Origin: Escherichia coli
GTDB taxonomy: Bacteria > Pseudomonadota > Gammaproteobacteria > Enterobacterales > Enterobacteriaceae
DNA length: 64,000 bases
Assembly: GCF_001677475.2 (NCBI RefSeq)
Contig: NZ_CP015229.1
Reading direction: 5' to 3' (one strand)
The notes beneath the pieces are model-generated. The model was not told the origin of the DNA. It searched no databases and saw only the letters and a program-made list of their open reading frames with translations. Below are positions 1 to 64,000 of the stretch, piece by piece. Each line of letters starts with the position of its first letter. Position 1 is the stretch's first letter. A program made the position numbers and the translations under genes.

Positions 1-1434
1 AACTACCGTGAAAAATCCGTGGATGTGGTCTGCTATGACGAACTTTCCTCGTTCGAACCGGATGTTGAAAAAGAGGGTTCGCCAACCCTGCTGGGGGATA
101 AACGTATTGAGGGCTCTGTATGGCCAAAATCCATTCGCGGCTCGACGCCTAAAATCAAAGGCTCCTGCCAGATCGAAAAAGCCGCTAACGAGTCGGCACA
201 TTTCATGCGTTTTTATGTGCCCTGTCCGCACTGTGGGGGGGAGCAGTATCTGAAATTTGGCGATGATGCCTCGCCTTTCGGTCTTAAGTGGGAGAAGAAT
301 AAGCCAGAAAGTGTTTTCTACCTTTGTGAGCATCATGGCTGTGTGATCCATCAGTCTGAGCTTGACCAGAGTAACGGGCGGTGGATCTGTGAAAACACGG
401 GCATGTGGACCCGTGACGGCCTGATGTTTTTCAGCGCCCGGGGTGATGAAATTCCGCCGCCGCGCTCCATCACTTTCCATATCTGGACGGCGTACAGTCC
501 GTTCACCACCTGGGTACAGATTGTCTATGACTGGCTGGATGCACTGAAAGATCCCAACGGCCTGAAAACCTTTGTGAACACCACGCTGGGCGAGACCTAC
601 GAAGAGGCCGTGGGCGAAAAACTCGATCACCAGGTACTGATGGATAAGGTTGTGCGTTACACGGCGGCGGTGCCTGCCCGGGTGGTTTATCTGACGGCCG
701 GCATTGACTCGCAGCGAAACCGTTTTGAGATGTATGTCTGGGGATGGGCTCCGGGAGAGGAAGCCTTTCTGGTGGATAAAATCATCATTATGGGGCGTCC
801 CGATGAGGAAGAGACGCTGTTACGTGTGGATGCGGCGATCAACAAAAAATACCGCCATGCAGACGGAACCGAAATGACCATTTCCCGTGTCTGCTGGGAC
901 ATCGGGGGGATCGATGGCGAAATCGTTTATCAGAGGTCAAAAAAACACGGTGTTTTCCGGGTGCTGCCGGTAAAAGGCGCATCTGTCTATGGCAAGCCGG
1001 TGATCACCATGCCAAAAACCCGCAATCAGCGGGGCGTGTATCTGTGTGAAGTGGGGACGGACACCGCAAAAGAAATTCTCTATGCCCGTATGAGAGCCGA
1101 TCCCACGCCTGCGGATGAAGCCACGTCGTATGCCATCCGTTTTCCTGATGATCCGGAGATTTTTTCGCAGACAGAGGCGCAGCAACTGGTGGCGGAAGAG
1201 CTTGTGGAGAAGTGGGAAAAAGGAAAGATGCGTCTGCTGTGGGATAACAAAAAGCGGCGTAACGAAGCGCTGGACTGCCTGGTGTATGCCTACGCGGCAT
1301 TACGTGTGTCCGTGCAACGTTGGCAGCTTGATCTGGCTGTACTGGCAAAATCCCGGGAAGAAGAGACGACCCGGCCAACCCTTAAAGAACTGGCAGCGAA
1401 GCTGTCCGGAGGAGTGAATGGTTACAGTCGCTGA
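1..1434 (+). CDS. Phage terminase large subunit (lambda gpA-like); 5' end lies outside the window
   Basis: ORF 19..1434 is in frame from position 1; translation is collinear with the lambda gpA C-terminal nuclease/ATPase region; followed by W, B, C, D, E in lambda order. Confidence 0.9.
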   Translation, partial: NYREKSVDVVCYDELSSFEPDVEKEGSPTLLGDKRIEGSVWPKSIRGSTPKIKGSCQIEKAANESAHFMRFYVPCPHCGGEQYLKFGDDASPFGLKWEKNKPESVFYLCEHHGCVIHQSELDQSNGRWICENTGMWTRDGLMFFSARGDEIPPPRSITFHIWTAYSPFTTWVQIVYDWLDALKDPNGLKTFVNTTLGETYEEAVGEKLDHQVLMDKVVRYTAAVPARVVYLTAGIDSQRNRFEMYVWGWAPGEEAFLVDKIIIMGRPDEEETLLRVDAAINKKYRHADGTEMTISRVCWDIGGIDGEIVYQRSKKHGVFRVLPVKGASVYGKPVITMPKTRNQRGVYLCEVGTDTAKEILYARMRADPTPADEATSYAIRFPDDPEIFSQTEAQQLVAEELVEKWEKGKMRLLWDNKKRRNEALDCLVYAYAALRVSVQRWQLDLAVLAKSREEETTRPTLKELAAKLSGGVNGYSR

Positions 1435-1624
1435 ACTGCAGGCGCTGCGTCAGGCGCGCCTTGATTTATTAACCGGTAAACGGGTGGTGTCTGTCCAGAA
1501 AGATGGTCGCAGAATTGAATATACGGCGGCTTCTCTGGATGAGCTTAACCGGGCGATCAATGATGCGGAGTCGGTACTGGGGACAACCCGACGTCGCCGT
1601 CGTCCGCTGGGAGTGAGGTTATGA
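1418..1624 (+). CDS. Head-tail joining protein (lambda gpW-like)
   Basis: 68 aa, same length and position as lambda W; conserved TGKRV..VQKDGRR motif; overlaps the end of the terminase gene. Confidence 0.85.
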   Translation: MVTVAELQALRQARLDLLTGKRVVSVQKDGRRIEYTAASLDELNRAINDAESVLGTTRRRRRPLGVRL

Positions 1625-3213
1625 AACGAACGCCTGTCCTGATTGATGTGAACGGTGTTCCGCTTCGTGAGAGTCTCAGCTACAACGGGGGCGGCGCAGG
1701 ATTTGGCGGGCAAATGGCGGAGTGGTTGCCACCGGCGCAGAGTGCCGATGCGGCCCTGCTGCCCGCGTTGCGTCTGGGGAATGCCCGGGCAGATGATCTG
1801 GTGCGCAATAACGGAATAGCGGCTAATGCGGTTGCCCTGCATAAGGATCACATTGTCGGGCATATGTTTCTGATCAGCTACCGTCCGAACTGGCGCTGGC
1901 TGGGGATGCGGGAGACCGCAGCAAAAAGCTTTGTCGATGAGGTGGAGGCGTCCTGGTCGGAATACGCCGAAGGGATGTTTGGCGAGATCGACGTGGAAGG
2001 AAAACGCACGTTCACGGAATTTATCCGTGAAGGTGTGGGCGTTCATGCGTTTAACGGCGAAATCTTTGTGCAGCCGGTCTGGGATACGGAAACCACGCAG
2101 TTATTCCGTACGCGTTTTAAAGCTGTGAGTCCGAAACGGGTGGACACGCCTGGACACGGTATGGGGAACCGTTTTCTGCGGGCCGGTGTGGAGGTCGATC
2201 GATATGGCCGTGCCGTCGCGTACCATATCTGTGAGGATGATTTTCCGTTCTCTGGTAGTGGACGATGGGAACGGATCCCGCGTGAACTTCCCACCGGGCG
2301 TCCGGCCATGCTGCATATTTTCGAGCCGGTGGAGGACGGGCAGACCCGTGGGGCTAATCAGTTTTACAGCGTCATGGAACGGCTGAAGATGCTCGATTCC
2401 CTGCAGGCAACACAGCTTCAGTCGGCCATAGTGAAGGCGATGTATGCAGCGACGATTGAAAGTGAACTTGATACCGAAAAGGCCTTTGAATATATCGCCG
2501 GCGCGCCACAGGAGCAGAAGGATAATCCGCTTATTAATATTCTGGAGAAGTTCTCCAGCTGGTATGACACGAATAACGTGACACTGGGCGGAGTCAAAAT
2601 TCCGCACCTTTTCCCTGGTGATGATCTGAAACTACAGACTGCGCAGGATTCAGACAATGGATTTTCTGCACTTGAACAGGCGCTGCTGCGGTATATCGCC
2701 GCCGGTCTTGGCGTTTCCTACGAACAGTTGTCCCGTGATTACTCGAAGGTCAGTTACTCAAGTGCCCGCGCCTCCGCCAATGAGTCGTGGCGCTATTTTA
2801 TGGGGCGGCGAAAATTTATTGCGGCCCGGCTGGCCACGCAGATGTTTTCCTGCTGGCTGGAAGAGGCACTTCTTCGGGGGATTATTCGTCCGCCACGGGC
2901 ACGTTTTGATTTTTATCAGGCGCGATCAGCCTGGTCACGGGCAGAGTGGATTGGTGCCGGAAGAATGGCCATTGACGGGCTCAAGGAAGTCCAGGAATCA
3001 GTGATGCGCATTGAGGCCGGACTGAGCACGTATGAGAAAGAGCTGGCGCTAATGGGCGAGGATTATCAGGACATTTTCCGCCAGCAGGTCAGGGAATCTG
3101 CAGAGCGGCAAAAAGCCGGACTCTCACGTCCGGTGTGGATATCGCAGGCGTATCAGCAGCAGATAGCGGAGAGTCGCAGGCCGGAAGAGGAGACAACACC
3201 ACGTGAGACGTAA
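1621..3213 (+). CDS. Portal protein (lambda gpB-like)
   Basis: 530 aa ORF, ATGA overlap with the preceding gene, lambda B position and size. Confidence 0.9.
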   Translation: MKRTPVLIDVNGVPLRESLSYNGGGAGFGGQMAEWLPPAQSADAALLPALRLGNARADDLVRNNGIAANAVALHKDHIVGHMFLISYRPNWRWLGMRETAAKSFVDEVEASWSEYAEGMFGEIDVEGKRTFTEFIREGVGVHAFNGEIFVQPVWDTETTQLFRTRFKAVSPKRVDTPGHGMGNRFLRAGVEVDRYGRAVAYHICEDDFPFSGSGRWERIPRELPTGRPAMLHIFEPVEDGQTRGANQFYSVMERLKMLDSLQATQLQSAIVKAMYAATIESELDTEKAFEYIAGAPQEQKDNPLINILEKFSSWYDTNNVTLGGVKIPHLFPGDDLKLQTAQDSDNGFSALEQALLRYIAAGLGVSYEQLSRDYSKVSYSSARASANESWRYFMGRRKFIAARLATQMFSCWLEEALLRGIIRPPRARFDFYQARSAWSRAEWIGAGRMAIDGLKEVQESVMRIEAGLSTYEKELALMGEDYQDIFRQQVRESAERQKAGLSRPVWISQAYQQQIAESRRPEEETTPRET

Positions 3214-4708
3214 TCTTTCACACATTATTGCCGCAGCATTCAATGAACCGCTGCTTCTGGAGCCCGCCTATGCGCGGGTTTTCTTTTGCGCGCTCGGGCG
3301 CGAGATGGGGGCAGCAAGTCTTTCGGTACCACAACAACAGGTACAGCTTGATGCTCCCGGAATGCTGGCTGAAACGGACGAGTATATGGCCGGAGGTAAA
3401 CGACCGGCCCGTGTTTACCGGGTGGTGAACGGTATTGCTGTACTGCCGGTGACCGGCACGCTGGTGCACCGGCTGGGTGGTATGCGGCCATTTTCCGGAA
3501 TGACAGGCTATGACGGCATTGTCGCCTGTCTTCAGCAGGCAATGGCGGATAGCCAGGTGCGGGGCGTACTGCTGGACATTGACAGTCCGGGCGGGCAGGC
3601 CGCCGGCGCGTTTGACTGCGCTGACATGATTTACCGCCTCCGTCAGCAGAAGCCGGTCTGGGCACTGTGCAATGACACGGCCTGTTCTGCAGCCATGCTG
3701 CTGGCGTCGGCCTGCTCCCGACGGCTGGTTACCCAGACATCCCGTATCGGCTCCATTGGCGTGATGATGAGCCATGTCAGCTATGCCGGTCATCTGGCGC
3801 AGGCCGGTGTGGATATCACGCTGATTTACTCAGGGGCGCACAAGGTGGATGGCAATCAGTTTGAAGCGTTGCCGGCAGAGGTTCGCCAGGACATGCAGCA
3901 GCGGATTGATGCGGCGCGCCGGATGTTTGCCGAAAAAGTGGCGATGTATACCGGTCTGTCTGTTGATGCCATCACGGGAACAGAGGCTGCCGTTTTTGAA
4001 GGTCAGTCCGGCATTGAGGCCGGGCTGGCGGATGAATTAATCAATGCGTCGGATGCCATCAGTGTGATGGCCACGGCGCTGAACAGTAATGTCAGAGGAG
4101 GCACTATGCCGCAATTAACTGCAACGGAAGCCGCCGCGCAGGAGAACCAGCGAGTGATGGGGAGCCTGACATGCCAGGAAGCGAAAGGACGTGAACAGCT
4201 TGCCACGATGCTGGCAGGACAACAGGGCATGAGCGTTGAACAGGCCCGGGCGATTCTGGCCGCGGCGGCACCGCAGCAGCCGGTGGCATCCACGCAGAGT
4301 GAAGCCGATCGCATTATGGCGTGTGAAGAAGCGAACGGTCGTGAACAACTGGCGGCAACGCTGGCGGCGATGCCGGAGATGACGGTGGAAAAAGCCCGCC
4401 CGATCCTGGCTGCTTCACCGCAGGCGGATGCCGGACCATCACTCCGTGATCAGATCATGGCACTGGATGAGGCAAAAGGGGCTGAGGCGCAGGCTGAACA
4501 GCTGGCTGCCTGCCCGGGAATGACAGTGGAGAGCGCCCGGGCTGTGCTGGCTGCGGGATCAGGTAAGGCAGAACCGGTCTCTGCATCCACAACCGCCATG
4601 TTTGAACATTTCATGGCGAACCATTCACCGGCAGCGGTACAGGGTGGCGTGGCACAGACGTCAGCAGACGGTGATGCGGACGTGAAAATGCTCATGGCCA
4701 TGCCATGA
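3203..4708 (+). CDS. Capsid assembly protease C with nested scaffold (Nu3-like) C-terminal region; S49/ClpP-like peptidase
   Basis: 501 aa; N-terminal half has S49 protease-like motifs (DSPGG, SAA), C-terminal half is Ala/Gln-rich scaffold-like with three tandem repeats. Confidence 0.85.
   Translation: MRRNLSHIIAAAFNEPLLLEPAYARVFFCALGREMGAASLSVPQQQVQLDAPGMLAETDEYMAGGKRPARVYRVVNGIAVLPVTGTLVHRLGGMRPFSGMTGYDGIVACLQQAMADSQVRGVLLDIDSPGGQAAGAFDCADMIYRLRQQKPVWALCNDTACSAAMLLASACSRRLVTQTSRIGSIGVMMSHVSYAGHLAQAGVDITLIYSGAHKVDGNQFEALPAEVRQDMQQRIDAARRMFAEKVAMYTGLSVDAITGTEAAVFEGQSGIEAGLADELINASDAISVMATALNSNVRGGTMPQLTATEAAAQENQRVMGSLTCQEAKGREQLATMLAGQQGMSVEQARAILAAAAPQQPVASTQSEADRIMACEEANGREQLAATLAAMPEMTVEKARPILAASPQADAGPSLRDQIMALDEAKGAEAQAEQLAACPGMTVESARAVLAAGSGKAEPVSASTTAMFEHFMANHSPAAVQGGVAQTSADGDADVKMLMAMP
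4165..4555. repeat. Three tandem ~40-45 codon in-frame repeats inside the C/Nu3 scaffold region
   Basis: Repeated peptide unit (QEAKGREQLATMLA...VEQARAILAA / EEANGREQLAATLA...VEKARPILAA / DEAKGAEAQAEQLA...VESARAVLAA) read in the ORF translation. Confidence 0.5.
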
Positions 4709-4744
4709 AGTCAGTGCTGACCATCAATAGGAGGTTTTTACAAT

Positions 4745-5092
4745 ATGGTGACGAAAACCATCACTGAACAGCGTGCGGAAGTACGTATTTTTGCCGGTAA
4801 TGATCCGGCTCATACCGCCACAGGCAGCAGCGGGATTTCTCAGGCAACACCGGCACTGACGCCCCTGATGCTGGATGAGTCTACCGGGAAACTGGTGGTC
4901 TGGGACGGACAGAAAGCCGGTAGTGCGGCTGGCATACTGGTACTGCCGCTTGAAGGCACAGAGACGGTGCTGACGTATTACAAGTCGGGAACCTTTGCGA
5001 CGGAGGCAATCCACTGGCCTGAAAGTGTGGATGAACACAAAAAGGCCAACGCCTTTGCCGGCAGTGCCCTGAGTCACGCGGCGCTGCCGTAA
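4745..5092 (+). CDS. Head decoration protein (lambda gpD-like)
   Basis: 115 aa; conserved DPAHTAT, TPLMLD, WDG and YKSGTF motifs of lambda D. Confidence 0.9.
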   Translation: MVTKTITEQRAEVRIFAGNDPAHTATGSSGISQATPALTPLMLDESTGKLVVWDGQKAGSAAGILVLPLEGTETVLTYYKSGTFATEAIHWPESVDEHKKANAFAGSALSHAALP

Positions 5093-5149
5093 CACGTTAT
5101 CAGGCCACCGCGGTGGCCTGACTGATTTCTGAATGAAAGGAACTGATTT

Positions 5150-6178
5150 ATGGGATTGTTTACGACCCGCCAGTTGCTCGGTTATACCGAACAAAAAGTG
5201 AAATATCGTGCGCTGTTTCTGGAGCTGTTTTTCCGCCGTACGGTGAATTTCCATACCGAAGAGGTGATGCTGGACAAAATTACCGGAAAAACGCCGGTGG
5301 CGGCCTATGTCTCCCCGGTTGTTGAAGGAAAAGTGCTGCGTCATCGTGGTGGTGAAACCCGCGTGTTGCGTCCGGGCTACGTCAAGCCGAAACACGAATT
5401 TAATTACCAGCAGGCGGTTGAGCGCCTTCCTGGTGAAGATCCATCTCAACTGAACGATCCGGCTTACCGCCGTCTGCGTATCATTACCGATAACCTCAAA
5501 CAGGAAGAGCACGCGATTGTCCAGGTGGAAGAAATGCAGGCGGTAAATGCTGTGTTGTATGGCAAATACACCATGGAAGGAGACCAGTTCGAGAAAATTG
5601 AGGTCGATTTTGGCAGGTCGACGAAGAATAACATCACACAGGGTAGCGGTAAGGAATGGTCAAAACAGGATCGTGACACGTTCGATCCTACACATGATAT
5701 TGATCTTTACTGCGACCAGGCCAGCGGTCTTGTGAATATTGCCATCATGGACGGTACCGTTTGGCGTCTGCTGAATGGTTTTAAGCTGTTTCGCGAAAAA
5801 CTGGATACCCGTCGCGGTTCAAATTCACAACTCGAAACGGCAGTGAAAGATCTGGGCGCAGTGGTGTCCTTCAAGGGGTATTACGGCGATCTGGCTATTG
5901 TTGTGGCGAAAACGTCTTATATAGCAGAAGACGGTATCGAAAAACGTTATCTTCCAGATGGCATGCTGGTCCTGGGGAATACTGCTGCAGATGGGATCCG
6001 TTGTTACGGAGCCATTCAGGATGCGCAGGCGTTGTCCGAAGGTGTGGTGGCTTCTTCCCGTTATCCGAAACACTGGCTGACGGTGGGGGATCCTGCCCGT
6101 GAATTTACCATGACGCAGTCCGCACCGCTGATGGTGTTGCCGGACCCGGATGAGTTTGTGGTGGTACAGGTGAAATAA
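5150..6178 (+). CDS. Major capsid protein (lambda gpE-like)
   Basis: 342 aa; long collinear identity blocks with lambda E (PGYVKPKHE, AIVQVEEMQAV, KLDTRRGSNS, TGDPAREFTM). Confidence 0.95.
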   Translation: MGLFTTRQLLGYTEQKVKYRALFLELFFRRTVNFHTEEVMLDKITGKTPVAAYVSPVVEGKVLRHRGGETRVLRPGYVKPKHEFNYQQAVERLPGEDPSQLNDPAYRRLRIITDNLKQEEHAIVQVEEMQAVNAVLYGKYTMEGDQFEKIEVDFGRSTKNNITQGSGKEWSKQDRDTFDPTHDIDLYCDQASGLVNIAIMDGTVWRLLNGFKLFREKLDTRRGSNSQLETAVKDLGAVVSFKGYYGDLAIVVAKTSYIAEDGIEKRYLPDGMLVLGNTAADGIRCYGAIQDAQALSEGVVASSRYPKHWLTVGDPAREFTMTQSAPLMVLPDPDEFVVVQVK

Positions 6179-6185
6179 TCCGTGA

Positions 6186-6216
6186 GCGGGGGCGAAATGC
6201 CCCCGTGTCTTTTTTC
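6186..6216 (+). terminator. GC hairpin plus T-run directly after the major capsid gene
   Basis: gcgggggc-gaaat-gcccccg stem-loop followed by tgtctttttt. Confidence 0.5.
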
Positions 6217-6229
6217 ACAGGGGGCTGAT

Positions 6230-6604
6230 ATGGCAACGAAAGAGCAAAATCTGAAACGGCTTGATGAACTGGCCCTGATTCTGGGGCGTGAGCCGGATAT
6301 ATCCGGGAGTGCCGCAGAGATAGCGCAGCGGGTGGCGGAATGGGAAGAGGAAATGCAGTCATCCGGCGATGATGTACAGGTTATGAATATGGATATCCGG
6401 GAGCAGGAAACCGCGGCTCATGATGTTCGTGAGGAAACATCCGGCGCGTTAACGCGCATCAGAGTTCTGACCTGCCTCCATCTCTGTGGCATTGATGGTG
6501 AAACGGGGGAATCCGTTGAGCTTGCGGATGTTGGTCGGGTGATTCTGATTATGTCCTCAGATGCAAAAACACACGTTGATGGCGGAATGGCTGTTTATGC
6601 GTGA
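6230..6604 (+). CDS. DNA packaging protein FI-like
   Basis: Position between E and FII; acidic ~124 aa product; start chosen at the ATG at 6230 inside ORF 6182..6604. Confidence 0.65.
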   Translation: MATKEQNLKRLDELALILGREPDISGSAAEIAQRVAEWEEEMQSSGDDVQVMNMDIREQETAAHDVREETSGALTRIRVLTCLHLCGIDGETGESVELADVGRVILIMSSDAKTHVDGGMAVYA

Positions 6605-6950
6605 TTTTCAGAATGCCTTTGATGCCGCCCTTGCCGGGGTGGACAGTACGATTGTTGAAGTGATGGGCATCAGTGCGCAGTTCACCTCCGGTGCACAGCG
6701 TGGCGGCGAGGTTCATGGCGTTTTTGACGATCCGGAGTCGCTGGGTTTTGCCAGTAGTGGGATCCGTATTGAAGGAAGCAACCCGTCATTATTTGTGCTT
6801 ACGGATACGGTTTGTGCTGTACGGCGTGGTGACACGCTGACCATTAACGGCGAGATATTCTGGGTGGATCGTGTTTCTCCGGATGACGGAGGGAGTTGTT
6901 ATCTCTGGCTCAACCGGGGGCAACCACCTGCCGTTAACCGTCGCCGCTGA
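6597..6950 (+). CDS. Head-tail connector FII-like
   Basis: 117 aa from the internal ATG; C-terminus FWVDRVSPDDGGSC.LWL.RG.PPAVNRRR matches lambda FII. Confidence 0.85.
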   Translation: MRDFQNAFDAALAGVDSTIVEVMGISAQFTSGAQRGGEVHGVFDDPESLGFASSGIRIEGSNPSLFVLTDTVCAVRRGDTLTINGEIFWVDRVSPDDGGSCYLWLNRGQPPAVNRRR

Positions 6951-6961
6951 AAGGGGGATGT

Positions 6962-7540
6962 ATGGCCATAAAAGGTCTTGAGCAGGCCGTTGAAAACCTC
7001 AGCCGTATCAGCAAAACGGCGGTGCCTGGTGCCGCCGCAATGGCCATTAACCGCGTTGCTTCATCCGCGATATCGCAGTCGGCGTCACAGGTTGCCCGTG
7101 AGACAAAGGTACGCCGGAAACTGGTAAAGGAAAGGGCCAGGCTGAAAAGGGCCACGGTCAAAAATCCGCAGGCCAGAATCAAGGTTAACCGGGGGGATTT
7201 GCCCGTAATCAAGCTGGGTAACGCGCGGATTGTCCTGCCCCGACGCAGGCGTCGTAAAAAGGGGCAGCGTTCAGCCCTGAAAGGTGGCGGCAGCGTGCTT
7301 GTGGTGGGAAACCGTCGTATTCCCGGCGCGTTTATTCAGCAACTGAAAAATGGCCGCTGGCATGTTATGCAGCGTGTGGCCGGGAAAAACCGTTACCCCA
7401 TTGATGTAGTGAAAATCCCGATGGCGGTGCCGCTGACCACGGCGTTTAAACAAAATATTGAGCGGATACGGCGTGAACGTCTTCCGAAAGAGCTGGGCTA
7501 TGCGCTGCAGCATCAACTGAGGATGGTAATAAAGCGATGA
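6962..7540 (+). CDS. Minor tail protein Z-like
   Basis: 192 aa, lambda Z size and position. Confidence 0.85.
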   Translation: MAIKGLEQAVENLSRISKTAVPGAAAMAINRVASSAISQSASQVARETKVRRKLVKERARLKRATVKNPQARIKVNRGDLPVIKLGNARIVLPRRRRRKKGQRSALKGGGSVLVVGNRRIPGAFIQQLKNGRWHVMQRVAGKNRYPIDVVKIPMAVPLTTAFKQNIERIRRERLPKELGYALQHQLRMVIKR

Positions 7541-7932
7541 AACATACTGAACTCCGTGCAGCCGTACTGGATGCACTGGAGAAGCATGACACCGGGGCGA
7601 CGTTTTTTGATGGTCGCCCCGCTGTTTTTGATGAGGCGGATTTTCCGGCAGTTGCCGTTTATCTCACCGGCGCTGAATACACGGGCGAAGAGCTGGACAG
7701 CGATACCTGGCAGGCGGAGCTGCATATCGAAGTTTTCCTGCCTGCTCAGGTGCCGGATTCAGAGCTGGATGCGTGGATGGAGTCCCGGATTTATCCGGTG
7801 ATGAGTGATATCCCGGCACTGTCAGATTTGATCACCAGTATGGTGGCCAGCGGCTATGACTACCGGCGCGACGATGATGTGGGCCTGTGGAGTTCAGCCG
7901 ATCTGACTTATGTCATTACCTATGAAATGTGA
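7537..7932 (+). CDS. Tail terminator protein U-like
   Basis: 131 aa, lambda U size and position, ATGA overlap with Z. Confidence 0.9.
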
Positions 7933-7939
7933 GGACGCT

Positions 7940-8680
7940 ATGCCTGTACCAAATCCTACAATGCCGGTGAAAGGTGCCGGGACCACCCTGTGGGTTTATA
8001 AGGGGAGCGGTGACCCTTATGCGAATCCGCTTTCAGACGTTGACTGGTCGCGTCTGGCAAAAGTTAAAGACCTGACGCCCGGCGAACTGACCGCTGAGTC
8101 CTATGACGACAGCTATCTCGATGATGAAGATGCAGACTGGACTGCGACCGGGCAGGGGCAGAAATCCGCCGGAGATACCAGCTTCACGCTGGCGTGGATG
8201 CCCGGAGAGCAGGGGCAGCAGGCGCTGCTGGCGTGGTTTAATGAAGGTGATACCCGTGCCTATAAAATCCGCTTCCCGAACGGCACGGTCGATGTGTTCC
8301 GTGGCTGGGTGAGCAGTATCGGTAAGGCGGTGACGGCGAAGGAAGTGATCCCCCGTACGGTGAAGGTCACCAATGTGGGCCGTCCGTCAATGGCAGAAGA
8401 TCGCAGTACGGTAACAGCGGCAACCGGTATGACTGTGACGCCTGCCAGCTCCTCGGTGGTGAAAGGGCAGAGCACCACGCTGACCGTGGCATTCCAGCCG
8501 GAGGGCGCAACTGACAAGAGCTTCCGTGCGGTGTCAGCGGATAAAACAAAAGCCACCGTGTCGGTCAGTGGTATGACCATCACCGTGAAAGGCGTTGCTG
8601 CAGGCAAGGTCAACATTCCGGTTGTATCCGGTAATGGTGAACTTGCTGCGGTTGCAGAAATCACTGTCACCGACAGTTAA
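7940..8680 (+). CDS. Major tail tube protein V-like with C-terminal Ig-like domain
   Basis: 246 aa from the internal ATG; lambda V size; C-terminal Big_2-like segment. Confidence 0.9.
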
Positions 8681-8695
8681 TCCGGAGAGTCAGCG

Positions 8696-9118
8696 ATGTT
8701 CCTGAAAACCGAATCATTTGAACATAACGGCGTGACCGTCACGCTTTCTGAACTGTCAGCCCTGCAGCGTATTGAGCATCTCGCCCTGATGAAACGGCAG
8801 GCAGAACAGGCGGAGTCAGACAGCAACCGGCAGGTTACTGTGGAAGACGTCATCAGAACCGGTGCTTGTGTGGTGGCGATGTCCCTGTGGCATAACCATC
8901 CGAAGAAGACGCAGATGCCGTCCATGAATGAAGCCGTTAAACAGATTGAGCAGGAAGTGCTTACCACCTGGCCCACAGAGGCAATTTCTCATGCTGAAAA
9001 CGTGGTGTACCGGCTGTCCGGAATGTATGAGTTTGTGGTGAATGATGCCCCTGACCAGGCAGAGGACGCCGGGCCTGCAGAGCCTGTTTCTGCGGGAAAG
9101 TGTTCGACGGTGAGCTGA
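8696..9118 (+). CDS. Tail assembly chaperone G-like
   Basis: 140 aa; ends just after the slippery heptamer; followed by the -1 frame T ORF. Confidence 0.85.
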   Translation: MFLKTESFEHNGVTVTLSELSALQRIEHLALMKRQAEQAESDSNRQVTVEDVIRTGACVVAMSLWHNHPKKTQMPSMNEAVKQIEQEVLTTWPTEAISHAENVVYRLSGMYEFVVNDAPDQAEDAGPAEPVSAGKCSTVS

Positions 9119-9534
9119 GTTTTGCCCTGAAACTGGCGCGCGAGATGGGGCGACCCGACTGGCGTGCCATGCTTGCCGGGATGTCATCCACGGAGTATGC
9201 CGACTGGCACCGCTTTTACAGTACCCATTATTTTCATGATGTTCTGCTGGATATGCACTTTTCCGGGCTGACGTACACCGTACTCAGCCTGTTTTTCAGC
9301 GATCCGGATATGCATCCGCTGGATTTCAGTCTGCTGAACCGGCGCGAGGCTGACGAAGAGCCTGAAGATGATGTGCTGATGCAGAAAGCGGCAGGGCTTG
9401 CCGGAGGTGTCCGCTTTGGCCCGGACGGGAATGAAGTTATCCCTACTTCCCCGGATGTGGCGGACATGACGGAGGATGACGTAATGCTGATGACAGTATC
9501 AGAAGGGATCGCAGGAGGAGTCCGGTATGGCTGA
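8696..9534 (+). CDS. G-T fusion tail assembly chaperone produced by programmed -1 frameshift
   Basis: ORF 9100..9534 is in the -1 frame relative to G and overlaps its 3' end; slippery G GGA AAG at 9094-9100. Confidence 0.7.
9094..9100 (+). promoter_or_regulatory. Programmed -1 ribosomal frameshift slippery heptamer GGGAAAG (G/G-T)
   Basis: Heptamer sits in the G zero frame as G|GGA|AAG, 18 nt before the G stop; same signal as lambda G/GT. Confidence 0.7.
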
Positions 9535-12088
9535 ACCGGTAGGCGATCTGGTCGTTGATTTGAGTCTGGATGCGGCCAGATTTGACGAGCAGATGGCCAG
9601 AGTCAGGCGTCATTTTTCCGGTACGGAAAGTGATGCGAAAAAAACAGCGGCAGTCGTTGAACAGTCGCTGAGCCGACAGGTGCTGGCTGCACAGAAAGCG
9701 GGGATTTCCGTCGGGCAGTATAAAGCCGCCATGCGTATGCTGCCTGCACAGTTCACCGACGTGGCCACGCAGCTTGCAGGCGGGCAAAGTCCGTGGCTGA
9801 TCCTGCTGCAACAGGGGGGGCAGGTGAAGGACTCCTTCGGCGGGATGATCCCCATGTTCAGGGGGCTTGCCGGTGCGATCACTCTGCCGATGGTCGGGGC
9901 CACCTCGCTGGCGGTGGCGACCGGTGCGCTGGCGTATGCCTGGTATCAGGGCAACTCAACCCTGTCCGATTTCAACAAAACGCTGGTCCTTTCCGGCAAT
10001 CAGGCGGGACTGACGGCAGATCGTATGCTGGTCCTGTCCAGAGCCGGGCAGGCGGCAGGGCTGACGTTTAACCAGACCAGCGAGTCACTCAGCGCACTGG
10101 TTAAGGCGGGGGTAAGCGGTGAGGCTCAGATTGCGTCCATCAGCCAGAGTGTGGCGCGTTTCTCCTCTGCATCCGGCGTGGAGGTGGACAAGGTCGCTGA
10201 AGCCTTCGGGAAGCTGACCACAGACCCGACGTCGGGGCTGACGGCGATGGCACGCCAGTTCCATAACGTGACGGCGGAGCAGATTGCGTATGTTGCTCAG
10301 TTGCAGCGTTCCGGCGATGAAGCCGGGGCATTGCAGGCGGCGAACGAGGCCGCAACGAAAGGGTTTGATGACCAGACCCGCCGCCTGAAAGAGAACATGG
10401 GCACGCTGGAGACCTGGGCAGACAGGACTGCGCGGGCATTCAAATCCATGTGGGATGCGGTGCTGGATATTGGTCGTCCTGATACCGCGCAGGAGATGCT
10501 GATTAAGGCAGAGGCTGCGTTTAAGAAAGCAGACGACATCTGGAATCTGCGCAAGGATGATTATTTTGTTAACGATGAAGCGCGGGCGCGTTACTGGGAT
10601 GATCGTGAAAAGGCCCGTCTTGCGCTTGAAGCCGCCCGAAAGAAGGCTGAGCAGCAGACTCAACAGGACAAAAATGCGCAGCAGCAGAGCGATACCGAAG
10701 CGTCACGGCTGAAATATACCGAAGAGGCGCAGAAGGCTTACGAACGGCTGCAGACGCCGCTGGAGAAATATACCGCCCGTCAGGAAGAACTGAACAAGGC
10801 ACTGAAAGACGGGAAAATCCTGCAGGCGGATTACAACACGCTGATGGCGGCGGCGAAAAAGGATTATGAAGCGACGCTGAAAAAGCCGAAACAGTCCGGC
10901 GTGAAGGTGTCTGCGGGCGATCGTCAGGAAGACAGTGCTCATGCTGCCCTGCTGACGCTTCAGGCAGAACTCCGGACGCTGGAGAAGCATGCCGGAGCGA
11001 ATGAGAAAATCAGCCAGCAGCGCCGGGATTTGTGGAAGGCAGAAAGTCAGTTCGCGGTACTGGAGGAGGCGGCACAACGTCGCCAGCTGTCCGCACAGGA
11101 GAAATCCCTGCTGGCGCATAAAGATGAGACGCTGGAGTACAAACGCCAGCTGGCTGCACTTGGCGACAAGGTTACGTATCAGGAGCGCCTGAACGCGCTG
11201 GCGCAGCAGGCGGATAAATTCGCACAGCAGCAACGGGCAAAACGGGCCGCCATTGATGCGAAAAGCCGGGGGCTGACTGACCGGCAGGCAGAACGGGAAG
11301 CCACGGAACAGCGCCTGAAGGAACAGTATGGCGATAATCCGCTGGCGCTGAATAACGTCATGTCAGAGCAGAAAAAGACCTGGGCGGCTGAAGACCAGCT
11401 TCGCGGGAGCTGGATGGCAGGCCTGAAGTCCGGCTGGAGTGAGTGGGAAGAGAGCGCCACGGACAGTATGTCGCAGGTAAAAAGTGCAGCCACGCAGACC
11501 TTTGATGGTATTGCACAGAATATGGCGGCGATGCTGACCGGCAGTGAGCAGAACTGGCGCAGCTTCACCCGTTCCGTGCTGTCCATGATGACAGAAATTC
11601 TGCTTAAGCAGGCAATGGTGGGGATTGTCGGGAGTATCGGCAGCGCCATTGGCGGGGCTGTTGGTGGCGGCGCATCCGCGTCAGGCGGTACAGCCATTCA
11701 GGCCGCTGCGGCGAAATTCCATTTTGCAACCGGAGGATTTACGGGAACCGGCGGCAAATATGAGCCAGCGGGGATTGTTCACCGTGGTGAGTTTGTCTTC
11801 ACGAAGGAGGCAACCAGCCGGATTGGCGTGGGGAATCTTTACCGGCTGATGCGCGGCTATGCCACCGGCGGTTATGTCGGTACACCGGGCAGCATGGCAG
11901 ACAGCCGGTCGCAGGCGTCCGGGACGTTTGAGCAGAATAACCATGTGGTGATTAACAACGACGGCACGAACGGGCAGATAGGTCCGGCTGCTCTGAAGAC
12001 GGTGTATGACATGGCCCGCAAGGGTGCCCGTGATGAAATTCAGACACAGATGCGTGATGGTGGCCTGTTCTCCGGAGGTGGACGATGA
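9527..12088 (+). CDS. Tail tape measure protein H-like
   Basis: 853 aa, identical in length to lambda H; coiled-coil Ala/Gln-rich middle. Confidence 0.95.
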   Translation: MAEPVGDLVVDLSLDAARFDEQMARVRRHFSGTESDAKKTAAVVEQSLSRQVLAAQKAGISVGQYKAAMRMLPAQFTDVATQLAGGQSPWLILLQQGGQVKDSFGGMIPMFRGLAGAITLPMVGATSLAVATGALAYAWYQGNSTLSDFNKTLVLSGNQAGLTADRMLVLSRAGQAAGLTFNQTSESLSALVKAGVSGEAQIASISQSVARFSSASGVEVDKVAEAFGKLTTDPTSGLTAMARQFHNVTAEQIAYVAQLQRSGDEAGALQAANEAATKGFDDQTRRLKENMGTLETWADRTARAFKSMWDAVLDIGRPDTAQEMLIKAEAAFKKADDIWNLRKDDYFVNDEARARYWDDREKARLALEAARKKAEQQTQQDKNAQQQSDTEASRLKYTEEAQKAYERLQTPLEKYTARQEELNKALKDGKILQADYNTLMAAAKKDYEATLKKPKQSGVKVSAGDRQEDSAHAALLTLQAELRTLEKHAGANEKISQQRRDLWKAESQFAVLEEAAQRRQLSAQEKSLLAHKDETLEYKRQLAALGDKVTYQERLNALAQQADKFAQQQRAKRAAIDAKSRGLTDRQAEREATEQRLKEQYGDNPLALNNVMSEQKKTWAAEDQLRGSWMAGLKSGWSEWEESATDSMSQVKSAATQTFDGIAQNMAAMLTGSEQNWRSFTRSVLSMMTEILLKQAMVGIVGSIGSAIGGAVGGGASASGGTAIQAAAAKFHFATGGFTGTGGKYEPAGIVHRGEFVFTKEATSRIGVGNLYRLMRGYATGGYVGTPGSMADSRSQASGTFEQNNHVVINNDGTNGQIGPAALKTVYDMARKGARDEIQTQMRDGGLFSGGGR

Positions 12089-12414
12089 AGACCTTCCGCT
12101 GGAAAGTGAAACCCGGTATGGATGTGGCTTCGGTCCCTTCTGTAAGAAAGGTGCGCTTTGGTGATGGCTATTCCCAGCGAGCGCCTGCCGGGCTGAATGC
12201 CAACCTGAAAACGTACAGCGTGACGCTTTCTGTCCCCCGTGAGGAGGCCACGGTACTGGAGTCGTTTCTGGAAGAGCACGGGGGCTGGAAATCCTTTCTG
12301 TGGACGCCGCCTTATGAGTGGCGGCAGATAAAGGTGACCTGCGCAAAATGGTCGTCGCGGGTCAGTATGCTGCGTGTTGAGTTCAGCGCAGAGTTTGAAC
12401 AGGTGGTGAACTGA
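12085..12414 (+). CDS. Minor tail protein M-like
   Basis: 109 aa, lambda M size and position. Confidence 0.9.
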   Translation: MKTFRWKVKPGMDVASVPSVRKVRFGDGYSQRAPAGLNANLKTYSVTLSVPREEATVLESFLEEHGGWKSFLWTPPYEWRQIKVTCAKWSSRVSMLRVEFSAEFEQVVN

Positions 12415-13112
12415 TGCAGGATATCCGGCAGGAAACACTGAATGAATGCACCCGTGCGGAGCAGTCGGCCAGCGTGGTGCTCTGGGAAATCGACCTGACA
12501 GAGGTCGGTGGAGAACGTTATTTTTTCTGTAATGAGCAGAACGAAAAAGGTGAGCCGGTCACCTGGCAGGGGCGACAGTATCAGCCGTATCCCATTCAGG
12601 GGAGCGGTTTTGAACTGAATGGCAAAGGCACCAGTACGCGCCCCACGCTGACGGTTTCTAACCTGTACGGTATGGTCACCGGGATGGCGGAAGATCTGCA
12701 GAGTCTGGTCGGCGGAACGGTGGTCCGGCGTAAGGTTTACGCCCGTTTTCTGGATGCGGTGAACTTCGTCAACGGAAACAGTGACGCCGATCCGGAGCAG
12801 GAGGTGATCAGCCGCTGGCGCATCGAGCAGTGCAGCGAACTGAGCGCGGTGAGTGCCTCCTTTGTACTGTCCACGCCGACGGAAACGGATGGCGCTGTTT
12901 TTCCGGGACGTATCATGCTGGCCAACACCTGCACCTGGACCTATCGCGGTGACGAGTGCGGTTATAGCGGTCCGGCTGTCGCGGATGAATATGACCAGCC
13001 AACGTCCGATATCACGAAGGATAAATGCAGCAAATGCCTGAGCGGTTGTAAGTTCCGCAATAACGTCGGCAACTTTGGCGGCTTCCTTTCCATTAACAAA
13101 CTTTCGCAGTAA
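12414..13112 (+). CDS. Minor tail protein L-like
   Basis: 232 aa, lambda L size; conserved Cys cluster near the C-terminus. Confidence 0.9.
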   Translation: MQDIRQETLNECTRAEQSASVVLWEIDLTEVGGERYFFCNEQNEKGEPVTWQGRQYQPYPIQGSGFELNGKGTSTRPTLTVSNLYGMVTGMAEDLQSLVGGTVVRRKVYARFLDAVNFVNGNSDADPEQEVISRWRIEQCSELSAVSASFVLSTPTETDGAVFPGRIMLANTCTWTYRGDECGYSGPAVADEYDQPTSDITKDKCSKCLSGCKFRNNVGNFGGFLSINKLSQ

Positions 13113-13117
13113 ATCCC

Positions 13118-13861
13118 ATGACACAGACAGAATCAGCGATTCTGGCGCACGCCCGGCGATGTGCGCCAGCGGAGTCGTGCGGCTTCGTGGTGAGAACGCC
13201 GGAGGGGGAAAGATATTTTCCCTGCGTGAATATTTCCGGTGAGCCGGAGGCGTATTTCCGTATGTCGCCGGAAGACTGGCTGCAGGCAGAAATGCAGGGT
13301 GAGATTGTGGCGCTGGTCCACAGCCACCCCGGTGGTCTGCCCTGGCTGAGTGAGGCCGACCGGCGGCTGCAGGTGCAGAGTGATTTGCCGTGGTGGCTGG
13401 TCTGCCGGGGGACGATTCATAAGTTCCGCTGTGTGCCGCATCTCACCGGGCGGCGCTTTGAGCACGGTGTGACGGACTGTTACACACTGTTCCGGGATGC
13501 TTATCATCTGGCGGGGATTGAGATGCCGGATTTTCATCGCGAGGATGACTGGTGGCGTAACGGCCAGAATCTCTATCTGGATAATCTGGAGGCGACGGGG
13601 CTGTATCAGGTGCCGTTGTCAGCGGCACAGCCGGGCGATGTGCTGCTGTGCTGTTTTGGTTCATCGGTGCCGAATCACGCCGCAATTTACTGCGGCGACG
13701 GCGAGCTGCTGCACCATATTCCTGAACAACTGAGCAAACGAGAGAGGTACACCGACAAATGGCAGCGACGCACACACTCCCTCTGGCGTCACCGGGCATG
13801 GCGCGCATCTGCCTTTACGGGGATTTACAACGATTTGGTCGCCGCATCGACCTTCGTGTGA
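13118..13861 (+). CDS. Tail assembly protein K-like (JAB/MPN plus NlpC/P60 domains)
   Basis: 247 aa; HSHP JAB motif and Cys/His NlpC/P60-like C-terminal half. Confidence 0.9.
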   Translation: MTQTESAILAHARRCAPAESCGFVVRTPEGERYFPCVNISGEPEAYFRMSPEDWLQAEMQGEIVALVHSHPGGLPWLSEADRRLQVQSDLPWWLVCRGTIHKFRCVPHLTGRRFEHGVTDCYTLFRDAYHLAGIEMPDFHREDDWWRNGQNLYLDNLEATGLYQVPLSAAQPGDVLLCCFGSSVPNHAAIYCGDGELLHHIPEQLSKRERYTDKWQRRTHSLWRHRAWRASAFTGIYNDLVAASTFV

Positions 13862-14430
13862 AAACGGGGGCTGAAGCCATCCGGGCACTGGCCACACAGC
13901 TCCCGGCGTTTCGTCAGAAACTGAGCGACGGCTGGTATCAGGTACGGATTGCCGGGCGGGACGTCAGCACGTCCGGGTTAACGGCGCAGTTACATGAGAC
14001 TCTGCCTGATGGCGCTGTGATTCATATTGTTCCCAGAGTCGCCGGGGCCAAGTCAGGTGGCGTATTCCAGATTGTCCTGGGGGCTGCCGCCATTGCCGGA
14101 TCATTCTTTACCGCCGGAGCCACCCTTGCAGCATGGGGGGCAGCCATTGGGGCCGGTGGTATGACCGGCATCCTGTTTTCTCTCGGTGCCAGTATGGTGC
14201 TCGGTGGTGTGGCGCAGATGCTGGCACCGAAAGCCAGAACTCCCCGTACACAGACAACGGATAACGGTAAGCAGAACACCTATTTCTCCTCACTGGATAA
14301 CATGGTTGCCCAGGGCAATGTTCTGCCTGTTCTGTACGGGGAAATGCGCGTGGGGTCACGCGTGGTTTCTCAGGAGATCAGCACGGCAGACGAAGGGGAC
14401 GGTGGTCAGGTTGTGGTGATTGGTCGCTGA
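13759..14430 (+). CDS. Tail assembly protein I-like
   Basis: 223 aa, lambda I size; Gly/Ala-rich hydrophobic middle; overlaps the K 3' end. Confidence 0.85.
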   Translation: MAATHTLPLASPGMARICLYGDLQRFGRRIDLRVKTGAEAIRALATQLPAFRQKLSDGWYQVRIAGRDVSTSGLTAQLHETLPDGAVIHIVPRVAGAKSGGVFQIVLGAAAIAGSFFTAGATLAAWGAAIGAGGMTGILFSLGASMVLGGVAQMLAPKARTPRTQTTDNGKQNTYFSSLDNMVAQGNVLPVLYGEMRVGSRVVSQEISTADEGDGGQVVVIGR

Positions 14431-14490
14431 TGCAAAATGTTTTATGTGAAACCGCCTGCGGGCGGTTTTGTCATTTATGGAGCGTGAGGA

Positions 14491-15919
14491 ATGGGTAAAG
14501 GAAGCAGTAAGGGGCATACCCCGCGCGAAGCGAAGGACAACCTGAAGTCCACGCAGTTGCTGAGTGTGATCGATGCCATCAGCGAAGGGCCGGTTGAAGG
14601 TCCGGTGGATGGATTAAAAAGCGTGCTGCTGAACAGTACGCCGGTGCTGGACACTGAGGGGAATACCAACATCTCCGGTATCACGGTGGTGTTCCGTGCC
14701 GGTGAGCAGGAGCAGACACCGCCGGAGGGGTTTGAATCCTCCGGCTCCGAGACGGTGCTGGGTACGGAAGTGAAATATGACACGCCGATCACCCGCACCA
14801 TTACGTCTGCAAACATCGACCGTCTGCGCTTTACCTTCGGTGTACAGGCACTGGTGGAAACCACCTCAAAGGGTGACAGGAATCCGTCGGAAGTCCGTCT
14901 GCTGGTTCAGATACAACGTAACGGTGGCTGGGTGACGGAAAAAGACATCACCATTAAGGGCAAAACCACCTCGCAGTATCTGGCCTCGGTGGTGGTGGAT
15001 AACCTGCCGCCGCGCCCGTTTAATATCCGGATGCGCAGGATGACGCCGGACAGCACCACAGACCAGCTGCAGAACAAAACGCTCTGGTCGTCATACACCG
15101 AAATTATCGATGTGAAACAGGGCTACCCGAACACGGCACTGGTCGGCGTGCAGGTGGACTCGGAGCAGTTCGGCAGCCAGCAGGTGAGCCGTAATTATCA
15201 TCTGCGCGGGCGTATTCTGCAGGTGCCGTCGAATTATAACCCGCAGACGCGGCAATACAGCGGTATCTGGGACGGAACGTTTAAACCGGCATACAGCAAC
15301 AACATGGCCTGGTGTCTGTGGGATATGCTGACCCATCCGCGCTACGGCATGGGGAAACGTCTTGGTGCGGCGGATGTGGACAAATGGGCGCTGTATGTCA
15401 TCGGCCAGTACTGCGACCAGTCAGTACCGGACGGCTTTGGCGGCACGGAGCCGCGCATCACCTGTAATGCATACCTGACCACACAGCGCAAGGCGTGGGA
15501 TGTGCTCAGTGATTTCTGCTCGGCGATGCGCTGTATGCCGGTATGGAACGGGCAGACGCTGACGTTCGTGCAGGACCGACCATCAGATAAGGTGTGGACC
15601 TATAACCGCAGTAATGTGGTGATGCCGGATGATGGCGCGCCGTTCCGCTACAGCTTCAGCGCCCTGAAGGACCGCCATAATGCCGTTGAGGTGAACTGGA
15701 TTGACCCGAACAACGGCTGGGAGACGGCGACAGAGCTTGTTGAAGATACGCAGGCCATTGCCCGTTACGGTCGTAATGTCACGAAGATGGATGCCTTTGG
15801 CTGTACCAGCCGGGGGCAGGCACACCGCGCCGGGCTGTGGCTGATTAAAACGGAACTGCTGGAGACGCAGACCGTGGATTTCAGCGTGGGTGCTGAAGGG
15901 CTTCGCCATGTACCGGGTA
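14491..15919 (+). pseudogene. Tip attachment / host specificity protein J, N-terminal fragment, interrupted by an IS
   Basis: ORF 14491..15933 is collinear with lambda J through ...GLRHVPG, then runs into IS sequence and stops. Confidence 0.85.
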
Positions 15920-16010
15920 TGAGACGACAATAACTCAGTCCGCCTGGCGCCGATTATTCTGGCCGGTTTTGTAACCTGAGTGTCATTTACATGATCCAAC
16001 AGGAAATGGC

Positions 16011-17510
16011 GTGACGCTCAATACTTCTCAGGTCAGTTACTATATGACTCAGCGTAAGAAAGGTATAACTCAGCATATCTCGGCCATGAAGGCTGGTATC
16101 TCAGTCCGTTCTGGTCGTCGGATCGAAAAAGGAGAGTGGGCAAAAAACAGTGTTCGGCACTGGCGCACACGCAAAGATCCTCTGGAAGCTGTGTGGGACA
16201 GCATGCTTGTTCCTCTGTTGAAAGAGAGGCCGGCTCTGACACCAACAACTCTACTGGAGATGCTACAGGATAAATATCCCGGCCAGTACCCCAACAGCCT
16301 TCGAAGAACAATGCAACGGCGGGTTCGCGAATGGAAACTACAGTATGGTACAGAGCAGGAGGTCATGTTCCGCCAGCAACATCAGCCCGGCCTGCGAGGC
16401 CTGTCGGACTTTACTGAACTGAAAGGTGTAGTTGTCACCATCGCCGGTAAGTTGTTGGCGCATAAGTTGTATCACTTCCGTCTGGAATGGAGCCACTGGA
16501 GCTGGATGCGGGTTGTTCTGGGTGGTGAGAGCTTCTCTGCTCTGGCTGAAGGCCTGCAGGAAGCCCTCGGACAACTGGGCGGAGTGCCGGTAGAACATAA
16601 AACGGACAGCCTGAGGGCAGCATGGAAACAACAGGGCGAAGATGGACGCCGCGAGCTGACTGAGCGTTATGCTACTCTCTGTCAGCACTACGGAATGCAG
16701 GGCGTACACAATAATGCCGGTCGGGGCCACGAAAATGGCTCGGTTGAAAGTGCCCACGGACATCTGAAAAGGCGTATCTGTCAGGCGCTGATACTGCGGG
16801 GCAGTAACGACTTCAGCACCATAGAAGAATATCAGGCCTTCATCACTCAGCAGGTTATGCGGCACAACCGTAACAATCAGGATCTGGTCAAGGAAGAACG
16901 TCTTCATCTGAAACCGCTGCCGCTTCGTCGCAGTGCTGACTATGATGAGCTGACTGTGAGGGTTAGTCGCAGCAGTACCATCAATGTGAAGCACGTCGTC
17001 TACAGCGTACCTTCCCGGCTTGTAGGTCAACTGTTACGGGTCAGGTTATGGGACGATCGTCTGAGCTGTTACGTTGGCAGCAGCGAGGTCATGAGCTGCC
17101 CTCGCGTCAGACCAGAAAAAGGGAAGACGCGGGCCCGTCGTATCGACTTCCGACATGTGATCGACAGTCTGGCAAAAAAGCCCGGTGCGTTCTGCCATGC
17201 AACGCTGAGAAATGACATCCTGCCGGACGATGAATGGCGGAGGCTGTGGCGTCGCTTATGTAATCATCTGGAGCCCGATATGGCAGGAAGGCTGATGGTA
17301 CATGCCCTGAAACTGGCTGCAGGATACGACGATATCTCAGTCGTGGCAAAAGGTATGGAGCAGATGCTGAATACCCCGGGAAACGTGGATCTGCACCGGC
17401 TGATGCGCTTCCTGGGTATAAAAGAAAAGGCGTTGCCGGTAGTCAATGTGATACAGCATAACCTGAGCAGTTATGAGCAACTACTGCGTGGCAAGGGAGG
17501 TTCGCAGTGA
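16011..17510 (+). CDS. istA: IS21-family transposase IstA
   Basis: 499 aa; N-terminal HTH-like region plus DDE core; overlaps istB by 4 nt. Confidence 0.85.
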   Translation: MTLNTSQVSYYMTQRKKGITQHISAMKAGISVRSGRRIEKGEWAKNSVRHWRTRKDPLEAVWDSMLVPLLKERPALTPTTLLEMLQDKYPGQYPNSLRRTMQRRVREWKLQYGTEQEVMFRQQHQPGLRGLSDFTELKGVVVTIAGKLLAHKLYHFRLEWSHWSWMRVVLGGESFSALAEGLQEALGQLGGVPVEHKTDSLRAAWKQQGEDGRRELTERYATLCQHYGMQGVHNNAGRGHENGSVESAHGHLKRRICQALILRGSNDFSTIEEYQAFITQQVMRHNRNNQDLVKEERLHLKPLPLRRSADYDELTVRVSRSSTINVKHVVYSVPSRLVGQLLRVRLWDDRLSCYVGSSEVMSCPRVRPEKGKTRARRIDFRHVIDSLAKKPGAFCHATLRNDILPDDEWRRLWRRLCNHLEPDMAGRLMVHALKLAAGYDDISVVAKGMEQMLNTPGNVDLHRLMRFLGIKEKALPVVNVIQHNLSSYEQLLRGKGGSQ

Positions 17511-18262
17511 GCAATATCCATCACCTTGAACATAGCCTGCGTAAACTACGCCTGACACGAGTTGGAGCTGAATGGCACGCTCTGGAAAAACGAGCGCTGG
17601 CAGAAGGCTGGACACCATCGCGCTATCTTCTGACGCTATGCAATGAAGAACTCCTGTGGCGCGAGAGTGAAAAACTGCGTCGTTATAAAAAGGAGGCCCG
17701 GTTGCCAGTTGCCAAAACGCTGAGCGAATACGACTTCAGTCAGGTGCCGGAACTGAATGGAGCTCAGTTCCGGCAACTCTGTGAAACGACAGACTGGGTT
17801 GATGCAGGAGAAAACGTTCTGCTGTTCGGAGCCAGCGGGTTGGGGAAAAGCCATCTGGCGGCAGCGATCGTGGATGGCGTAGTAGGTCAGGGCTACCGGG
17901 CCCGGTTCTACAGCGCAGGAGAGCTGTTGCAGGAACTACGTAAAGCCAGAGCTCAGTTGAAACTGAATGAGCTGCTACTGAAACTGGATCGCTACCGGGT
18001 GATAGTGGTGGATGATCTTGGCTATGTCAAACGCGATAGTGCCGAAACGGGTGTGCTGTTCGAGTTAATAGCGCATCGCTATGAACGTGGGAGCCTGGTG
18101 ATAACCAGTAACCATCCGTTCAGCATGTGGGGCAGCATCTTCGTGGATGAGACTATGGCGGTGGCTGCGGCAGACAGGCTGATCCATCACGGATATATGT
18201 TCGAACTGAAAGGGGAAAGCTACAGGAAAAAGACAGCGAAGGCAGTAACAAGCGCGACTTGA
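17507..18262 (+). CDS. istB: IS21-family helper ATPase IstB
   Basis: 251 aa; Walker A GASGLGKSH and Walker B VIVVDDLGY. Confidence 0.9.
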   Translation: MSNIHHLEHSLRKLRLTRVGAEWHALEKRALAEGWTPSRYLLTLCNEELLWRESEKLRRYKKEARLPVAKTLSEYDFSQVPELNGAQFRQLCETTDWVDAGENVLLFGASGLGKSHLAAAIVDGVVGQGYRARFYSAGELLQELRKARAQLKLNELLLKLDRYRVIVVDDLGYVKRDSAETGVLFELIAHRYERGSLVITSNHPFSMWGSIFVDETMAVAAADRLIHHGYMFELKGESYRKKTAKAVTSAT

Positions 18263-18325
18263 TGTCGCCCTGAAGGGTGCGGCCAGTATAGTTGGCGCGA
18301 GTCGGCAAAACTAGTTGACGTCTAA

Positions 18326-20320
18326 TAACCGGGCGATGTCATTGAAATCTGCGATGATGACTATGCCGGTATCAGCACCGGTGGTCGCGTGCTGGCGGTG
18401 AACAGCCAGACCCGGACGCTGACGCTCGACCGTGAAATCACGCTGCCATCCTCCGGTACCACGCTGATAAGCCTGGTTGACGGAAGTGGTAATCCGGTCA
18501 GCGTGGAGGTTCAGTCCGTCACCGACGGACTTAAGGTGAAAGTGAACCGGGTTCCTGACGGCGTTGCAGAATACAGCGTGTGGGGGCTGAAGCTGCCGAC
18601 GCTGCGCCAGCGCCTGTTCCGCTGCGTGAGTATCCGTGAGAACGACGACGGCACGTATGCCATCACTGCCGTGCAGCATGTACCGGAAAAAGAAGCCATC
18701 GTGGATAACGGGGCGCACTTTGACGGCGACCAGAGCGGCACGGTGAATGGTGTCACGCCGCCAGCGGTGCAGCACCTGACCGCCGAAGTCACCGCAGACA
18801 GCGGGGAATATCAGGTGCTGGCGCGCTGGGACACGCCGAAGGTGGTGAAGGGCGTGAGCTTCCTGCTCCGTCTGACCGTAACAGCGGATGACGGCAGTGA
18901 GCGGCTGGTCAGCACGGCCCGGACGACGGAAACCACATACCGCTTCACGCAACTGGCGCTGGGGAACTACAGGCTGACAGTCCGGGCGGTAAATGCGTGG
19001 GGGCAGCAGGGCGATCCGGCGTCGGTATCGTTCCGGATTGCCGCACCGGCAGCACCGTCGAGGATTGAGCTGACGCCGGGCTATTTTCAGATAACCGCCA
19101 CGCCGCATCTTGCCGTTTATGACCCGACGGTACAGTTTGAGTTCTGGTTCTCGGAAAAGCGGATTACCGATATCAGGCAGGTTGAAACCACAGCCCGCTA
19201 TCTTGGTACGGCGCTGTACTGGATAGCCGCCAGTATCAATATCAAACCGGGCCATGATTATTACTTTTATATCCGCAGTGTGAACACCGTTGGCAAATCG
19301 GCATTCGTGGAGGGCGTCGGTCGGGCGAGCGATGATGCGGAAGGTTACCTGGATTTTTTCAAAGGCAAGATAACCGAATCCCATCTCGGTAAAGAGCTGC
19401 TGGAAAAAGTTGATTTGACGGAGGATAACGCCAGCAGACTGGATGAGTTTTCGAAAGAGTGGAAGGACGCTAACGATAAATGGAATGCCATGTGGGGCGT
19501 CAAAATTGAGCAGACCAAAGACGGCAAACATTATGTCGCGGGTATTGGCCTCAGCATGGAGGACACGGAGGAAGGCAAGCTGAGCCAGTTTCTGGTTGCC
19601 GCTAACCGTATCGCGTTTATTGACCCGGCAAACGGGAATGAAACGCCGATGTTTGTGGCGCAGGGCAACCAGATATTCATGAACGACGTGTTCCTGAAGC
19701 GCCTGACAGCCCCCACCATTACCAGCGGTGGCAGTCCTCCGGTATTTTCCCTGACATCAGACGGAAAGCTGACCGCTAAAAATGCGGATATCAGTGGTAG
19801 TGTGAATGCGAACTCAGGAACGCTCAACAATGTCACGATTAACCAGAACTGTACGATTAAGGGCATGCTGGAGGCGACTCAGGTCAGAGGTGACTTCGTT
19901 AAAGCTGTATCCAAATCATTTCCGAAACAGGCTGGTACGTGGGGTAACACGGAAACACCAAACGGGACGGTTACAGTCACCATCAGCGATGATCATAACT
20001 TTGACCGTCAAATCATTATTCCGCCCATTATCTTTAACGGAATAGCGTATAGCGATCCGGGAAGTGGTAATAACCCGGGAGGTACAAGATACACGGGTTA
20101 TGGTTTTGAAGTTCGCAAAAACGGTGTATTAATCGCATCCAGAGAAACTAAAGGGGCCATTCCCGGTAGCTACAGTGCGGTTATTGATATGCCGAGTGGC
20201 AGGGGAAGCGTCACTCTGGAGTTTAAGGTTTTCCATAAAGGCAATCAGTGGGCAGGTAATATCACCGACTGTACGGTGATTGTGACCAAAAAAGCCGCTT
20301 CCGGCATCAGTATTCGTTGA
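18326..20320 (+). pseudogene. Tip attachment / host specificity protein J, C-terminal fragment
   Basis: Frame continues the lambda J sequence ([13 protein letters not shown]...) directly after the IS; ORF 18389..20320 covers most of it. Confidence 0.85.
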
Positions 20321-20341
20321 AATTGTTATAACCCATATAAG

Positions 20342-20365
20342 GGCACCAGAAATGGTGCCTTTTTT
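20342..20365 (+). terminator. Rho-independent terminator after J
   Basis: ggcacca-gaaa-tggtgcc hairpin followed by tttttt. Confidence 0.6.
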
Positions 20366-20389
20366 ATTGCAGAAAAGCGAGAGGTAATT

Positions 20390-20989
20390 ATGCGTAAACT
20401 TTATGCCGCCATTTTGTCCGCAGCCATTTGTCTGGCCGTATCCGGTGCGCTTGCATGGGCATCTGAACATCAGTCCACGCTGAGCGCGGGGTATCTTCAT
20501 GCCCGGACCAACGTTCCCGGCAGTGATGATCTGAACGGGATTAACGTGAAATACCGTTATGAGTTTACGGATACGCTGGGGCTGGTGACGTCATTCAGCT
20601 ATGCAGGAGACAAGAATCGCCAGCTGACCCGTTACAGCGATACCCGCTGGCATGAAGATTCCGTGCGTAACCGCTGGTTCAGCGTGATGGCGGGGCCGTC
20701 TGTGCGCGTGAATGAATGGTTCAGCGCGTATGCGATGGCGGGTATGGCTTACAGCCGTGTTTCGACTTTTTCCGGGGATTACCTTCGCGTAACTGACAAC
20801 AAGGGGAAAACGCACGATGTGCTGACCGGAAGTGATGACGGTCGCCACAGCAACACGTCTCTGGCGTGGGGGGCTGGCGTGCAGTTTAACCCGACCGAAT
20901 CCGTGGCCATTGATATTGCTTATGAAGGTTCTGGCAGTGGTGACTGGCGCACTGACGGTTTCATCGTGGGTGTCGGTTATAAATTCTGA
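20390..20989 (+). CDS. lom: Lom-like outer membrane protein (Ail/Lom family)
   Basis: 199 aa, signal peptide, beta-barrel pattern ending in a C-terminal aromatic residue; lambda position right after J. Confidence 0.9.
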   Translation: MRKLYAAILSAAICLAVSGALAWASEHQSTLSAGYLHARTNVPGSDDLNGINVKYRYEFTDTLGLVTSFSYAGDKNRQLTRYSDTRWHEDSVRNRWFSVMAGPSVRVNEWFSAYAMAGMAYSRVSTFSGDYLRVTDNKGKTHDVLTGSDDGRHSNTSLAWGAGVQFNPTESVAIDIAYEGSGSGDWRTDGFIVGVGYKF

Positions 20990-21053
20990 TTAGCCAGGTA
21001 ACACAGTGTTATGACAGCCCGCCGGTTCAGGTGGGCTTTTTTGTGGGGGGAAT

Positions 21054-23993
21054 ATGGCAGTAAAGATTTCAGGTGTACTGAAAGACGGCACAGGAAAACC
21101 GGTACAGAACTGCACAATCCAGCTGAAAGCAAAACGTAACAGCACCACGGTGGTGGTGAACACGCTGGCCTCAGAAAATCCGGATGAAGCCGGGCGTTAT
21201 AGCATGGACGTTGAGTACGGTCAGTACAGCGTTATTCTGTTGGTGGAAGGATGCCCGCCGTCACATGCCGGGACCATCACCGTGTATGAAGATTCCCGAC
21301 CCGGTACGCTGAATGATTTTCTCGGTGCCATGACGGAGGATGATGCCCGTCCGGAGGCTCTGCGCCGTTTTGAACTGATGGTGGAAGAGGTGGCGCGTAA
21401 CGCGTCCGCGGTGGCACAGAACACGGCAGCCGCGAAGAAGTCAGCCGGCGATGCCGGCACATCTGCCCGTGAGGCGGCAACCCATGCGACTGATGCTGCA
21501 GATTCAGCACGTGCAGCCAGCACGTCAGCCGGACAGGCCGCGACGTCAGCTCAGGAGGCTTTTTCCTGCGCAGGAACGGCATCAGCAAAAGCCTCTGAGG
21601 CATCAAAAAGTGCTGCCGCTGCAGAGTCCTCAAAAAGCGCGGCGGCCACCAGTGCCGGTGCCGCGAAAACGTCTGAAACGAATGCTGCAGCGTCACAACA
21701 ATCAGCAGCCACTTCTGCATCCACCGCGACCACGAAAGCGTCAGAAGCTGCCACCTCAGCCCGGGATGCGTCGGCTTCAAAAGAGGCGGCAAAATCATCA
21801 GAAACGAGCGCAGCCTCGAGCGCAAGTAGTTCCGCTTCCTCGGCAACAGCGGCAGCAAATTCTGCGAAGGCGGCAAAAACGTCCGAGACGAACGCCAGGT
21901 CTTCTGAAACGGCAGCGGAACAGAGCGCCTCAGCTGCGGCAGGTTCAGAAACTACCGCTGCATCATCAGCCCGTGAGGCGTCAGTCAAAGCGGAGGAGGC
22001 TGCAGCCAGTGCCACTGCCGCCGGAAAATCGGCAGAAAGCGCCGCATCATCCGCTTCAACAGCCACAACGAAGGCTGGCGAAGCCACTGAACAGGCCAGC
22101 GCAGCAGCGAGGTCAGCTTCCGCAGCGAAGACATCCGAAACGAACGCGAAAGCGTCGGAAACCAGCGCAGAATCCTCAAAAACGGCTGCCGCATCGTCCG
22201 CCAGTTCGGCGGCGTCATCGGCCTCATCGGCGTCTGCTTCAAAAGATGAGGCGACCAGACAAGCGTCAGCAGCGAAGGGCAGCGCCACGACGGCATCCAC
22301 GAAGGCAACAGAGGCTGCTGGCAGTGCGACGGCGGCAGCACAGAGCAAAAGTACGGCGGAATCCGCGGCAACGCGCGCCGAGACAGCGGCAAAACGGGCA
22401 GAGGATATTGCATCCGCCGTGGCGCTTGAGGATGCGAGCACGACGAAAAAGGGGATAGTACAGCTCAGCAGTGCGACCAACAGCACTTCCGAGTCACAGG
22501 CGGCAACGCCAAAGGCAGTAAAAGCAGCCAATGACAATGCTGAGAAACGTCTGCAGAAAGATCAGAACGGTGCGGATATCCCTGGCAAAGACACCTTTAC
22601 GAAAAATATTGGTGCCTGCCGTGCCTTCGGTGGGTCAGTAAGCACAACAACAGGAAACTGGACGACTGCACAGTTTATCGAGTGGCTGGATTCTCAGGGA
22701 GCATTTAACCATCCATACTGGATGTGCAAGGGTTCCTGGTCTTATGGCAATAATAAAATCATTACTGATACTGGCTGCGGTAATATTCATCTCGCCGGAG
22801 CTGTCATTGAAGTAATGGGGATAAAGTCAGCGATGACGATCCGCATTACCACTCCGACTACATCCAGCGGTGGCGGAACAACCAACGCCCAGTTTACCTA
22901 TATTAATCACGGAACAGATTATTCACCTGGCTGGCGAAGGGACTATAACTCCAGAAATAAGCCAACGGCATCAGAGATCGGGGCGCTACCGTCAGGTGGA
23001 ACAGCAGTATCATCAGTTAATCTGGCTTCAAAAGGTCGGGTAGCCGCGCTGACAGACAATACGCAGGGGGCAGCAGGTCTTGAGTTATACGAGGTGTATA
23101 ACAACGGATATCCAACAGCGTATGGAAATATCATTCACCTGAAAGGGATGACAGCCGTTGGCGAAGGTGAGTTACTCATCGGCTGGAGTGGTACAAGCGG
23201 TGCTCATGCTCCGGCATTTATTCGTTCACGACGGGATACGACCGACGCAAACTGGTCGCCGTGGGCGCAGCTTTACACCTCGGCTCATCCTCCTGCAGAG
23301 TTTTATCCAGTCGGTGCACCAATCCCGTGGCCATCAGATACCGTTCCGTCTGGCTATGCCCTGATGCAGGGGCAGACTTTTGACAAATCTGCATACCCGA
23401 AACTTGCAGCGGCTTATCCGTCAGGCGTTATTCCTGATATGCGTGGCTGGACGATTAAGGGCAAGCCCGCCAGTGGTCGTGCCGTATTGTCTCAGGAACA
23501 GGACGGCATTAAATCGCACACCCACAGCGCCAGCGCATCCAGTACGGATTTGGGGACGAAAACCACATCGTCGTTTGATTACGGCACTAAATCCACGAAT
23601 AACACCGGTGCGCATACCCATAGTTTAAGTGGCAGCACGAATGCGGCTGGTAATCACAGCCATAGAGATGGCCGTCGATTTAACCCCAGTGTTTTTAAAG
23701 ATACTTATCAATATGGTTATACAAGCTCAGGTCAAAATACCTGGGGGGTACAAGGCTCAGTAGGTATGTCTACGGGGTGGTTAGCTAATACCAGTACAGA
23801 TGGTAATCATAGCCACTCACTGTCCGGTACAGCAGTATCTGCAGGTGCACACGCGCATACTGTCGGTATTGGTGCTCATACGCACTCCGTTGCGATAGGG
23901 TCACATGGACACACCATCACCGTTAACGCTGCTGGTAACGCGGAAAACACCGTCAAAAACATCGCATTTAACTATATTGTGAGGCTTGCATGA
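21054..23993 (+). CDS. stf: Side tail fibre protein Stf-like
   Basis: 979 aa; N-terminus matches the lambda Stf N-terminal domain; long Ala/Ser/Thr-rich repeat shaft; C-terminal His-x-His repeats. Confidence 0.9.
21380..22450. repeat. Low-complexity Ala/Ser/Thr/Glu-rich repeat region inside stf
   Basis: Roughly 350 codons of degenerate SAA/TSE/AAK repeats; GC-rich and free of stops in several frames. Confidence 0.6.
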
Positions 23994-24892
23994 TTACGCT
24001 CATTCTTTCTGCACCAGTAACAGAAATGGCTGAAGCATTTAAGCGGGTATTCGCAAATGCAGATAATGTGAATATTGTCGGAAAGCCATTTGAAACAATC
24101 AGGGAATTTGACTGCATGGTAAGTGCGGCAAACAGTTTCGGCCTGATGGATGGCGGTGTTGATGCCGCCATTACCGCATTCTTCGGTACTCAGTTACAGT
24201 CCCGCGTTCAGAATCATATTCTTCGTGAATATCTCGGCGAGCAGCCTGTAGGTTCTGCATTTGTTATTGAAACGGGGCATAATCATCATCCCTGGCTGGT
24301 ACATGCGCCAACAATGCGTGTTCCGCTGACAATTGACGGAACAGACGCTGTATATAACGCAACCTGGGCCGCTCTGCTTGCCATCTTTCAGCACAATAAA
24401 CACGCAACGACAGACAGGAAAATAAAAACGGTGGTATTCCCTGCAATGGGAGCCGGATGTGGTCAGGTGCCGTTTGAAAGTGTTGCCCGGCAGATGAAGC
24501 AGGCATGGGATAACTTTAATAAAAAAACAGAATCAATTAACTGGGAATACGCACAATCCCGCCAGTCGGCAGTATTTGGCACATATGCATACTGTCCGGG
24601 TAATTCTGTTTGCCGTTATGCGGATACTAAATATATTGGATGCGGCGATTATCGGACGTATTGCTCACGTTCCGGGCAGGTCTGTATTAACCCTGAACAT
24701 CAGGCTGATGATGTACTGATACAACATCAGGCTAATAACCGGTTTCGCCCTGGTTCGCATATACACCGGATTAATCCAGAAAATCCCGTAGGTAATGTCA
24801 TCTCTGGCGCACATAGCCACGGAAGTAGCATCGTTATTGGTGCTCACACCCATACGCTCAATAAACAATATTCTGTCTCTGATATTAAGTAG
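23990..24892 (+). CDS. Protein with macrodomain-like N-terminus (putative ADP-ribose binding/hydrolase) and Cys/His-rich fibre-tip-like C-terminus
   Basis: 300 aa; start overlaps the stf stop (ATGA); motifs [18 protein letters not shown] and [12 protein letters not shown] resemble the two macrodomain signature blocks; C-terminal GSHIH, GAHSHG, GAHTHT repeats. Confidence 0.6.
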
Positions 24893-24900
24893 AGGTGAAC

Positions 24901-25476
24901 ATGGATTTCAGAATGAGTGAACAACCACGGACCATAACAATTTATAATCTGCTGGCCGGAACTAATGAATTTATTGGTGAAGGTGATGCATATATTCCGC
25001 CTCATACAGGTCTGCCAGCAAACAGTACCGATATTGCACCGCCAGATATTCCGGCTGGCTTTGTGGCTGTTTTCAACAGTGATGAGGCATCGTGGCATCT
25101 CGTTGAAGACCATCGGGGTAAAACCGTCTATGACGTGGCTTCCGGCGACGCGTTATTTATTTCTGAACTTGGCCCATTACCGGAAAATGTCACTTGGTTA
25201 TCCCCGGAAGGGGAGTTTCAGAAGTGGAACGGCACAGCCTGGGTGAAGGATACGGAAGCAGAAAAACTGTTCCGGATCCGGGAGGCGGAAGAAACAAAAA
25301 ACAACCTGATGCAGGTAGCCAGTGAGCATATTGCGCCGCTTCAGGATGCTGCAGATCTGGAAATTGCAACGGAGGAAGAAATCTCGTTGCTGGAAGCATG
25401 GAAAAAGTATCGGGTATTGCTGAACCGTGTTGATACGTCAACTGCACAGGATATTGAATGGCCAGCACTGCCGTAG
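24901..25476 (+). CDS. tfa: Tail fibre assembly protein Tfa-like
   Basis: Collinear with lambda Tfa ([75 protein letters not shown]...). Confidence 0.9.
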
Positions 25477-25573
25477 GGTAAAACATATAAATTCTATAAT
25501 TAGATGTATCTTTCCATTTACGGCAAGGAAGGGGGCTTGGAAGACGTAAAGCATCTCACACCGAGATTATTTT

Positions 25574-26164
25574 TTATATGTCAGGTGTCTGAAGTTTTGC
25601 TTTGGCTCTTAAAATGGTTTGCCGCGAGGTTTTGAATTCCCGGGCAATGGCACTTATACTTACACCTGACTTAATTCGTTCGAATACCACCTGTTTCTGT
25701 TCTTCATTTAACACAGGTGGTCGACCAAAACGTTTCCCTGCGCCCCGGGCTCTTACTATCCCGGAATGAGTGCGTTCAAGTAAAAGGTCTCGTTCAAATT
25801 CAGCGACTGCTGAAATTACTTGCATCATCATTTTTCCTGTTGGACTGGTCAGGTCAATGCCCCCCAATGCTAAGCAATGCACTCTGATACCTGTTTCGGT
25901 CAGTTGTTCCACTGTTTTCCTGATATCCATTGCATTACAACCAAGGCGATCCAGTTTTGTCACAATCAATTGATCACCACATTTCAGGCGAGCAAGCAAC
26001 CGGTTAAAACCAGGACGCTCACTGGTTGCTGCTGAGCCGCTAATGTGTTCTTCGATTATTTGCTGAGGTTTGATTTTAAAACCTGCACTTTCGATTTCCC
26101 GGCGTTGATTTTCGGGGGTCTGATCCAGCGTTGATATCCGACAGTAAGCAAAAATTCGAGACAT
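25574..26164 (-). CDS. Small serine recombinase (resolvase/invertase family)
   Basis: 196 aa; N-terminal catalytic block YCRISTLDQ (Ser nucleophile), [11 protein letters not shown]-terminal HTH. Confidence 0.85.
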
Positions 26165-26543
26165 AGTGAGACTCTATACGAAATTGGTGTACATATCATA
26201 ATGCATATCCAAAAATTATTTCGCTTATTATTGTACATATTTGTATGTATACGTTCGAAAATAAACGAATTCGGATGCAGTCCCGTAATTTTGGTGTAAC
26301 CAAAAATCGATTTTTTGAAAAATGGCTTTAACTCGGTTTGTTTTTCGAACTCCGGGCGGACTCGAGGAAGACGAATAATAGTGTTGTATGTTATTTTAAC
26401 CAGATTTTAAGTTGTTTGGTCGTGGAAAAGTGGAGCAAAATGTTGTTAAAGTGGAAAAATGGTAAAAAAAGTAGGTTGTTGCGGAATAACGTAGTTGTTG
26501 ATATTTTTTTAATGCATTGAAAAATTATTTTTCAGGGGGGGTA

Positions 26544-26810
26544 TTACACTTTACCATTTAAATTTTGGTTGTCTTTAAGAACTGATATCGCTGTTTGTAA
26601 TAATTCTTTGTTATCCAGCCATGACTTTTTCTTTATGTTTCCTTCAATGTAATCAAGCAATGTTCTGGTATTGATAGGTCTTCCCTGTTTTGCTACTTCC
26701 ACGACAGCATCTCCCAGGATAATTCTGACTTCAGGAAGCTGCGCAGGGAACCACTTTAGGGTGTCTTTTGATTTCATGAAGATATTCCTTAAAATATTAT
26801 TGGTTTTCAT
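26544..26810 (-). CDS. Hypothetical protein in AT-rich prophage accessory region
   Basis: 88 aa ORF, the only ORF of 60 aa or more in a ~1.2 kb AT-rich stretch; no family recognised. Confidence 0.4.
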   Translation of the reverse strand: MKTNNILRNIFMKSKDTLKWFPAQLPEVRIILGDAVVEVAKQGRPINTRTLLDYIEGNIKKKSWLDNKELLQTAISVLKDNQNLNGKV

Positions 26811-27385
26811 TGCAATATTGTATGTCTGATTCAGGATATGTTGACTTATACATCGGTTTTGTCCGGGTTATTGGATATGCCAATCCCTAATTTTATTAGA
26901 GCATGACCAAAAATGCTGAATATGATAAGTAGTGAAGTGATTATCAGTATGCTGTTCATATAGCCTCGAATTAGTATGGTGTTATATATAATATAGTTGA
27001 CAATTTTTATCCTGGGTGTTCTTAAAGTTCGTAGATGAACCCTGTAGTTTCAGGTATACAGGAATGCTTACAGATAGCGGCAAAAGTCAGGAGGTTAATG
27101 GCGCAAACTGAAGGGGTAGCTGCGAACTAACTTAGGTAGAGACTCTACACGGATTCGGTTTAAAAGTATACATAGATAACAATTTTTATCTGAAGAAGAA
27201 AAATATTAAGGTGATATGGTCATATATACTTTAATGCGGAAGAATGAATGTGATGAGAGTGCTGTATCTGAATGGTTGAAAAACCGCAGACACGTCGTAT
27301 GCAAGAACGTGCTGCGGTTGGCTGGTGAACTTCCGATAGTGCGAGTATTGAATGATTTCCAGCCGTTACCGATTTTACGTGTTAA

Positions 27386-27634
27386 TTAGTGAACAAACCA
27401 CTCGTCAGCAGACTCCCAGGTATCTTTCAGAGTTTCCTGAACAAAAGTTTTAGCTGAATCTTTATCGGCGGTGCGCGTAACAGAAAGGCCATCGTTGCTG
27501 GTGGCTTTTACGATCACCTCTACATCGTCATAACGCTTACTGATGCGTCGAGTTAATTCTTCCTTTAACGCATCCACAGCACCGTTTGGCATTTTAGTCA
27601 TTTTCTCTTTGGCTATGCAGATCTCAATACGCAT
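27386..27634 (-). CDS. DinI-family protein (prophage-encoded DinI-like)
   Basis: 82 aa; MRIE..IAK...GA.DAL..EL.RRI and C-terminal [10 protein letters not shown] match the DinI family. Confidence 0.85.
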
Positions 27635-27647
27635 AAAAATCCCTCTA

Positions 27648-27695
27648 CACTGTGTTTGTATACAGTGTTATTTTTAACTGTATGAATAAACAGTG
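27648..27695 (-). promoter_or_regulatory. Two tandem LexA (SOS) boxes upstream of the dinI-like gene
   Basis: cACTGTgtttgtatACAGTg (27648-27667) and aaCTGTatgaataaACAGtg (27676-27695); both fit CTGT-N8-ACAG. Confidence 0.6.
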
Positions 27696-27853
27696 TCAAT
27701 AGAACAAAGATTGCTGCATGTACAAATGTTCTTTGGCTACAAATACACCTACTGATCATGTTCTGCTATGCTCTGATACCTCCAAAATGTACAATCAGCG
27801 GCATGAATTTTTCTTTGTACATATGATTGTACATAATCAAAGAGACAACAATT

Positions 27854-29440
27854 ATGACAAGCCTTTTGGCCGCAGAGGTAGCGAAAAGAAGAACCTTTGC
27901 AATTATTTCTCACCCGGACGCCGGTAAAACAACCATCACCGAGAAGGTGCTGCTGTTCGGACAGGCCATTCAGACCGCCGGTACAGTAAAAGGCCGTGGC
28001 TCTAACCAGCACGCTAAGTCGGACTGGATGGAGATGGAAAAGCAGCGTGGGATCTCCATTACCACGTCTGTGATGCAGTTTCCGTATCACGACTGCCTGG
28101 TTAACCTGCTCGACACCCCGGGGCACGAAGACTTCTCGGAAGATACCTATCGTACTCTGACGGCGGTGGACTGCTGCCTGATGGTTATCGACGCTGCAAA
28201 AGGTGTTGAAGATCGTACCCGCAAGCTGATGGAAGTTACCCGTCTGCGCGACACGCCGATCCTCACCTTTATGAACAAACTTGACCGTGATATCCGCGAC
28301 CCGATGGAGCTGCTCGATGAAGTTGAGAACGAGCTGAAAATCGGCTGTGCACCGATCACCTGGCCGATTGGCTGCGGCAAGCTGTTTAAAGGCGTTTACC
28401 ACCTTTATAAAGATGAAACCTATCTTTATCAGAGCGGTAAAGGCCACACCATTCAGGAAGTCCGCATTGTTAAAGGGCTGAATAACCCGGATCTCGATGC
28501 TGCGGTTGGTGAAGATCTGGCGCAGCAGCTGCGTGACGAACTGGAACTGGTGAAAGGCGCGTCTAACGAGTTCGACAAAGAGCTGTTCCTTGCGGGCGAA
28601 ATCACTCCGGTATTCTTCGGTACTGCGCTGGGTAACTTCGGCGTTGATCATATGCTGGATGGCCTGGTGGAGTGGGCCCCTGCGCCGATGCCGCGTCAGA
28701 CTGATACCCGTACCGTAGAGGCGAGCGAAGACAAATTTACCGGCTTCGTATTTAAAATTCAGGCCAACATGGACCCGAAACACCGCGACCGCGTGGCGTT
28801 TATGCGTGTGGTGTCCGGTAAATATGAAAAAGGCATGAAGCTGCGCCAGGTGCGTACTGCGAAAGATGTGGTGATCTCCGACGCGCTGACCTTTATGGCG
28901 GGTGACCGTTCGCACGTTGAAGAAGCGTATCCTGGCGATATCCTCGGCCTGCACAACCACGGCACCATTCAGATCGGCGACACCTTTACCCAGGGTGAGA
29001 TGATGAAGTTCACCGGTATTCCGAACTTCGCGCCAGAACTGTTCCGTCGTATCCGCCTGAAAGATCCGCTGAAGCAAAAACAGCTGCTTAAAGGGCTGGT
29101 ACAGCTTTCCGAAGAGGGCGCGGTGCAGGTGTTCCGTCCGATCTCCAACAACGATCTGATCGTTGGTGCGGTTGGTGTGCTGCAGTTTGATGTGGTGGTA
29201 GCGCGTCTGAAGAGCGAATACAACGTTGAAGCAGTGTATGAGTCAGTCAACGTTGCCACTGCCCGCTGGGTAGAATGTGCGGACGCGAAGAAATTCGAAG
29301 AGTTCAAGCGTAAGAACGAAAGCCAACTGGCGCTTGATGGCGGCGATAACCTCGCTTACATCGCTACCAGCATGGTCAATCTGCGCCTGGCGCAGGAACG
29401 TTATCCGGACGTTCAGTTCCACCAGACCCGCGAGCATTAA
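27854..29440 (+). CDS. prfC: Peptide chain release factor 3
   Basis: GTPase motifs [24 protein letters not shown]; full-length collinear RF3; start at the ATG at 27854 inside ORF 27827..29440. Confidence 0.95.
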
Positions 29441-29832
29441 TTCTTGCCTCCAGGGCGCGGTAGCCGCTGCGCCCTGTCAATTTCCCTTCCTTATTAGCCG
29501 CTTACGGAATGTTCTTAAAACATTCACTTTTGCTTATGTTTTCGCTGATATCCCGAGCGGTTTCAAAATTGTGATCTATATTTAACAAAGTAATGACATT
29601 TCTGACGGCGTTAAATACCGTTCAATGCGTAGATATCAGTATCTAAAGCCGTCGATTGTCATTCTACCGATATTAATAACTGATTCAGAGGCTGTAATGG
29701 TCGTTATTCATCACCCATCGCTTTTGTGATGGCGACCATTGACTTCTGTAGAGGGTGAAGTCTCTCCCTATTCAGCAATGCAACCTCGTGTTGCCAGGCT
29801 CAAATTACGAGCAAACATACAGGAATAAATCG

Positions 29833-30438
29833 ATGACTATGACAAGACTGAAGATTTCGAAAACTCTGCTGGCTGTAATGTTGACCTCTGCCGTCGCGAC
29901 CGGCTCTGCCTACGCGGAAAACAACGCACAGACTACCAATGAAAGCGCAGGGCAAAAAGTCGATAGCTCTATGAATAAAGTCGGTAATTTCATGGATGAC
30001 AGCGCCATCACCGCGAAAGTGAAGGCGGCGCTGGTGGATCATGACAACATCAAGAGCACCGATATCTCTGTCAAAACCGATCAAAAAGTCGTGACCCTGA
30101 GCGGTTTCGTTGAAAGCCAGGCTCAGGCCGAAGAGGCAGTGAAAGTGGCGAAAGGCGTTGAAGGGGTGACCTCTGTCAGCGACAAACTGCACGTTCGCGA
30201 CGCTAAAGAAGGCTCTGTGAAGGGCTACGCGGGTGACACCGCCACCACCAGTGAAATCAAAGCCAAACTGCTGGCGGACGATATCGTCCCTTCCCGTCAT
30301 GTGAAAGTTGAAACCACCGACGGCGTGGTTCAGCTCTCCGGTACCGTCGATTCCCAGGCACAGAGCGACCGTGCTGAAAGTATCGCCAAAGCGGTAGATG
30401 GTGTGAAAAGCGTTAAAAATGATCTGAAAACTAAGTAA
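29833..30438 (+). CDS. osmY: Osmotically inducible periplasmic protein OsmY (two BON domains)
   Basis: 201 aa from the internal ATG; signal peptide [28 protein letters not shown]. Confidence 0.95.
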
Positions 30439-30564
30439 TTCGTCGTAATTCGTCCTCCCGAACTTTGTCGGGAGGCGCGATGTGCACCACACTAAAAATA
30501 TCGCATTGAGTGATTTTCACGCTCATATCAAGCGGTGACATTAACTATGGTAAAGGAGACGCTT

Positions 30565-30726
30565 ATGTTTCGTTGGGGCATCATATTTCTGGTTATCGCG
30601 TTAATCGCCGCCGCACTTGGGTTTGGTGGTCTGGCCGGTACCGCTGCAGGCGCAGCTAAAATTGTCTTTGTCGTCGGGATTATTCTGTTCCTGGTGAGTT
30701 TGTTCATGGGCCGAAAACGACCCTAG
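30565..30726 (+). CDS. ytjA: Small membrane protein YtjA (DUF1328)
   Basis: 53 aa hydrophobic product [22 protein letters not shown]...; SD aaggag 7 nt upstream. Confidence 0.8.
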
Positions 30727-30757
30727 ATTTCAGACCATTAAGAAAATTTTATCCAAA

Positions 30758-30781
30758 GCCAGTCCAGCGGACTGGCTTTTG
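30758..30781 (+). terminator. Rho-independent terminator after ytjA
   Basis: gccagtcc-agcg-gactggc hairpin followed by tttt. Confidence 0.6.
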
Positions 30782-30847
30782 CGGTTTTAGCGAATAATAA
30801 ATTGCGTTACTTTGTCATTCTTTCACAACAAAAACAGGAAGGCAGAG

Positions 30848-31917
30848 GTGGGGCAGCGAATACCTGTAACGCTTGGTAATATTGCGCCGTTGTCGCTAAG
30901 GCCGTTCCAGCCTGGACGAATAGCTCTGGTGTGCGAAGGCGGCGGACAGCGTGGAATTTTCACGGCTGGCGTGCTGGATGAGTTTATGCGCGCGCAGTTT
31001 AATCCTTTCGATCTTTATCTCGGCACATCTGCCGGGGCGCAGAACCTCTCGGCGTATATCTGCAATCAGCCCGGTTACGCGCGCAAAGTCATCATGCGCT
31101 ATACCACAAAACGCGAATTTTTCGATCCATTGCGCTTTGTCCGTGGAGGAAATCTTATCGATCTCGACTGGCTGGTGGAGGCCACCGCAAGCCAGATGCC
31201 GTTGCAAATGGATACCGCAGCGCGGTTATTTGACAGCGGCAAATCGTTTTATATGTGCGCCTGTCGTCAGGATGACTATGCGCCGAATTACTTTTTGCCA
31301 ACTAAACAAAACTGGCTGGATGTGATTCGCTCCTCCAGTGCGATACCTGGCTTTTATCGTAGCGGAGTGTCGCTGGAAGGTATTAACTACCTGGATGGTG
31401 GGATCAGTGATGCGATCCCGGTTAAAGAGGCGGCAAGGCAGGGCGCTAAAACGTTAGTCGTCATCCGCACTGTGCCGTCACAAATGTACTACACGCCGCA
31501 GTGGTTCAAACGCATGGAACGCTGGCTGGGTGACAGTAGCCTGCAGCCGCTGGTCAATCTGGTGCAGCATCATGAAACCAGCTATCGTGACATTCAGCAA
31601 TTTATTGAGAAACCACCGGGCAAGCTGCGGATATTCGAAATTTATCCGCCGAAGCCATTACATAGTATCGCGCTTGGCAGTCGGATTCCGGCGCTGCGTG
31701 AAGACTATAAACTTGGGCGTTTATGCGGTCGTTATTTCCTCGCCACGGTCGGTAAATTATTGACTGAAAAAGCGCCGCTTACCCGCCATCTGGTGCCAGT
31801 GGTGACGCCGGAATCGATCGTTATTCCGCCTGCGCCAGTCGCCAACGATACGCTGGTTGCCGAAGTGAGCGATGCTCCGCAGGCGAACGACCCGACATTT
31901 AACAATGAGGATCTGGC

Positions 31918-31921
<4 letters not shown>
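30848..31921 (+). CDS. yjjU: Patatin-like phospholipase YjjU
   Basis: 357 aa from GTG at 30848 (SD aggaagg upstream); patatin motifs GGGQRG and GTSAG. Confidence 0.9.
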
Positions 31922-32899
<978 letters not shown>

Positions 32900-33763
32900 T
32901 TACAAATACAGCGCCGGGAATATTAAGCGGCTCACCCCGCGCACCTTTAATGCATCAGCCAACGGCTCAACGTCTTCCGGCGTGGCGCTCGCCCAGCTTT
33001 GCGCTTCGCCATACACGCCGTGGGCATGAAACGCGTTCAGGCGTACCGGAACATCGCCGACTCCCTTGATAAACGCCGCCAGTTCTTCGATGTGTTGCAA
33101 ATAATCCACCTGGCCAGGGATTACCAGCAAACGCAGTTCCGCCAGCTTACCGCGCTCTGCCAGCAAACAGATGCTGCGCTTAATCTGCTGATTATCGCGT
33201 CCGGTTAATTGCTGATGACATTCGCTCCCCCACGCTTTGAGATCGAGCATTGCGCCGTCGCACACCGGAAGCAATTTTTCCCAGCCGGTTTCGCTCAACA
33301 TGCCATTACTGTCCACCAGACAGGTGAGGTGGCGCAGTTGCGGATCATTTTTGATAGCAGTAAACAGCGCCACCACAAACGGTAGCTGGGTCGTGGCTTC
33401 GCCGCCGCTTACCGTTATCCCTTCGATAAACAGCACTGCTTTGCGGATATGGCTAAGCACCTCATCCACGCTCATGGACTGCGCCATTGGCGTGGCATGT
33501 TGCGGACACATCTTCAGGCAGGTATCACATTGCTCGCAGACCACAGCGTTCCACACCACTTTGCCGTCAACAATCTGCAACGCCTGATGCGGACACTGTG
33601 GCACGCACTCCCCACAGTCATTGCAGCGTCCCATCGTCCACGGATTGTGACAGTTTTTACAGCGCAGATTGCAGCCCTGCAAAAACAGAGCCAGACGACT
33701 GCCTGGCCCGTCAACGCAGGAGAAGGGGATAATCTTACTGACTAAAGCGCATCTGCTGTTCAT
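32900..33763 (-). CDS. yjjW: Glycyl-radical enzyme activating protein YjjW (radical SAM)
   Basis: 287 aa; CxxxCxxC radical-SAM cluster (GCNLRCKNC) plus extra Cys ferredoxin-like motifs. Confidence 0.9.
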
Positions 33764-35285
33764 GGCTTATCACGCGCGGCTGGCGTTCCAGAATACGAGT
33801 GTTGCGTGCTGCTTCTTCGCCTAGCCAGGTGGTGTTGGTGCGTGAACCTTCGGCGCGATATTTTTCTAAATCCGACAAACGCACCATATAACCGGTAACG
33901 CGAACCAGATCGTTACCGCTGACATTGGCGGTAAATTCACGCATTCCGGCTTTAAAGGCTCCGAGGCAAAGCTGTACCAGCGCCTGCGGATTACGTTTGA
34001 TGGTTTCGTCGAGCGTCAGAATATCGCTGATACCGGAATAATAATAAGCATGATGCGGGGCGACAGTTTGCAGATGGGTGATCGGATCTGGCTCATCGCC
34101 ATACGGCAAACGCGCGCCCGGCGTGGTGCCGATATCGGAACTGATCCCCGACTGTGCGTGTAACATGGCGCGTTTTTGCCAGCCATATTTCACGGGGGTA
34201 TTGGCGACAAACTCCGCCAGTTGCGCGCTGATGCGATAACCCACTTCATTTGCAGCAGCTTCTTTACCGTAACGTGCGACAATTCCTTCTTTCTCACACA
34301 GTAAGTTAACTGCTTCCGCCAGTCCGTACATGCCAAACATTGGCACAAAACGTTCAGGGTTAATCAGCCCTTCTTTCACCAGGAAGCTATTCTCAAAGAA
34401 GTGTGATTGTTGATAGAGGAATTCACACCGCGCATCGATGATGGCGATCTGCTGCTGGCAGTAGTGCGGTAGAGTGCGCGTAAAGAAGTCTTCCAGCGAT
34501 TCACTGCGCTCGGCAATGGCTTTCAGGTTAAGGCGTACCAGCGTGCTGCCACCACCCGCCAGCGGCAGTGAGTTGTAACAGCTCACAATCCCGTAGCCCC
34601 CTTTTGTGAAAATTTTATCATGCACCGGACCGTTGGCGATGTGCGGTTTGCTACATTCACAGATGTTTTTCGCCACTTCCAGCAGCAGGTCATCAGGGGT
34701 GATTTCAGGATCGTAGATAAAGGTCAGGTTCGGTGAAACCTGCTTCAACTCTGCGTCTGCACGTAAAATCGCACGGGTAATGGGCGAATCAGATGGGCCG
34801 ATATTGGCATGCATAAAGGCGTCTGGCAGGGTTCTGTCGAGGTAACGCCAGAAACGTTTTATTCGAATATCGATCTCGTCTTGTGTTAGAATTCTAACAT
34901 ACGGTTGCAACAACGCATCCAGTTGCCCCAGGTAGACCGGCATCGATGTGACCGACGGTACGTGGTGGTAAAGAATGGTCAGCAGAGAGAGTGCGTCATC
35001 AAGATCTTTCGCGCCTTCCAGCTCCAGCCATTCGGAACCGTTCGCCAGAAAACGGGCGTAATCGGGTAAGACATAGCGCGGTTTGTACGGCGCATGACCT
35101 TCAAACATATCGCAGATTACACCCTCATCCAGCGCGCGGCGGGCTTCGGCAGGAAGCTGCGGATAAGGCAGATTGTTTTCTGCTTCCAGTGCCAGAAAAT
35201 GGCGCTTCTGCTCCGGGCTAAGCACTGGGCTGGTGACAATTTGCTGGCAACGTTGTTGCAGTGCATTTTCATGAGAAGTGGGCAT
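33735..35285 (-). CDS. yjjI: YjjI, glycyl-radical-enzyme-like protein of unknown function
   Basis: 516 aa; conserved backbone position next to its activase yjjW. Confidence 0.9.
34605..34620. promoter_or_regulatory. Candidate DeoR operator OE (weak palindrome)
   Basis: TGTGAAAATTTTATCA centred 279 bp upstream of O1, the spacing I recall for deo OE-O1. Confidence 0.4.
34884..34899. promoter_or_regulatory. DeoR operator O1 (deoP1), lying inside the yjjI coding region
   Basis: Perfect 16-bp palindrome TGTTAGAATTCTAACA; centre is 599 bp upstream of the O2 palindrome. Confidence 0.6.
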
Positions 35286-35482
35286 CTTCTTTTCCTTTTA
35301 TGCCGAAGGTGATGCGCCATTGTAAGAAGTTTCGTGATGTTCACTTTGATCCTGATGCGTTTGCCACCACTGACGCATTCATTTGAAAGTGAATTATTTG
35401 AACCAGATCGCATTACAGTGATGCAAACTTGTAAGTAGATTTCCTTAATTGTGATGTATATCGAAGTGTGTTGCGGAGTAGA

Positions 35483-35498
35483 TGTTAGAATACTAACA
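35483..35498. promoter_or_regulatory. DeoR operator O2 (deoP2) upstream of deoC
   Basis: TGTTAGAATACTAACA palindrome 45 bp upstream of the deoC start; TGTGA-containing CRP/CytR-like sequence just upstream. Confidence 0.6.
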
Positions 35499-35542
35499 AA
35501 CTCGCAAGGTGAATTTTATTGGCGACAAGCCAGGAGAATGAA

Positions 35543-36322
35543 ATGACTGATCTGAAAGCAAGCAGCCTGCGTGCACTGAAATTGATGGACCTGACCACCC
35601 TGAATGACGACGACACCGACGAGAAAGTAATCGCTCTGTGTCATCAGGCCAAAACTCCGGTTGGCAATACCGCCGCTATCTGTATCTATCCTCGCTTTAT
35701 CCCAATTGCTCGCAAAACGCTGAAAGAGCAGGGTACCCCGGAAATCCGTATCGCTACGGTAACCAACTTCCCACACGGTAACGACGACATCGAAATCGCG
35801 CTGGCAGAAACCCGTGCGGCAATCGCCTACGGTGCTGATGAAGTTGACGTTGTGTTCCCGTACCGCGCGCTGATGGCGGGTAACGAGCAGGTTGGTTTTG
35901 ACCTGGTGAAAGCCTGTAAAGAGGCTTGCGCGGCAGCGAATGTACTGCTGAAAGTGATCATCGAAACCGGCGAACTAAAAGACGAAGCGCTGATCCGTAA
36001 AGCGTCTGAAATCTCCATCAAAGCGGGTGCTGACTTCATCAAAACCTCTACCGGTAAAGTGGCAGTGAACGCGACGCCGGAAAGCGCACGCATCATGATG
36101 GAAGTGATCCGTGATATGGGCGTAGAAAAAACCGTTGGTTTCAAACCGGCGGGCGGCGTGCGTACTGCGGAAGATGCGCAGAAATATCTCGCCATCGCAG
36201 ATGAACTGTTCGGTGCTGACTGGGCCGATGCGCGTCACTACCGCTTTGGCGCTTCCAGCCTGCTGGCAAGCCTGCTGAAGGCTCTGGGCCACGGCGACGG
36301 TAAGAGCGCCAGCAGCTACTAA
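35543..36322 (+). CDS. deoC: Deoxyribose-phosphate aldolase
   Basis: 259 aa from the internal ATG; first gene of deoCABD. Confidence 0.95.
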
Positions 36323-36399
36323 GGCTTGATTTGCCGGATGACGCAGCGATGCTCATCCGGTTCCCCGATTACCTCGTCTCTTTTCCACGGGAGGTTACC

Positions 36400-37722
36400 T
36401 TGTTTCTCGCACAAGAAATTATTCGTAAAAAACGTGATGGTCATGCGCTGAGCGATGAAGAAATTCGTTTCTTTATCAACGGTATTCGCGACAACACTAT
36501 CTCCGAAGGGCAGATTGCCGCCCTCGCGATGACCATTTTCTTCCACGATATGACAATGCCTGAGCGTGTCTCGCTGACCATGGCGATGCGAGATTCAGGA
36601 ACCGTTCTCGACTGGAAAAGCCTGCATCTGAATGGCCCGATTGTTGATAAACACTCGACCGGCGGCGTCGGCGATGTGACTTCGCTGATGTTGGGGCCGA
36701 TGGTCGCAGCCTGCGGCGGCTATATTCCGATGATCTCCGGTCGCGGCCTCGGTCATACTGGCGGTACGCTCGACAAACTGGAATCCATCCCTGGCTTCGA
36801 CATTTTCCCGGATGACAACCGTTTCCGCGAAATTATTAAAGACGTCGGCGTGGCGATTATCGGCCAGACCAGCTCACTGGCTCCGGCGGATAAACGTTTC
36901 TACGCGACCCGTGATATTACCGCAACCGTGGACTCCATCCCGCTGATCACTGCCTCGATCCTGGCGAAGAAACTGGCGGAAGGTCTGGATGCGTTGGTGA
37001 TGGACGTGAAAGTAGGTAGTGGTGCATTTATGCCGACCTACGAACTCTCTGAAGCCCTTGCCGAAGCGATTGTTGGCGTAGCTAACGGCGCGGGCGTGCG
37101 CACCACCGCGCTGCTCACCGATATGAATCAGGTACTGGCCTCCAGTGCAGGTAACGCGGTTGAGGTTCGTGAAGCAGTGCAGTTCCTGACGGGAGAATAT
37201 CGTAACCCGCGTCTGTTTGATGTCACGATGGCGCTGTGCGTTGAGATGCTTATCTCCGGCAAACTGGCGAAAGATGACGCCGAAGCGCGCGCGAAATTGC
37301 AGGCGGTGCTGGACAACGGTAAAGCGGCAGAAGTCTTTGGTCGTATGGTAGCGGCACAAAAAGGCCCGACTGACTTCGTTGAGAACTACGCGAAGTATCT
37401 ACCGACAGCGATGCTGACGAAAGCAGTCTATGCTGATACCGAAGGTTTTGTCAGTGAAATGGATACCCGTGCGCTGGGGATGGCAGTGGTTGCAATGGGC
37501 GGCGGACGCCGTCAGGCATCTGACACCATCGATTACAGCGTCGGCTTTACTGATATGGCGCGTCTGGGCGACCAGGTAGACGGTCAGCGTCCGCTGGCGG
37601 TTATCCACGCGAAAGACGAAAACAGCTGGCAGGAAGCGGCGAAAGCGGTGAAAGCGGCAATTAAACTTGCCGATAAAGCACCGGAAAGCACACCAACTGT
37701 CTATCGTCGTATCAGTGAATAA
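36400..37722 (+). CDS. deoA: Thymidine phosphorylase
   Basis: 440 aa from a TTG start at 36400 (product begins [14 protein letters not shown]); TGGVGD motif. Confidence 0.95.
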
Positions 37723-37752
37723 CGGTATACTGATCTGATCATTTAAATTTGA

Positions 37753-38997
<1,245 letters not shown>

Positions 38998-39076
38998 TAA
39001 TGGGTGCGGCTTGATGCCCTCACCCCGGCCCTCTCCCACAGGGAGAGGGTGAAAACATGTTGATAAGGATAAAACA

Positions 39077-39796
39077 ATGGCTACCCCACACATTAATGCA
39101 GAAATGGGCGATTTCGCTGACGTAGTTTTGATGCCAGGCGACCCGCTGCGTGCGAAGTATATTGCTGAAACTTTCCTTGAAGATGCCCGTGAAGTGAACA
39201 ACGTTCGCGGTATGCTGGGCTTCACCGGTACTTACAAAGGCCGCAAAATTTCCGTAATGGGTCACGGTATGGGTATCCCGTCCTGCTCCATCTACACCAA
39301 AGAACTGATCACCGATTTCGGCGTGAAGAAAATTATCCGCGTAGGCTCCTGTGGCGCTGTTCTGCCACACGTAAAACTGCGCGACGTCGTTATCGGTATG
39401 GGTGCCTGCACCGATTCCAAAGTTAACCGTATCCGTTTTAAAGACCATGACTTTGCCGCTATCGCTGACTTTGACATGGTGCGTAACGCGGTAGACGCGG
39501 CTAAAGCACTGGGCGTTGATGCTCGCGTTGGTAACCTGTTCTCCGCTGACCTGTTCTACTCTCCGGACGGCGAAATGTTCGACGTGATGGAAAAATACGG
39601 CATCCTCGGCGTGGAAATGGAAGCCGCTGGCATCTACGGCGTCGCTGCAGAATTTGGCGCGAAAGCCCTGACCATCTGCACCGTGTCTGACCACATCCGC
39701 ACTCACGAGCAGACCACTGCCGCTGAGCGTCAGACCACCTTCAACGACATGATCAAAATCGCACTGGAATCCGTTCTGCTGGGCGATAAAGAGTAA
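39077..39796 (+). CDS. deoD: Purine nucleoside phosphorylase
   Basis: 239 aa, full-length. Confidence 0.95.
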
Positions 39797-39825
39797 TTGT
39801 GTTTTGCTGAAAGGCGATTGCCTTG

Positions 39826-39858
39826 TGAAGCCGGAGCGGGAGACTGCTCCGGCTTTTT
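39826..39858 (+). terminator. Rho-independent terminator of the deo operon
   Basis: aagccggagc-gggagact-gctccggctt hairpin followed by ttttt. Confidence 0.7.
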
Positions 39859-39956
39859 AGTATCTATTCATCAATAGCAACTGATTTATAGATTTACTAT
39901 TATTTTTCATATGGATAGAAAATAAAATCCATTCAAGTATCTATTCACGAATCTAT

Positions 39957-40220
39957 TCATTTATGTTCAGCCGTCATCCAGGAAGGGCATATCAGCAACT
40001 CTGGTGGACAACCATAAATTTCTGCCATTTTGCTTTTGATGTTTGAGCTAAGTCGTTCCGTCTTTTCGATCTGTTTTAGAGAATTAATCGAGATACCTAA
40101 CATTTTACTTACTTCAGCAAGCGATAATTTATGCCTGATACGCACGGCGGCTAGCCAGGAAATACGCTGGCTGAACATTAAATTGATAATCTCCCGTTCC
40201 TGGTTTTCCAGATCGATCAT
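39957..40220 (-). CDS. Small XRE-family helix-turn-helix regulator (Cro/CI-like)
   Basis: 87 aa; HTH segment LSLAEVSKMLGISINSLKQIEKTE; SD aggaagg before the ATG; 31 bp downstream of the lplA stop on the same strand. Confidence 0.6.
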   Translation of the reverse strand: MIDLENQEREIINLMFSQRISWLAAVRIRHKLSLAEVSKMLGISINSLKQIEKTERLSSNIKSKMAEIYGCPPELLICPSWMTAEHK

Positions 40221-40251
40221 ATTTCCTTCCTTGGATATTTTAATCAGCGAG

Positions 40252-41268
40252 TTACCTTACCGCCCCCGCTATCCACGTCGACAACTCCCGTAGCTCTTTT
40301 TCCTGGTCCGGGAAGTCAACCAACAGCGCTTCGCACTCCTGTTGCAGCATATCCGCGCGGTACAGGCAGCCTTGCAGTCGCCCGGCGAGGGCTTCCAGCG
40401 GCGCGGGGTTGAGGCTGTCGGTAAACACCTGGGCGCGGGTGATATGGCCTTTTTCAACGTCGAAATGCAGTTCCACGCCGCCCCAGGTGAAGCGTTCATC
40501 CAGCAGATGCGAGAATGCCGGAGCCTGACCGAAGTTCCACTCCCAGCTACTCTGACGGGCAAAGGTTTCGGCGAAGTTTGGCAAGTCTGGCGTTTTGTCC
40601 GGGGAGATGATTTCCGCTTCCACGCGCTCGCCATAATGGGCGAAAAAGGCCTCGGTTATGGCCTCGCAAACCTGCTCATGGGTGATCCCCGGCAGCAGCT
40701 CGGTGAGGTTGGTCACGCGGGAACGCACTGAGGTAATGCCTTTCGCCGCCAGTTTCTTTTTATCCGGATTGAGATAGTTTGCCAGGCGGCTAAGGTCGGC
40801 ATTAAGCAGCAAGGTGCCGTGGTGGAAGCCACGATCTTTGGTTTCGCGATAGGCCGAGCCTGAGACTTTGCGGTCGCCTTCGGCGGTTTTCACCACCAGA
40901 TCGTTACGTCCAGACGCTTCGGCGCTGACGCCGAGCGCGTTCAGCGCATTGAGCACAATCGACGTGGAGATGGTTTTATCGTACTCCGGCTTTCCAGCCA
41001 TAAAGGTAAAACAGGTATTACCGAGATCGTGGAACACCGCGCCGCCACCGCTACTGCGCCGCGCCAGGCGGACGTTATCTTCTTCCATCCGCCGGGTATT
41101 ACACTCTTTCCACGGGTTTTGCGCGCGACCAATCACTACCGTGTCGGCATTGCGCCAGAGAAACAGAACGCGCTGCGTGGCGGGCATCTGGCGAAAAATA
41201 CACTCCTCCACCGCCAGGTTAAACCACGGGTCGTAAGAGTCAGAGATGAGCAGGCGTAATGTGGACAT
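40252..41268 (-). CDS. lplA: Lipoate-protein ligase A
   Basis: 338 aa, full-length. Confidence 0.95.
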
Positions 41269-41295
41269 AACGATTTCCTTTCTTGTAGTAATGGG

Positions 41296-41940
41296 TCACT
41301 CTTTTTTCTCGCTTTCTTCCTCTTCCGGCACCGGTTTGCTGGCGGTTAACAGGAAGGGCGATTGCTGCCAGCGGGTGCGTTTACCCTGTAGCAGCGTGCG
41401 GGTCAGCACTACGCCGATTGCCAGTGAGAGCAGCAACATCAGGCGTAAAATGTTAGTGGTGTTATCCACCTGTTGGGCTTCGGTGGCGAGCGTATGGGTG
41501 TCGAGCGTAAGGCGCAGATAGCCGAGCGGTCCGTTTTTCCCAGCAATTGGTTCGACAATCTGCTGGTTAAAATAGCCGCCCGCTTTTTTGCCGTCGAGCG
41601 CCAACCGGTCGCGCACTTCGACGCTTTCGCCAGAACGGGCGATAAGATCGCCTTGTTCGTCATACACGCCCGCGTCGAGGATACGGCTTTCATCCGTTAA
41701 CTGATCTAGGATCGCCTGAATGCGTTTTTCATCCGGTGAGTCGGTACGCATCAGCGGTGCAACGTTCAGCGTCACCTGACGCGCCAGGGTGCGGGCCAGT
41801 TCTTCCAGCTGTGGATTACGCTGTCGCTGGTGGTTTTGACTAAACCATGACGCTCCCTGCATCAGCGCCACTAACAAGGCAAGACAGAACAGGACAATCA
41901 CTGCCCGATGCAGCCGGAATTTCAGTTTTGTGCGAGTCAT
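41296..41940 (-). CDS. ytjB: Inner membrane protein YtjB (Smp)
   Basis: 214 aa; N-terminal transmembrane segment; conserved between lplA and serB. Confidence 0.9.
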   Translation of the reverse strand: MTRTKLKFRLHRAVIVLFCLALLVALMQGASWFSQNHQRQRNPQLEELARTLARQVTLNVAPLMRTDSPDEKRIQAILDQLTDESRILDAGVYDEQGDLIARSGESVEVRDRLALDGKKAGGYFNQQIVEPIAGKNGPLGYLRLTLDTHTLATEAQQVDNTTNILRLMLLLSLAIGVVLTRTLLQGKRTRWQQSPFLLTASKPVPEEEESEKKE

Positions 41941-42045
41941 CTTCCACCCTTTGAAAATTTGAGACTTAATGTTGCCAGAAGCAATGGATACAAGGTAGCC
42001 TCATGCGTTATTTTCCCTGCTTCGAACGATTTTACAGGAGCCTTA

Positions 42046-43014
42046 ATGCCTAACATTACCTGGTGCGACCTGCCTGAAGATGTCTCTTTATGGCCGGGTC
42101 TGCCTCTTTCATTAAGTGGTGATGAAGTGATGCCACTGGATTACCACGCAGGTCGTAGCGGCTGGCTGCTGTATGGTCGTGGGCTGGATAAACAACGTCT
42201 GACCCAATACCAGAGCAAACTGGGCGCGGCGATGGTGATTGTTGCCGCCTGGTGCGTGGAAGATTATCAGGTGATTCGTCTGGCAGGTTCACTCACCGCG
42301 CGGGCTACGCGCCTGGCCCATGAAGCGCAACTGGATGTCGCCCCGCTGGGGAAAATCCCGCACCTGCGCACGCCGGGTTTGCTGGTGATGGACATGGACT
42401 CCACCGCCATCCAGATTGAATGTATTGATGAAATTGCCAAACTGGCCGGAACGGGCGAGATGGTGGCGGAGGTAACCGAACGGGCGATGCGTGGGGAACT
42501 CGATTTTACCGCCAGCCTGCGCAGCCGTGTGGCGACGCTGAAAGGCGCTGACGCGAACATTTTGCAACAGGTGCGTGAAAATCTGCCGCTGATGCCAGGC
42601 TTAACGCAACTGGTGCTCAAGCTGGAAACGCTGGGCTGGAAAGTGGCGATTGCCTCCGGCGGCTTTACTTTCTTTGCTGAATATCTGCGCGACAAGCTGC
42701 GCCTGACCGCCGTGGTAGCTAATGAACTGGAGATCATGGACGGTAAATTTACCGGCAATGTGATCGGCGACATCGTAGACGCGCAGTACAAAGCTAATAC
42801 CCTGACCCGACTGGCACAGGAGTATGAAATCCCGCTGGCGCAGACCGTGGCGATTGGCGATGGTGCCAACGACCTGCCGATGATCAAAGCGGCAGGGCTG
42901 GGGATTGCCTACCATGCCAAGCCAAAAGTGAATGAAAAGGCGGAAGTCACCATCCGTCACGCTGACCTGATGGGGGTGTTCTGCATCCTCTCCGGCAGCC
43001 TGAATCAGAAGTAA
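42046..43014 (+). CDS. serB: Phosphoserine phosphatase
   Basis: 322 aa from the internal ATG; HAD motifs DMDST and GDGAND. Confidence 0.95.
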   Translation: MPNITWCDLPEDVSLWPGLPLSLSGDEVMPLDYHAGRSGWLLYGRGLDKQRLTQYQSKLGAAMVIVAAWCVEDYQVIRLAGSLTARATRLAHEAQLDVAPLGKIPHLRTPGLLVMDMDSTAIQIECIDEIAKLAGTGEMVAEVTERAMRGELDFTASLRSRVATLKGADANILQQVRENLPLMPGLTQLVLKLETLGWKVAIASGGFTFFAEYLRDKLRLTAVVANELEIMDGKFTGNVIGDIVDAQYKANTLTRLAQEYEIPLAQTVAIGDGANDLPMIKAAGLGIAYHAKPKVNEKAEVTIRHADLMGVFCILSGSLNQK

Positions 43015-43062
43015 TTGCACGCCCGTCATCCTGCGGGCGGCACAGCATTAACGAGGTACACC

Positions 43063-44445
43063 GTGGCAAAAGCTCCAAAACGCGCCTTTGTTTGTAATGA
43101 ATGCGGGGCAGATTATCCGCGCTGGCAAGGGCAGTGCAGCGCCTGTCATGCCTGGAACACCATCACCGAGGTGCGTCTTGCTGTGTCGCCAACGGTGGCG
43201 CGTAACGAGCGTCTCAGTGGCTATGCCGGTAGCGCCGGAGTGGCGAAAGTCCAGAAACTGTCGGATATCAGCCTTGAGGAATTGCCGCGTTTTTCTACCG
43301 GATTTAAAGAGTTCGACCGCGTACTAGGCGGTGGGGTAGTGCCGGGAAGCGCCATTCTGATTGGCGGTAACCCAGGTGCGGGGAAATCCACGCTGCTACT
43401 GCAAACGCTGTGCAAACTGGCCCAGCAGATGAAAACGCTGTATGTCACTGGCGAAGAGTCGCTGCAACAGGTGGCAATGCGCGCTCATCGCCTTGGCCTG
43501 CCGACTGACAATCTCAATATGTTGTCGGAAACCAGCATCGAGCAGATCTGCCTGATTGCCGAAGAAGAGCAACCGAAGCTGATGGTAATTGACTCCATCC
43601 AGGTGATGCATATGGCGGATGTTCAGTCATCGCCTGGCAGCGTGGCGCAGGTGCGTGAAACGGCGGCTTATCTGACGCGCTTCGCCAAAACACGCGGCGT
43701 GGCGATTGTCATGGTTGGGCACGTAACCAAAGATGGCTCGCTGGCTGGCCCTAAAGTGCTGGAACACTGTATCGACTGTTCGGTGCTTCTGGATGGCGAT
43801 GCCGACTCCCGTTTTCGCACCTTACGCAGCCATAAAAACCGCTTCGGCGCGGTGAATGAGCTGGGCGTCTTCGCGATGACTGAACAGGGGCTGCGTGAAG
43901 TCAGCAACCCTTCCGCCATCTTTTTAAGCCGCGGTGATGAAGTGACCTCCGGTAGCTCAGTGATGGTGGTATGGGAAGGAACGCGTCCACTGCTGGTGGA
44001 GATCCAGGCGCTGGTCGATCACTCGATGATGGCGAATCCACGCCGCGTCGCAGTAGGGCTGGAGCAAAACCGTCTGGCAATCCTGCTGGCGGTGCTGCAC
44101 CGTCACGGTGGGTTGCAAATGGCCGATCAGGATGTATTTGTTAACGTGGTCGGCGGCGTGAAGGTGACGGAAACCAGCGCCGATTTAGCGTTACTGCTGG
44201 CGATGGTTTCCAGCCTGCGTGACAGACCGCTGCCACAGGATCTGGTGGTGTTTGGTGAAGTCGGGCTGGCAGGGGAGATCCGCCCCGTGCCCAGCGGTCA
44301 GGAACGAATTTCAGAAGCGGCGAAACACGGTTTTCGCCGGGCGATTGTTCCGGCGGCTAACGTACCGAAAAAAGCGCCGGAAGGGATGCAGATTTTTGGC
44401 GTTAAAAAACTCTCCGACGCGCTTAGCGTGTTCGACGACTTATAA
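43063..44445 (+). CDS. radA: DNA repair protein RadA (Sms)
   Basis: 460 aa from GTG at 43063; N-terminal C4 zinc finger, Walker A GNPGAGKST, C-terminal Lon-like domain. Confidence 0.95.
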   Translation: MAKAPKRAFVCNECGADYPRWQGQCSACHAWNTITEVRLAVSPTVARNERLSGYAGSAGVAKVQKLSDISLEELPRFSTGFKEFDRVLGGGVVPGSAILIGGNPGAGKSTLLLQTLCKLAQQMKTLYVTGEESLQQVAMRAHRLGLPTDNLNMLSETSIEQICLIAEEEQPKLMVIDSIQVMHMADVQSSPGSVAQVRETAAYLTRFAKTRGVAIVMVGHVTKDGSLAGPKVLEHCIDCSVLLDGDADSRFRTLRSHKNRFGAVNELGVFAMTEQGLREVSNPSAIFLSRGDEVTSGSSVMVVWEGTRPLLVEIQALVDHSMMANPRRVAVGLEQNRLAILLAVLHRHGGLQMADQDVFVNVVGGVKVTETSADLALLLAMVSSLRDRPLPQDLVVFGEVGLAGEIRPVPSGQERISEAAKHGFRRAIVPAANVPKKAPEGMQIFGVKKLSDALSVFDDL

Positions 44446-44465
44446 TGAGGAATACGGAGGGAGAT

Positions 44466-45698
44466 ATGTCGTCATTTGATTACCTGAAAACTGCCATCAA
44501 GCAACAGGGCTGCACGCTACAGCAGGTAGCTGATGCCAGCGGTATGACCAAAGGGTATTTAAGCCAGTTACTGAATGCCAAAATTAAAAGCCCCAGCGCG
44601 CAAAAGCTGGAGGCGCTGCACCGTTTTTTGGGGCTTGAATTTCCCCGGCAGAAGAAAACCATTGGTGTCGTATTCGGTAAGTTCTACCCGCTGCATACCG
44701 GACATATCTACCTTATCCAGCGCGCCTGTAGCCAGGTTGACGAGCTGCATATCATTATGGGTTTTGACGATACCCGCGACCGCGCGTTGTTTGAAGACAG
44801 CGCCATGTCGCAGCAGCCCACCGTGCCGGATCGTCTGCGCTGGTTATTGCAAACCTTTAAATATCAGAAAAATATCCGTATTCATGCTTTCAACGAAGAG
44901 GGCATGGAGCCGTATCCGCACGGCTGGGATGTGTGGAGCAACGGCATCAAAAAGTTTATGGCTGAAAAGGGGATCCAGCCGGACCTGATCTACACCTCGG
45001 AAGAAGCCGATGCGCCACAGTATATGGAACATCTGGGGATCGAAACGGTGCTGGTCGATCCGAAGCGTACCTTTATGAGTATCAGCGGTGCGCAGATCCG
45101 CGAAAACCCGTTCCGCTACTGGGAATATATTCCCACCGAAGTGAAGCCGTTCTTTGTGCGTACCGTGGCGATCCTTGGCGGTGAGTCGAGCGGTAAATCC
45201 ACCCTGGTAAACAAACTTGCTAATATCTTCAACACTACCAGTGCATGGGAATATGGTCGCGATTATGTCTTTTCACACCTTGGCGGTGATGAGATCGCAT
45301 TGCAGTATTCCGACTACGATAAAATCGCGCTGGGACACGCTCAATACATTGATTTTGCAGTGAAATATGCCAATAAAGTGGCGTTTATTGACACTGATTT
45401 TGTCACTACCCAGGCGTTTTGTAAAAAGTACGAAGGGCGTGAGCATCCGTTCGTGCAGGCGCTGATCGATGAATACCGTTTTGATCTGGTTATCTTGCTG
45501 GAGAACAACACCCCTTGGGTGGCGGATGGTTTACGCAGCCTCGGCAGTTCGGTGGATCGCAAAGAGTTCCAGAACTTGCTGGTGGAGATGCTGGAAGAGA
45601 ACAATATCGAATTTGTGCGGGTTGAAGAGGACGATTACGACAGCCGTTTCCTGCGCTGTGTGGAGCTGGTGCGGGAGATGATGGGGGAGCAGAGATAA
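44466..45698 (+). CDS. nadR: NadR: NAD biosynthesis regulator / NMN adenylyltransferase / ribosylnicotinamide kinase
   Basis: 410 aa from the internal ATG; N-terminal HTH, GKFYPLHTGH adenylyltransferase motif, Walker A GGESSGKST. Confidence 0.95.
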   Translation: MSSFDYLKTAIKQQGCTLQQVADASGMTKGYLSQLLNAKIKSPSAQKLEALHRFLGLEFPRQKKTIGVVFGKFYPLHTGHIYLIQRACSQVDELHIIMGFDDTRDRALFEDSAMSQQPTVPDRLRWLLQTFKYQKNIRIHAFNEEGMEPYPHGWDVWSNGIKKFMAEKGIQPDLIYTSEEADAPQYMEHLGIETVLVDPKRTFMSISGAQIRENPFRYWEYIPTEVKPFFVRTVAILGGESSGKSTLVNKLANIFNTTSAWEYGRDYVFSHLGGDEIALQYSDYDKIALGHAQYIDFAVKYANKVAFIDTDFVTTQAFCKKYEGREHPFVQALIDEYRFDLVILLENNTPWVADGLRSLGSSVDRKEFQNLLVEMLEENNIEFVRVEEDDYDSRFLRCVELVREMMGEQR

Positions 45699-45736
45699 TC
45701 ATCTTTATAAGATGTTGAGTGGGATTACTAATTCAA

Positions 45737-45771
45737 AAGTGTACTTAGTACTCCATTTCGGTGTACAATGT
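45737..45771 (+). promoter_or_regulatory. Two operator-like 13-mers (GTGTAC-N3-GTAC) in the promoter of the toxin-antitoxin pair
   Basis: gtgtacttagtac (45737-45749) and gtgtacaatgtac (45759-45771), centres 22 bp apart, just upstream of the SD ggagggg and the ATG at 45790. Confidence 0.4.
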
Positions 45772-45789
45772 ACCTGCCAGGGAGGGGTG

Positions 45790-46122
45790 ATGGGCAAGGC
45801 GATAATATTTATAGAGACGCCAATGTTTACGCGTCAGATCAAGCAGATTGCAACCGATGATGAATTAAAGGAATTACAAAAAGAACTCATCGGAACTCCC
45901 GATAAAGGTGATCTCATTCAGCAGACTGGTGGATTGCGTAAAGTCCGAATGGCTGCGGGTTCACAGGGAAAAAGTGGCAGTGTCAGAATAATTTACTTTC
46001 TGGCGACGGAAGAGATTATTTATTTGATTATGGCCTATCCGAAAAATGCCAAAGATAGTCTGACAGATACGGAAAAAGCTCAACTAAAGAAGTTGACGAA
46101 ACTGCTCAAAGGCGAGGTATAA
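45790..46122 (+). CDS. RelE/ParE-superfamily toxin, HigB-2 / Gp49-like
   Basis: 110 aa; GTGGLRK-V/I-R ... GKSGS-RIIYF ... AYPKN...LT core matches HigB-2-type toxins as I recall them; toxin-first gene order. Confidence 0.65.
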   Translation: MGKAIIFIETPMFTRQIKQIATDDELKELQKELIGTPDKGDLIQQTGGLRKVRMAAGSQGKSGSVRIIYFLATEEIIYLIMAYPKNAKDSLTDTEKAQLKKLTKLLKGEV

Positions 46123-46123
46123 A

Positions 46124-46408
46124 ATGAGTTTTTTTGATGAGTTGAAAACCTCTCTGGAAGAGGCTGTCGAGATTAAACAAGGTTTAAAAGAACCTGCACG
46201 GGTGACCCGCTACGAAATTGCGGATGTTAAAGCTATTCGTGAGCAACTCAACGTTTCTCAAAGTGAGATGGCAAAAGCTCTGGGAACCAGTGTGGATACC
46301 ATTAAAAGCTGGGAATCGAAGCGAAGAAATCCTACGGGATTGGCTGCAAAAGTACTTGCCACAATTAAAGAAAATCCTGCCTTTTTCCGGGAACTTGCCT
46401 CCCATTAA
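46124..46408 (+). CDS. XRE-family HTH antitoxin, HigA-2-like
   Basis: 94 aa; starts 1 nt after the toxin stop; C-terminal HTH LNVSQSEMAKALGTSVDTIKSWESKRRNPTG. Confidence 0.65.
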   Translation: MSFFDELKTSLEEAVEIKQGLKEPARVTRYEIADVKAIREQLNVSQSEMAKALGTSVDTIKSWESKRRNPTGLAAKVLATIKENPAFFRELASH

Positions 46409-47224
46409 TCATTTAACTAATACCGGATGCGATGCTGGCGCGCCGCACCCGGCATTTTACGCATTACTTCGCAATACGCTTGTACTTGATACGCTTCGGC
46501 TCCAGCGCGTTTGCGCCCAGCGTGCGTTTTTTGTACTCTTCGTACTCGGTAAAGTTACCTTCGAAGAACTCAACTTTACCTTCATCCTGGTAGTCCAGGA
46601 CGTGGGTGGCGATATGGTCGAGGAACCAACGGTCGTGCGAGATAACCATCGCGCAGCCCGGGAACTCCAGCAGGGCGTTTTCCAGCGCGCGCAGGGTTTC
46701 GATATTCAGGTCGTTAGTTGGTTCGTCGAGCAGCAGCATGTTGCCGCCAACCTGCAGCAGCTTCGCCAGATGCAGACGACCGCGCTCACCACCGGAAAGT
46801 TCACCAACGCGTTTACCTTAAAGTTAAAGCGGCCAACGTAGGCGCGGCTTGGCATCTCGGTGTTGCCGATCTTCATGATATCCAGCCCGCCGGAAACTTC
46901 TTCCCAAACGGTTTTGCGGTTATCCATTGAGTCACGGAACTGATCAACCGATGCCAGTTTCACCGTTTCACCCAGAGTGATAGTGCCGCTGTCCGGCTGT
47001 TCCTGACCAGAGATCATACGGAACAACGTCGATTTGCCCGTACCGTTCGGACCGATGATCCCGACGATCGCTCCTTTCGGGATCGAGAAGCTCAGGGAGT
47101 CAATCAGCAGACGATCGCCATAGGATTTACGCAGGTTGCTGACTTCCAGCACTTTGTCGCCCAGACACGGTCCAGGTGGAATAAACAGTTCGTTGGTTTC
47201 GTTGCGTTTCTGATATTCGGTGCT
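46371..47224. repeat. Direct repeat copy 1 (~855 bp): antitoxin 3' end plus a decayed ettA 3' third
   Basis: About 95 percent identical to 51271-52126, with small deletions (for example ~14 bp near 46815) and scattered substitutions. Confidence 0.85.
46464..47224 (-). pseudogene. ettA 3'-terminal fragment (second ABC-F ATPase domain), frameshifted
   Basis: ORFs 46464..46739 and 46706..47152 together are collinear with the C-terminal ~250 aa of EttA but in two frames, with several substitutions relative to the intact copy. Confidence 0.85.
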
Positions 47225-47302
47225 TCATACTCCAACCGACCAGTTGCGTAGCCAGAATGCAATCAAATCTGACAGTCCGCTTCTGCGCGCGCTTTGGTCT
47301 AT

Positions 47303-47488
47303 TTACCGGAGTAAATCAGCGGGCCGTGGAAAATTATGCGCAGCGCTTCTGCTGATTTGCGTACCTTCGCTGATGATAAGTCCTGCACTAGCGCGCTGCG
47401 CGTAATAGTTCGCCATCATGTCAGTCGCAACGTCACCCGCACGGGAACGTGTCATCGGTGGCATTACAATACGGTTTTTTAATGGCAA
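47303..47488 (-). pseudogene. Old-yellow-enzyme family NADH:flavin oxidoreductase, N-terminal remnant
   Basis: 61 aa fragment PLKNRIVMPPMTRSRAGD...YYAQRASAGLIISEGTQIS is the conserved OYE N-terminal block; in-frame stop 9 codons upstream and no continuation. Confidence 0.5.
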
Positions 47489-47536
47489 CGCATTCAGCGC
47501 ATATTTAGCAAATTACGTAATGGGTCCCTTGCGCGG

Positions 47537-47749
47537 TTATTTGTACAGTTCGGCACTCATGGTGACGGTATTGCCCATGCGAGCGCTGGTGATTTTGTAT
47601 TCAGAGGCGTTTATCTCTTTCGCTTTCTGCGCAATAACCGCTTCAGCGGAATCCAGTGTTGTACCGGTTGCTGTCACGCTTTGCGCCGATGCGTTAAACG
47701 CCGCGACAGAGAAAAGAGAAGCTGTAAAAATTGCGATGATCGTTTTCAT
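47537..47749 (-). CDS. DUF1471 (YdgH/BhsA/McbA-like) small secreted protein
   Basis: 70 aa from the internal ATG; signal peptide MKTIIAIFTASLFSVAAFNASA; C-terminal ITSA...YK pattern of the family. Confidence 0.7.
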   Translation of the reverse strand: MKTIIAIFTASLFSVAAFNASAQSVTATGTTLDSAEAVIAQKAKEINASEYKITSARMGNTVTMSAELYK

Positions 47750-47906
47750 GTTTATATTCCAGAGTGTCTTAATTGTTTGGCGTTTATTAACGCGATGGGA
47801 AGAGAATACGCCTGCTGCCTGATAACATAAATGATACAAATGACAATAGACTATTCTGTTTTTGTTAATAATCAGACGCCGGACGTTCCGACGCCTGTCG
47901 ATCGCA

Positions 47907-48323
47907 TCAGGCAACAAAGTTGTCCTTCAGCGCCTTGAGACCATCCCGATAAATGCCGGTAAACAGCGCCTCGGCCTCTTCGTTCGTCACATTCACCGGG
48001 GTGAATTCACCGAACCATTCCACACGGGAAACCTGGCTGTCGGCGGTTTCATGAACGGTAATGGTGGAGAGGTAATCCACCACCGGGAACGGTGCCTGAA
48101 TAATGGAATAGGTATAACTGCGTTGACGGTTATCAAACGCTTCCAGACGTTCAACCACAGTGCCGCCGTCAGAGGTTGTCAGCGAACGAACGCGACCGCC
48201 TTCTGTCACCACGCTTTTCGGGATGAATGGCAGCCAGTCTGGCAGCGCATCAAAGCCGCCCATCAATTGCCATACTGCGTCGGCAGAAGCCGGAATTTCG
48301 ATCGATACAGTTGTTTTAGCCAT
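47907..48323 (-). CDS. SRPBCC-family (Bet v1-like / polyketide cyclase-like) protein
   Basis: 138 aa; size and secondary-structure pattern of SRPBCC ligand-binding proteins; co-directional with the reductase genes. Confidence 0.6.
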   Translation of the reverse strand: MAKTTVSIEIPASADAVWQLMGGFDALPDWLPFIPKSVVTEGGRVRSLTTSDGGTVVERLEAFDNRQRSYTYSIIQAPFPVVDYLSTITVHETADSQVSRVEWFGEFTPVNVTNEEAEALFTGIYRDGLKALKDNFVA

Positions 48324-48348
48324 GATAATTTTCTCTTAATTTGTAGGG

Positions 48349-49146
48349 TTACATTGTCAGGGTGTCGACGACGCCGCCATCGACGCGCAGGGCTGCCCCT
48401 GTGGTTGCCGAGGAAAGCGGTGACGCGAGATAAACCGCCAGATTCGCCACTTCTTCCACATCCGCCGCACGCTGGATGATGGAGCTCGGACGCGAGGTTT
48501 TAACAAACTCATCGGCCTGTTCACGCGCACTGCGCCCCGATTGTGCAGCGGCATCCGCCAGCATCTCTTTCAGGCCATCGGTAAAGGTTGGCCCTGGCAG
48601 AATGGCGTTGACGGTCACACCGGTCCCTGCCAGTCGTTTCGCCAGACCATGAGAAACCGCCAGATTCGCGGCTTTGGTGACGCCGTAGTTGATCATGTCG
48701 CCAGGGATTGCCACGCCGGATTCAGACGAGACAAAGATAATCCGCCCCCAGCCCTGTTTCGTCATGCCTGGCGCATAGTGACGCGCCAGACGAACGCCGG
48801 AGAGGACGTTGACGTTATAGAAGTGCATCCACTCATCATCCGGAACGCTAAAGAAATCTTTATCGTTAAAAATGCCCAGATTATTGACCAGCACATCAGC
48901 CGTTGGGACTGCAGCGATCAGCGCAGCCACGCCGTCTTCGGTGCTGAGATCGGCCACCACGCCGCGCAGTGACGCCGTGGGAGTTTGTGCCGCAATCGCA
49001 GCCATGGCATCATCAACGCCGCGCTGTTTACGGCCGACGACAACCACCGTTGCGCCTGCTTTTGCCAGTCCGGCGGCGATACCCTGCCCAATGCCGGAGG
49101 TTGAGCCGCTGACCACCGCGACTTTACCTGTCAGATCCAGTTTCAT
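48349..49146 (-). CDS. Short-chain dehydrogenase/reductase (SDR) family oxidoreductase
   Basis: 265 aa from the internal ATG MKLDLTGKVAVVSGSTSGIGQG (TGxxxGxG cofactor motif); NNLG motif. Confidence 0.85.
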   Translation of the reverse strand: MKLDLTGKVAVVSGSTSGIGQGIAAGLAKAGATVVVVGRKQRGVDDAMAAIAAQTPTASLRGVVADLSTEDGVAALIAAVPTADVLVNNLGIFNDKDFFSVPDDEWMHFYNVNVLSGVRLARHYAPGMTKQGWGRIIFVSSESGVAIPGDMINYGVTKAANLAVSHGLAKRLAGTGVTVNAILPGPTFTDGLKEMLADAAAQSGRSAREQADEFVKTSRPSSIIQRAADVEEVANLAVYLASPLSSATTGAALRVDGGVVDTLTM

Positions 49147-49165
49147 CGTTTTCTCACCAGGTTGA

Positions 49166-50176
49166 TTAACGGGTCGGCAGCGGAGCGTTTTCCGCAACCA
49201 GATTTTGACGGCGCATTTCTGCCCAGAATTCAGCCGGAACAGGCGCATTCAGTGCAGCCAGATCTTCTGCCATACGGCCAGGACGGCTGGAGCCAGGAAT
49301 AACCGCTGCAACGGCCGGGTTTGCCAGCGCGAACTGCAGCGCAGCTGCTTTAACGTTCACATTGAAACGTGTGGCAATGGCGTTAATTTGCGCCACTTTC
49401 TGCTGGATGGCCGCAGAGGCTTTCTGATATTCAAAGTGCTCGCCGCCTGCCAGTACGCCAGAGCTGTATGGACCGCCCACAACGATATCCACGTTCTGTT
49501 CCAGTGCTTCTGGCATCAGGCGTTGCAGCGCACGTTCGTGATCCAGCAGGGAATAACGCCCCGCCAGCAGGAAAGCATCTGGCTTCGGTTCGTCCAGCGC
49601 CAGCGTCAGTTCGCAAGGTTCGACGCGGTTCACACCTAGTCCCCAGGCTTTAATCACACCTTCGTCACGCAAACGTGTCAGTGCACGAAACGCACCGGTA
49701 CGGGCAATGTTGAACTGCTCCAGCCAGCTGTCACCGTAGAAGTCCTGCGCCGGGTCGTGGATCCAGACAATGTCCAGACGGTCTGTTTTCAGGCGTTTCA
49801 GGCTGTCTTCAATCGAGCGCAGCGTGGCGTCAGCAGAGTAGTCATTCAGAATTTTGTTTTTCAGGCCGTGTTCGAACAGGCCACCTTTTTCACCGAAATC
49901 CCGTTTTGCCGGATCTTCCATTTCGTCCAGCATGATGCGACCGACTTTGCTACTCAGAACGTATTCATCGCGTGGATACTGAGACAGCGCTTCACCCATG
50001 CGGATTTCAGAAAGGCCAGAGCCGTACAGCGGCGCGGTATCAAAGTAACGCACACCCAGGTTCCAGGCTTCGCTCACGGTGGCGTGGGCCTCTTCTTCCG
50101 GAATGGCACGGAACATGTTGCCGAGTGGTGCGCCGCCTAAGCCAATTTTGCCGGGGAGTAAATTTTTAATGCTCAT
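49166..50176 (-). CDS. Aldo-keto reductase family oxidoreductase
   Basis: 336 aa; AKR motifs (G.G...G, FDTAPLYG, IPGSSRP). Confidence 0.85.
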   Translation of the reverse strand: MSIKNLLPGKIGLGGAPLGNMFRAIPEEEAHATVSEAWNLGVRYFDTAPLYGSGLSEIRMGEALSQYPRDEYVLSSKVGRIMLDEMEDPAKRDFGEKGGLFEHGLKNKILNDYSADATLRSIEDSLKRLKTDRLDIVWIHDPAQDFYGDSWLEQFNIARTGAFRALTRLRDEGVIKAWGLGVNRVEPCELTLALDEPKPDAFLLAGRYSLLDHERALQRLMPEALEQNVDIVVGGPYSSGVLAGGEHFEYQKASAAIQQKVAQINAIATRFNVNVKAAALQFALANPAVAAVIPGSSRPGRMAEDLAALNAPVPAEFWAEMRRQNLVAENAPLPTR

Positions 50177-50309
50177 AAGATGTCCTCAATTATTCGGTTT
50201 GGGTTTGGGCGTTTTTTTGCTATCGCCCTGTGACGTGGATCACAATACCTTGCGAGGTTGTGACTTGATAGGACATAATTCGTCTGACTTAAGTCCTTTG
50301 AGGTCTAAC

Positions 50310-51197
50310 ATGATTGATTTACGCCAACTGAAGTACTTCGTGGTGGTCGCAGAAGAAGAGCACGTAGGACGCGCAGCCGAGCGATTACATATCTCGCAAT
50401 CGCCGCTGAGCCGCCAGATTGCACAACTGGAAGAACGGCTGGGGCTGACGCTGTTTGAGCGTAATCAGCAGCGCATTCGCCTGACCGCTGATGGACAGAC
50501 ATTCCTTGCCGAAACACGTTCGTTGCTGACACACGCCAACCGCCTGGAGTCGTTAGGCAAACGCCTGGGACGGGGGGAAGATGGTGGCTTGTGTATTGGC
50601 TATATCGAAAACGCCATGCATTCCGGTGTGCTTTCTACGGCGCTACGTACGTTACGTGTATCGCGTCCGAATGTGCATATCGCACTTTACAGCCAACCAC
50701 CGGCTACCCAGATTGAAGGCCTGCGCCAACGCAGTCTCGATTTTTCTCTGGTCGATACGCCGCCCACCGACAGCGAGCAGGATCTGGAATATATTCAGGT
50801 TCTGGATGATCGAATGTTGTTGGCCTTACCGCAAAATCATCCTCTGGCGCAGGAGGAAAATCTTGTTGCGTCACAACTTGGCGATGAGCAGTGGATTGCG
50901 GTGATTCATAACGACGATGCGCATTCTCGCGATCATTTTGTCGCCGCCTGTGTTAACGCCGGGTTTAATCCTGATATTCGCCTGGAAGCGGGTGAACCCC
51001 TCACGGCATTAGGTCTGGTCGCTGCGGGATTAGGTCTGGCCTTAATTCAAAATAGTCTGCGTCATAATGCGCCGGAAGGGGTGGTATTACGTGAATTGCC
51101 GTGGATGAATTATTCAACGCAATTATGGGCAGCCTGGCATAAAGCCAACCAACGTCCGCTGGTTTCCCATTTCCGCCAGATCCTGCGCGGTGAATAA
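50310..51197 (+). CDS. LysR-family transcriptional regulator, divergent from the AKR/SDR genes
   Basis: 295 aa from the internal ATG; N-terminal HTH LRQLKYFVVVAEEEHVGRAAERLHISQSPLSRQIAQLE; 133 bp divergent intergenic region. Confidence 0.85.
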   Translation: MIDLRQLKYFVVVAEEEHVGRAAERLHISQSPLSRQIAQLEERLGLTLFERNQQRIRLTADGQTFLAETRSLLTHANRLESLGKRLGRGEDGGLCIGYIENAMHSGVLSTALRTLRVSRPNVHIALYSQPPATQIEGLRQRSLDFSLVDTPPTDSEQDLEYIQVLDDRMLLALPQNHPLAQEENLVASQLGDEQWIAVIHNDDAHSRDHFVAACVNAGFNPDIRLEAGEPLTALGLVAAGLGLALIQNSLRHNAPEGVVLRELPWMNYSTQLWAAWHKANQRPLVSHFRQILRGE

Positions 51198-51270
51198 AAC
51201 GTTAAGCGGGAACCATGAGTTCCCGCTTGATTTGAGATGTCAGTCCGCATCTGAGCTAATACGCTTAAAG

Positions 51271-52126
51271 AAAATTTTGCTTTTTTCCGGGGACTAATCA
51301 TTTAACTAATACCGGATGCGATGCTGGCGCGCCGCATCCGGCATTTTACGCATTACTTCGCAATACGCTTGTACTTGATACGCTTCGGCTCCAGCGCGTC
51401 TGCGCCCAGCGTGCGTTTCTTGTACTCTTCGTACTCGGTAAAGTTACCTTCGAAGAACTCAACTTTACCTTCATCCTGGTAATCCAGAATGTGCGTGGCG
51501 ATACGGTCGAGGAACCAACGGTCGTGCGAGATAACCATCGCGCAGCCCGGGAACTCCAGCAGGGCGTTTTCCAGCGCGCGCAGGGTTTCGATATCCAGGT
51601 CGTTGGTTGGTTCGTCGAGCAGCAGCATGTTGCCGCCAACTTGCAGCAGCTTCGCCAGATGCAGACGACCGCGCTCACCGCCGGAGAGTTCACCAACGCG
51701 TTTACCCTGATCAACCCCTTTAAAGTTAAAGCGGCCAACGTAGGCGCGGCTTGGCATCTCGGTGTTGCCGATTTTCATGATATCCAGCCCGCCGGAAACT
51801 TCTTCCCAAACGGTTTTGCTGTTATCCATTGAGTCACGGAACTGATCAACCGATGCCAGTTTCACCGTTTCACCCAAAGTGATGGTGCCGCTGTCCGGCT
51901 GTTCCTGACCAGAGATCATACGGAACAGCGTCGATTTACCCGCACCGTTCGGACCGATGATCCCGACGATCGCCCCTTTCGGGATCGAGAAACTCAGGGA
52001 GTCAATCAGCAGACGATCGCCATAGGATTTACGCAGATTGCTGACTTCCAGCACTTTGTCGCCCAGACGCGGTCCAGGTGGAATAAACAGTTCGTTGGTT
52101 TCGTTACGTTTCTGATATTCGGTGCT
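51271..52126. repeat. Direct repeat copy 2 (~855 bp): degenerate antitoxin 3' remnant plus the intact ettA 3' third
   Basis: Partner of 46371-47224; here the ettA portion is intact and the ~40-bp antitoxin-end remnant carries a deletion. Confidence 0.85.
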
Positions 52127-53020
52127 GTTCAGTTCTTCAAAGCGCGCCAGACGTGCTTTACCTTTCGACTGACGGCCTTTAGTACCTTGACGTACCCACT
52201 CCAGCTCTTTCTCAATCGACTTACGACGCGCAGCTTCTTGTGAAGCTTCCTGCGCCAGACGCTGATCTTTCTGCTCCAGCCAGGAGGAGTAGTTACCTTC
52301 CCACGGAATACCTTCACCGCGGTCCAGTTCGAGGATCCAGCCCGCAACGTTATCGAGGAAGTAACGGTCGTGGGTAATCGCCACAACGGTGCCTTCGAAG
52401 TCGTGCAGGAAGCGTTCCAGCCAGGCCACGGATTCGGCATCCAGGTGGTTGGTCGGTTCGTCGAGCAGCAGCATGTCTGGTTTTTCCAGCAGCAGGCGGC
52501 ACAACGCCACGCGACGACGCTCACCACCGGAGAGGTTAGCGATTTTCGCGTCCCAGTCCGGCAGACGCAGCGCATCCGCCGCACGCTCCAGCTGAACGTT
52601 CAGGTTGTGACCGTCGTGAGCCTGAATGATCTCTTCCAGACGGCCTTGTTCAGCGGCCAGCTTGTCAAAATCGGCATCCGGATCGGCGTACAGTGCATAC
52701 ACTTCATCCAGGCGTTTCAGGGCGTTAACCACTTCAGAAACCGCTTCTTCAATGGACTCACGCACGGTGTGTTCCGGGTTCAGCTGCGGTTCCTGCGGCA
52801 GATAACCAATCTTGATATCCGGTTGCGGACGCGCTTCGCCTTCGATGTCTTTATCAATGCCCGCCATAATGCGCAGCAGGGTGGACTTACCCGCGCCGTT
52901 CAGACCCAGGACACCAATTTTTGCCCCAGGGAAGAAACTCAGAGAGATGTTTTTCAAAATATGACGTTTCGGCGGAACAACTTTGCCGACACGATGCATG
53001 GTATAAACGAATTGAGCCAC
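51353..53020 (-). CDS. ettA: Energy-dependent translational throttle protein EttA (ABC-F ATPase)
   Basis: 555 aa; two ABC domains with Walker A GLNGAGKST and GPNGAGKST and LSGGE signatures. Confidence 0.95.
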   Translation of the reverse strand: MAQFVYTMHRVGKVVPPKRHILKNISLSFFPGAKIGVLGLNGAGKSTLLRIMAGIDKDIEGEARPQPDIKIGYLPQEPQLNPEHTVRESIEEAVSEVVNALKRLDEVYALYADPDADFDKLAAEQGRLEEIIQAHDGHNLNVQLERAADALRLPDWDAKIANLSGGERRRVALCRLLLEKPDMLLLDEPTNHLDAESVAWLERFLHDFEGTVVAITHDRYFLDNVAGWILELDRGEGIPWEGNYSSWLEQKDQRLAQEASQEAARRKSIEKELEWVRQGTKGRQSKGKARLARFEELNSTEYQKRNETNELFIPPGPRLGDKVLEVSNLRKSYGDRLLIDSLSFSIPKGAIVGIIGPNGAGKSTLFRMISGQEQPDSGTITLGETVKLASVDQFRDSMDNSKTVWEEVSGGLDIMKIGNTEMPSRAYVGRFNFKGVDQGKRVGELSGGERGRLHLAKLLQVGGNMLLLDEPTNDLDIETLRALENALLEFPGCAMVISHDRWFLDRIATHILDYQDEGKVEFFEGNFTEYEEYKKRTLGADALEPKRIKYKRIAK

Positions 53021-53230
53021 GTTGGACTTCGCCTCTATGTTTATCGTGATGATGAGTTTTCAAAGGCGAAGTGTAGCCTGTTTCCTTATCTAATCCCAGC
53101 TGGTCAATCACCCTCGCAGTAAAAGTAAAAAAGTGTCCGTAACGTGGCGTAAACGGCAATGACTGGTTAGCATAAATCTATTACGCGGCATGACGCTGCA
53201 TTGATGTATTTACACTTAGAGGATGCGCTT

Positions 53231-55168
53231 GTGGAAAAAGCCAAACACGTTACCTGGCGGCTGTTGGCTGCCGGTGTCTGTCTGCTGACGGTCAGCAGCG
53301 TGGCGCGAGCCGACTCACTGGATGAGCAGCGTAGCCGCTACGCCCAAATCAAGCAGGCCTGGGATAATCGACAAATGGATGTGGTCGAACAAATGATGCC
53401 TGGACTGAAGGATTATCCGCTTTATCCCTACCTGGAATACCGTCAGATCACCGATGACCTGATGAATCAACCGGCGGTGACGGTCACTAACTTTGTTCGC
53501 GCTAACCCCACGCTTCCTCCCGCTCGCACGCTGCAATCTCGTTTCGTCAATGAACTGGCGCGGCGTGAAGACTGGCGTGGCTTGTTAGCCTTTAGCCCGG
53601 AAAAGCCCGGAACTACCGAAGCGCAATGTAATTACTACTATGCGAAATGGAACACCGGGCAGAGTGAAGAAGCCTGGCAAGGGGCGAAAGAGCTGTGGCT
53701 AACCGGCAAGAGCCAGCCTAACGCCTGTGACAAGTTATTTAGCGTCTGGCGTGCGTCAGGTAAACAAGATCCGCTGGCGTATTTAGAGCGTATCCGTCTG
53801 GCGATGAAAGCGGGTAACACTGGACTCGTAACAGTGCTGGCAGGGCAGATGCCTGCCGATTACCAGACTATCGCTTCGGCAATCATTTCACTGGCAAACA
53901 ATCCTAATACGGTACTGACCTTCGCGCGTACAACCGGCGCGACCGATTTTACCCGTCAAATGGCGGCGGTGGCGTTTGCCAGTGTGGCGCGGCAGGATGC
54001 TGAAAATGCACGGCTGATGATCCCATCGCTTGCCCAGGCGCAGCAGCTTAATGAAGATCAGATTCAGGAGCTGCGCGATATCGTCGCCTGGCGTTTGATG
54101 GGCAACGATGTCACCGACGAGCAGGCGAAATGGCGTGATGACGCCATTATGCGTTCGCAATCTACTTCGCTTATTGAACGCCGTGTGCGAATGGCGCTTG
54201 GCACCGGCGATCGTCGCGGCCTGAATACCTGGCTGGCGCGTTTGCCGATGGAGGCGAAAGAGAAAGATGAATGGCGTTACTGGCAGGCGGATTTACTGCT
54301 GGAACGCGGACGTGAAGCTGAAGCAAAAGAGATTTTGCATCAACTCATGCAACAGCGTGGTTTCTACCCGATGGTTGCAGCACAACGCATCGGCGAAGAG
54401 TATGAGCTGAAGATTGATAAAGCGCCGCAGAATGTTGACAGCGCCCTGACTCAGGGGCCGGAGATGGCGCGCGTGCGCGAGTTGATGTACTGGAATCTCG
54501 ATAACACCGCGCGTAGCGAGTGGGCCAATCTGGTGAAGAGCAAGTCTAAAACAGAGCAGGCTCAACTGGCGCGGTATGCTTTCAACAACCAATGGTGGGA
54601 TCTTAGCGTTCAGGCAACGATCGCCGGGAAGCTGTGGGATCATCTGGAAGAGCGATTCCCGCTGGCTTACAACGATCTTTTCAAACGTTACACCAGTGGG
54701 AAGGAGATCCCGCAAAGCTATGCGATGGCGATTGCCCGTCAGGAGAGCGCCTGGAATCCGAAAGTGAAATCGCCGGTAGGGGCCAGCGGCCTGATGCAGA
54801 TTATGCCGGGCACGGCGACCCATACGGTGAAGATGTTCTCTATTCCTGGTTATAGCAGCCCTGGGCAATTGCTGGATCCGGAAACGAATATCAACATTGG
54901 CACCAGTTACCTGCAATATGTTTATCAGCAATTTGGTAATAACCGTATTTTCTCCTCAGCAGCTTATAACGCCGGACCTGGACGGGTGCGAACCTGGCTT
55001 GGCAACAGCGCCGGGCGTATCGACGCTGTGGCATTTGTCGAGAGTATTCCGTTCTCCGAGACGCGCGGTTATGTGAAGAACGTGCTGGCTTATGACGCTT
55101 ACTACCGCTATTTCATGGGGGATAAACCGACGTTGATGAGCGCCACGGAATGGGGACGTCGTTACTGA
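53231..55168 (+). CDS. slt: Soluble lytic murein transglycosylase
   Basis: 645 aa from GTG at 53231 (start uncertain by a few codons; ORF opens at 53201); signal peptide; C-terminal lysozyme-like ES...GLMQIMP motif. Confidence 0.95.
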   Translation: MEKAKHVTWRLLAAGVCLLTVSSVARADSLDEQRSRYAQIKQAWDNRQMDVVEQMMPGLKDYPLYPYLEYRQITDDLMNQPAVTVTNFVRANPTLPPARTLQSRFVNELARREDWRGLLAFSPEKPGTTEAQCNYYYAKWNTGQSEEAWQGAKELWLTGKSQPNACDKLFSVWRASGKQDPLAYLERIRLAMKAGNTGLVTVLAGQMPADYQTIASAIISLANNPNTVLTFARTTGATDFTRQMAAVAFASVARQDAENARLMIPSLAQAQQLNEDQIQELRDIVAWRLMGNDVTDEQAKWRDDAIMRSQSTSLIERRVRMALGTGDRRGLNTWLARLPMEAKEKDEWRYWQADLLLERGREAEAKEILHQLMQQRGFYPMVAAQRIGEEYELKIDKAPQNVDSALTQGPEMARVRELMYWNLDNTARSEWANLVKSKSKTEQAQLARYAFNNQWWDLSVQATIAGKLWDHLEERFPLAYNDLFKRYTSGKEIPQSYAMAIARQESAWNPKVKSPVGASGLMQIMPGTATHTVKMFSIPGYSSPGQLLDPETNINIGTSYLQYVYQQFGNNRIFSSAAYNAGPGRVRTWLGNSAGRIDAVAFVESIPFSETRGYVKNVLAYDAYYRYFMGDKPTLMSATEWGRRY

Positions 55169-55192
55169 TCCGCACGTTTATGATATGCTATC

Positions 55193-55210
55193 GTACTCTT
55201 TAGCGAGTAC
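55193..55210 (+). promoter_or_regulatory. TrpR operator in the trpR promoter (autoregulation)
   Basis: GTACTCTTTAGCGAGTAC palindrome ~50 bp upstream of the trpR start; matches the trp operator GTACT...AGTAC pattern. Confidence 0.55.
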
Positions 55211-55242
55211 AACCGGGGGAGGCATTTTGCTTCCCCCGCTAA

Positions 55243-56105
<863 letters not shown>

Positions 56106-56144
56106 TCAGAAAATTAACGTTACAGCAGTATACGGAAAAAAAGC

Positions 56145-56792
56145 ATGTTACAGGTATACCTAGTCCGCCACGGTGAAACGCAGTGGAACGCCGAGCGACG
56201 TATTCAGGGCCAGTCTGACAGCCCGCTGACCGCCAAAGGTGAGCAACAGGCGATGCAGGTGGCAACCCGTGCCAAAGAGCTTGGCATTACGCATATCATC
56301 AGTAGCGATTTAGGACGCACCCGGCTTACGGCGGAAATCATCGCCCAGGCCTGCGGCTGTGACATCATCTTTGATTCTCGCCTGCGTGAATTAAACATGG
56401 GTGTGCTGGAAAAAAGACATATCGATTCTCTGACCGAAGAAGAAGAGAACTGGCGTCGGCAGCTGGTCAATGGCACCGTTGACGGGCGTATTCCTGAAGG
56501 CGAGTCAATGCAGGAGCTCAGCGATCGCGTCAATGCGGCACTGGAATCTTGCCGGGACTTACCGCAGGGAAGCCGACCGCTGCTGGTGAGCCACGGTATT
56601 GCACTGGGATGCCTGGTGAGTACGATTCTCGGATTACCAGCATGGGCAGAGCGTCGCTTACGTCTGCGTAACTGTTCTATTTCGCGCGTGGATTATCAGG
56701 AAAGCCTGTGGCTGGCGTCTGGCTGGGTCGTTGAAACCGCAGGGGACATCTCGCATCTGGACGCCCCTGCATTAGATGAGCTGCAGCGTTAA
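56145..56792 (+). CDS. gpmB: Probable phosphoglycerate mutase GpmB (YtjC), histidine phosphatase family
   Basis: 215 aa; RHGETQWN catalytic motif. Confidence 0.9.
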   Translation: MLQVYLVRHGETQWNAERRIQGQSDSPLTAKGEQQAMQVATRAKELGITHIISSDLGRTRLTAEIIAQACGCDIIFDSRLRELNMGVLEKRHIDSLTEEEENWRRQLVNGTVDGRIPEGESMQELSDRVNAALESCRDLPQGSRPLLVSHGIALGCLVSTILGLPAWAERRLRLRNCSISRVDYQESLWLASGWVVETAGDISHLDAPALDELQR

Positions 56793-57658
56793 CGACGGAT
56801 CGGAATCAGCAGTTCACAGCGCAGATTAATTGGGCGATCTCCTGCTTTGGCATCTTCTGCCGGGTAGTATCGCTCAATATCCTGACCTTTACGGCGCGTC
56901 AGATTGAGCATTGGCATGCACGTTCCGTATACCGTCAGGATAAACTCCTGCACGCCGGTTCCCAGACCTTCATAGGTAAACATCACATATTCGCCGCCCT
57001 GCAGCATCACCGGATGCCCCGTCAGTACATAGCCATCTGCCTGATCCTGGGCTAACGCGGTGGTATAGAATACCTCTTGTTCGTCGTCTTTATCCTGACT
57101 CGGACGCGTTTCATTCAGGCCGTAGAGCACCGGCGGAATGGTCGGAGCGTTGCCGAGAAAATCGTGCCAGAACTGATAACGCATTTCATGGCGGAAATCA
57201 GAGATTTGCTCCAGCGAACAGGAGTAGCTCTGGGTAACACCAATCAGCGGCGTATCTTCAAGGGTGACAAATTTGTGCTCTGGCATAGTGAATTCACCCA
57301 GACGCAGCGGCGGGCGAATACCAAAGGCGCTCCATTCAGGAGAACGGCGGTAAAGTGCAGGAGTCTGGGCAAACTGCTTCTTGAATGCGCGGGTAAATGT
57401 CTGTTGAGAGTCGAAGCGGTATTGCAGCGCGATGTCCAGAATCGGACGCGCAGTCAGGCGTAGTGCGACCGCCGATTTCGACAAACGACGAGCACGAATA
57501 TACGCGCCAATAGCATGGCCAGTGACATCTTTAAACATTCTCTGTAAGTGCCACTTGGAATAACCTGCTTTCGCCGCTACATTGTCGAGCGACAGGGGCT
57601 GATCCAGATGACCTTCCAGCCAGATTAAAAGGTCGCGAATAATGCCGGCCTGATCCAT
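56789..57658 (-). CDS. rob: Right origin-binding protein Rob (AraC/XylS family)
   Basis: 289 aa; N-terminal dual HTH AraC domain plus GyrI-like C-terminal domain. Confidence 0.95.
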   Translation of the reverse strand: MDQAGIIRDLLIWLEGHLDQPLSLDNVAAKAGYSKWHLQRMFKDVTGHAIGAYIRARRLSKSAVALRLTARPILDIALQYRFDSQQTFTRAFKKQFAQTPALYRRSPEWSAFGIRPPLRLGEFTMPEHKFVTLEDTPLIGVTQSYSCSLEQISDFRHEMRYQFWHDFLGNAPTIPPVLYGLNETRPSQDKDDEQEVFYTTALAQDQADGYVLTGHPVMLQGGEYVMFTYEGLGTGVQEFILTVYGTCMPMLNLTRRKGQDIERYYPAEDAKAGDRPINLRCELLIPIRR

Positions 57659-57868
57659 AAAATATCCTCATCCTTTCAACAACGAGCACCTGACATCAGG
57701 TAATTGGATAATAGCATTTTTTGCTGTTTTAGCATTCAGTGTTTTTTTCTTAGTAGAGTATGTTTTAGGGCTTGACGGAAATAAAAGTATTGAGATTTTG
57801 TTCTTAATCAATATGTTATTTACCGTGACGAACTAATTGCTCGTGTAATAGATAAAAATGGTAACAAT

Positions 57869-58342
57869 ATGAAATACAAGCATTTGATCCTATCTTTAAG
57901 CCTGATAATGCTAGGGCCATTGGCTCATGCAGAAGAAATTGGTTCGGTCGACACCGTATTTAAAATGATCGGCCCGGATCACAAAATTGTTGTGGAAGCC
58001 TTTGACGATCCCGATGTGAAAAATGTCACCTGTTATGTGAGCCGGGCGAAAACCGGTGGTATTAAAGGGGGATTGGGTCTGGCGGAAGATACCTCCGATG
58101 CGGCCATTTCTTGTCAGCAAGTCGGGCCGATTGAACTTTCGGATCGTATTAAAAACGGCAAAGCTCAGGGCGAGGTAGTATTCAAAAAACGCACGTCCCT
58201 GGTCTTTAAGTCGTTACAGGTCGTGCGCTTTTATGACGCCAAACGCAACGCGCTCGCTTATCTGGCTTACTCCGACAAAGTTGTAGAAGGTTCGCCGAAA
58301 AACGCGATTAGCGCGGTTCCTGTCATGCCGTGGCGGCAATAA
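57869..58342 (+). CDS. creA: CreA periplasmic protein
   Basis: 157 aa with signal peptide, immediately upstream of creBC. Confidence 0.9.
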
Positions 58343-58354
58343 CAGAGGCGATTT

Positions 58355-59044
58355 ATGCAACGGGAAACGGTCTGGTTAGTGGAAGATGAGCAAGGGATAG
58401 CCGACACGCTGGTCTACATGTTGCAGCAGGAAGGTTTTGCCGTCGAGGTCTTTGAGCGAGGCTTGCCGGTGCTGGATAAAGCTCGCCAGCAGGTTCCCGA
58501 TGTCATGATTCTCGACGTTGGTTTGCCTGATATCAGTGGCTTTGAATTGTGCCGCCAGTTACTGGCGCTCCATCCGGCGTTACCTGTACTGTTCCTGACG
58601 GCCCGAAGTGAAGAGGTCGATCGCCTGCTTGGGCTGGAAATTGGCGCTGACGACTATGTGGCTAAACCGTTTTCACCCCGCGAAGTGTGCGCCAGGGTGC
58701 GCACCTTACTGCGTCGGGTGAAGAAGTTCTCGACGCCGTCTCCCGTCATCCGTATTGGTCATTTTGAATTGAATGAACCCGCGGCGCAGATCAGCTGGTT
58801 TGACACGCCATTAACGCTGACGCGGTATGAGTTTTTATTGCTGAAGACGTTACTCAAGTCGCCAGGCCGCGTCTGGTCCCGCCAGCAACTGATGGATAGC
58901 GTGTGGGAAGATGCGCAGGACACCTACGATCGCACCGTCGATACCCACATTAAAACGCTGCGTGCCAAGCTGCGCGCCATCAACCCCGATCTTTCACCGA
59001 TTAATACTCATCGCGGCATGGGATATAGCCTGAGGGGCCTGTAA
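58355..59044 (+). CDS. creB: Two-component response regulator CreB
   Basis: 229 aa; receiver domain plus OmpR-type winged helix. Confidence 0.95.
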   Translation: MQRETVWLVEDEQGIADTLVYMLQQEGFAVEVFERGLPVLDKARQQVPDVMILDVGLPDISGFELCRQLLALHPALPVLFLTARSEEVDRLLGLEIGADDYVAKPFSPREVCARVRTLLRRVKKFSTPSPVIRIGHFELNEPAAQISWFDTPLTLTRYEFLLLKTLLKSPGRVWSRQQLMDSVWEDAQDTYDRTVDTHIKTLRAKLRAINPDLSPINTHRGMGYSLRGL

Positions 59045-60468
59045 TGCGTATCGGCATGCGGTTGTTGCTGGGCTATTTTTTACTGGTGGCGGTGGCGGCC
59101 TGGTTCGTACTGGCTATTTTTGTCAAAGAAGTTAAACCGGGCGTGCGAAGAGCAACGGAGGGGACGTTGATCGACACCGCAACGTTGCTGGCGGAGCTGG
59201 CGCGTCCCGATTTGCTCTCTGGGGACCCAACGCATGGGCAACTGGCGCAGGCGTTTAATCAGCTACAACATCGCCCGTTTCGCGCCAATATCGGTGGCAT
59301 TAACAAAGTGCGCAATGAATATCATGTCTATATGACCGATGCGCAGGGCAAGGTATTGTTCGATTCGGCAAATAAAGCCGTTGGACAGGATTATTCGCGC
59401 TGGAATGACGTCTGGCTAACGTTGCGTGGTCAGTATGGTGCGCGCAGCACGTTGCAAAATCCTGCCGATCCCGAAAGTTCGGTGATGTATGTTGCCGCGC
59501 CGATTATGGACGGCTCGCGGCTTATTGGCGTTTTGAGCGTAGGCAAACCGAACGCGGCGATGGCTCCGGTCATTAAACGCAGCGAGCGGCGAATTTTATG
59601 GGCCAGCGCCATTTTGTTGGGGATTGCACTGGTGATTGGCGCAGGCATGGTTTGGTGGATCAACCGCTCCATTGCCCGGCTCACTCGCTATGCTGATTCC
59701 GTCACTGACAATAAGCCCGTTCCTCTTCCCGATCTCGGTAGTAGCGAGCTGCGTAAACTCGCGCAGGCGCTGGAAAGTATGCGCATGAAGCTGGAAGGGA
59801 AAAACTATATTGAGCAGTATGTTTATGCGTTAACCCATGAGCTAAAAAGCCCACTGGCGGCGATTCGTGGCGCGGCGGAAATTTTACGCGAAGGTCCGCC
59901 GCCTGAAGTAGTGGCTCGTTTTACTGACAACATTCTGACGCAAAATGCGCGTATGCAGGCATTGGTAGAAACGTTACTACGCCAGGCAAGACTGGAGAAT
60001 CGTCAGGAAGTCGTTCTGACTGCTGTTGATGTGGCGGCATTATTTCGCCGCGTCAGCGAAGCGCGCACCGTGCAGTTGGCAGAAAAAAACATCACTTTGC
60101 ATGTTATGCCTACTGAGGTTAACGTTGCTGCTGAACCGGCGTTACTGGAGCAGGCGCTGGGGAATTTACTGGATAACGCCATCGATTTTACCCCCGAGAG
60201 CGGTCGCATAACGCTAAGCGCCGAAGTGGATCAGGAACACGTCACACTTAAGGTGCTGGATACCGGTAGTGGTATTCCTGACTACGCGCTGTCACGTATT
60301 TTTGAACGCTTTTACTCTTTGCCGCGTGCAAATGGGCAAAAAAGCAGCGGTCTGGGGTTGGCGTTCGTCAGTGAGGTCGCCCGTTTGTTTAACGGCGAAG
60401 TCACGCTGCGCAACGTGCAGGAAGGTGGCGTGCTGGCCTCGCTTCGACTTCACCGTCACTTCACATAG
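59044..60468 (+). CDS. creC: Sensor histidine kinase CreC
   Basis: 474 aa; transmembrane N-terminus, H-box HELKSPLAAIRG, ATPase G-boxes. Confidence 0.95.
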   Translation: MRIGMRLLLGYFLLVAVAAWFVLAIFVKEVKPGVRRATEGTLIDTATLLAELARPDLLSGDPTHGQLAQAFNQLQHRPFRANIGGINKVRNEYHVYMTDAQGKVLFDSANKAVGQDYSRWNDVWLTLRGQYGARSTLQNPADPESSVMYVAAPIMDGSRLIGVLSVGKPNAAMAPVIKRSERRILWASAILLGIALVIGAGMVWWINRSIARLTRYADSVTDNKPVPLPDLGSSELRKLAQALESMRMKLEGKNYIEQYVYALTHELKSPLAAIRGAAEILREGPPPEVVARFTDNILTQNARMQALVETLLRQARLENRQEVVLTAVDVAALFRRVSEARTVQLAEKNITLHVMPTEVNVAAEPALLEQALGNLLDNAIDFTPESGRITLSAEVDQEHVTLKVLDTGSGIPDYALSRIFERFYSLPRANGQKSSGLGLAFVSEVARLFNGEVTLRNVQEGGVLASLRLHRHFT

Positions 60469-60525
60469 CTTCAAATTCTTCCCACATAGCCTTCGTATCC
60501 TGCTGCCATTGCAAAGGAGAAGACT

Positions 60526-61878
60526 ATGTTGAAATCCCCCCTGTTCTGGAAAATGACCACCTTGTTTGGTGCAGTATTGCTGTTGTTGATTCCGATAATG
60601 CTGATTCGGCAGGTGATTGTCGAACGTGCCGATTACCGTAGCGATGTGGAAGATGCGATTCGCCAAAGTACCAGCGGGCCGCAAAAACTCGTTGGGCCGC
60701 TCATCGCTATTCCTGTGACCGAGCTTTATACGGTGCAGGAAGACGATAAAACCGTGGAGCGGAAACGAAGTTTTATCCATTTTTGGTTACCTGAGTCATT
60801 GATGGTTGATGGCAATCAGAACGTGGAAGAACGCAAGATAGGGATTTATACCGGTCAGGTCTGGCACAGTGATTTAACGCTAAAAGCCGATTTCGATGTT
60901 TCGCGTCTTAGCGAACTCGACGCGCCAAATATCACCTTAGGCAAGCCATTTATTGTGATTATCGTCGGGGATGCGCGTGGTATTGGTGTGGTGAAAGCGC
61001 CTGAAGTTAACGGAACAGCGCTGTCCATCGAACCCGGTACCGGGTTAGAGCAAGGCGGGCAGGGCGTGCATATCCCTTTACCTGAAGGGGACTGGCGGAA
61101 GCAGAACCTGAAGCTGAATATGGCCCTGAATTTAAGCGGTACCGGCGATCTTTCTGTGGTGCCTGCCGGGCGTAATAGCGAAATGACCTTAACCAGCAAC
61201 TGGCCGCATCCCAGTTTTTTAGGTGATTTTCTACCAGCCAAACGGGAAGTTAGCGAGTCAGGTTTTCAGGCGCAATGGCAAAGCAGCTGGTTTGCTAATA
61301 ATCTCGGTGAGCGTTTTGCTTCAGGCAATGATACCGGCTGGGAAAACTTCCCGGCGTTTAGCGTCGCAGTAACGACGCCAGCCGATCAATACCAATTAAC
61401 TGACCGGGCGACTAAGTACGCCATTCTGCTGATTGCGCTGACTTTTATGGCGTTCTTTGTTTTTGAAACGCTCACCGCGCAACGTTTACACCCAATGCAA
61501 TATTTACTGGTGGGGCTTTCATTAGTGATGTTTTATTTGCTCCTACTGGCGTTTTCTGAACATACCGGTTTTACCGTGGCATGGATAATCGCCAGTCTGA
61601 TTGGGGCGTTAATGAATGGTATTTATTTGCAGGCGGTATTGAAAGGCTGGCGCAACAGCATGTTGTTTACCCTCGCGCTGTTGCTGCTGGATGGTGTGAT
61701 GTGGGGACTGCTCAACTCTGCCGATAGCGCGCTGTTGTTGGGAACCAGTGTGCTGGTGGTGGCGCTGGCCGGCATGATGTTTGTGACTCGTAATATCGAC
61801 TGGTATGCGTTTTCACTGCCGAAAATGAAAGCCAGTAAAGAAGTTACAACGGACGATGAATTACGTATCTGGAAATAA
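60526..61878 (+). CDS. creD: Inner membrane protein CreD
   Basis: 450 aa; multiple C-terminal transmembrane helices; follows creC. Confidence 0.9.
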   Translation: MLKSPLFWKMTTLFGAVLLLLIPIMLIRQVIVERADYRSDVEDAIRQSTSGPQKLVGPLIAIPVTELYTVQEDDKTVERKRSFIHFWLPESLMVDGNQNVEERKIGIYTGQVWHSDLTLKADFDVSRLSELDAPNITLGKPFIVIIVGDARGIGVVKAPEVNGTALSIEPGTGLEQGGQGVHIPLPEGDWRKQNLKLNMALNLSGTGDLSVVPAGRNSEMTLTSNWPHPSFLGDFLPAKREVSESGFQAQWQSSWFANNLGERFASGNDTGWENFPAFSVAVTTPADQYQLTDRATKYAILLIALTFMAFFVFETLTAQRLHPMQYLLVGLSLVMFYLLLLAFSEHTGFTVAWIIASLIGALMNGIYLQAVLKGWRNSMLFTLALLLLDGVMWGLLNSADSALLLGTSVLVVALAGMMFVTRNIDWYAFSLPKMKASKEVTTDDELRIWK

Positions 61879-61890
61879 GGCTGAAAAATA

Positions 61891-61920
61891 AAAACGGCGC
61901 TAAAAAGCGCCGTTTTTTTT
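61891..61920. terminator. Bidirectional rho-independent terminator between creD and arcA
   Basis: aaaacggcgc-taaaaa-gcgccgtttttttt, with A-run and T-run on either side of the stem. Confidence 0.75.
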
Positions 61921-61937
61921 GACGGTGGTAAAGCCGA

Positions 61938-62654
61938 TTAATCTTCCAGATCACCGCAGAAGCGATAACCTTCACCGTGAATGGTGGCGATGATTTCCGG
62001 CGTATCCGGCGTAGATTCGAAATGTTTACGAATACGGCGGATCGTCACGTCTACAGTACGGTCGTGCGGTTTCAGCTCACGGCCGGTCATTTTCTTCAGC
62101 AGTTCAGCACGAGACTGAATTTTGCCTGGGTTTTCACAGAAGTGAAGCATGGCGCGGAACTCGCTGCGCGGCAGCTTGTACTGCTCGCCATCAGGGCCGA
62201 TCAACGAACGGCTGTTGATGTCCAGTTCCCAACCATTGAACTTGTAGCTTTCAACGCTACGACGTTCTTCGCTGACAGTACCCAGATTCATGGTACGGGA
62301 CAGCAGGTTGCGTGCACGAATAGTCAGTTCACGCGGGTTGAACGGTTTGGTGATGTAGTCATCTGCACCGATTTCGAGGCCGAGAATTTTATCGACTTCG
62401 TTGTCACGGCCAGTCAGGAACATCAACGCAACATTCGCCTGCTCGCGCAGTTCACGCGCTAACAGAAGACCGTTCTTACCCGGCAGATTGATATCCATGA
62501 TCACCAGGTTGATGTCATATTCAGAGAGGATCTGATGCATTTCCGCGCCATCTGTCGCTTCGAAAACATCATAGCCTTCCGCTTCGAAAATACTTTTCAA
62601 CGTGTTGCGTGTTACCAACTCGTCTTCAACGATAAGAATGTGCGGGGTCTGCAT
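61938..62654 (-). CDS. arcA: Aerobic respiration control response regulator ArcA
   Basis: 238 aa; receiver domain plus OmpR-type DNA-binding domain. Confidence 0.95.
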
Positions 62655-62749
62655 GTTTGCTACCTAAATTGCCAACTAAATCGAAACAGGAAGTACAAAA
62701 GTCCCTGACCTGCCTGATGCATGCTGCAAATTAACATGATCGGCGTAAC

Positions 62750-62890
62750 ATGACTAAAGTACGTAATTGCGTTCTTGATGCACTTTCCATCAACGTCAAC
62801 AACATCATTAGCTTGGTCGTGGGTACTTTCCCTCAGGACCCGACAGTGTCAAAAACGGCTGTCATCCTAACCATTTTAACAGCAACATAA
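62750..62890 (+). CDS. yjjY: Small protein YjjY
   Basis: 46-codon ORF MTKVRNCVLDALSINVNNIISLVVGTFPQDPTVSKTAVILTILTAT read directly from the sequence; matches my recollection of K-12 YjjY; below the ORF-track length cutoff. Confidence 0.55.
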   Translation: MTKVRNCVLDALSINVNNIISLVVGTFPQDPTVSKTAVILTILTAT

Positions 62891-63289
62891 CAGGCTAAGA
62901 GGGGCCGGACACCCAATAAAACTACGCTTCGTTGACATATATCAAGTTCAATTGTAGCACGTTAACAGTTTGATGAAATCATCGTATCTAAATGCTAGCT
63001 TTCGTCACATTATTTTAATAATCCAACTAGTTGCATCATACAACTAATAAACGTGGTGAATCCAATTGTCGAGATTTATTTTTTATAAAATTATCCTAAG
63101 TAAACAGAAGGATATGTAGCATTTTTTAACAATTAAACCGTTAGTACAGTCAGGAAATAGTTTAGCCTTTTTTAAGCTAAGTAAAGGGCTTTTTCTGCGA
63201 CTTACGTTAAGAATTTGTAAATTCGCACCGCGTAATAAGTTGACAGTGATCACCCTGTTCGCGGTTATTTGGTCAAGAAGAGTGGCAAT

Positions 63290-63976
63290 ATGCGTATAAC
63301 GATTATTCTGGTCGCGCCCGCCAGAGCAGAAAATATTGGGGCAGCGGCGCGGGCAATGAAAACGATGGGGTTTAGCGAACTGCGGATTGTCGATAGTCAG
63401 GCACATCTGGAGCCAGCCACCCGCTGGGTCGCACATGGATCTGGTGATATTATTGATAATATTAAATTTTTCCCGACACTGGCTGAATCATTACACGATG
63501 TCGATTTCACTGTCGCCACCACTGCGCGCAGTCGGGCGAAATATCATTACTACGCTACGCCAGTAGAACTGGTGCCGCTGTTAGAGGAAAAATCTTCATG
63601 GATGAGCCATGCCGCGCTGGTGTTTGGCCGCGAAGATTCCGGGCTGACTAACGAAGAGTTAGCGTTGGCTGACGTTCTTACTGGTGTGCCGATGGTGGCG
63701 GATTATCCTTCGCTCAATCTGGGGCAGGCGGTGATGGTCTATTGCTATCAATTAGCAACATTAATACAACAACCGGCGAAAAGTGACGCAACGGCAGACC
63801 AACATCAACTGCAAGCTTTACGCGAACGAGCCATGGCATTGCTGACAACTCTGGCAGTGGCAGATGACATAAAACTGGTCGACTGGTTACAACAACGCCT
63901 GGGGCTTTTAGAGCAACGAGACACGGCAATGTTGCACCGTTTGCTGCATGATATTGAAAAAAATATCACCAAATAA
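63290..63976 (+). CDS. yjtD: SpoU-type tRNA/rRNA methyltransferase YjtD (LasT)
   Basis: 228 aa from the internal ATG; SPOUT fold motifs. Confidence 0.9.
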   Translation: MRITIILVAPARAENIGAAARAMKTMGFSELRIVDSQAHLEPATRWVAHGSGDIIDNIKFFPTLAESLHDVDFTVATTARSRAKYHYYATPVELVPLLEEKSSWMSHAALVFGREDSGLTNEELALADVLTGVPMVADYPSLNLGQAVMVYCYQLATLIQQPAKSDATADQHQLQALRERAMALLTTLAVADDIKLVDWLQQRLGLLEQRDTAMLHRLLHDIEKNITK

Positions 63977-64000
63977 AAAACGCCTAAGTAAGTATTTTTC

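Follow-up and report, generated by a model that had tools for sequence, protein, structure and literature searches.

Direct repeats of the ettA 3' end in a rare, probably chimeric allele of the nadR-ettA interval of Escherichia coli

Genes and direct repeats of the locus

The window, a stretch of 64,000 nucleotides of Escherichia coli DNA (contig NZ_CP015229.1), contains an islet of ~4 kb that lies between two long direct repeats, L and R; the outer neighbours of this arrangement are nadR with a RelE-NadS gene pair on one side and an intact ettA on the other. Its features are as follows (strand in brackets; a dot where none applies).

45790..46122 (+): RelE-family toxin gene, 110 aa, intact (ORF; Pfam RelE PF06296, E=6e-10; RefSeq "RelE/ParE family toxin" in genome GF43)
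46124..46408 (+): intact nadS antitoxin/HTH gene of 94 aa, with whose final 44 bp L opens (NCBIfam NadS NF041265, 182 bits over 1-94/94)
46365..47224 (.): left direct repeat L (repeat search, alignment)
46464..47224 (-): ettA' pseudogene, the 3' 760 bp of ettA with the 5' 900 bp missing (alignment; in GF43 a frameshifted partial ABC protein)
47225..47285 (.): left end of the islet, 61 bp, TCATACTCCAACC..., common to alleles C, D, E and F (comparison)
47277..47488 (-): remains of an OYE/NemA-family gene, 50 codons from the N-terminus plus a C-terminal piece (NCBIfam NF007899; full-length OYE of L006)
47537..47749 (-): DUF1471 (BhsA/YdgH-like) small periplasmic stress protein (GF43 RefSeq annotation, NCBIfam)
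47907..48323 (-): SRPBCC family protein (GF43 RefSeq annotation)
48349..49146 (-): SDR oxidoreductase (GF43 RefSeq annotation, NCBIfam)
49166..50176 (-): aldo/keto reductase (GF43 RefSeq annotation, NCBIfam)
50310..51197 (+): LysR-family regulator, divergent from the reductase operon (GF43 RefSeq annotation, NCBIfam)
51204..51228 (+): terminator-like hairpin 3' of the LysR gene (sequence comparison)
51231..51264 (.): 34-bp spacer that separates the cassette from what remains of the nadS 3' end, common to C, D and E (alignment)
51265..51297 (+): nadS 3' remnant with an 11-bp deletion, the junction and deletion being identical in the duplication-free alleles D and E (alignment)
51265..52126 (.): right direct repeat R (repeat search, alignment)
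51353..53020 (-): ettA, intact, 555 aa (ORF; RefSeq)

The initial annotation had described the 3' ends of ettA and of the antitoxin gene as duplicated in direct orientation, and a repeat search followed by MAFFT alignment bears this out: L (860 bp) and R (862 bp) are homologous, with 29 mismatches in 849 aligned bases (96.6% identity) and two indels of 11 and 13 bp, the longest block without a mismatch being 90 bp. L consists of the final 44 bp of the intact nadS, a REP/terminator spacer and 760 bp of the ettA 3' end; R consists of 33 bp left over from the nadS 3' end plus the 3' third of the intact ettA. The decay of the two copies is reciprocal, as had been proposed. A 13-bp deletion in L, after position 46817 (corresponding to R 51707-51719, CTGATCAACCCCT), causes the frameshift in ettA', and an 11-bp deletion in R takes out the final codons of the nadS remnant (GGGGAC/TAATC against GGGAACTTGCCTCCCATTAATC). 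The R copy belongs to a full-length two-domain EttA, an ABC-F translational throttle, named ettA in all compared genomes, whereas the L copy is truncated and frameshifted. Homologous recombination between L and R could delete the islet and restore an allele like the empty site described below, and the suggestion that the repeats are a substrate for such a loss is accepted as a possibility. Since an independent complete genome, GF43 (NZ_CP172127.1), has both indels and the same junctions, in a gapless alignment over 7.7 kb, an assembly artefact is ruled out as the source of the arrangement.

The toxin and nadS genes are separated by 1 nt, are both intact and both match their families; a RelE protein and an HTH protein of the NadS type would constitute a type II toxin-antitoxin pair. 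All of the genes reported between the repeats were recovered (LysR, aldo/keto reductase, SDR, SRPBCC, DUF1471 and the OYE remnant). The OYE remnant has an internal deletion of 686 bp and, when set against alleles D and F, a further terminal one; the gene is broken in every allele at the nadS site. Alignments of the 61-bp left end with the C-terminal end of the native OYE and of a paralogue, as candidate sources, were weak. The family composition of the cassette (a NemA-like OYE, AKR, SDR, SRPBCC and DUF1471 proteins with a divergent LysR) is reminiscent of the NemA/YqhD-type clusters for electrophile and carbonyl detoxification under LysR control, a resemblance at the family level only; unlike those clusters, the alleles at the nadS site have their OYE gene destroyed. 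As had been noted, no integrase is left: neither the ORFs nor the annotation of positions 44000-55000, nor GF43, contain a tyrosine or serine recombinase gene. No tRNA was found in 40000-58000, and no replication or integration functions among the ORFs, annotation and NCBIfam matches of the islet region.

Structural alleles and their order

A census of 5,426 complete E. coli genomes, with metagenome contigs searched separately, revealed at least six structural alleles of the nadR-ettA interval, which we designate A to F. The empty-site alleles anticipated by the initial annotation exist: allele B (nadR-RelE-nadS-ettA) is present in ~671 genomes, mostly B2 strains, among them UTI89, S88 and ATCC 11775. 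The islet itself occurs at nadR-ettA in 479 genomes, all but one of which (478/479) have neither the ettA' copy nor the toxin gene. In those 478 genomes it interrupts nadS, leaving a 155-bp 5' part by nadR and a 3' remnant by ettA, and this remnant carries the same 11-bp deletion as R in the window. The antitoxin remnant on the right, which had been taken for one half of the duplication, is therefore one half of a nadS gene split by an insertion. The original target was the interior of nadS, not a tRNA or tmRNA gene or a gene 3' end. Flanking direct repeats, which had been read as a mark of the islet's arrival, are likewise no general property of the occupied alleles (1/479); the rest have the two halves of nadS as flanks and nothing duplicated. 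The toxin gene is missing from alleles A, D, E and F through one common deletion junction, ATAACCGT/GACGAAAC in the K-12, D and E alleles.

The arrangement of the window, allele C, was found in a single other genome, GF43 (1/5,426), and a 27-mer spanning the C junction matched 0 metagenome contigs, against 14 contigs for the E/D junction as control; allele C is very rare. The same LysR-AKR-SDR-SRPBCC-DUF1471-OYE cassette is present at other chromosomal sites in other Escherichia, and homology to these copies stops at 51228-51230, at the LysR hairpin. The cassette seems to have reached three or more Escherichia loci in the absence of a recombinase.

The junctions allow the alleles to be ordered. 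C, D and E agree exactly in the right junction of the islet and in the 11-bp deletion, and C, D, E and F do not differ in its left end (TCATACTCC...); what varies is solely the partner on the left, which is ettA' (..GGTGCT) in C and the nadS 5' piece (..GAGCAACT) in D, E and F. The ettA'/islet and nadS5'/islet joins use one and the same islet end, with a 2-nt overlap, CT, and at the former the recipient sequence is intact, with nothing lost. Homology between B and E stops at window position 46248, precisely where the extra DNA starts. The novel joint has homology on a single side, and both parental configurations, B and E, are common. In alleles D and F the native OYE is 55-59 bp longer than in E and C, and cargo genes are present too; E and C have one common OYE deletion junction, and the extra sequence in D and F marks that deletion as derived. 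Parsimony on these two characters suggests the order D/F, then E, then C, which would require no homoplasy because D, E and F have a common nadS5'/islet junction. With this order, the duplication would be secondary.

The reverse polarity would make C the ancestral occupied allele, from which E, D and F arose as deletions took away the toxin gene and the nadS-3'/ettA' segment. Deletions are common, and C must be old because it is found in two backgrounds ~2% apart. Nonetheless, C lacks cargo and OYE sequence still present in D and F, and these two have the nadS5'/islet junction of E, so that either a repeated identical deletion or a crossover within 61 bp would be needed; the end of the deletion would also have to fall within 2 nt of the ettA'/islet joint, and the C-type junction together with the cargo slot is absent from large genome collections. 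We regard this polarity as improbable.

Decay of ettA' and ancestry around the junction

The ettA' sequences carry 8 shared lineage-specific substitutions, of which 4 are nonsynonymous and 2 fall at third codon positions (2/8, as compared with 32/36 polymorphisms among functional alleles; Fisher p = 7e-4), a distribution that shows neutral decay. When the decay changes are removed, ~12 substitutions, mostly synonymous, still separate L from R, and the two were probably different alleles already when they were joined. No parent of L stands out among the sampled functional ettA alleles, all of which differ from it at 12-18 positions (~1.5%) after the same correction. These residual differences also bear on the proposal that the nadS-3'/ettA-3' segment of an empty-site chromosome was duplicated in tandem, in situ, and that the cargo was captured between the copies afterwards. 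The direct repeats and the lack of a mobility gene would suit it, but the cargo is older than the duplication: the 478 duplication-free genomes contain it with the same right junction, 34-bp spacer and 11-bp deletion, and the duplication-free D and F hold more complete, older versions. This contradicts the proposal, to which we attach hardly any probability.

The two flanks of the junction in GF43 have different histories. On the islet/ettA/slt side, 25.7 kb of GF43, up to the junction, diverge by 0.9% from NRZ14408, a strain of E type, and on the nadR side the divergence is 2.0% over at least 17 kb; because of this difference the junction in GF43 is an ancestry breakpoint, and the ancestry of the islet is continuous with the ettA/slt flank. 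For the right flank, 283 genomes reach 99% identity or more at their best place, and for 36 kb of the left side, searched with two queries, no full-length match exceeded 98.6%. A database search with 25 kb of GF43 lying further out found divergence there too (best full-length match, 98.2%), so that at least 36 kb of the divergent nadR-side tract was examined in all, within a span of ~42 kb; its far end was not reached, two prophages breaking the synteny with NRZ14408. No Chi site was found near the ettA breakpoint, the best candidate being a 6-of-8 match, CCAGGTGG.

This asymmetry weighs upon the Campbell-type insertion that the initial annotation had envisaged. In its explicit form, a circle that had left an E-type chromosome with the islet, the remnant of nadS and the 760 bp of the ettA 3' end would enter a B-type nadS-ettA locus by one homologous crossover, which duplicates the homologous segment. 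The geometry is exactly right: the intact nadS end falls in the left copy, the remnant with the deletion in the right one, and the ettA'/islet joint marks the point of closure; furthermore, both parental alleles exist and the CT microhomology could have sealed the circle. What is left unexplained is the closure point, which must by chance land within 2 nt of the parental nadS5'/islet boundary (~1 in several hundred). Moreover, such an insertion predicts two ancestry breakpoints around the islet and nadR and slt flanks alike in ancestry, whereas in GF43 a single ancestry runs for 25 kb through the islet and the slt flank, the nadR side alone being different. Replication and integration functions are absent as well. 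We consider a circular intermediate unlikely; the GF43 pattern fits better with a one-sided homologous exchange combined with an illegitimate join than with the insertion of a small circle. E. coli genomes being mosaics, the GF43 breakpoint could also stem from later recombination.

Within the C-specific core (45790-47600) the window and GF43 are far more similar than in their flanks. Therefore later exchanges have blurred the original parents, and the assignment of donor and recipient is uncertain. We set aside the low divergence of this tract as evidence of origin; its left edge lies inside sequence that is absent from E-type genomes, and a later exchange among backgrounds that carry the toxin is the better reading of the tract.

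Proposed origin and comparison with known systems

We think it rather probable that the window carries a rare, derived and chimeric allele of a polymorphic interval, produced by recombination between B and E-type chromosomes, and that the repeats most likely formed after the islet had arrived and are not the scar of its arrival. The comparison of alleles shows that a cassette without mobility genes, accompanied by a small cargo slot, was at some time inserted into nadS, the 5' piece staying by nadR and the 3' piece by ettA (alleles D and F); a subsequent deletion of the cargo and of 59 bp of the OYE remnant gave allele E. A second step would have brought together DNA from a B-allele chromosome (nadR-RelE-nadS-ettA) and an E-type chromosome, through a recombination that was homologous on the side of nadR; on the other side the homology of donor and recipient ends with the nadS 5' piece, and the nonhomologous donor tail (the remainder of nadS and the 3' 760 bp of ettA) would have been left untrimmed, its end being joined to the first base of the islet through the 2-nt microhomology CT. 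Such an event would count as homology-facilitated illegitimate recombination, with the homology boundary as its point of resolution, a mechanism that we infer from a single junction. Its product would be an intact RelE-NadS pair, a truncated ettA' by the islet and then the recipient's islet, nadS remnant and intact ettA, from which the two direct repeats of ~860 bp would result; ettA' has since decayed neutrally.

Integrative elements such as e14 and phage 21 in icd, and the islands that target tRNA and tmRNA genes, supply a replacement 3' end for their target gene. The window resembles them in that a gene 3' end is directly duplicated around an insert, one copy being intact and the other a partial pseudo-copy. 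Unlike them, its islet has no integrase and no short att core, its repeat is 860 bp long and 3.4% diverged, and the islet occurs free of repeats in 478 of 479 genomes, the duplication postdating it. E. coli chromosomes also have integration hotspots, or "islets", between core genes. The interval between nadR and ettA is similarly multi-allelic, with presence or absence of accessory genes, small cargo swaps, REP elements and gene remnants; it differs from hotspots in general in that its alleles can be ordered at nucleotide resolution and one of them appears to record a recombination between two others.

The closest parallel to the proposed join is homology-facilitated illegitimate recombination, which as summarised in PMC6382021 (citing de Vries & Wackernagel 2002, Prudhomme 2002, Meier & Wackernagel 2003) uses microhomologies of 3-10 bp in naturally transformable bacteria, the documented hosts named there being Acinetobacter baylyi, Streptococcus pneumoniae and Pseudomonas stutzeri. 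In those cases, as in allele C, homology anchors one side and a very short microhomology serves the other, and donor DNA adjacent to the anchor, with no local counterpart, is brought in (PMC6382021). The microhomology of allele C (2 nt, CT) is weak when compared with 3-10 bp, and allele C is deduced from natural alleles, whereas the cases cited in PMC6382021 were demonstrated in transformable species, not in E. coli chromosomes; entry into E. coli would be by conjugation or transduction and not by natural transformation. Also unlike the cases described there, the join of allele C lies exactly at the homology boundary without a deletion in the recipient, and the imported DNA is homologous to a segment 4 kb further on, which is why C has direct repeats.

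The event is ordinary in kind, though the allele is rare; it reveals neither a new type of element nor a new mechanism. A broader reading, in which allele C preserves, to the nucleotide, a natural product in E. coli of illegitimate recombination resolved at a homology boundary, and the cassette with its adjacent swappable cargo slot constitutes a recurring exchange route free of mobility genes, is a tentative and somewhat doubtful one. Were it correct, a donor 3' tail would be ligated or primed exactly where donor-recipient homology stops, and such events could be a general and overlooked source of gene-end duplications around islets that lack mobility genes. Direct repeats of a gene 3' end are usually taken as the signature of a Campbell-type insertion; here they appear to have arisen secondarily, when two alleles already in existence recombined, and a species-wide comparison of alleles can overturn the reading of a single genome. 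The locus offers an ordered series (D/F, E, C), and its clean natural junction lends itself to studies of illegitimate recombination in E. coli. It is also a lineage marker, and its 860-bp, 96.6%-identical repeats are a defined substrate with which spontaneous loss of the islet can be measured.

Structural alleles of the nadR-ettA interval

The window covers the E. coli interval serB-radA-nadR ... ettA-slt, and between nadR and ettA it carries a ~4-kb oxidoreductase islet that is flanked by two direct repeats, L (46365-47224) and R (51265-52126).

Features of the window's nadR-ettA interval
45790-46122, 3' of nadR: RelE-family toxin gene, intact (Pfam PF06296)
46124-46408: nadS, HTH antitoxin gene, intact (NCBIfam NF041265)
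46464-47224, minus strand: ettA 3' fragment (ettA')
47225-51197: islet, with OYE/NemA remnant, DUF1471, SRPBCC, SDR and AKR genes, then a divergent LysR gene
51204-51228: terminator hairpin, 3' of the LysR gene
between this hairpin and the nadS 3' remnant: 34-bp spacer
51265-51297: nadS 3' remnant, 33 bp
51353-53020: ettA, full-length

The direct repeats described in the initial annotation were recovered by pairwise alignment: L and R are homologous and 96.6% identical (29 mismatches in 849 aligned bases, perfect blocks of at most 90 bp), and R lacks 11 bp within its nadS remnant while L has a 13-bp deletion in its ettA'. Inspection of the ORFs and annotation together with a tRNA search revealed no tRNA at the locus and, as had been claimed, no integrase. 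A third copy of this repeat family (D3; 52353-52476, 74% identical) lies outside the duplication and is the paralogous first ABC domain within ettA; such an internal paralogous domain is expected in an ABC-F protein.

At least six structural alleles of the interval were found among 5,426 complete E. coli genomes.

Structural alleles and numbers of complete genomes
A (K-12 type): nadR, nadS 5' remnant, REP elements, ettA; roughly 4,270, the remainder after subtracting all other alleles from the total
B: nadR, RelE, nadS, ettA, an empty site with the toxin-antitoxin pair intact; about 671, mostly B2 strains (e.g. UTI89, S88, ATCC 11775)
C: the window's arrangement; 1, GF43 (NZ_CP172127.1), from chicken meat
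D: nadR, 155 bp of nadS 5' part, 61+22-bp segment, GNAT gene, longer OYE remnant, remaining islet, ettA; 20
E: 155 bp of nadS 5' part fused to the 61-bp segment, OYE remnant shorter; about 437
F: like D, with genes for a TauE/SafE exporter and a wHTH protein in the position of GNAT; 21, including VCSW5 and PCN033

The empty-site alleles anticipated in the initial annotation thus exist in allele B. Allele C is rare and, as far as our searches found, undescribed, RefSeq annotating the GF43 ettA' as a pseudogene; its junction 27-mer was present in none of the metagenome contigs, against 14 contigs for a control 26-mer from the E/D junction. GF43 matches the 7.7-kb window locus at 98.7% identity and gap-free. 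The window itself comes from a poorly sampled Escherichia lineage, because over 30000-53200 it differs by 2-3% from each of the 5,426 genomes, mostly at synonymous sites (the best match to 30000-45500 is VCSW5, at 97.8%). The first 2.7 kb of that query (30000-32692) is unmatched in many genomes and the presence of the region of yjjJ (HipA-like toxin) near lplA/deoD, about 39000-40250, varies between genomes; both resemble additional presence/absence polymorphisms on the upstream side of the islet locus. In K-12-type alleles (L003:1846-2007; window 46234 and 51328) ~140 bp of REP/BIME-like palindromic units come after the nadS 5' remnant, in place of the rest of nadS.

Insertion of the islet and order of the alleles

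Alleles A, D and E have one and the same toxin-gene deletion junction, ATAACCGT joined to GACGAAAC, and their nadR side is therefore of common ancestry. The islet first inserted within nadS, replacing 116 bp (46249-46364), because alleles D, E and F hold the 5' part of nadS (window 46094-46248) beside nadR and abutting the left end of the islet. The right junction is base-identical in C, D and E and consists of the hairpin, the 34-bp spacer and TTAAAGAAAAT...GGGGAC joined to TAATCATT, including the 11-bp deletion. What had been regarded as a decayed antitoxin remnant, one half of the duplication, is instead the 3' half of this islet-split nadS. Of the earlier interpretation the geometry, the empty sites and the potential for deletion are retained, but the proposed cause is not: the repeats are not the scar of islet insertion, since D, E and F carry the islet without the duplication.

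The sequence of these events can be read from the OYE C-terminal region, in which D and F hold 55-59 bp more than E and C. This deletion in E and C is derived, because the extra sequence of D and F runs on without a break into the remaining OYE remnant and because E and C have one common junction (GCTTC joined to GGCGCG, with TTC microhomology). The junction of the nadS 5' part with the islet is common to D, E and F, and only in C does ettA' occupy that place. The order D/F to E to C would require just two changes and zero homoplasy, while an ancestral C would need either recurrence of the identical deletion or a crossover confined to 61 bp. The former order is the most economical, and the duplication is therefore secondary to the islet.

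Origin of the allele C joint

The junction specific to allele C is CTGATATTCGGTGCT joined to TCATACTCCAAC. In allele E the joint reads ...GAGCAACT against TCATACTCC and in allele C ...TTCGGTGCT against TCATACTCC, whereas intact ettA runs on from ...TTCGGTGCT into GTTCAG. The extra DNA of C comprises 760 bp of ettA, the spacer and what remains of nadS; it starts at the exact end of B/E homology and runs precisely up to the first islet base, with a 2-nt overlap (CT) and no loss of islet sequence. A random illegitimate event would fall at this boundary with a probability of roughly 1 in several hundred, and a mechanism directed to the boundary is therefore more likely. We propose that a B-type donor strand paired with an E-type recipient through nadR and the 5' piece of nadS, leaving an unpaired donor 3' tail that terminated within ettA; this tail, untrimmed, would then have been joined to the recipient strand at the branch point, aided by the CT microhomology. 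The illegitimate joining of the tail is inferred from the joint itself. Such an event would belong to homology-facilitated illegitimate recombination, a kind already known (PMC6382021 and the work cited there).

The flanks of the locus in GF43 (regions L100 and L104, record 2430000-2525000) bear on this proposal. Compared with the E-type strain NRZ14408, divergence steps at the C junction: it is 0.9% over 25.7 kb on the islet-ettA-slt-thr side, up to the junction itself, and 2.0% over at least 17 kb on the nadR-radA-serB-deo side. The right flank resembles common E. coli, with 283 genomes reaching 99% identity or more at their best place and E-type strains as its closest relatives; the left side (nadR-deo-prfC-btsT; 36 kb examined, two queries spanning about 42 kb) has no full-length match above 98.6%. 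Because of this step and this asymmetry, the junction in GF43 is an ancestry breakpoint, and the islet shares one continuous ancestry with the ettA/slt flank. If a small circle had inserted into a B-type chromosome, matching flanks and two breakpoints would be predicted; this model is argued against by flanks that differ in ancestry and by an islet that goes with one of them. The one-sided exchange agrees with the GF43 pattern; a caveat is the mosaic nature of E. coli genomes, in which recombination has also taken place later. Across the core specific to C (45790-47600) the window and GF43 hardly differ, with one mismatch in 710 bp of the toxin-antitoxin genes, nine in 816 bp of ettA' and one in 47225-47600 (6-20 against E, D and F alleles), whereas four-fold degenerate sites in the flanks and remaining islet show 4.7% divergence; this contrast is evidence of such later recombination.

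Decay of the duplicate and sites of the cassette

Eight substitutions are common to the ettA' copies of the window and GF43 and absent from nine functional ettA alleles; six lie at first codon positions and four are nonsynonymous, while third positions account for 32 of the 36 polymorphisms among functional alleles (Fisher p = 7e-4). Codon positions are likewise mixed among the nine differences that separate the two L copies. Because this third-position bias is lacking, ettA' is a neutrally decaying pseudogene, with roughly 1.5% neutral divergence so far, and allele C is therefore old. When the decay changes are removed, L still has 12-18 mostly synonymous differences from R and other ettA alleles; the two were probably distinct alleles already when joined. 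The repeats are a possible substrate for RecA-mediated deletion of the islet: a crossover left of the 13-bp deletion would yield a B-like allele with the ettA frame intact, and one to its right a frameshifted ettA. No deletion product was found among database genomes, the best match outside GF43 to the toxin-nadS-ettA' segment being 97.1%.

The LysR-AKR-SDR-SRPBCC-DUF1471-OYE cassette, homologous over window 47277-51230, is found at other chromosomal sites, where the OYE gene is complete. Its neighbours in E. coli E69 (L006:7919-12726) are yhiN/pitA on one side and a ProA defence gene on the other, and those in E. whittamii (L007:7917-12081) are glyS and ghrB. Yokenella and Trabulsiella carry the cassette too, and L008, L010 and L012 are further loci that contain it; none of these copies has a mobility gene. 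Its LysR-side end, the terminator hairpin, is constant across sites. An internal 686-bp OYE deletion common to the E. whittamii copy and the nadS-site copies suggests transfer between these two loci. From family resemblance, the cassette may be a LysR-controlled reductase set for electrophile or carbonyl stress.

The conserved 61+22-bp segment borders a small swappable cargo slot, on the other side of which is the OYE remnant (window equivalent of the slot 47283/47284).

Contents of the cargo slot
Allele D (20 genomes), L004:1917-2643: GNAT acetyltransferase
Allele F (21 genomes), L091:5702-7285 and L090:323-1906: TauE/SafE exporter and wHTH protein
Alleles E and C: empty

The allele F cargo is flanked by a 10-bp inverted repeat (AGCGGAAGTT / AACTTCCGCT). 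In one F-type food metagenome contig an IS200-family element with a Y1 transposase (L090:5857-6563; window 51227-51232) lies directly 3' of the LysR terminator hairpin.

Follow-up and report, generated by a model that had tools for sequence, protein, structure and literature searches.

A LysR-linked oxidoreductase islet of Escherichia coli and its old yellow enzyme pseudogene, which decayed before the adjoining ettA repeat arose

Does the small gene cluster between nadR and ettA in Escherichia coli encode an electrophile detoxification unit that lost its old yellow enzyme (OYE) to a neighboring repeat, or is it a working islet of another kind? The window (the whole 64-kb stretch of DNA that was analysed) carries at this chromosomal site an accessory islet of ~4 kb (47223-51264), inserted into a degraded relE/nadS toxin-antitoxin spacer. 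A gene for a LysR-type regulator on the plus strand is divergent from genes for an aldo-keto reductase (AKR), an SDR and an SRPBCC protein, followed by a DUF1471 gene and an OYE pseudogene. The ORFs are located where an earlier note on this DNA had placed them, and every family call made there scores above the Pfam cut-offs. The left coordinate given in that note, 47228, is at most 5 bp from the true islet boundary at 47223, and the right one, 51197, falls on the lysR stop.

About 482 of 5426 complete E. coli genomes (~9%) carry the islet, a presence/absence polymorphism that bears out the islet status proposed earlier and is the only basis on which we use the term. Carriers include O145:H28 EHEC and poultry-associated lineages. 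We identified no integrase or transposase ORFs between 44 and 54 kb of the window, nor a tRNA target, att-type direct repeats or deviant G+C (0.536 in the islet vs 0.544-0.546 in the flanks); the islet is thus not a classical integrase-mediated genomic island. The first islet base (TCATACTCC...) abuts a partial copy of ettA (ettA') in the window and nadS codon ~42 in islet variants B and C. The 61-bp segment at the left end (47223..47283) is 100% identical to positions 3206-3266 of locus L003, and in variant C this segment sits upstream of a TauE/SafE gene. Directly 3' of the lysR stop is a palindromic hairpin (AAGCGGGAAC...GTTCCCGCTT, 51204..51228), which marks the right end of the cassette that the window has in common with E69 and E. 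whittamii. A terminator scan gave it a minus-strand score; it would belong to the plus strand if it is the lysR terminator. The right junction (51229..51352) consists of 36 bp whose source is uncertain, the decayed 3' end of nadS from 51265, which carries an 11-bp deletion, and a REP-like element reaching the ettA stop.

The OYE pseudogene (47277-47518, minus strand) was delimited by Pfam and by alignment to intact OYE. Its 5' remnant (codons 1-58; 47351..47518, minus strand) matches PF00724, aligns to the intact OYE of E69 and to the E. whittamii OYE, and is 97.5% identical in DNA sequence to the 5' part of the E69 gene. The remainder (47277..47350, minus strand) is a scrap of the 3' region that corresponds to codons 287-311 of intact E69 OYE; it is out of frame and 93% identical to L004 11519-11592. 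The 61-aa ORF at 47303-47488 matches PF00724 (Oxidored_FMN) over profile positions 11-64 of 342 (E 7.8e-10; 39 bits vs a gathering cut-off of 27), and the family assignment on which the earlier note had staked its reading of this fragment stands. The in-frame stop reported upstream is also real (TAA at 47513-47515, codon 2 of the OYE and 8 codons before the TTG of the ORF). The statement that the remnant has no continuation can be refined. Genuine OYE sequence accounts for some 46 of the 61 codons (intact-gene codons 11-58 less a 2-codon deletion), and the last 15 are read from the out-of-frame 74-bp scrap (47350-47277), which comes after a 686-bp internal deletion. Further lesions are ACG for the ATG start (47516-47518), a 6-bp deletion between 47441 and 47440, and a 3' truncation. 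Intact E69 OYE has 365 aa and carries HGANGYL at residues 183-189, which supplies the His and Asn that bind the substrate and the Tyr that donates the proton. The 686-bp deletion (codons 59-286) removed His183, Asn186 and Tyr188 from the E. coli copy. Thus, homology to the family is present but a complete TIM barrel with catalytic residues is not, and we classify the locus as a pseudogene rather than a functional old yellow enzyme.

The OYE remnant occurs in all 482 islet-bearing complete E. coli genomes, and intact islet OYE in none of the 5426. The search for intact versions of the cluster elsewhere, which the earlier note had recommended, found intact 365-aa OYE in E. ruysiae/E. marmotae-type strains and Yokenella; members of the intact OYE cluster come from E. 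ruysiae, E. marmotae and Citrobacter. In E. whittamii the gene has a different internal deletion, independent of that in E. coli. Decay in E. coli began with loss of the start codon, gain of the stop at codon 2 and loss of 6 bp, continued with the 686-bp deletion that took out the catalytic residues, and ended with two successive 3' truncations. The dated, stepwise decay and the independent E. whittamii deletion show that the cassette can dispense with the ene-reductase.

The proposal that the cluster lost its OYE where it meets the ettA repeat does not hold. The ettA' pseudo-copy (46464..47224, minus strand; codons ~299-555 of ettA) forms the left flank of the islet and is context rather than cargo. 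It is 96.9% identical to the intact copy (51353-52126), with 24 substitutions and a 13-bp gap. This frameshifting deletion is shared with strain GF43, in which PGAP annotates the copy as "frameshifted; incomplete". The flanking 860-bp repeat duplicates a gene fragment and is confined to two genomes, and the junction of ettA' with the islet, known from the window and GF43, occurs in just one of the 5426 complete genomes. The OYE break (47350/47351) lies about 120 bp from the end of ettA' (47224). Because every OYE lesion also occurs in E. coli islet variants B and C, both of which lack ettA', and because the junction is found in only one other genome, OYE was not lost there. It was destroyed before the ettA' duplication and independently of it. 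The order of the OYE lesions is itself an observed result, and corrects the notion of the duplication as the cause of OYE death. The ettA' rearrangement is most plausibly a hybrid between a genome type with the toxin-antitoxin pair and no islet (about 671 genomes) and the islet-bearing type, the two being joined illegitimately exactly where nadS homology to the latter ends; parsimony and the two genomes suggest this mechanism.

The other five genes are full length and near-identical across about 480 genomes. Comparisons against E69, E. whittamii, Trabulsiella, Yokenella, Yersinia and Raoultella gave dN/dS values of 0.03-0.17 (AKR about 0.03, LysR 0.04-0.07, SRPBCC 0.04-0.10, DUF1471 0.06-0.17), showing purifying selection. 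A dead OYE gene, deletions that distinguish the islet variants (TauE/wHTH lost in A and B) and flanks strewn with nadS, relE and ettA' scraps would be expected if the whole islet were a decaying, functionless relic, with the pseudogene merely furthest gone. However, five full-length genes under strong purifying selection and an intact regulatory block make this very improbable.

The enzymes of the core are clear at the family level. The AKR (336 aa; 49166..50176, minus strand) matches PF00248 over its full length (8e-45, residues 10-322) and carries the catalytic tetrad D46, Y51, K77 and H140, positions that we take from the canonical motifs of the family. None of the NCBIfam equivalogs searched was passed. 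The protein falls short of the methylglyoxal/dicarbonyl reductase equivalogs of YdjG, DkgA, DkgB and YghZ type (YdjG 71 bits vs a cut-off of 550; DkgB 38 vs 327; DkgA 28 vs 425; PRK10625 23 vs 415). Its closest PDB structures are L-galactose dehydrogenases (E 2e-29 to 1e-18). The second enzyme is a classical SDR (265 aa; 48349..49146, minus strand; PF13561/PF00106 3e-44) with SGSTSGIG at 13-20, NNLG at 88-91, and S141, Y154 and K158. Arg39, after strand beta-2, suggests NADP(H) as cofactor; here, as for the motifs, we presume that the family rules apply. The SRPBCC/Polyketide_cyc2 protein (138 aa; 47907..48323, minus strand) is a full-length match to PF10604 (1.7e-30; residues 1-136 on profile 1-141 of 142) and has the Bet v 1 fold, with solved helix-grip homologues (3cnw, 3f08).

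The L-galactose dehydrogenase likeness raises the possibility that the islet oxidizes sugars or hemiacetals, with the AKR as aldose 1-dehydrogenase (L-fucose/L-galactose/D-arabinose-type) and the SDR as a dehydrogenase of polyols or hydroxy acids, both supplying a catabolic route. IMG labels AKR orthologues "D-threo-aldose 1-dehydrogenase" (an automatic label), the closest characterised relatives of the SDR are sorbose reductase, 3-hydroxybutyrate dehydrogenase and glucose 1-dehydrogenase, and one distant AKR-SRPBCC locus adjoins an MFS sugar transporter and a LacI regulator. Those neighbors, however, are encoded on the other strand and do not recur at other loci; the conserved unit has no transporter, lactonase, dehydratase or kinase; a protein for hydrophobic ligands is an odd partner for sugars; and the AKR likeness to aldose dehydrogenases is remote. 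We consider a sugar pathway unlikely.

The DUF1471 gene (47537..47749, minus strand; PGAP WP_000848792) encodes a small secreted protein of 70 aa, YdgH/BhsA/McbA-like (PF07338 1e-9). The domain match and a Sec signal peptide, read off the sequence as N-terminal MKTIIAIFTASLFSVAAFNASA|QS and ending ASA|QS, identify it as a periplasmic protein. Because it falls below every named equivalog cut-off, it is a member of the family and not BhsA, YhcN or RclB. Intergenic gaps are tight within the core, at 19 bp (AKR-SDR) and 25 bp (SDR-SRPBCC), as against 157 bp with a hairpin ahead of DUF1471. The hairpin (47873..47897, minus strand), seen in the centroid structure, has a 10-bp stem, begins 10 nt past the SRPBCC stop and is followed by AUUAUU. 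It is possibly a weak terminator between the core operon and DUF1471(-OYE), although a strict terminator scan did not pick it. As its U-tract is poor, the core transcript may still run on into DUF1471. Behind the hairpin, DUF1471 (alone or with OYE) has the look of a unit of its own that was added on, and these operon boundaries are predictions.

Could the islet nonetheless be a carbonyl, quinone or electrophile detoxification unit, in which AKR, SDR and OYE acted under LysR until OYE was lost as the ettA junction formed? Intact E69 OYE is NemA-like (NemA subfamily model NF007899, 396 bits vs a cut-off of 403), and NemA detoxifies N-ethylmaleimide and quinones. Reactive carbonyls are commonly reduced by AKRs and SDRs, and the DUF1471 relatives BhsA, YhcN and RclB are stress proteins, although the hits to them are weak. 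Yet the OYE lesions are older than the ettA' junction, most versions of the cluster have no OYE (those of Pseudomonas, Acinetobacter, Klebsiella, Yersinia and Serratia), the AKR is far below all methylglyoxal/dicarbonyl-reductase equivalogs and closest to aldose dehydrogenases, and NemR-, YqhC- or RclR-type electrophile sensors are missing. This reading as a whole is improbable, although electrophile detoxification by itself may be a role of the islet.

The regulator (295 aa; 50310..51197, plus strand) has both domains of a LysR-type protein by Pfam (HTH_1 5e-24; LysR_substrate 1e-38) and in 78 of 80 loci its gene directly adjoins the cluster in divergent orientation. In the divergent regulatory region (50177..50309) we located an AKR -10 (TAnnnT, 50242-50247, minus strand) and, for lysR, a -35 (50250-50255), a -10 (CATAAT, 50274-50279) and a Shine-Dalgarno sequence (GAGG, 50300-50303). 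An imperfect dyad, GGACATAATT-N6-ACTTAAGTCC at 50271-50296, occurs once in the window; it departs from the textbook T-N11-A spacing and is centred near -48, not -65, from the predicted AKR start. Conservation of the regulatory block extends to 73 of the 79 homologous intergenic regions compared, Streptomyces included, and 0 of 15,800 shuffles match. The divergent layout agrees with the earlier description, and the block lends further support to the proposed LysR control, so that the regulator probably governs the divergent operon. The role of the block as operator is only putative, since part of it is the Shine-Dalgarno sequence and -10 of lysR.

LysR, AKR, SDR and SRPBCC genes are complete and collinear in 68 of 80 loci (Enterobacterales, Acinetobacter, Pseudomonas). 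An SDR-less arrangement, LysR divergent from AKR-SRPBCC, was identified in Streptomyces, Massilia and one metagenomic contig; the Streptomyces version (72% GC) shares 74.6% (AKR) and 62% (LysR) identity with that of E. coli. From these comparisons, the ancient unit is LysR divergent from AKR-SRPBCC with the putative operator block, from E. coli to Pseudomonas and Streptomyces. The SDR is an insertion in Gammaproteobacteria, and Enterobacterales have added DUF1471, alone or together with OYE; OYE is not a core member.

Our preferred explanation, which we hold as probable, is a working accessory islet built on an ancient, horizontally mobile LysR/AKR-SDR-SRPBCC module, with an OYE that decayed before and independently of the ettA' junction. 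The LysR-type protein would bind the conserved operator overlapping its own promoter and control the divergent AKR-SDR-SRPBCC operon. The AKR and SDR would serve as two NAD(P)(H)-dependent carbonyl/alcohol oxidoreductases, with the SRPBCC as a Bet-v1-fold ligand-binding (or isomerase-like) partner. Most likely, they act on one specific small molecule, probably hydrophobic, with a carbonyl or hemiacetal. Enterobacterales would have extended the module downstream with another unit, made up of a stress-type periplasmic DUF1471 protein and, in some cases, a NemA-like OYE ene-reductase. More tentatively, and with considerable doubt, LysR divergent from AKR-SRPBCC might be a cross-phylum mobile module with which regulator and operator travel, dedicated to one widespread small molecule, the SRPBCC being the catalytic partner of the AKR. 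The SDR and DUF1471/OYE would then be lineage-specific additions, and the SRPBCC might, by analogy with the poppy NISO/COR pair, be a double-bond isomerase or substrate chaperone. If true, this would imply a new bacterial pathway rather than generic detoxification. The locus itself is real and fairly ordinary, as E. coli has many such small accessory islets of oxidoreductase genes. Conservation of its core LysR-AKR-SRPBCC unit across phyla, putative operator included, is unusually strong and makes the unit a tractable "conserved unknown", with a single regulator, a single operator and two or three enzymes to de-orphan.

Two proteins of the core unit have solved structures. The A. baumannii SDR (PDB 8G9M) is an orthologue of the islet SDR (263 residues aligned, E 5e-137); the paper describing it is structure-only, is the one publication on the module that we found, and gives the natural substrate as not known (PMC10889901). 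B. anthracis 3T4X aligns to the islet SDR over 260 residues (E 5e-70). B. cereus "XoxI" (PDB 3CNW) and 3F08 are full-length homologues of the SRPBCC (E 4e-52 and 1e-50), both structural-genomics entries in which the XoxI/MxaD name is an annotation carry-over. For the AKR, plant L-galactose dehydrogenase/D-threo-aldose 1-dehydrogenase share the D-Y-K-H tetrad, but the homology is remote and the genomic context differs. Like the islet, nemRA-gloA of E. coli, which responds to electrophiles, is a small stress or oxidoreductase operon, and its NemA is an alkene reductase of the kind that intact islet OYE resembles. However, NemA is under TetR-type NemR rather than an LTTR and has no AKR, SDR or SRPBCC partners, and the islet OYE is a pseudogene without the catalytic residues. 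In rclABC a small secreted DUF1471 protein is also found beside cytoplasmic redox enzymes, but the islet protein reaches only 29 bits on the RclB model (cut-off 100), RclA and RclC are absent from the islet, and the rclABC regulator is the AraC-type RclR, unlike LysR. Poppy combines codeinone reductase with neopinone isomerase in AKR and Bet-v1-fold enone chemistry, and P. putida M10 has morphine dehydrogenase with morphinone reductase. These systems belong to other organisms and pathways, and we claim no sequence orthology. By analogy only, the same fold combination acting on cyclic allylic alcohol/enone substrates suggests how AKR, SRPBCC and OYE could cooperate.

The backbone around the islet is of E. 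coli type (radA-nadR-...-ettA-slt). nadR ends with its stop at 45698, ettA' (a 3' pseudo-copy of ettA with a frameshift from a 13-bp deletion) occupies 46464-47224, and the islet (47223-51264) is followed at 51265-51352 by the decayed 3' end of nadS and a REP-like element, and then by intact ettA (51353-53020, minus strand). The gene for a LysR-type regulator (LTTR; 295 aa, 50310-51197, plus strand) is divergent from minus-strand genes for an aldo-keto reductase (AKR, 336 aa, 49166-50176), an SDR (265 aa, 48349-49146), an SRPBCC protein (138 aa, 47907-48323) and a DUF1471 protein (70 aa, 47537-47749). After the last of these, on the same strand, lies the remnant of OYE, an old-yellow-enzyme flavin reductase (47277-47518). 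The gene content and coordinates proposed in the earlier note are confirmed, because all islet family calls pass the Pfam gathering score, including that of the 61-aa OYE open reading frame (PF00724, E 7.8e-10). All five remaining islet genes have dN/dS values of 0.03-0.17. The AKR/SDR and SDR/SRPBCC gaps are 19 bp and 25 bp, and between the SRPBCC and DUF1471 genes lie 157 bp that contain a strong hairpin (47873-47897). No Rfam element was found at E<=0.1 across 45.6-53.3 kb. An imperfect direct repeat near both cargo ends (ATCTGACAGTCCGCTTCTG at 47265-47285 and AGATGTCAGTCCGCATCTG at 51236-51254) was spotted by eye, and could be due to chance or consist of two relics of nadS-like sequence. 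Overall, this is an ordinary accessory oxidoreductase islet.

A 54-aa fragment of the OYE remnant used as protein query confirmed the family, with matches to short fragments only. Intact copies were located by scanning one genome per species with AKR as the anchor. This homology search, of a kind proposed in the earlier note, showed that 'E. coli' E69 (L004 10659-11756) and Yokenella regensburgei both have the same cassette with an intact 365-aa OYE. An exact-sequence look-up assigned this OYE to E. ruysiae, E. marmotae, unnamed Escherichia and a Citrobacter. Alignment of the window copy to the intact E69-type OYE identified five lesions: start-codon loss (ATG to ACG, 47516-47518), a stop at codon 2 (TTA to TAA, 47513-47515), loss of 6 bp between 47441 and 47440, loss of 686 bp between 47351 and 47350, and a 3' truncation that leaves 74 bp of the distal gene (47350-47277). 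The 686-bp deletion takes out codons 59-286, and with them the HGANGYL active-site motif, and shifts the frame. Because of these lesions, the remnant described as 61 codons long consists of about 46 genuine OYE codons, the other 15 being out of frame.

We defined three islet variants from complete E. coli genomes. Variant A, represented by the window and strain GF43, combines ettA' with an intact toxin-antitoxin pair. Variant B (e.g., strain N3 and O145:H28 strains) lacks the toxin gene and ettA', and its first islet base directly adjoins an N-terminal nadS scrap resembling that of K-12. Variant C (e.g., WP4-S18-ESBL-07) is as B, plus 1.58 kb between window positions 47283 and 47281 (L003 3267-4848) that encode a TauE/SafE-family exporter and a winged-helix (wHTH) regulator. 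Its OYE 3' region is also 55 bp longer than in the window form. The window form is a TTC-microhomology deletion derivative of the TauE/wHTH-carrying islet.

The start-codon loss, the stop, and the 6-bp and 686-bp deletions are common to variants A, B and C in the alignment. The proposal that OYE was lost at the junction with the ettA repeat is contradicted by the presence of these lesions in variants B and C, which are without ettA'. It is also at odds with genome counts: the DUF1471-OYE remnant segment occurs in 482 of 5426 complete E. coli genomes (intact OYE is there in 0/5426), and the ettA'|islet junction in one, GF43. The most parsimonious order would begin with an intact OYE that acquired the point lesions and the 686-bp deletion. 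Truncation of its 3' end would then have given variant C, and variant B would have followed from a TTC-microhomology deletion of TauE/wHTH together with another 55 bp of OYE. Acquisition of the ettA'-bearing left flank, producing variant A, would have come last. We considered the ettA'-bearing form as ancestor of variants B and C. This is less parsimonious, given that A and B share the TauE deletion and B and C the nadS junction, and variant A occurs in only 1/5426 complete genomes.

The islet is flanked by an 860-bp direct repeat (46365-47224 and 51265-52126) made up of 761 bp of ettA and the 3' end of nadS. The ettA parts differ by 24 substitutions and the 13-bp deletion (3.1% plus indel), and the left copies of the window and GF43 already differ by 1.2%. 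A recent in-situ duplication was rejected on these grounds. Thus, with diverged copies in two independent assemblies, ettA' is an established structure, neither artefactual nor recently duplicated. The relE-nadS-ettA' left flank is contiguous with the arrangement of ~671 toxin-antitoxin-bearing, islet-less genomes (ATCC 11775, NU14, APEC O18). In variants B and C the junction reads nadS ...GAGCAACT|TCATACTCC, and in variant A it is ettA' ...GGTGCT|TCATACTCC. We infer that the ettA'-islet arrangement is a hybrid of the toxin-antitoxin/no-islet and islet-bearing genome types. One side would have crossed over homologously in nadR-nadS. The remainder of nadS and the ettA 3' part, which form a non-homologous tail, would have been ligated at the limit of homology to the islet-bearing type, so that the islet starts at the same base in both junction types. 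In the other variants nadS adjoins this same starting base of the islet, and this suggests illegitimate joining at a homology boundary. Integration of a circular intermediate by homology would be an alternative.

Directly after nadR, the window encodes an intact RelE/HigB-like toxin (45790-46122) and NadS antitoxin (46124-46408), together spanning 45790-46408. K-12 has only the last bases of the toxin gene and the first 144 bp of nadS at this site, followed by REP elements, and the scrap in variants B and C is the same. The K-12 'nadS' ORF, for which a 2025 PIRT-Seq paper (PMC12350097) reports evidence of expression, is on this comparison a truncated antitoxin gene.

Loss of OYE is not confined to E. 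coli. The E. whittamii copy has an internal deletion of ~640 bp (L005 10780-10790); a gapped BLAST match had suggested that it shares the 686-bp deletion of E. coli, and alignment identified a different, independent one. In Trabulsiella odontotermitis, OYE (L013 5437-6539) is split in two overlapping ORFs, either by a frameshift or by a draft-assembly error. Because the E. whittamii deletion differs and the T. odontotermitis copy is split, OYE has been lost repeatedly.

The unit of LysR divergent from AKR-SDR-SRPBCC is complete and collinear in 68 of 80 related loci, in Enterobacterales, Acinetobacter and Pseudomonas. AKR identity to the E. coli islet is 97% in Trabulsiella, 95% in Yokenella, 93% in Yersinia, 91% in Klebsiella/Raoultella and 87% in Serratia, and outside Enterobacterales is 85-86% in Acinetobacter and ~76% in Pseudomonas. 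The same unit without SDR was identified in Streptomyces sp. Ru62, Massilia and one metagenomic contig, and AKR-SRPBCC pairs of a more distant kind were also found. The Streptomyces unit (L074 6984-9462) has 72% G+C throughout, and its proteins are 74.6% (AKR), 62% (LysR) and 61% (SRPBCC) identical to those of E. coli, an unusually high conservation across phyla. A 1397-bp contig in a 'Collinsella sp.' MAG is 99-100% identical to the LysR start and AKR of the E. coli islet and is almost certainly a binning contaminant.

DUF1471 is limited to Enterobacterales versions of the cluster, few of these have an adjacent OYE, and in T. odontotermitis the DUF1471-OYE pair is on the other side of lysR. 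The cluster thus appears to have two layers, a LysR/AKR/SDR/SRPBCC core and a DUF1471/OYE accessory. Gene distribution and the tight core gaps versus the hairpin spacer indicate that OYE is an accessory to an accessory, the loss of which leaves the core intact.

The cassette common to E69, E. whittamii and the window extends from ~30 bp past the lysR stop, where it ends with a hairpin, to a few bp beyond the OYE stop. In Escherichia it occupies three core-genome intervals (yhiN|DUF4011-helicase, glyS|cspA and nadR|ettA) with sharp ends. We found no integrase, transposase or tRNA linked to the cassette, and its G+C does not deviate. A plasmid origin was rejected, as a megablast search of 72,556 plasmids with the cargo returned only ettA fragments on misassigned chromosomal records.

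The divergent lysR/AKR intergenic region is 133 bp long. We identified a sigma-70-like lysR promoter (TTGCGA-18-CATAAT, 50250-50279), a candidate AKR -10 element (invariant TAnnnT, 50242-50247, minus strand) and, overlapping the lysR -10 and start site, an imperfect dyad at 50271-50296 with the sequence GGACATAATT-N6-ACTTAAGTCC. This block is invariant or nearly so in 17 diverse sequences, and is recognisable even in the Streptomyces intergenic region. A degenerate pattern of it occurs at a fixed offset in 73/79 homologous intergenic regions versus 0/15,800 shuffles. It occurs once in the 64-kb window, and no second LysR dyad was found upstream of DUF1471. The block is partly lysR Shine-Dalgarno and -10 element, and thus its conservation alone is no proof of an operator. 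The best reading is the classical LTTR picture, in which LysR would repress its own gene and activate the divergent operon.

No cluster component reaches an NCBIfam equivalog cut-off, and a literature search on the cluster found only a structure-only paper on an SDR orthologue (PMC10889901). A Xanthomonas SRPBCC-GyrI protein from the literature is unrelated and differs in architecture. The AKR has the tetrad D46-Y51-K77-H140, the SDR is a classical, probably NADP(H)-preferring enzyme, and SRPBCC matches the structural-genomics PDB entries 3CNW ('XoxI') and 3F08. We commit only to a predicted LTTR-induced, NAD(P)(H)-dependent conversion of one particular small compound, a carbonyl, alcohol or hemiacetal, that the Bet-v1-fold protein would bind or isomerise. 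Further components in the Enterobacterales version would be a periplasmic stress protein and an ene-reductase step, the latter pointing to an alpha,beta-unsaturated carbonyl. Electrophile detoxification, as read in the earlier note, is a live rival, but the AKR scores far below methylglyoxal-reductase models. Aldose oxidation is another, favoured by L-galactose dehydrogenases being the nearest AKR relatives in the PDB. Of modest interest is the cross-phylum LysR-AKR-SRPBCC module, with its putative operator and predicted oxidoreductase chemistry. The nearest relatives of the islet LysR are the LysR-family regulator of PDB 7W06 (cited in an itaconate-biosensor paper) and BenM/CatM, although it is not orthologous to them.
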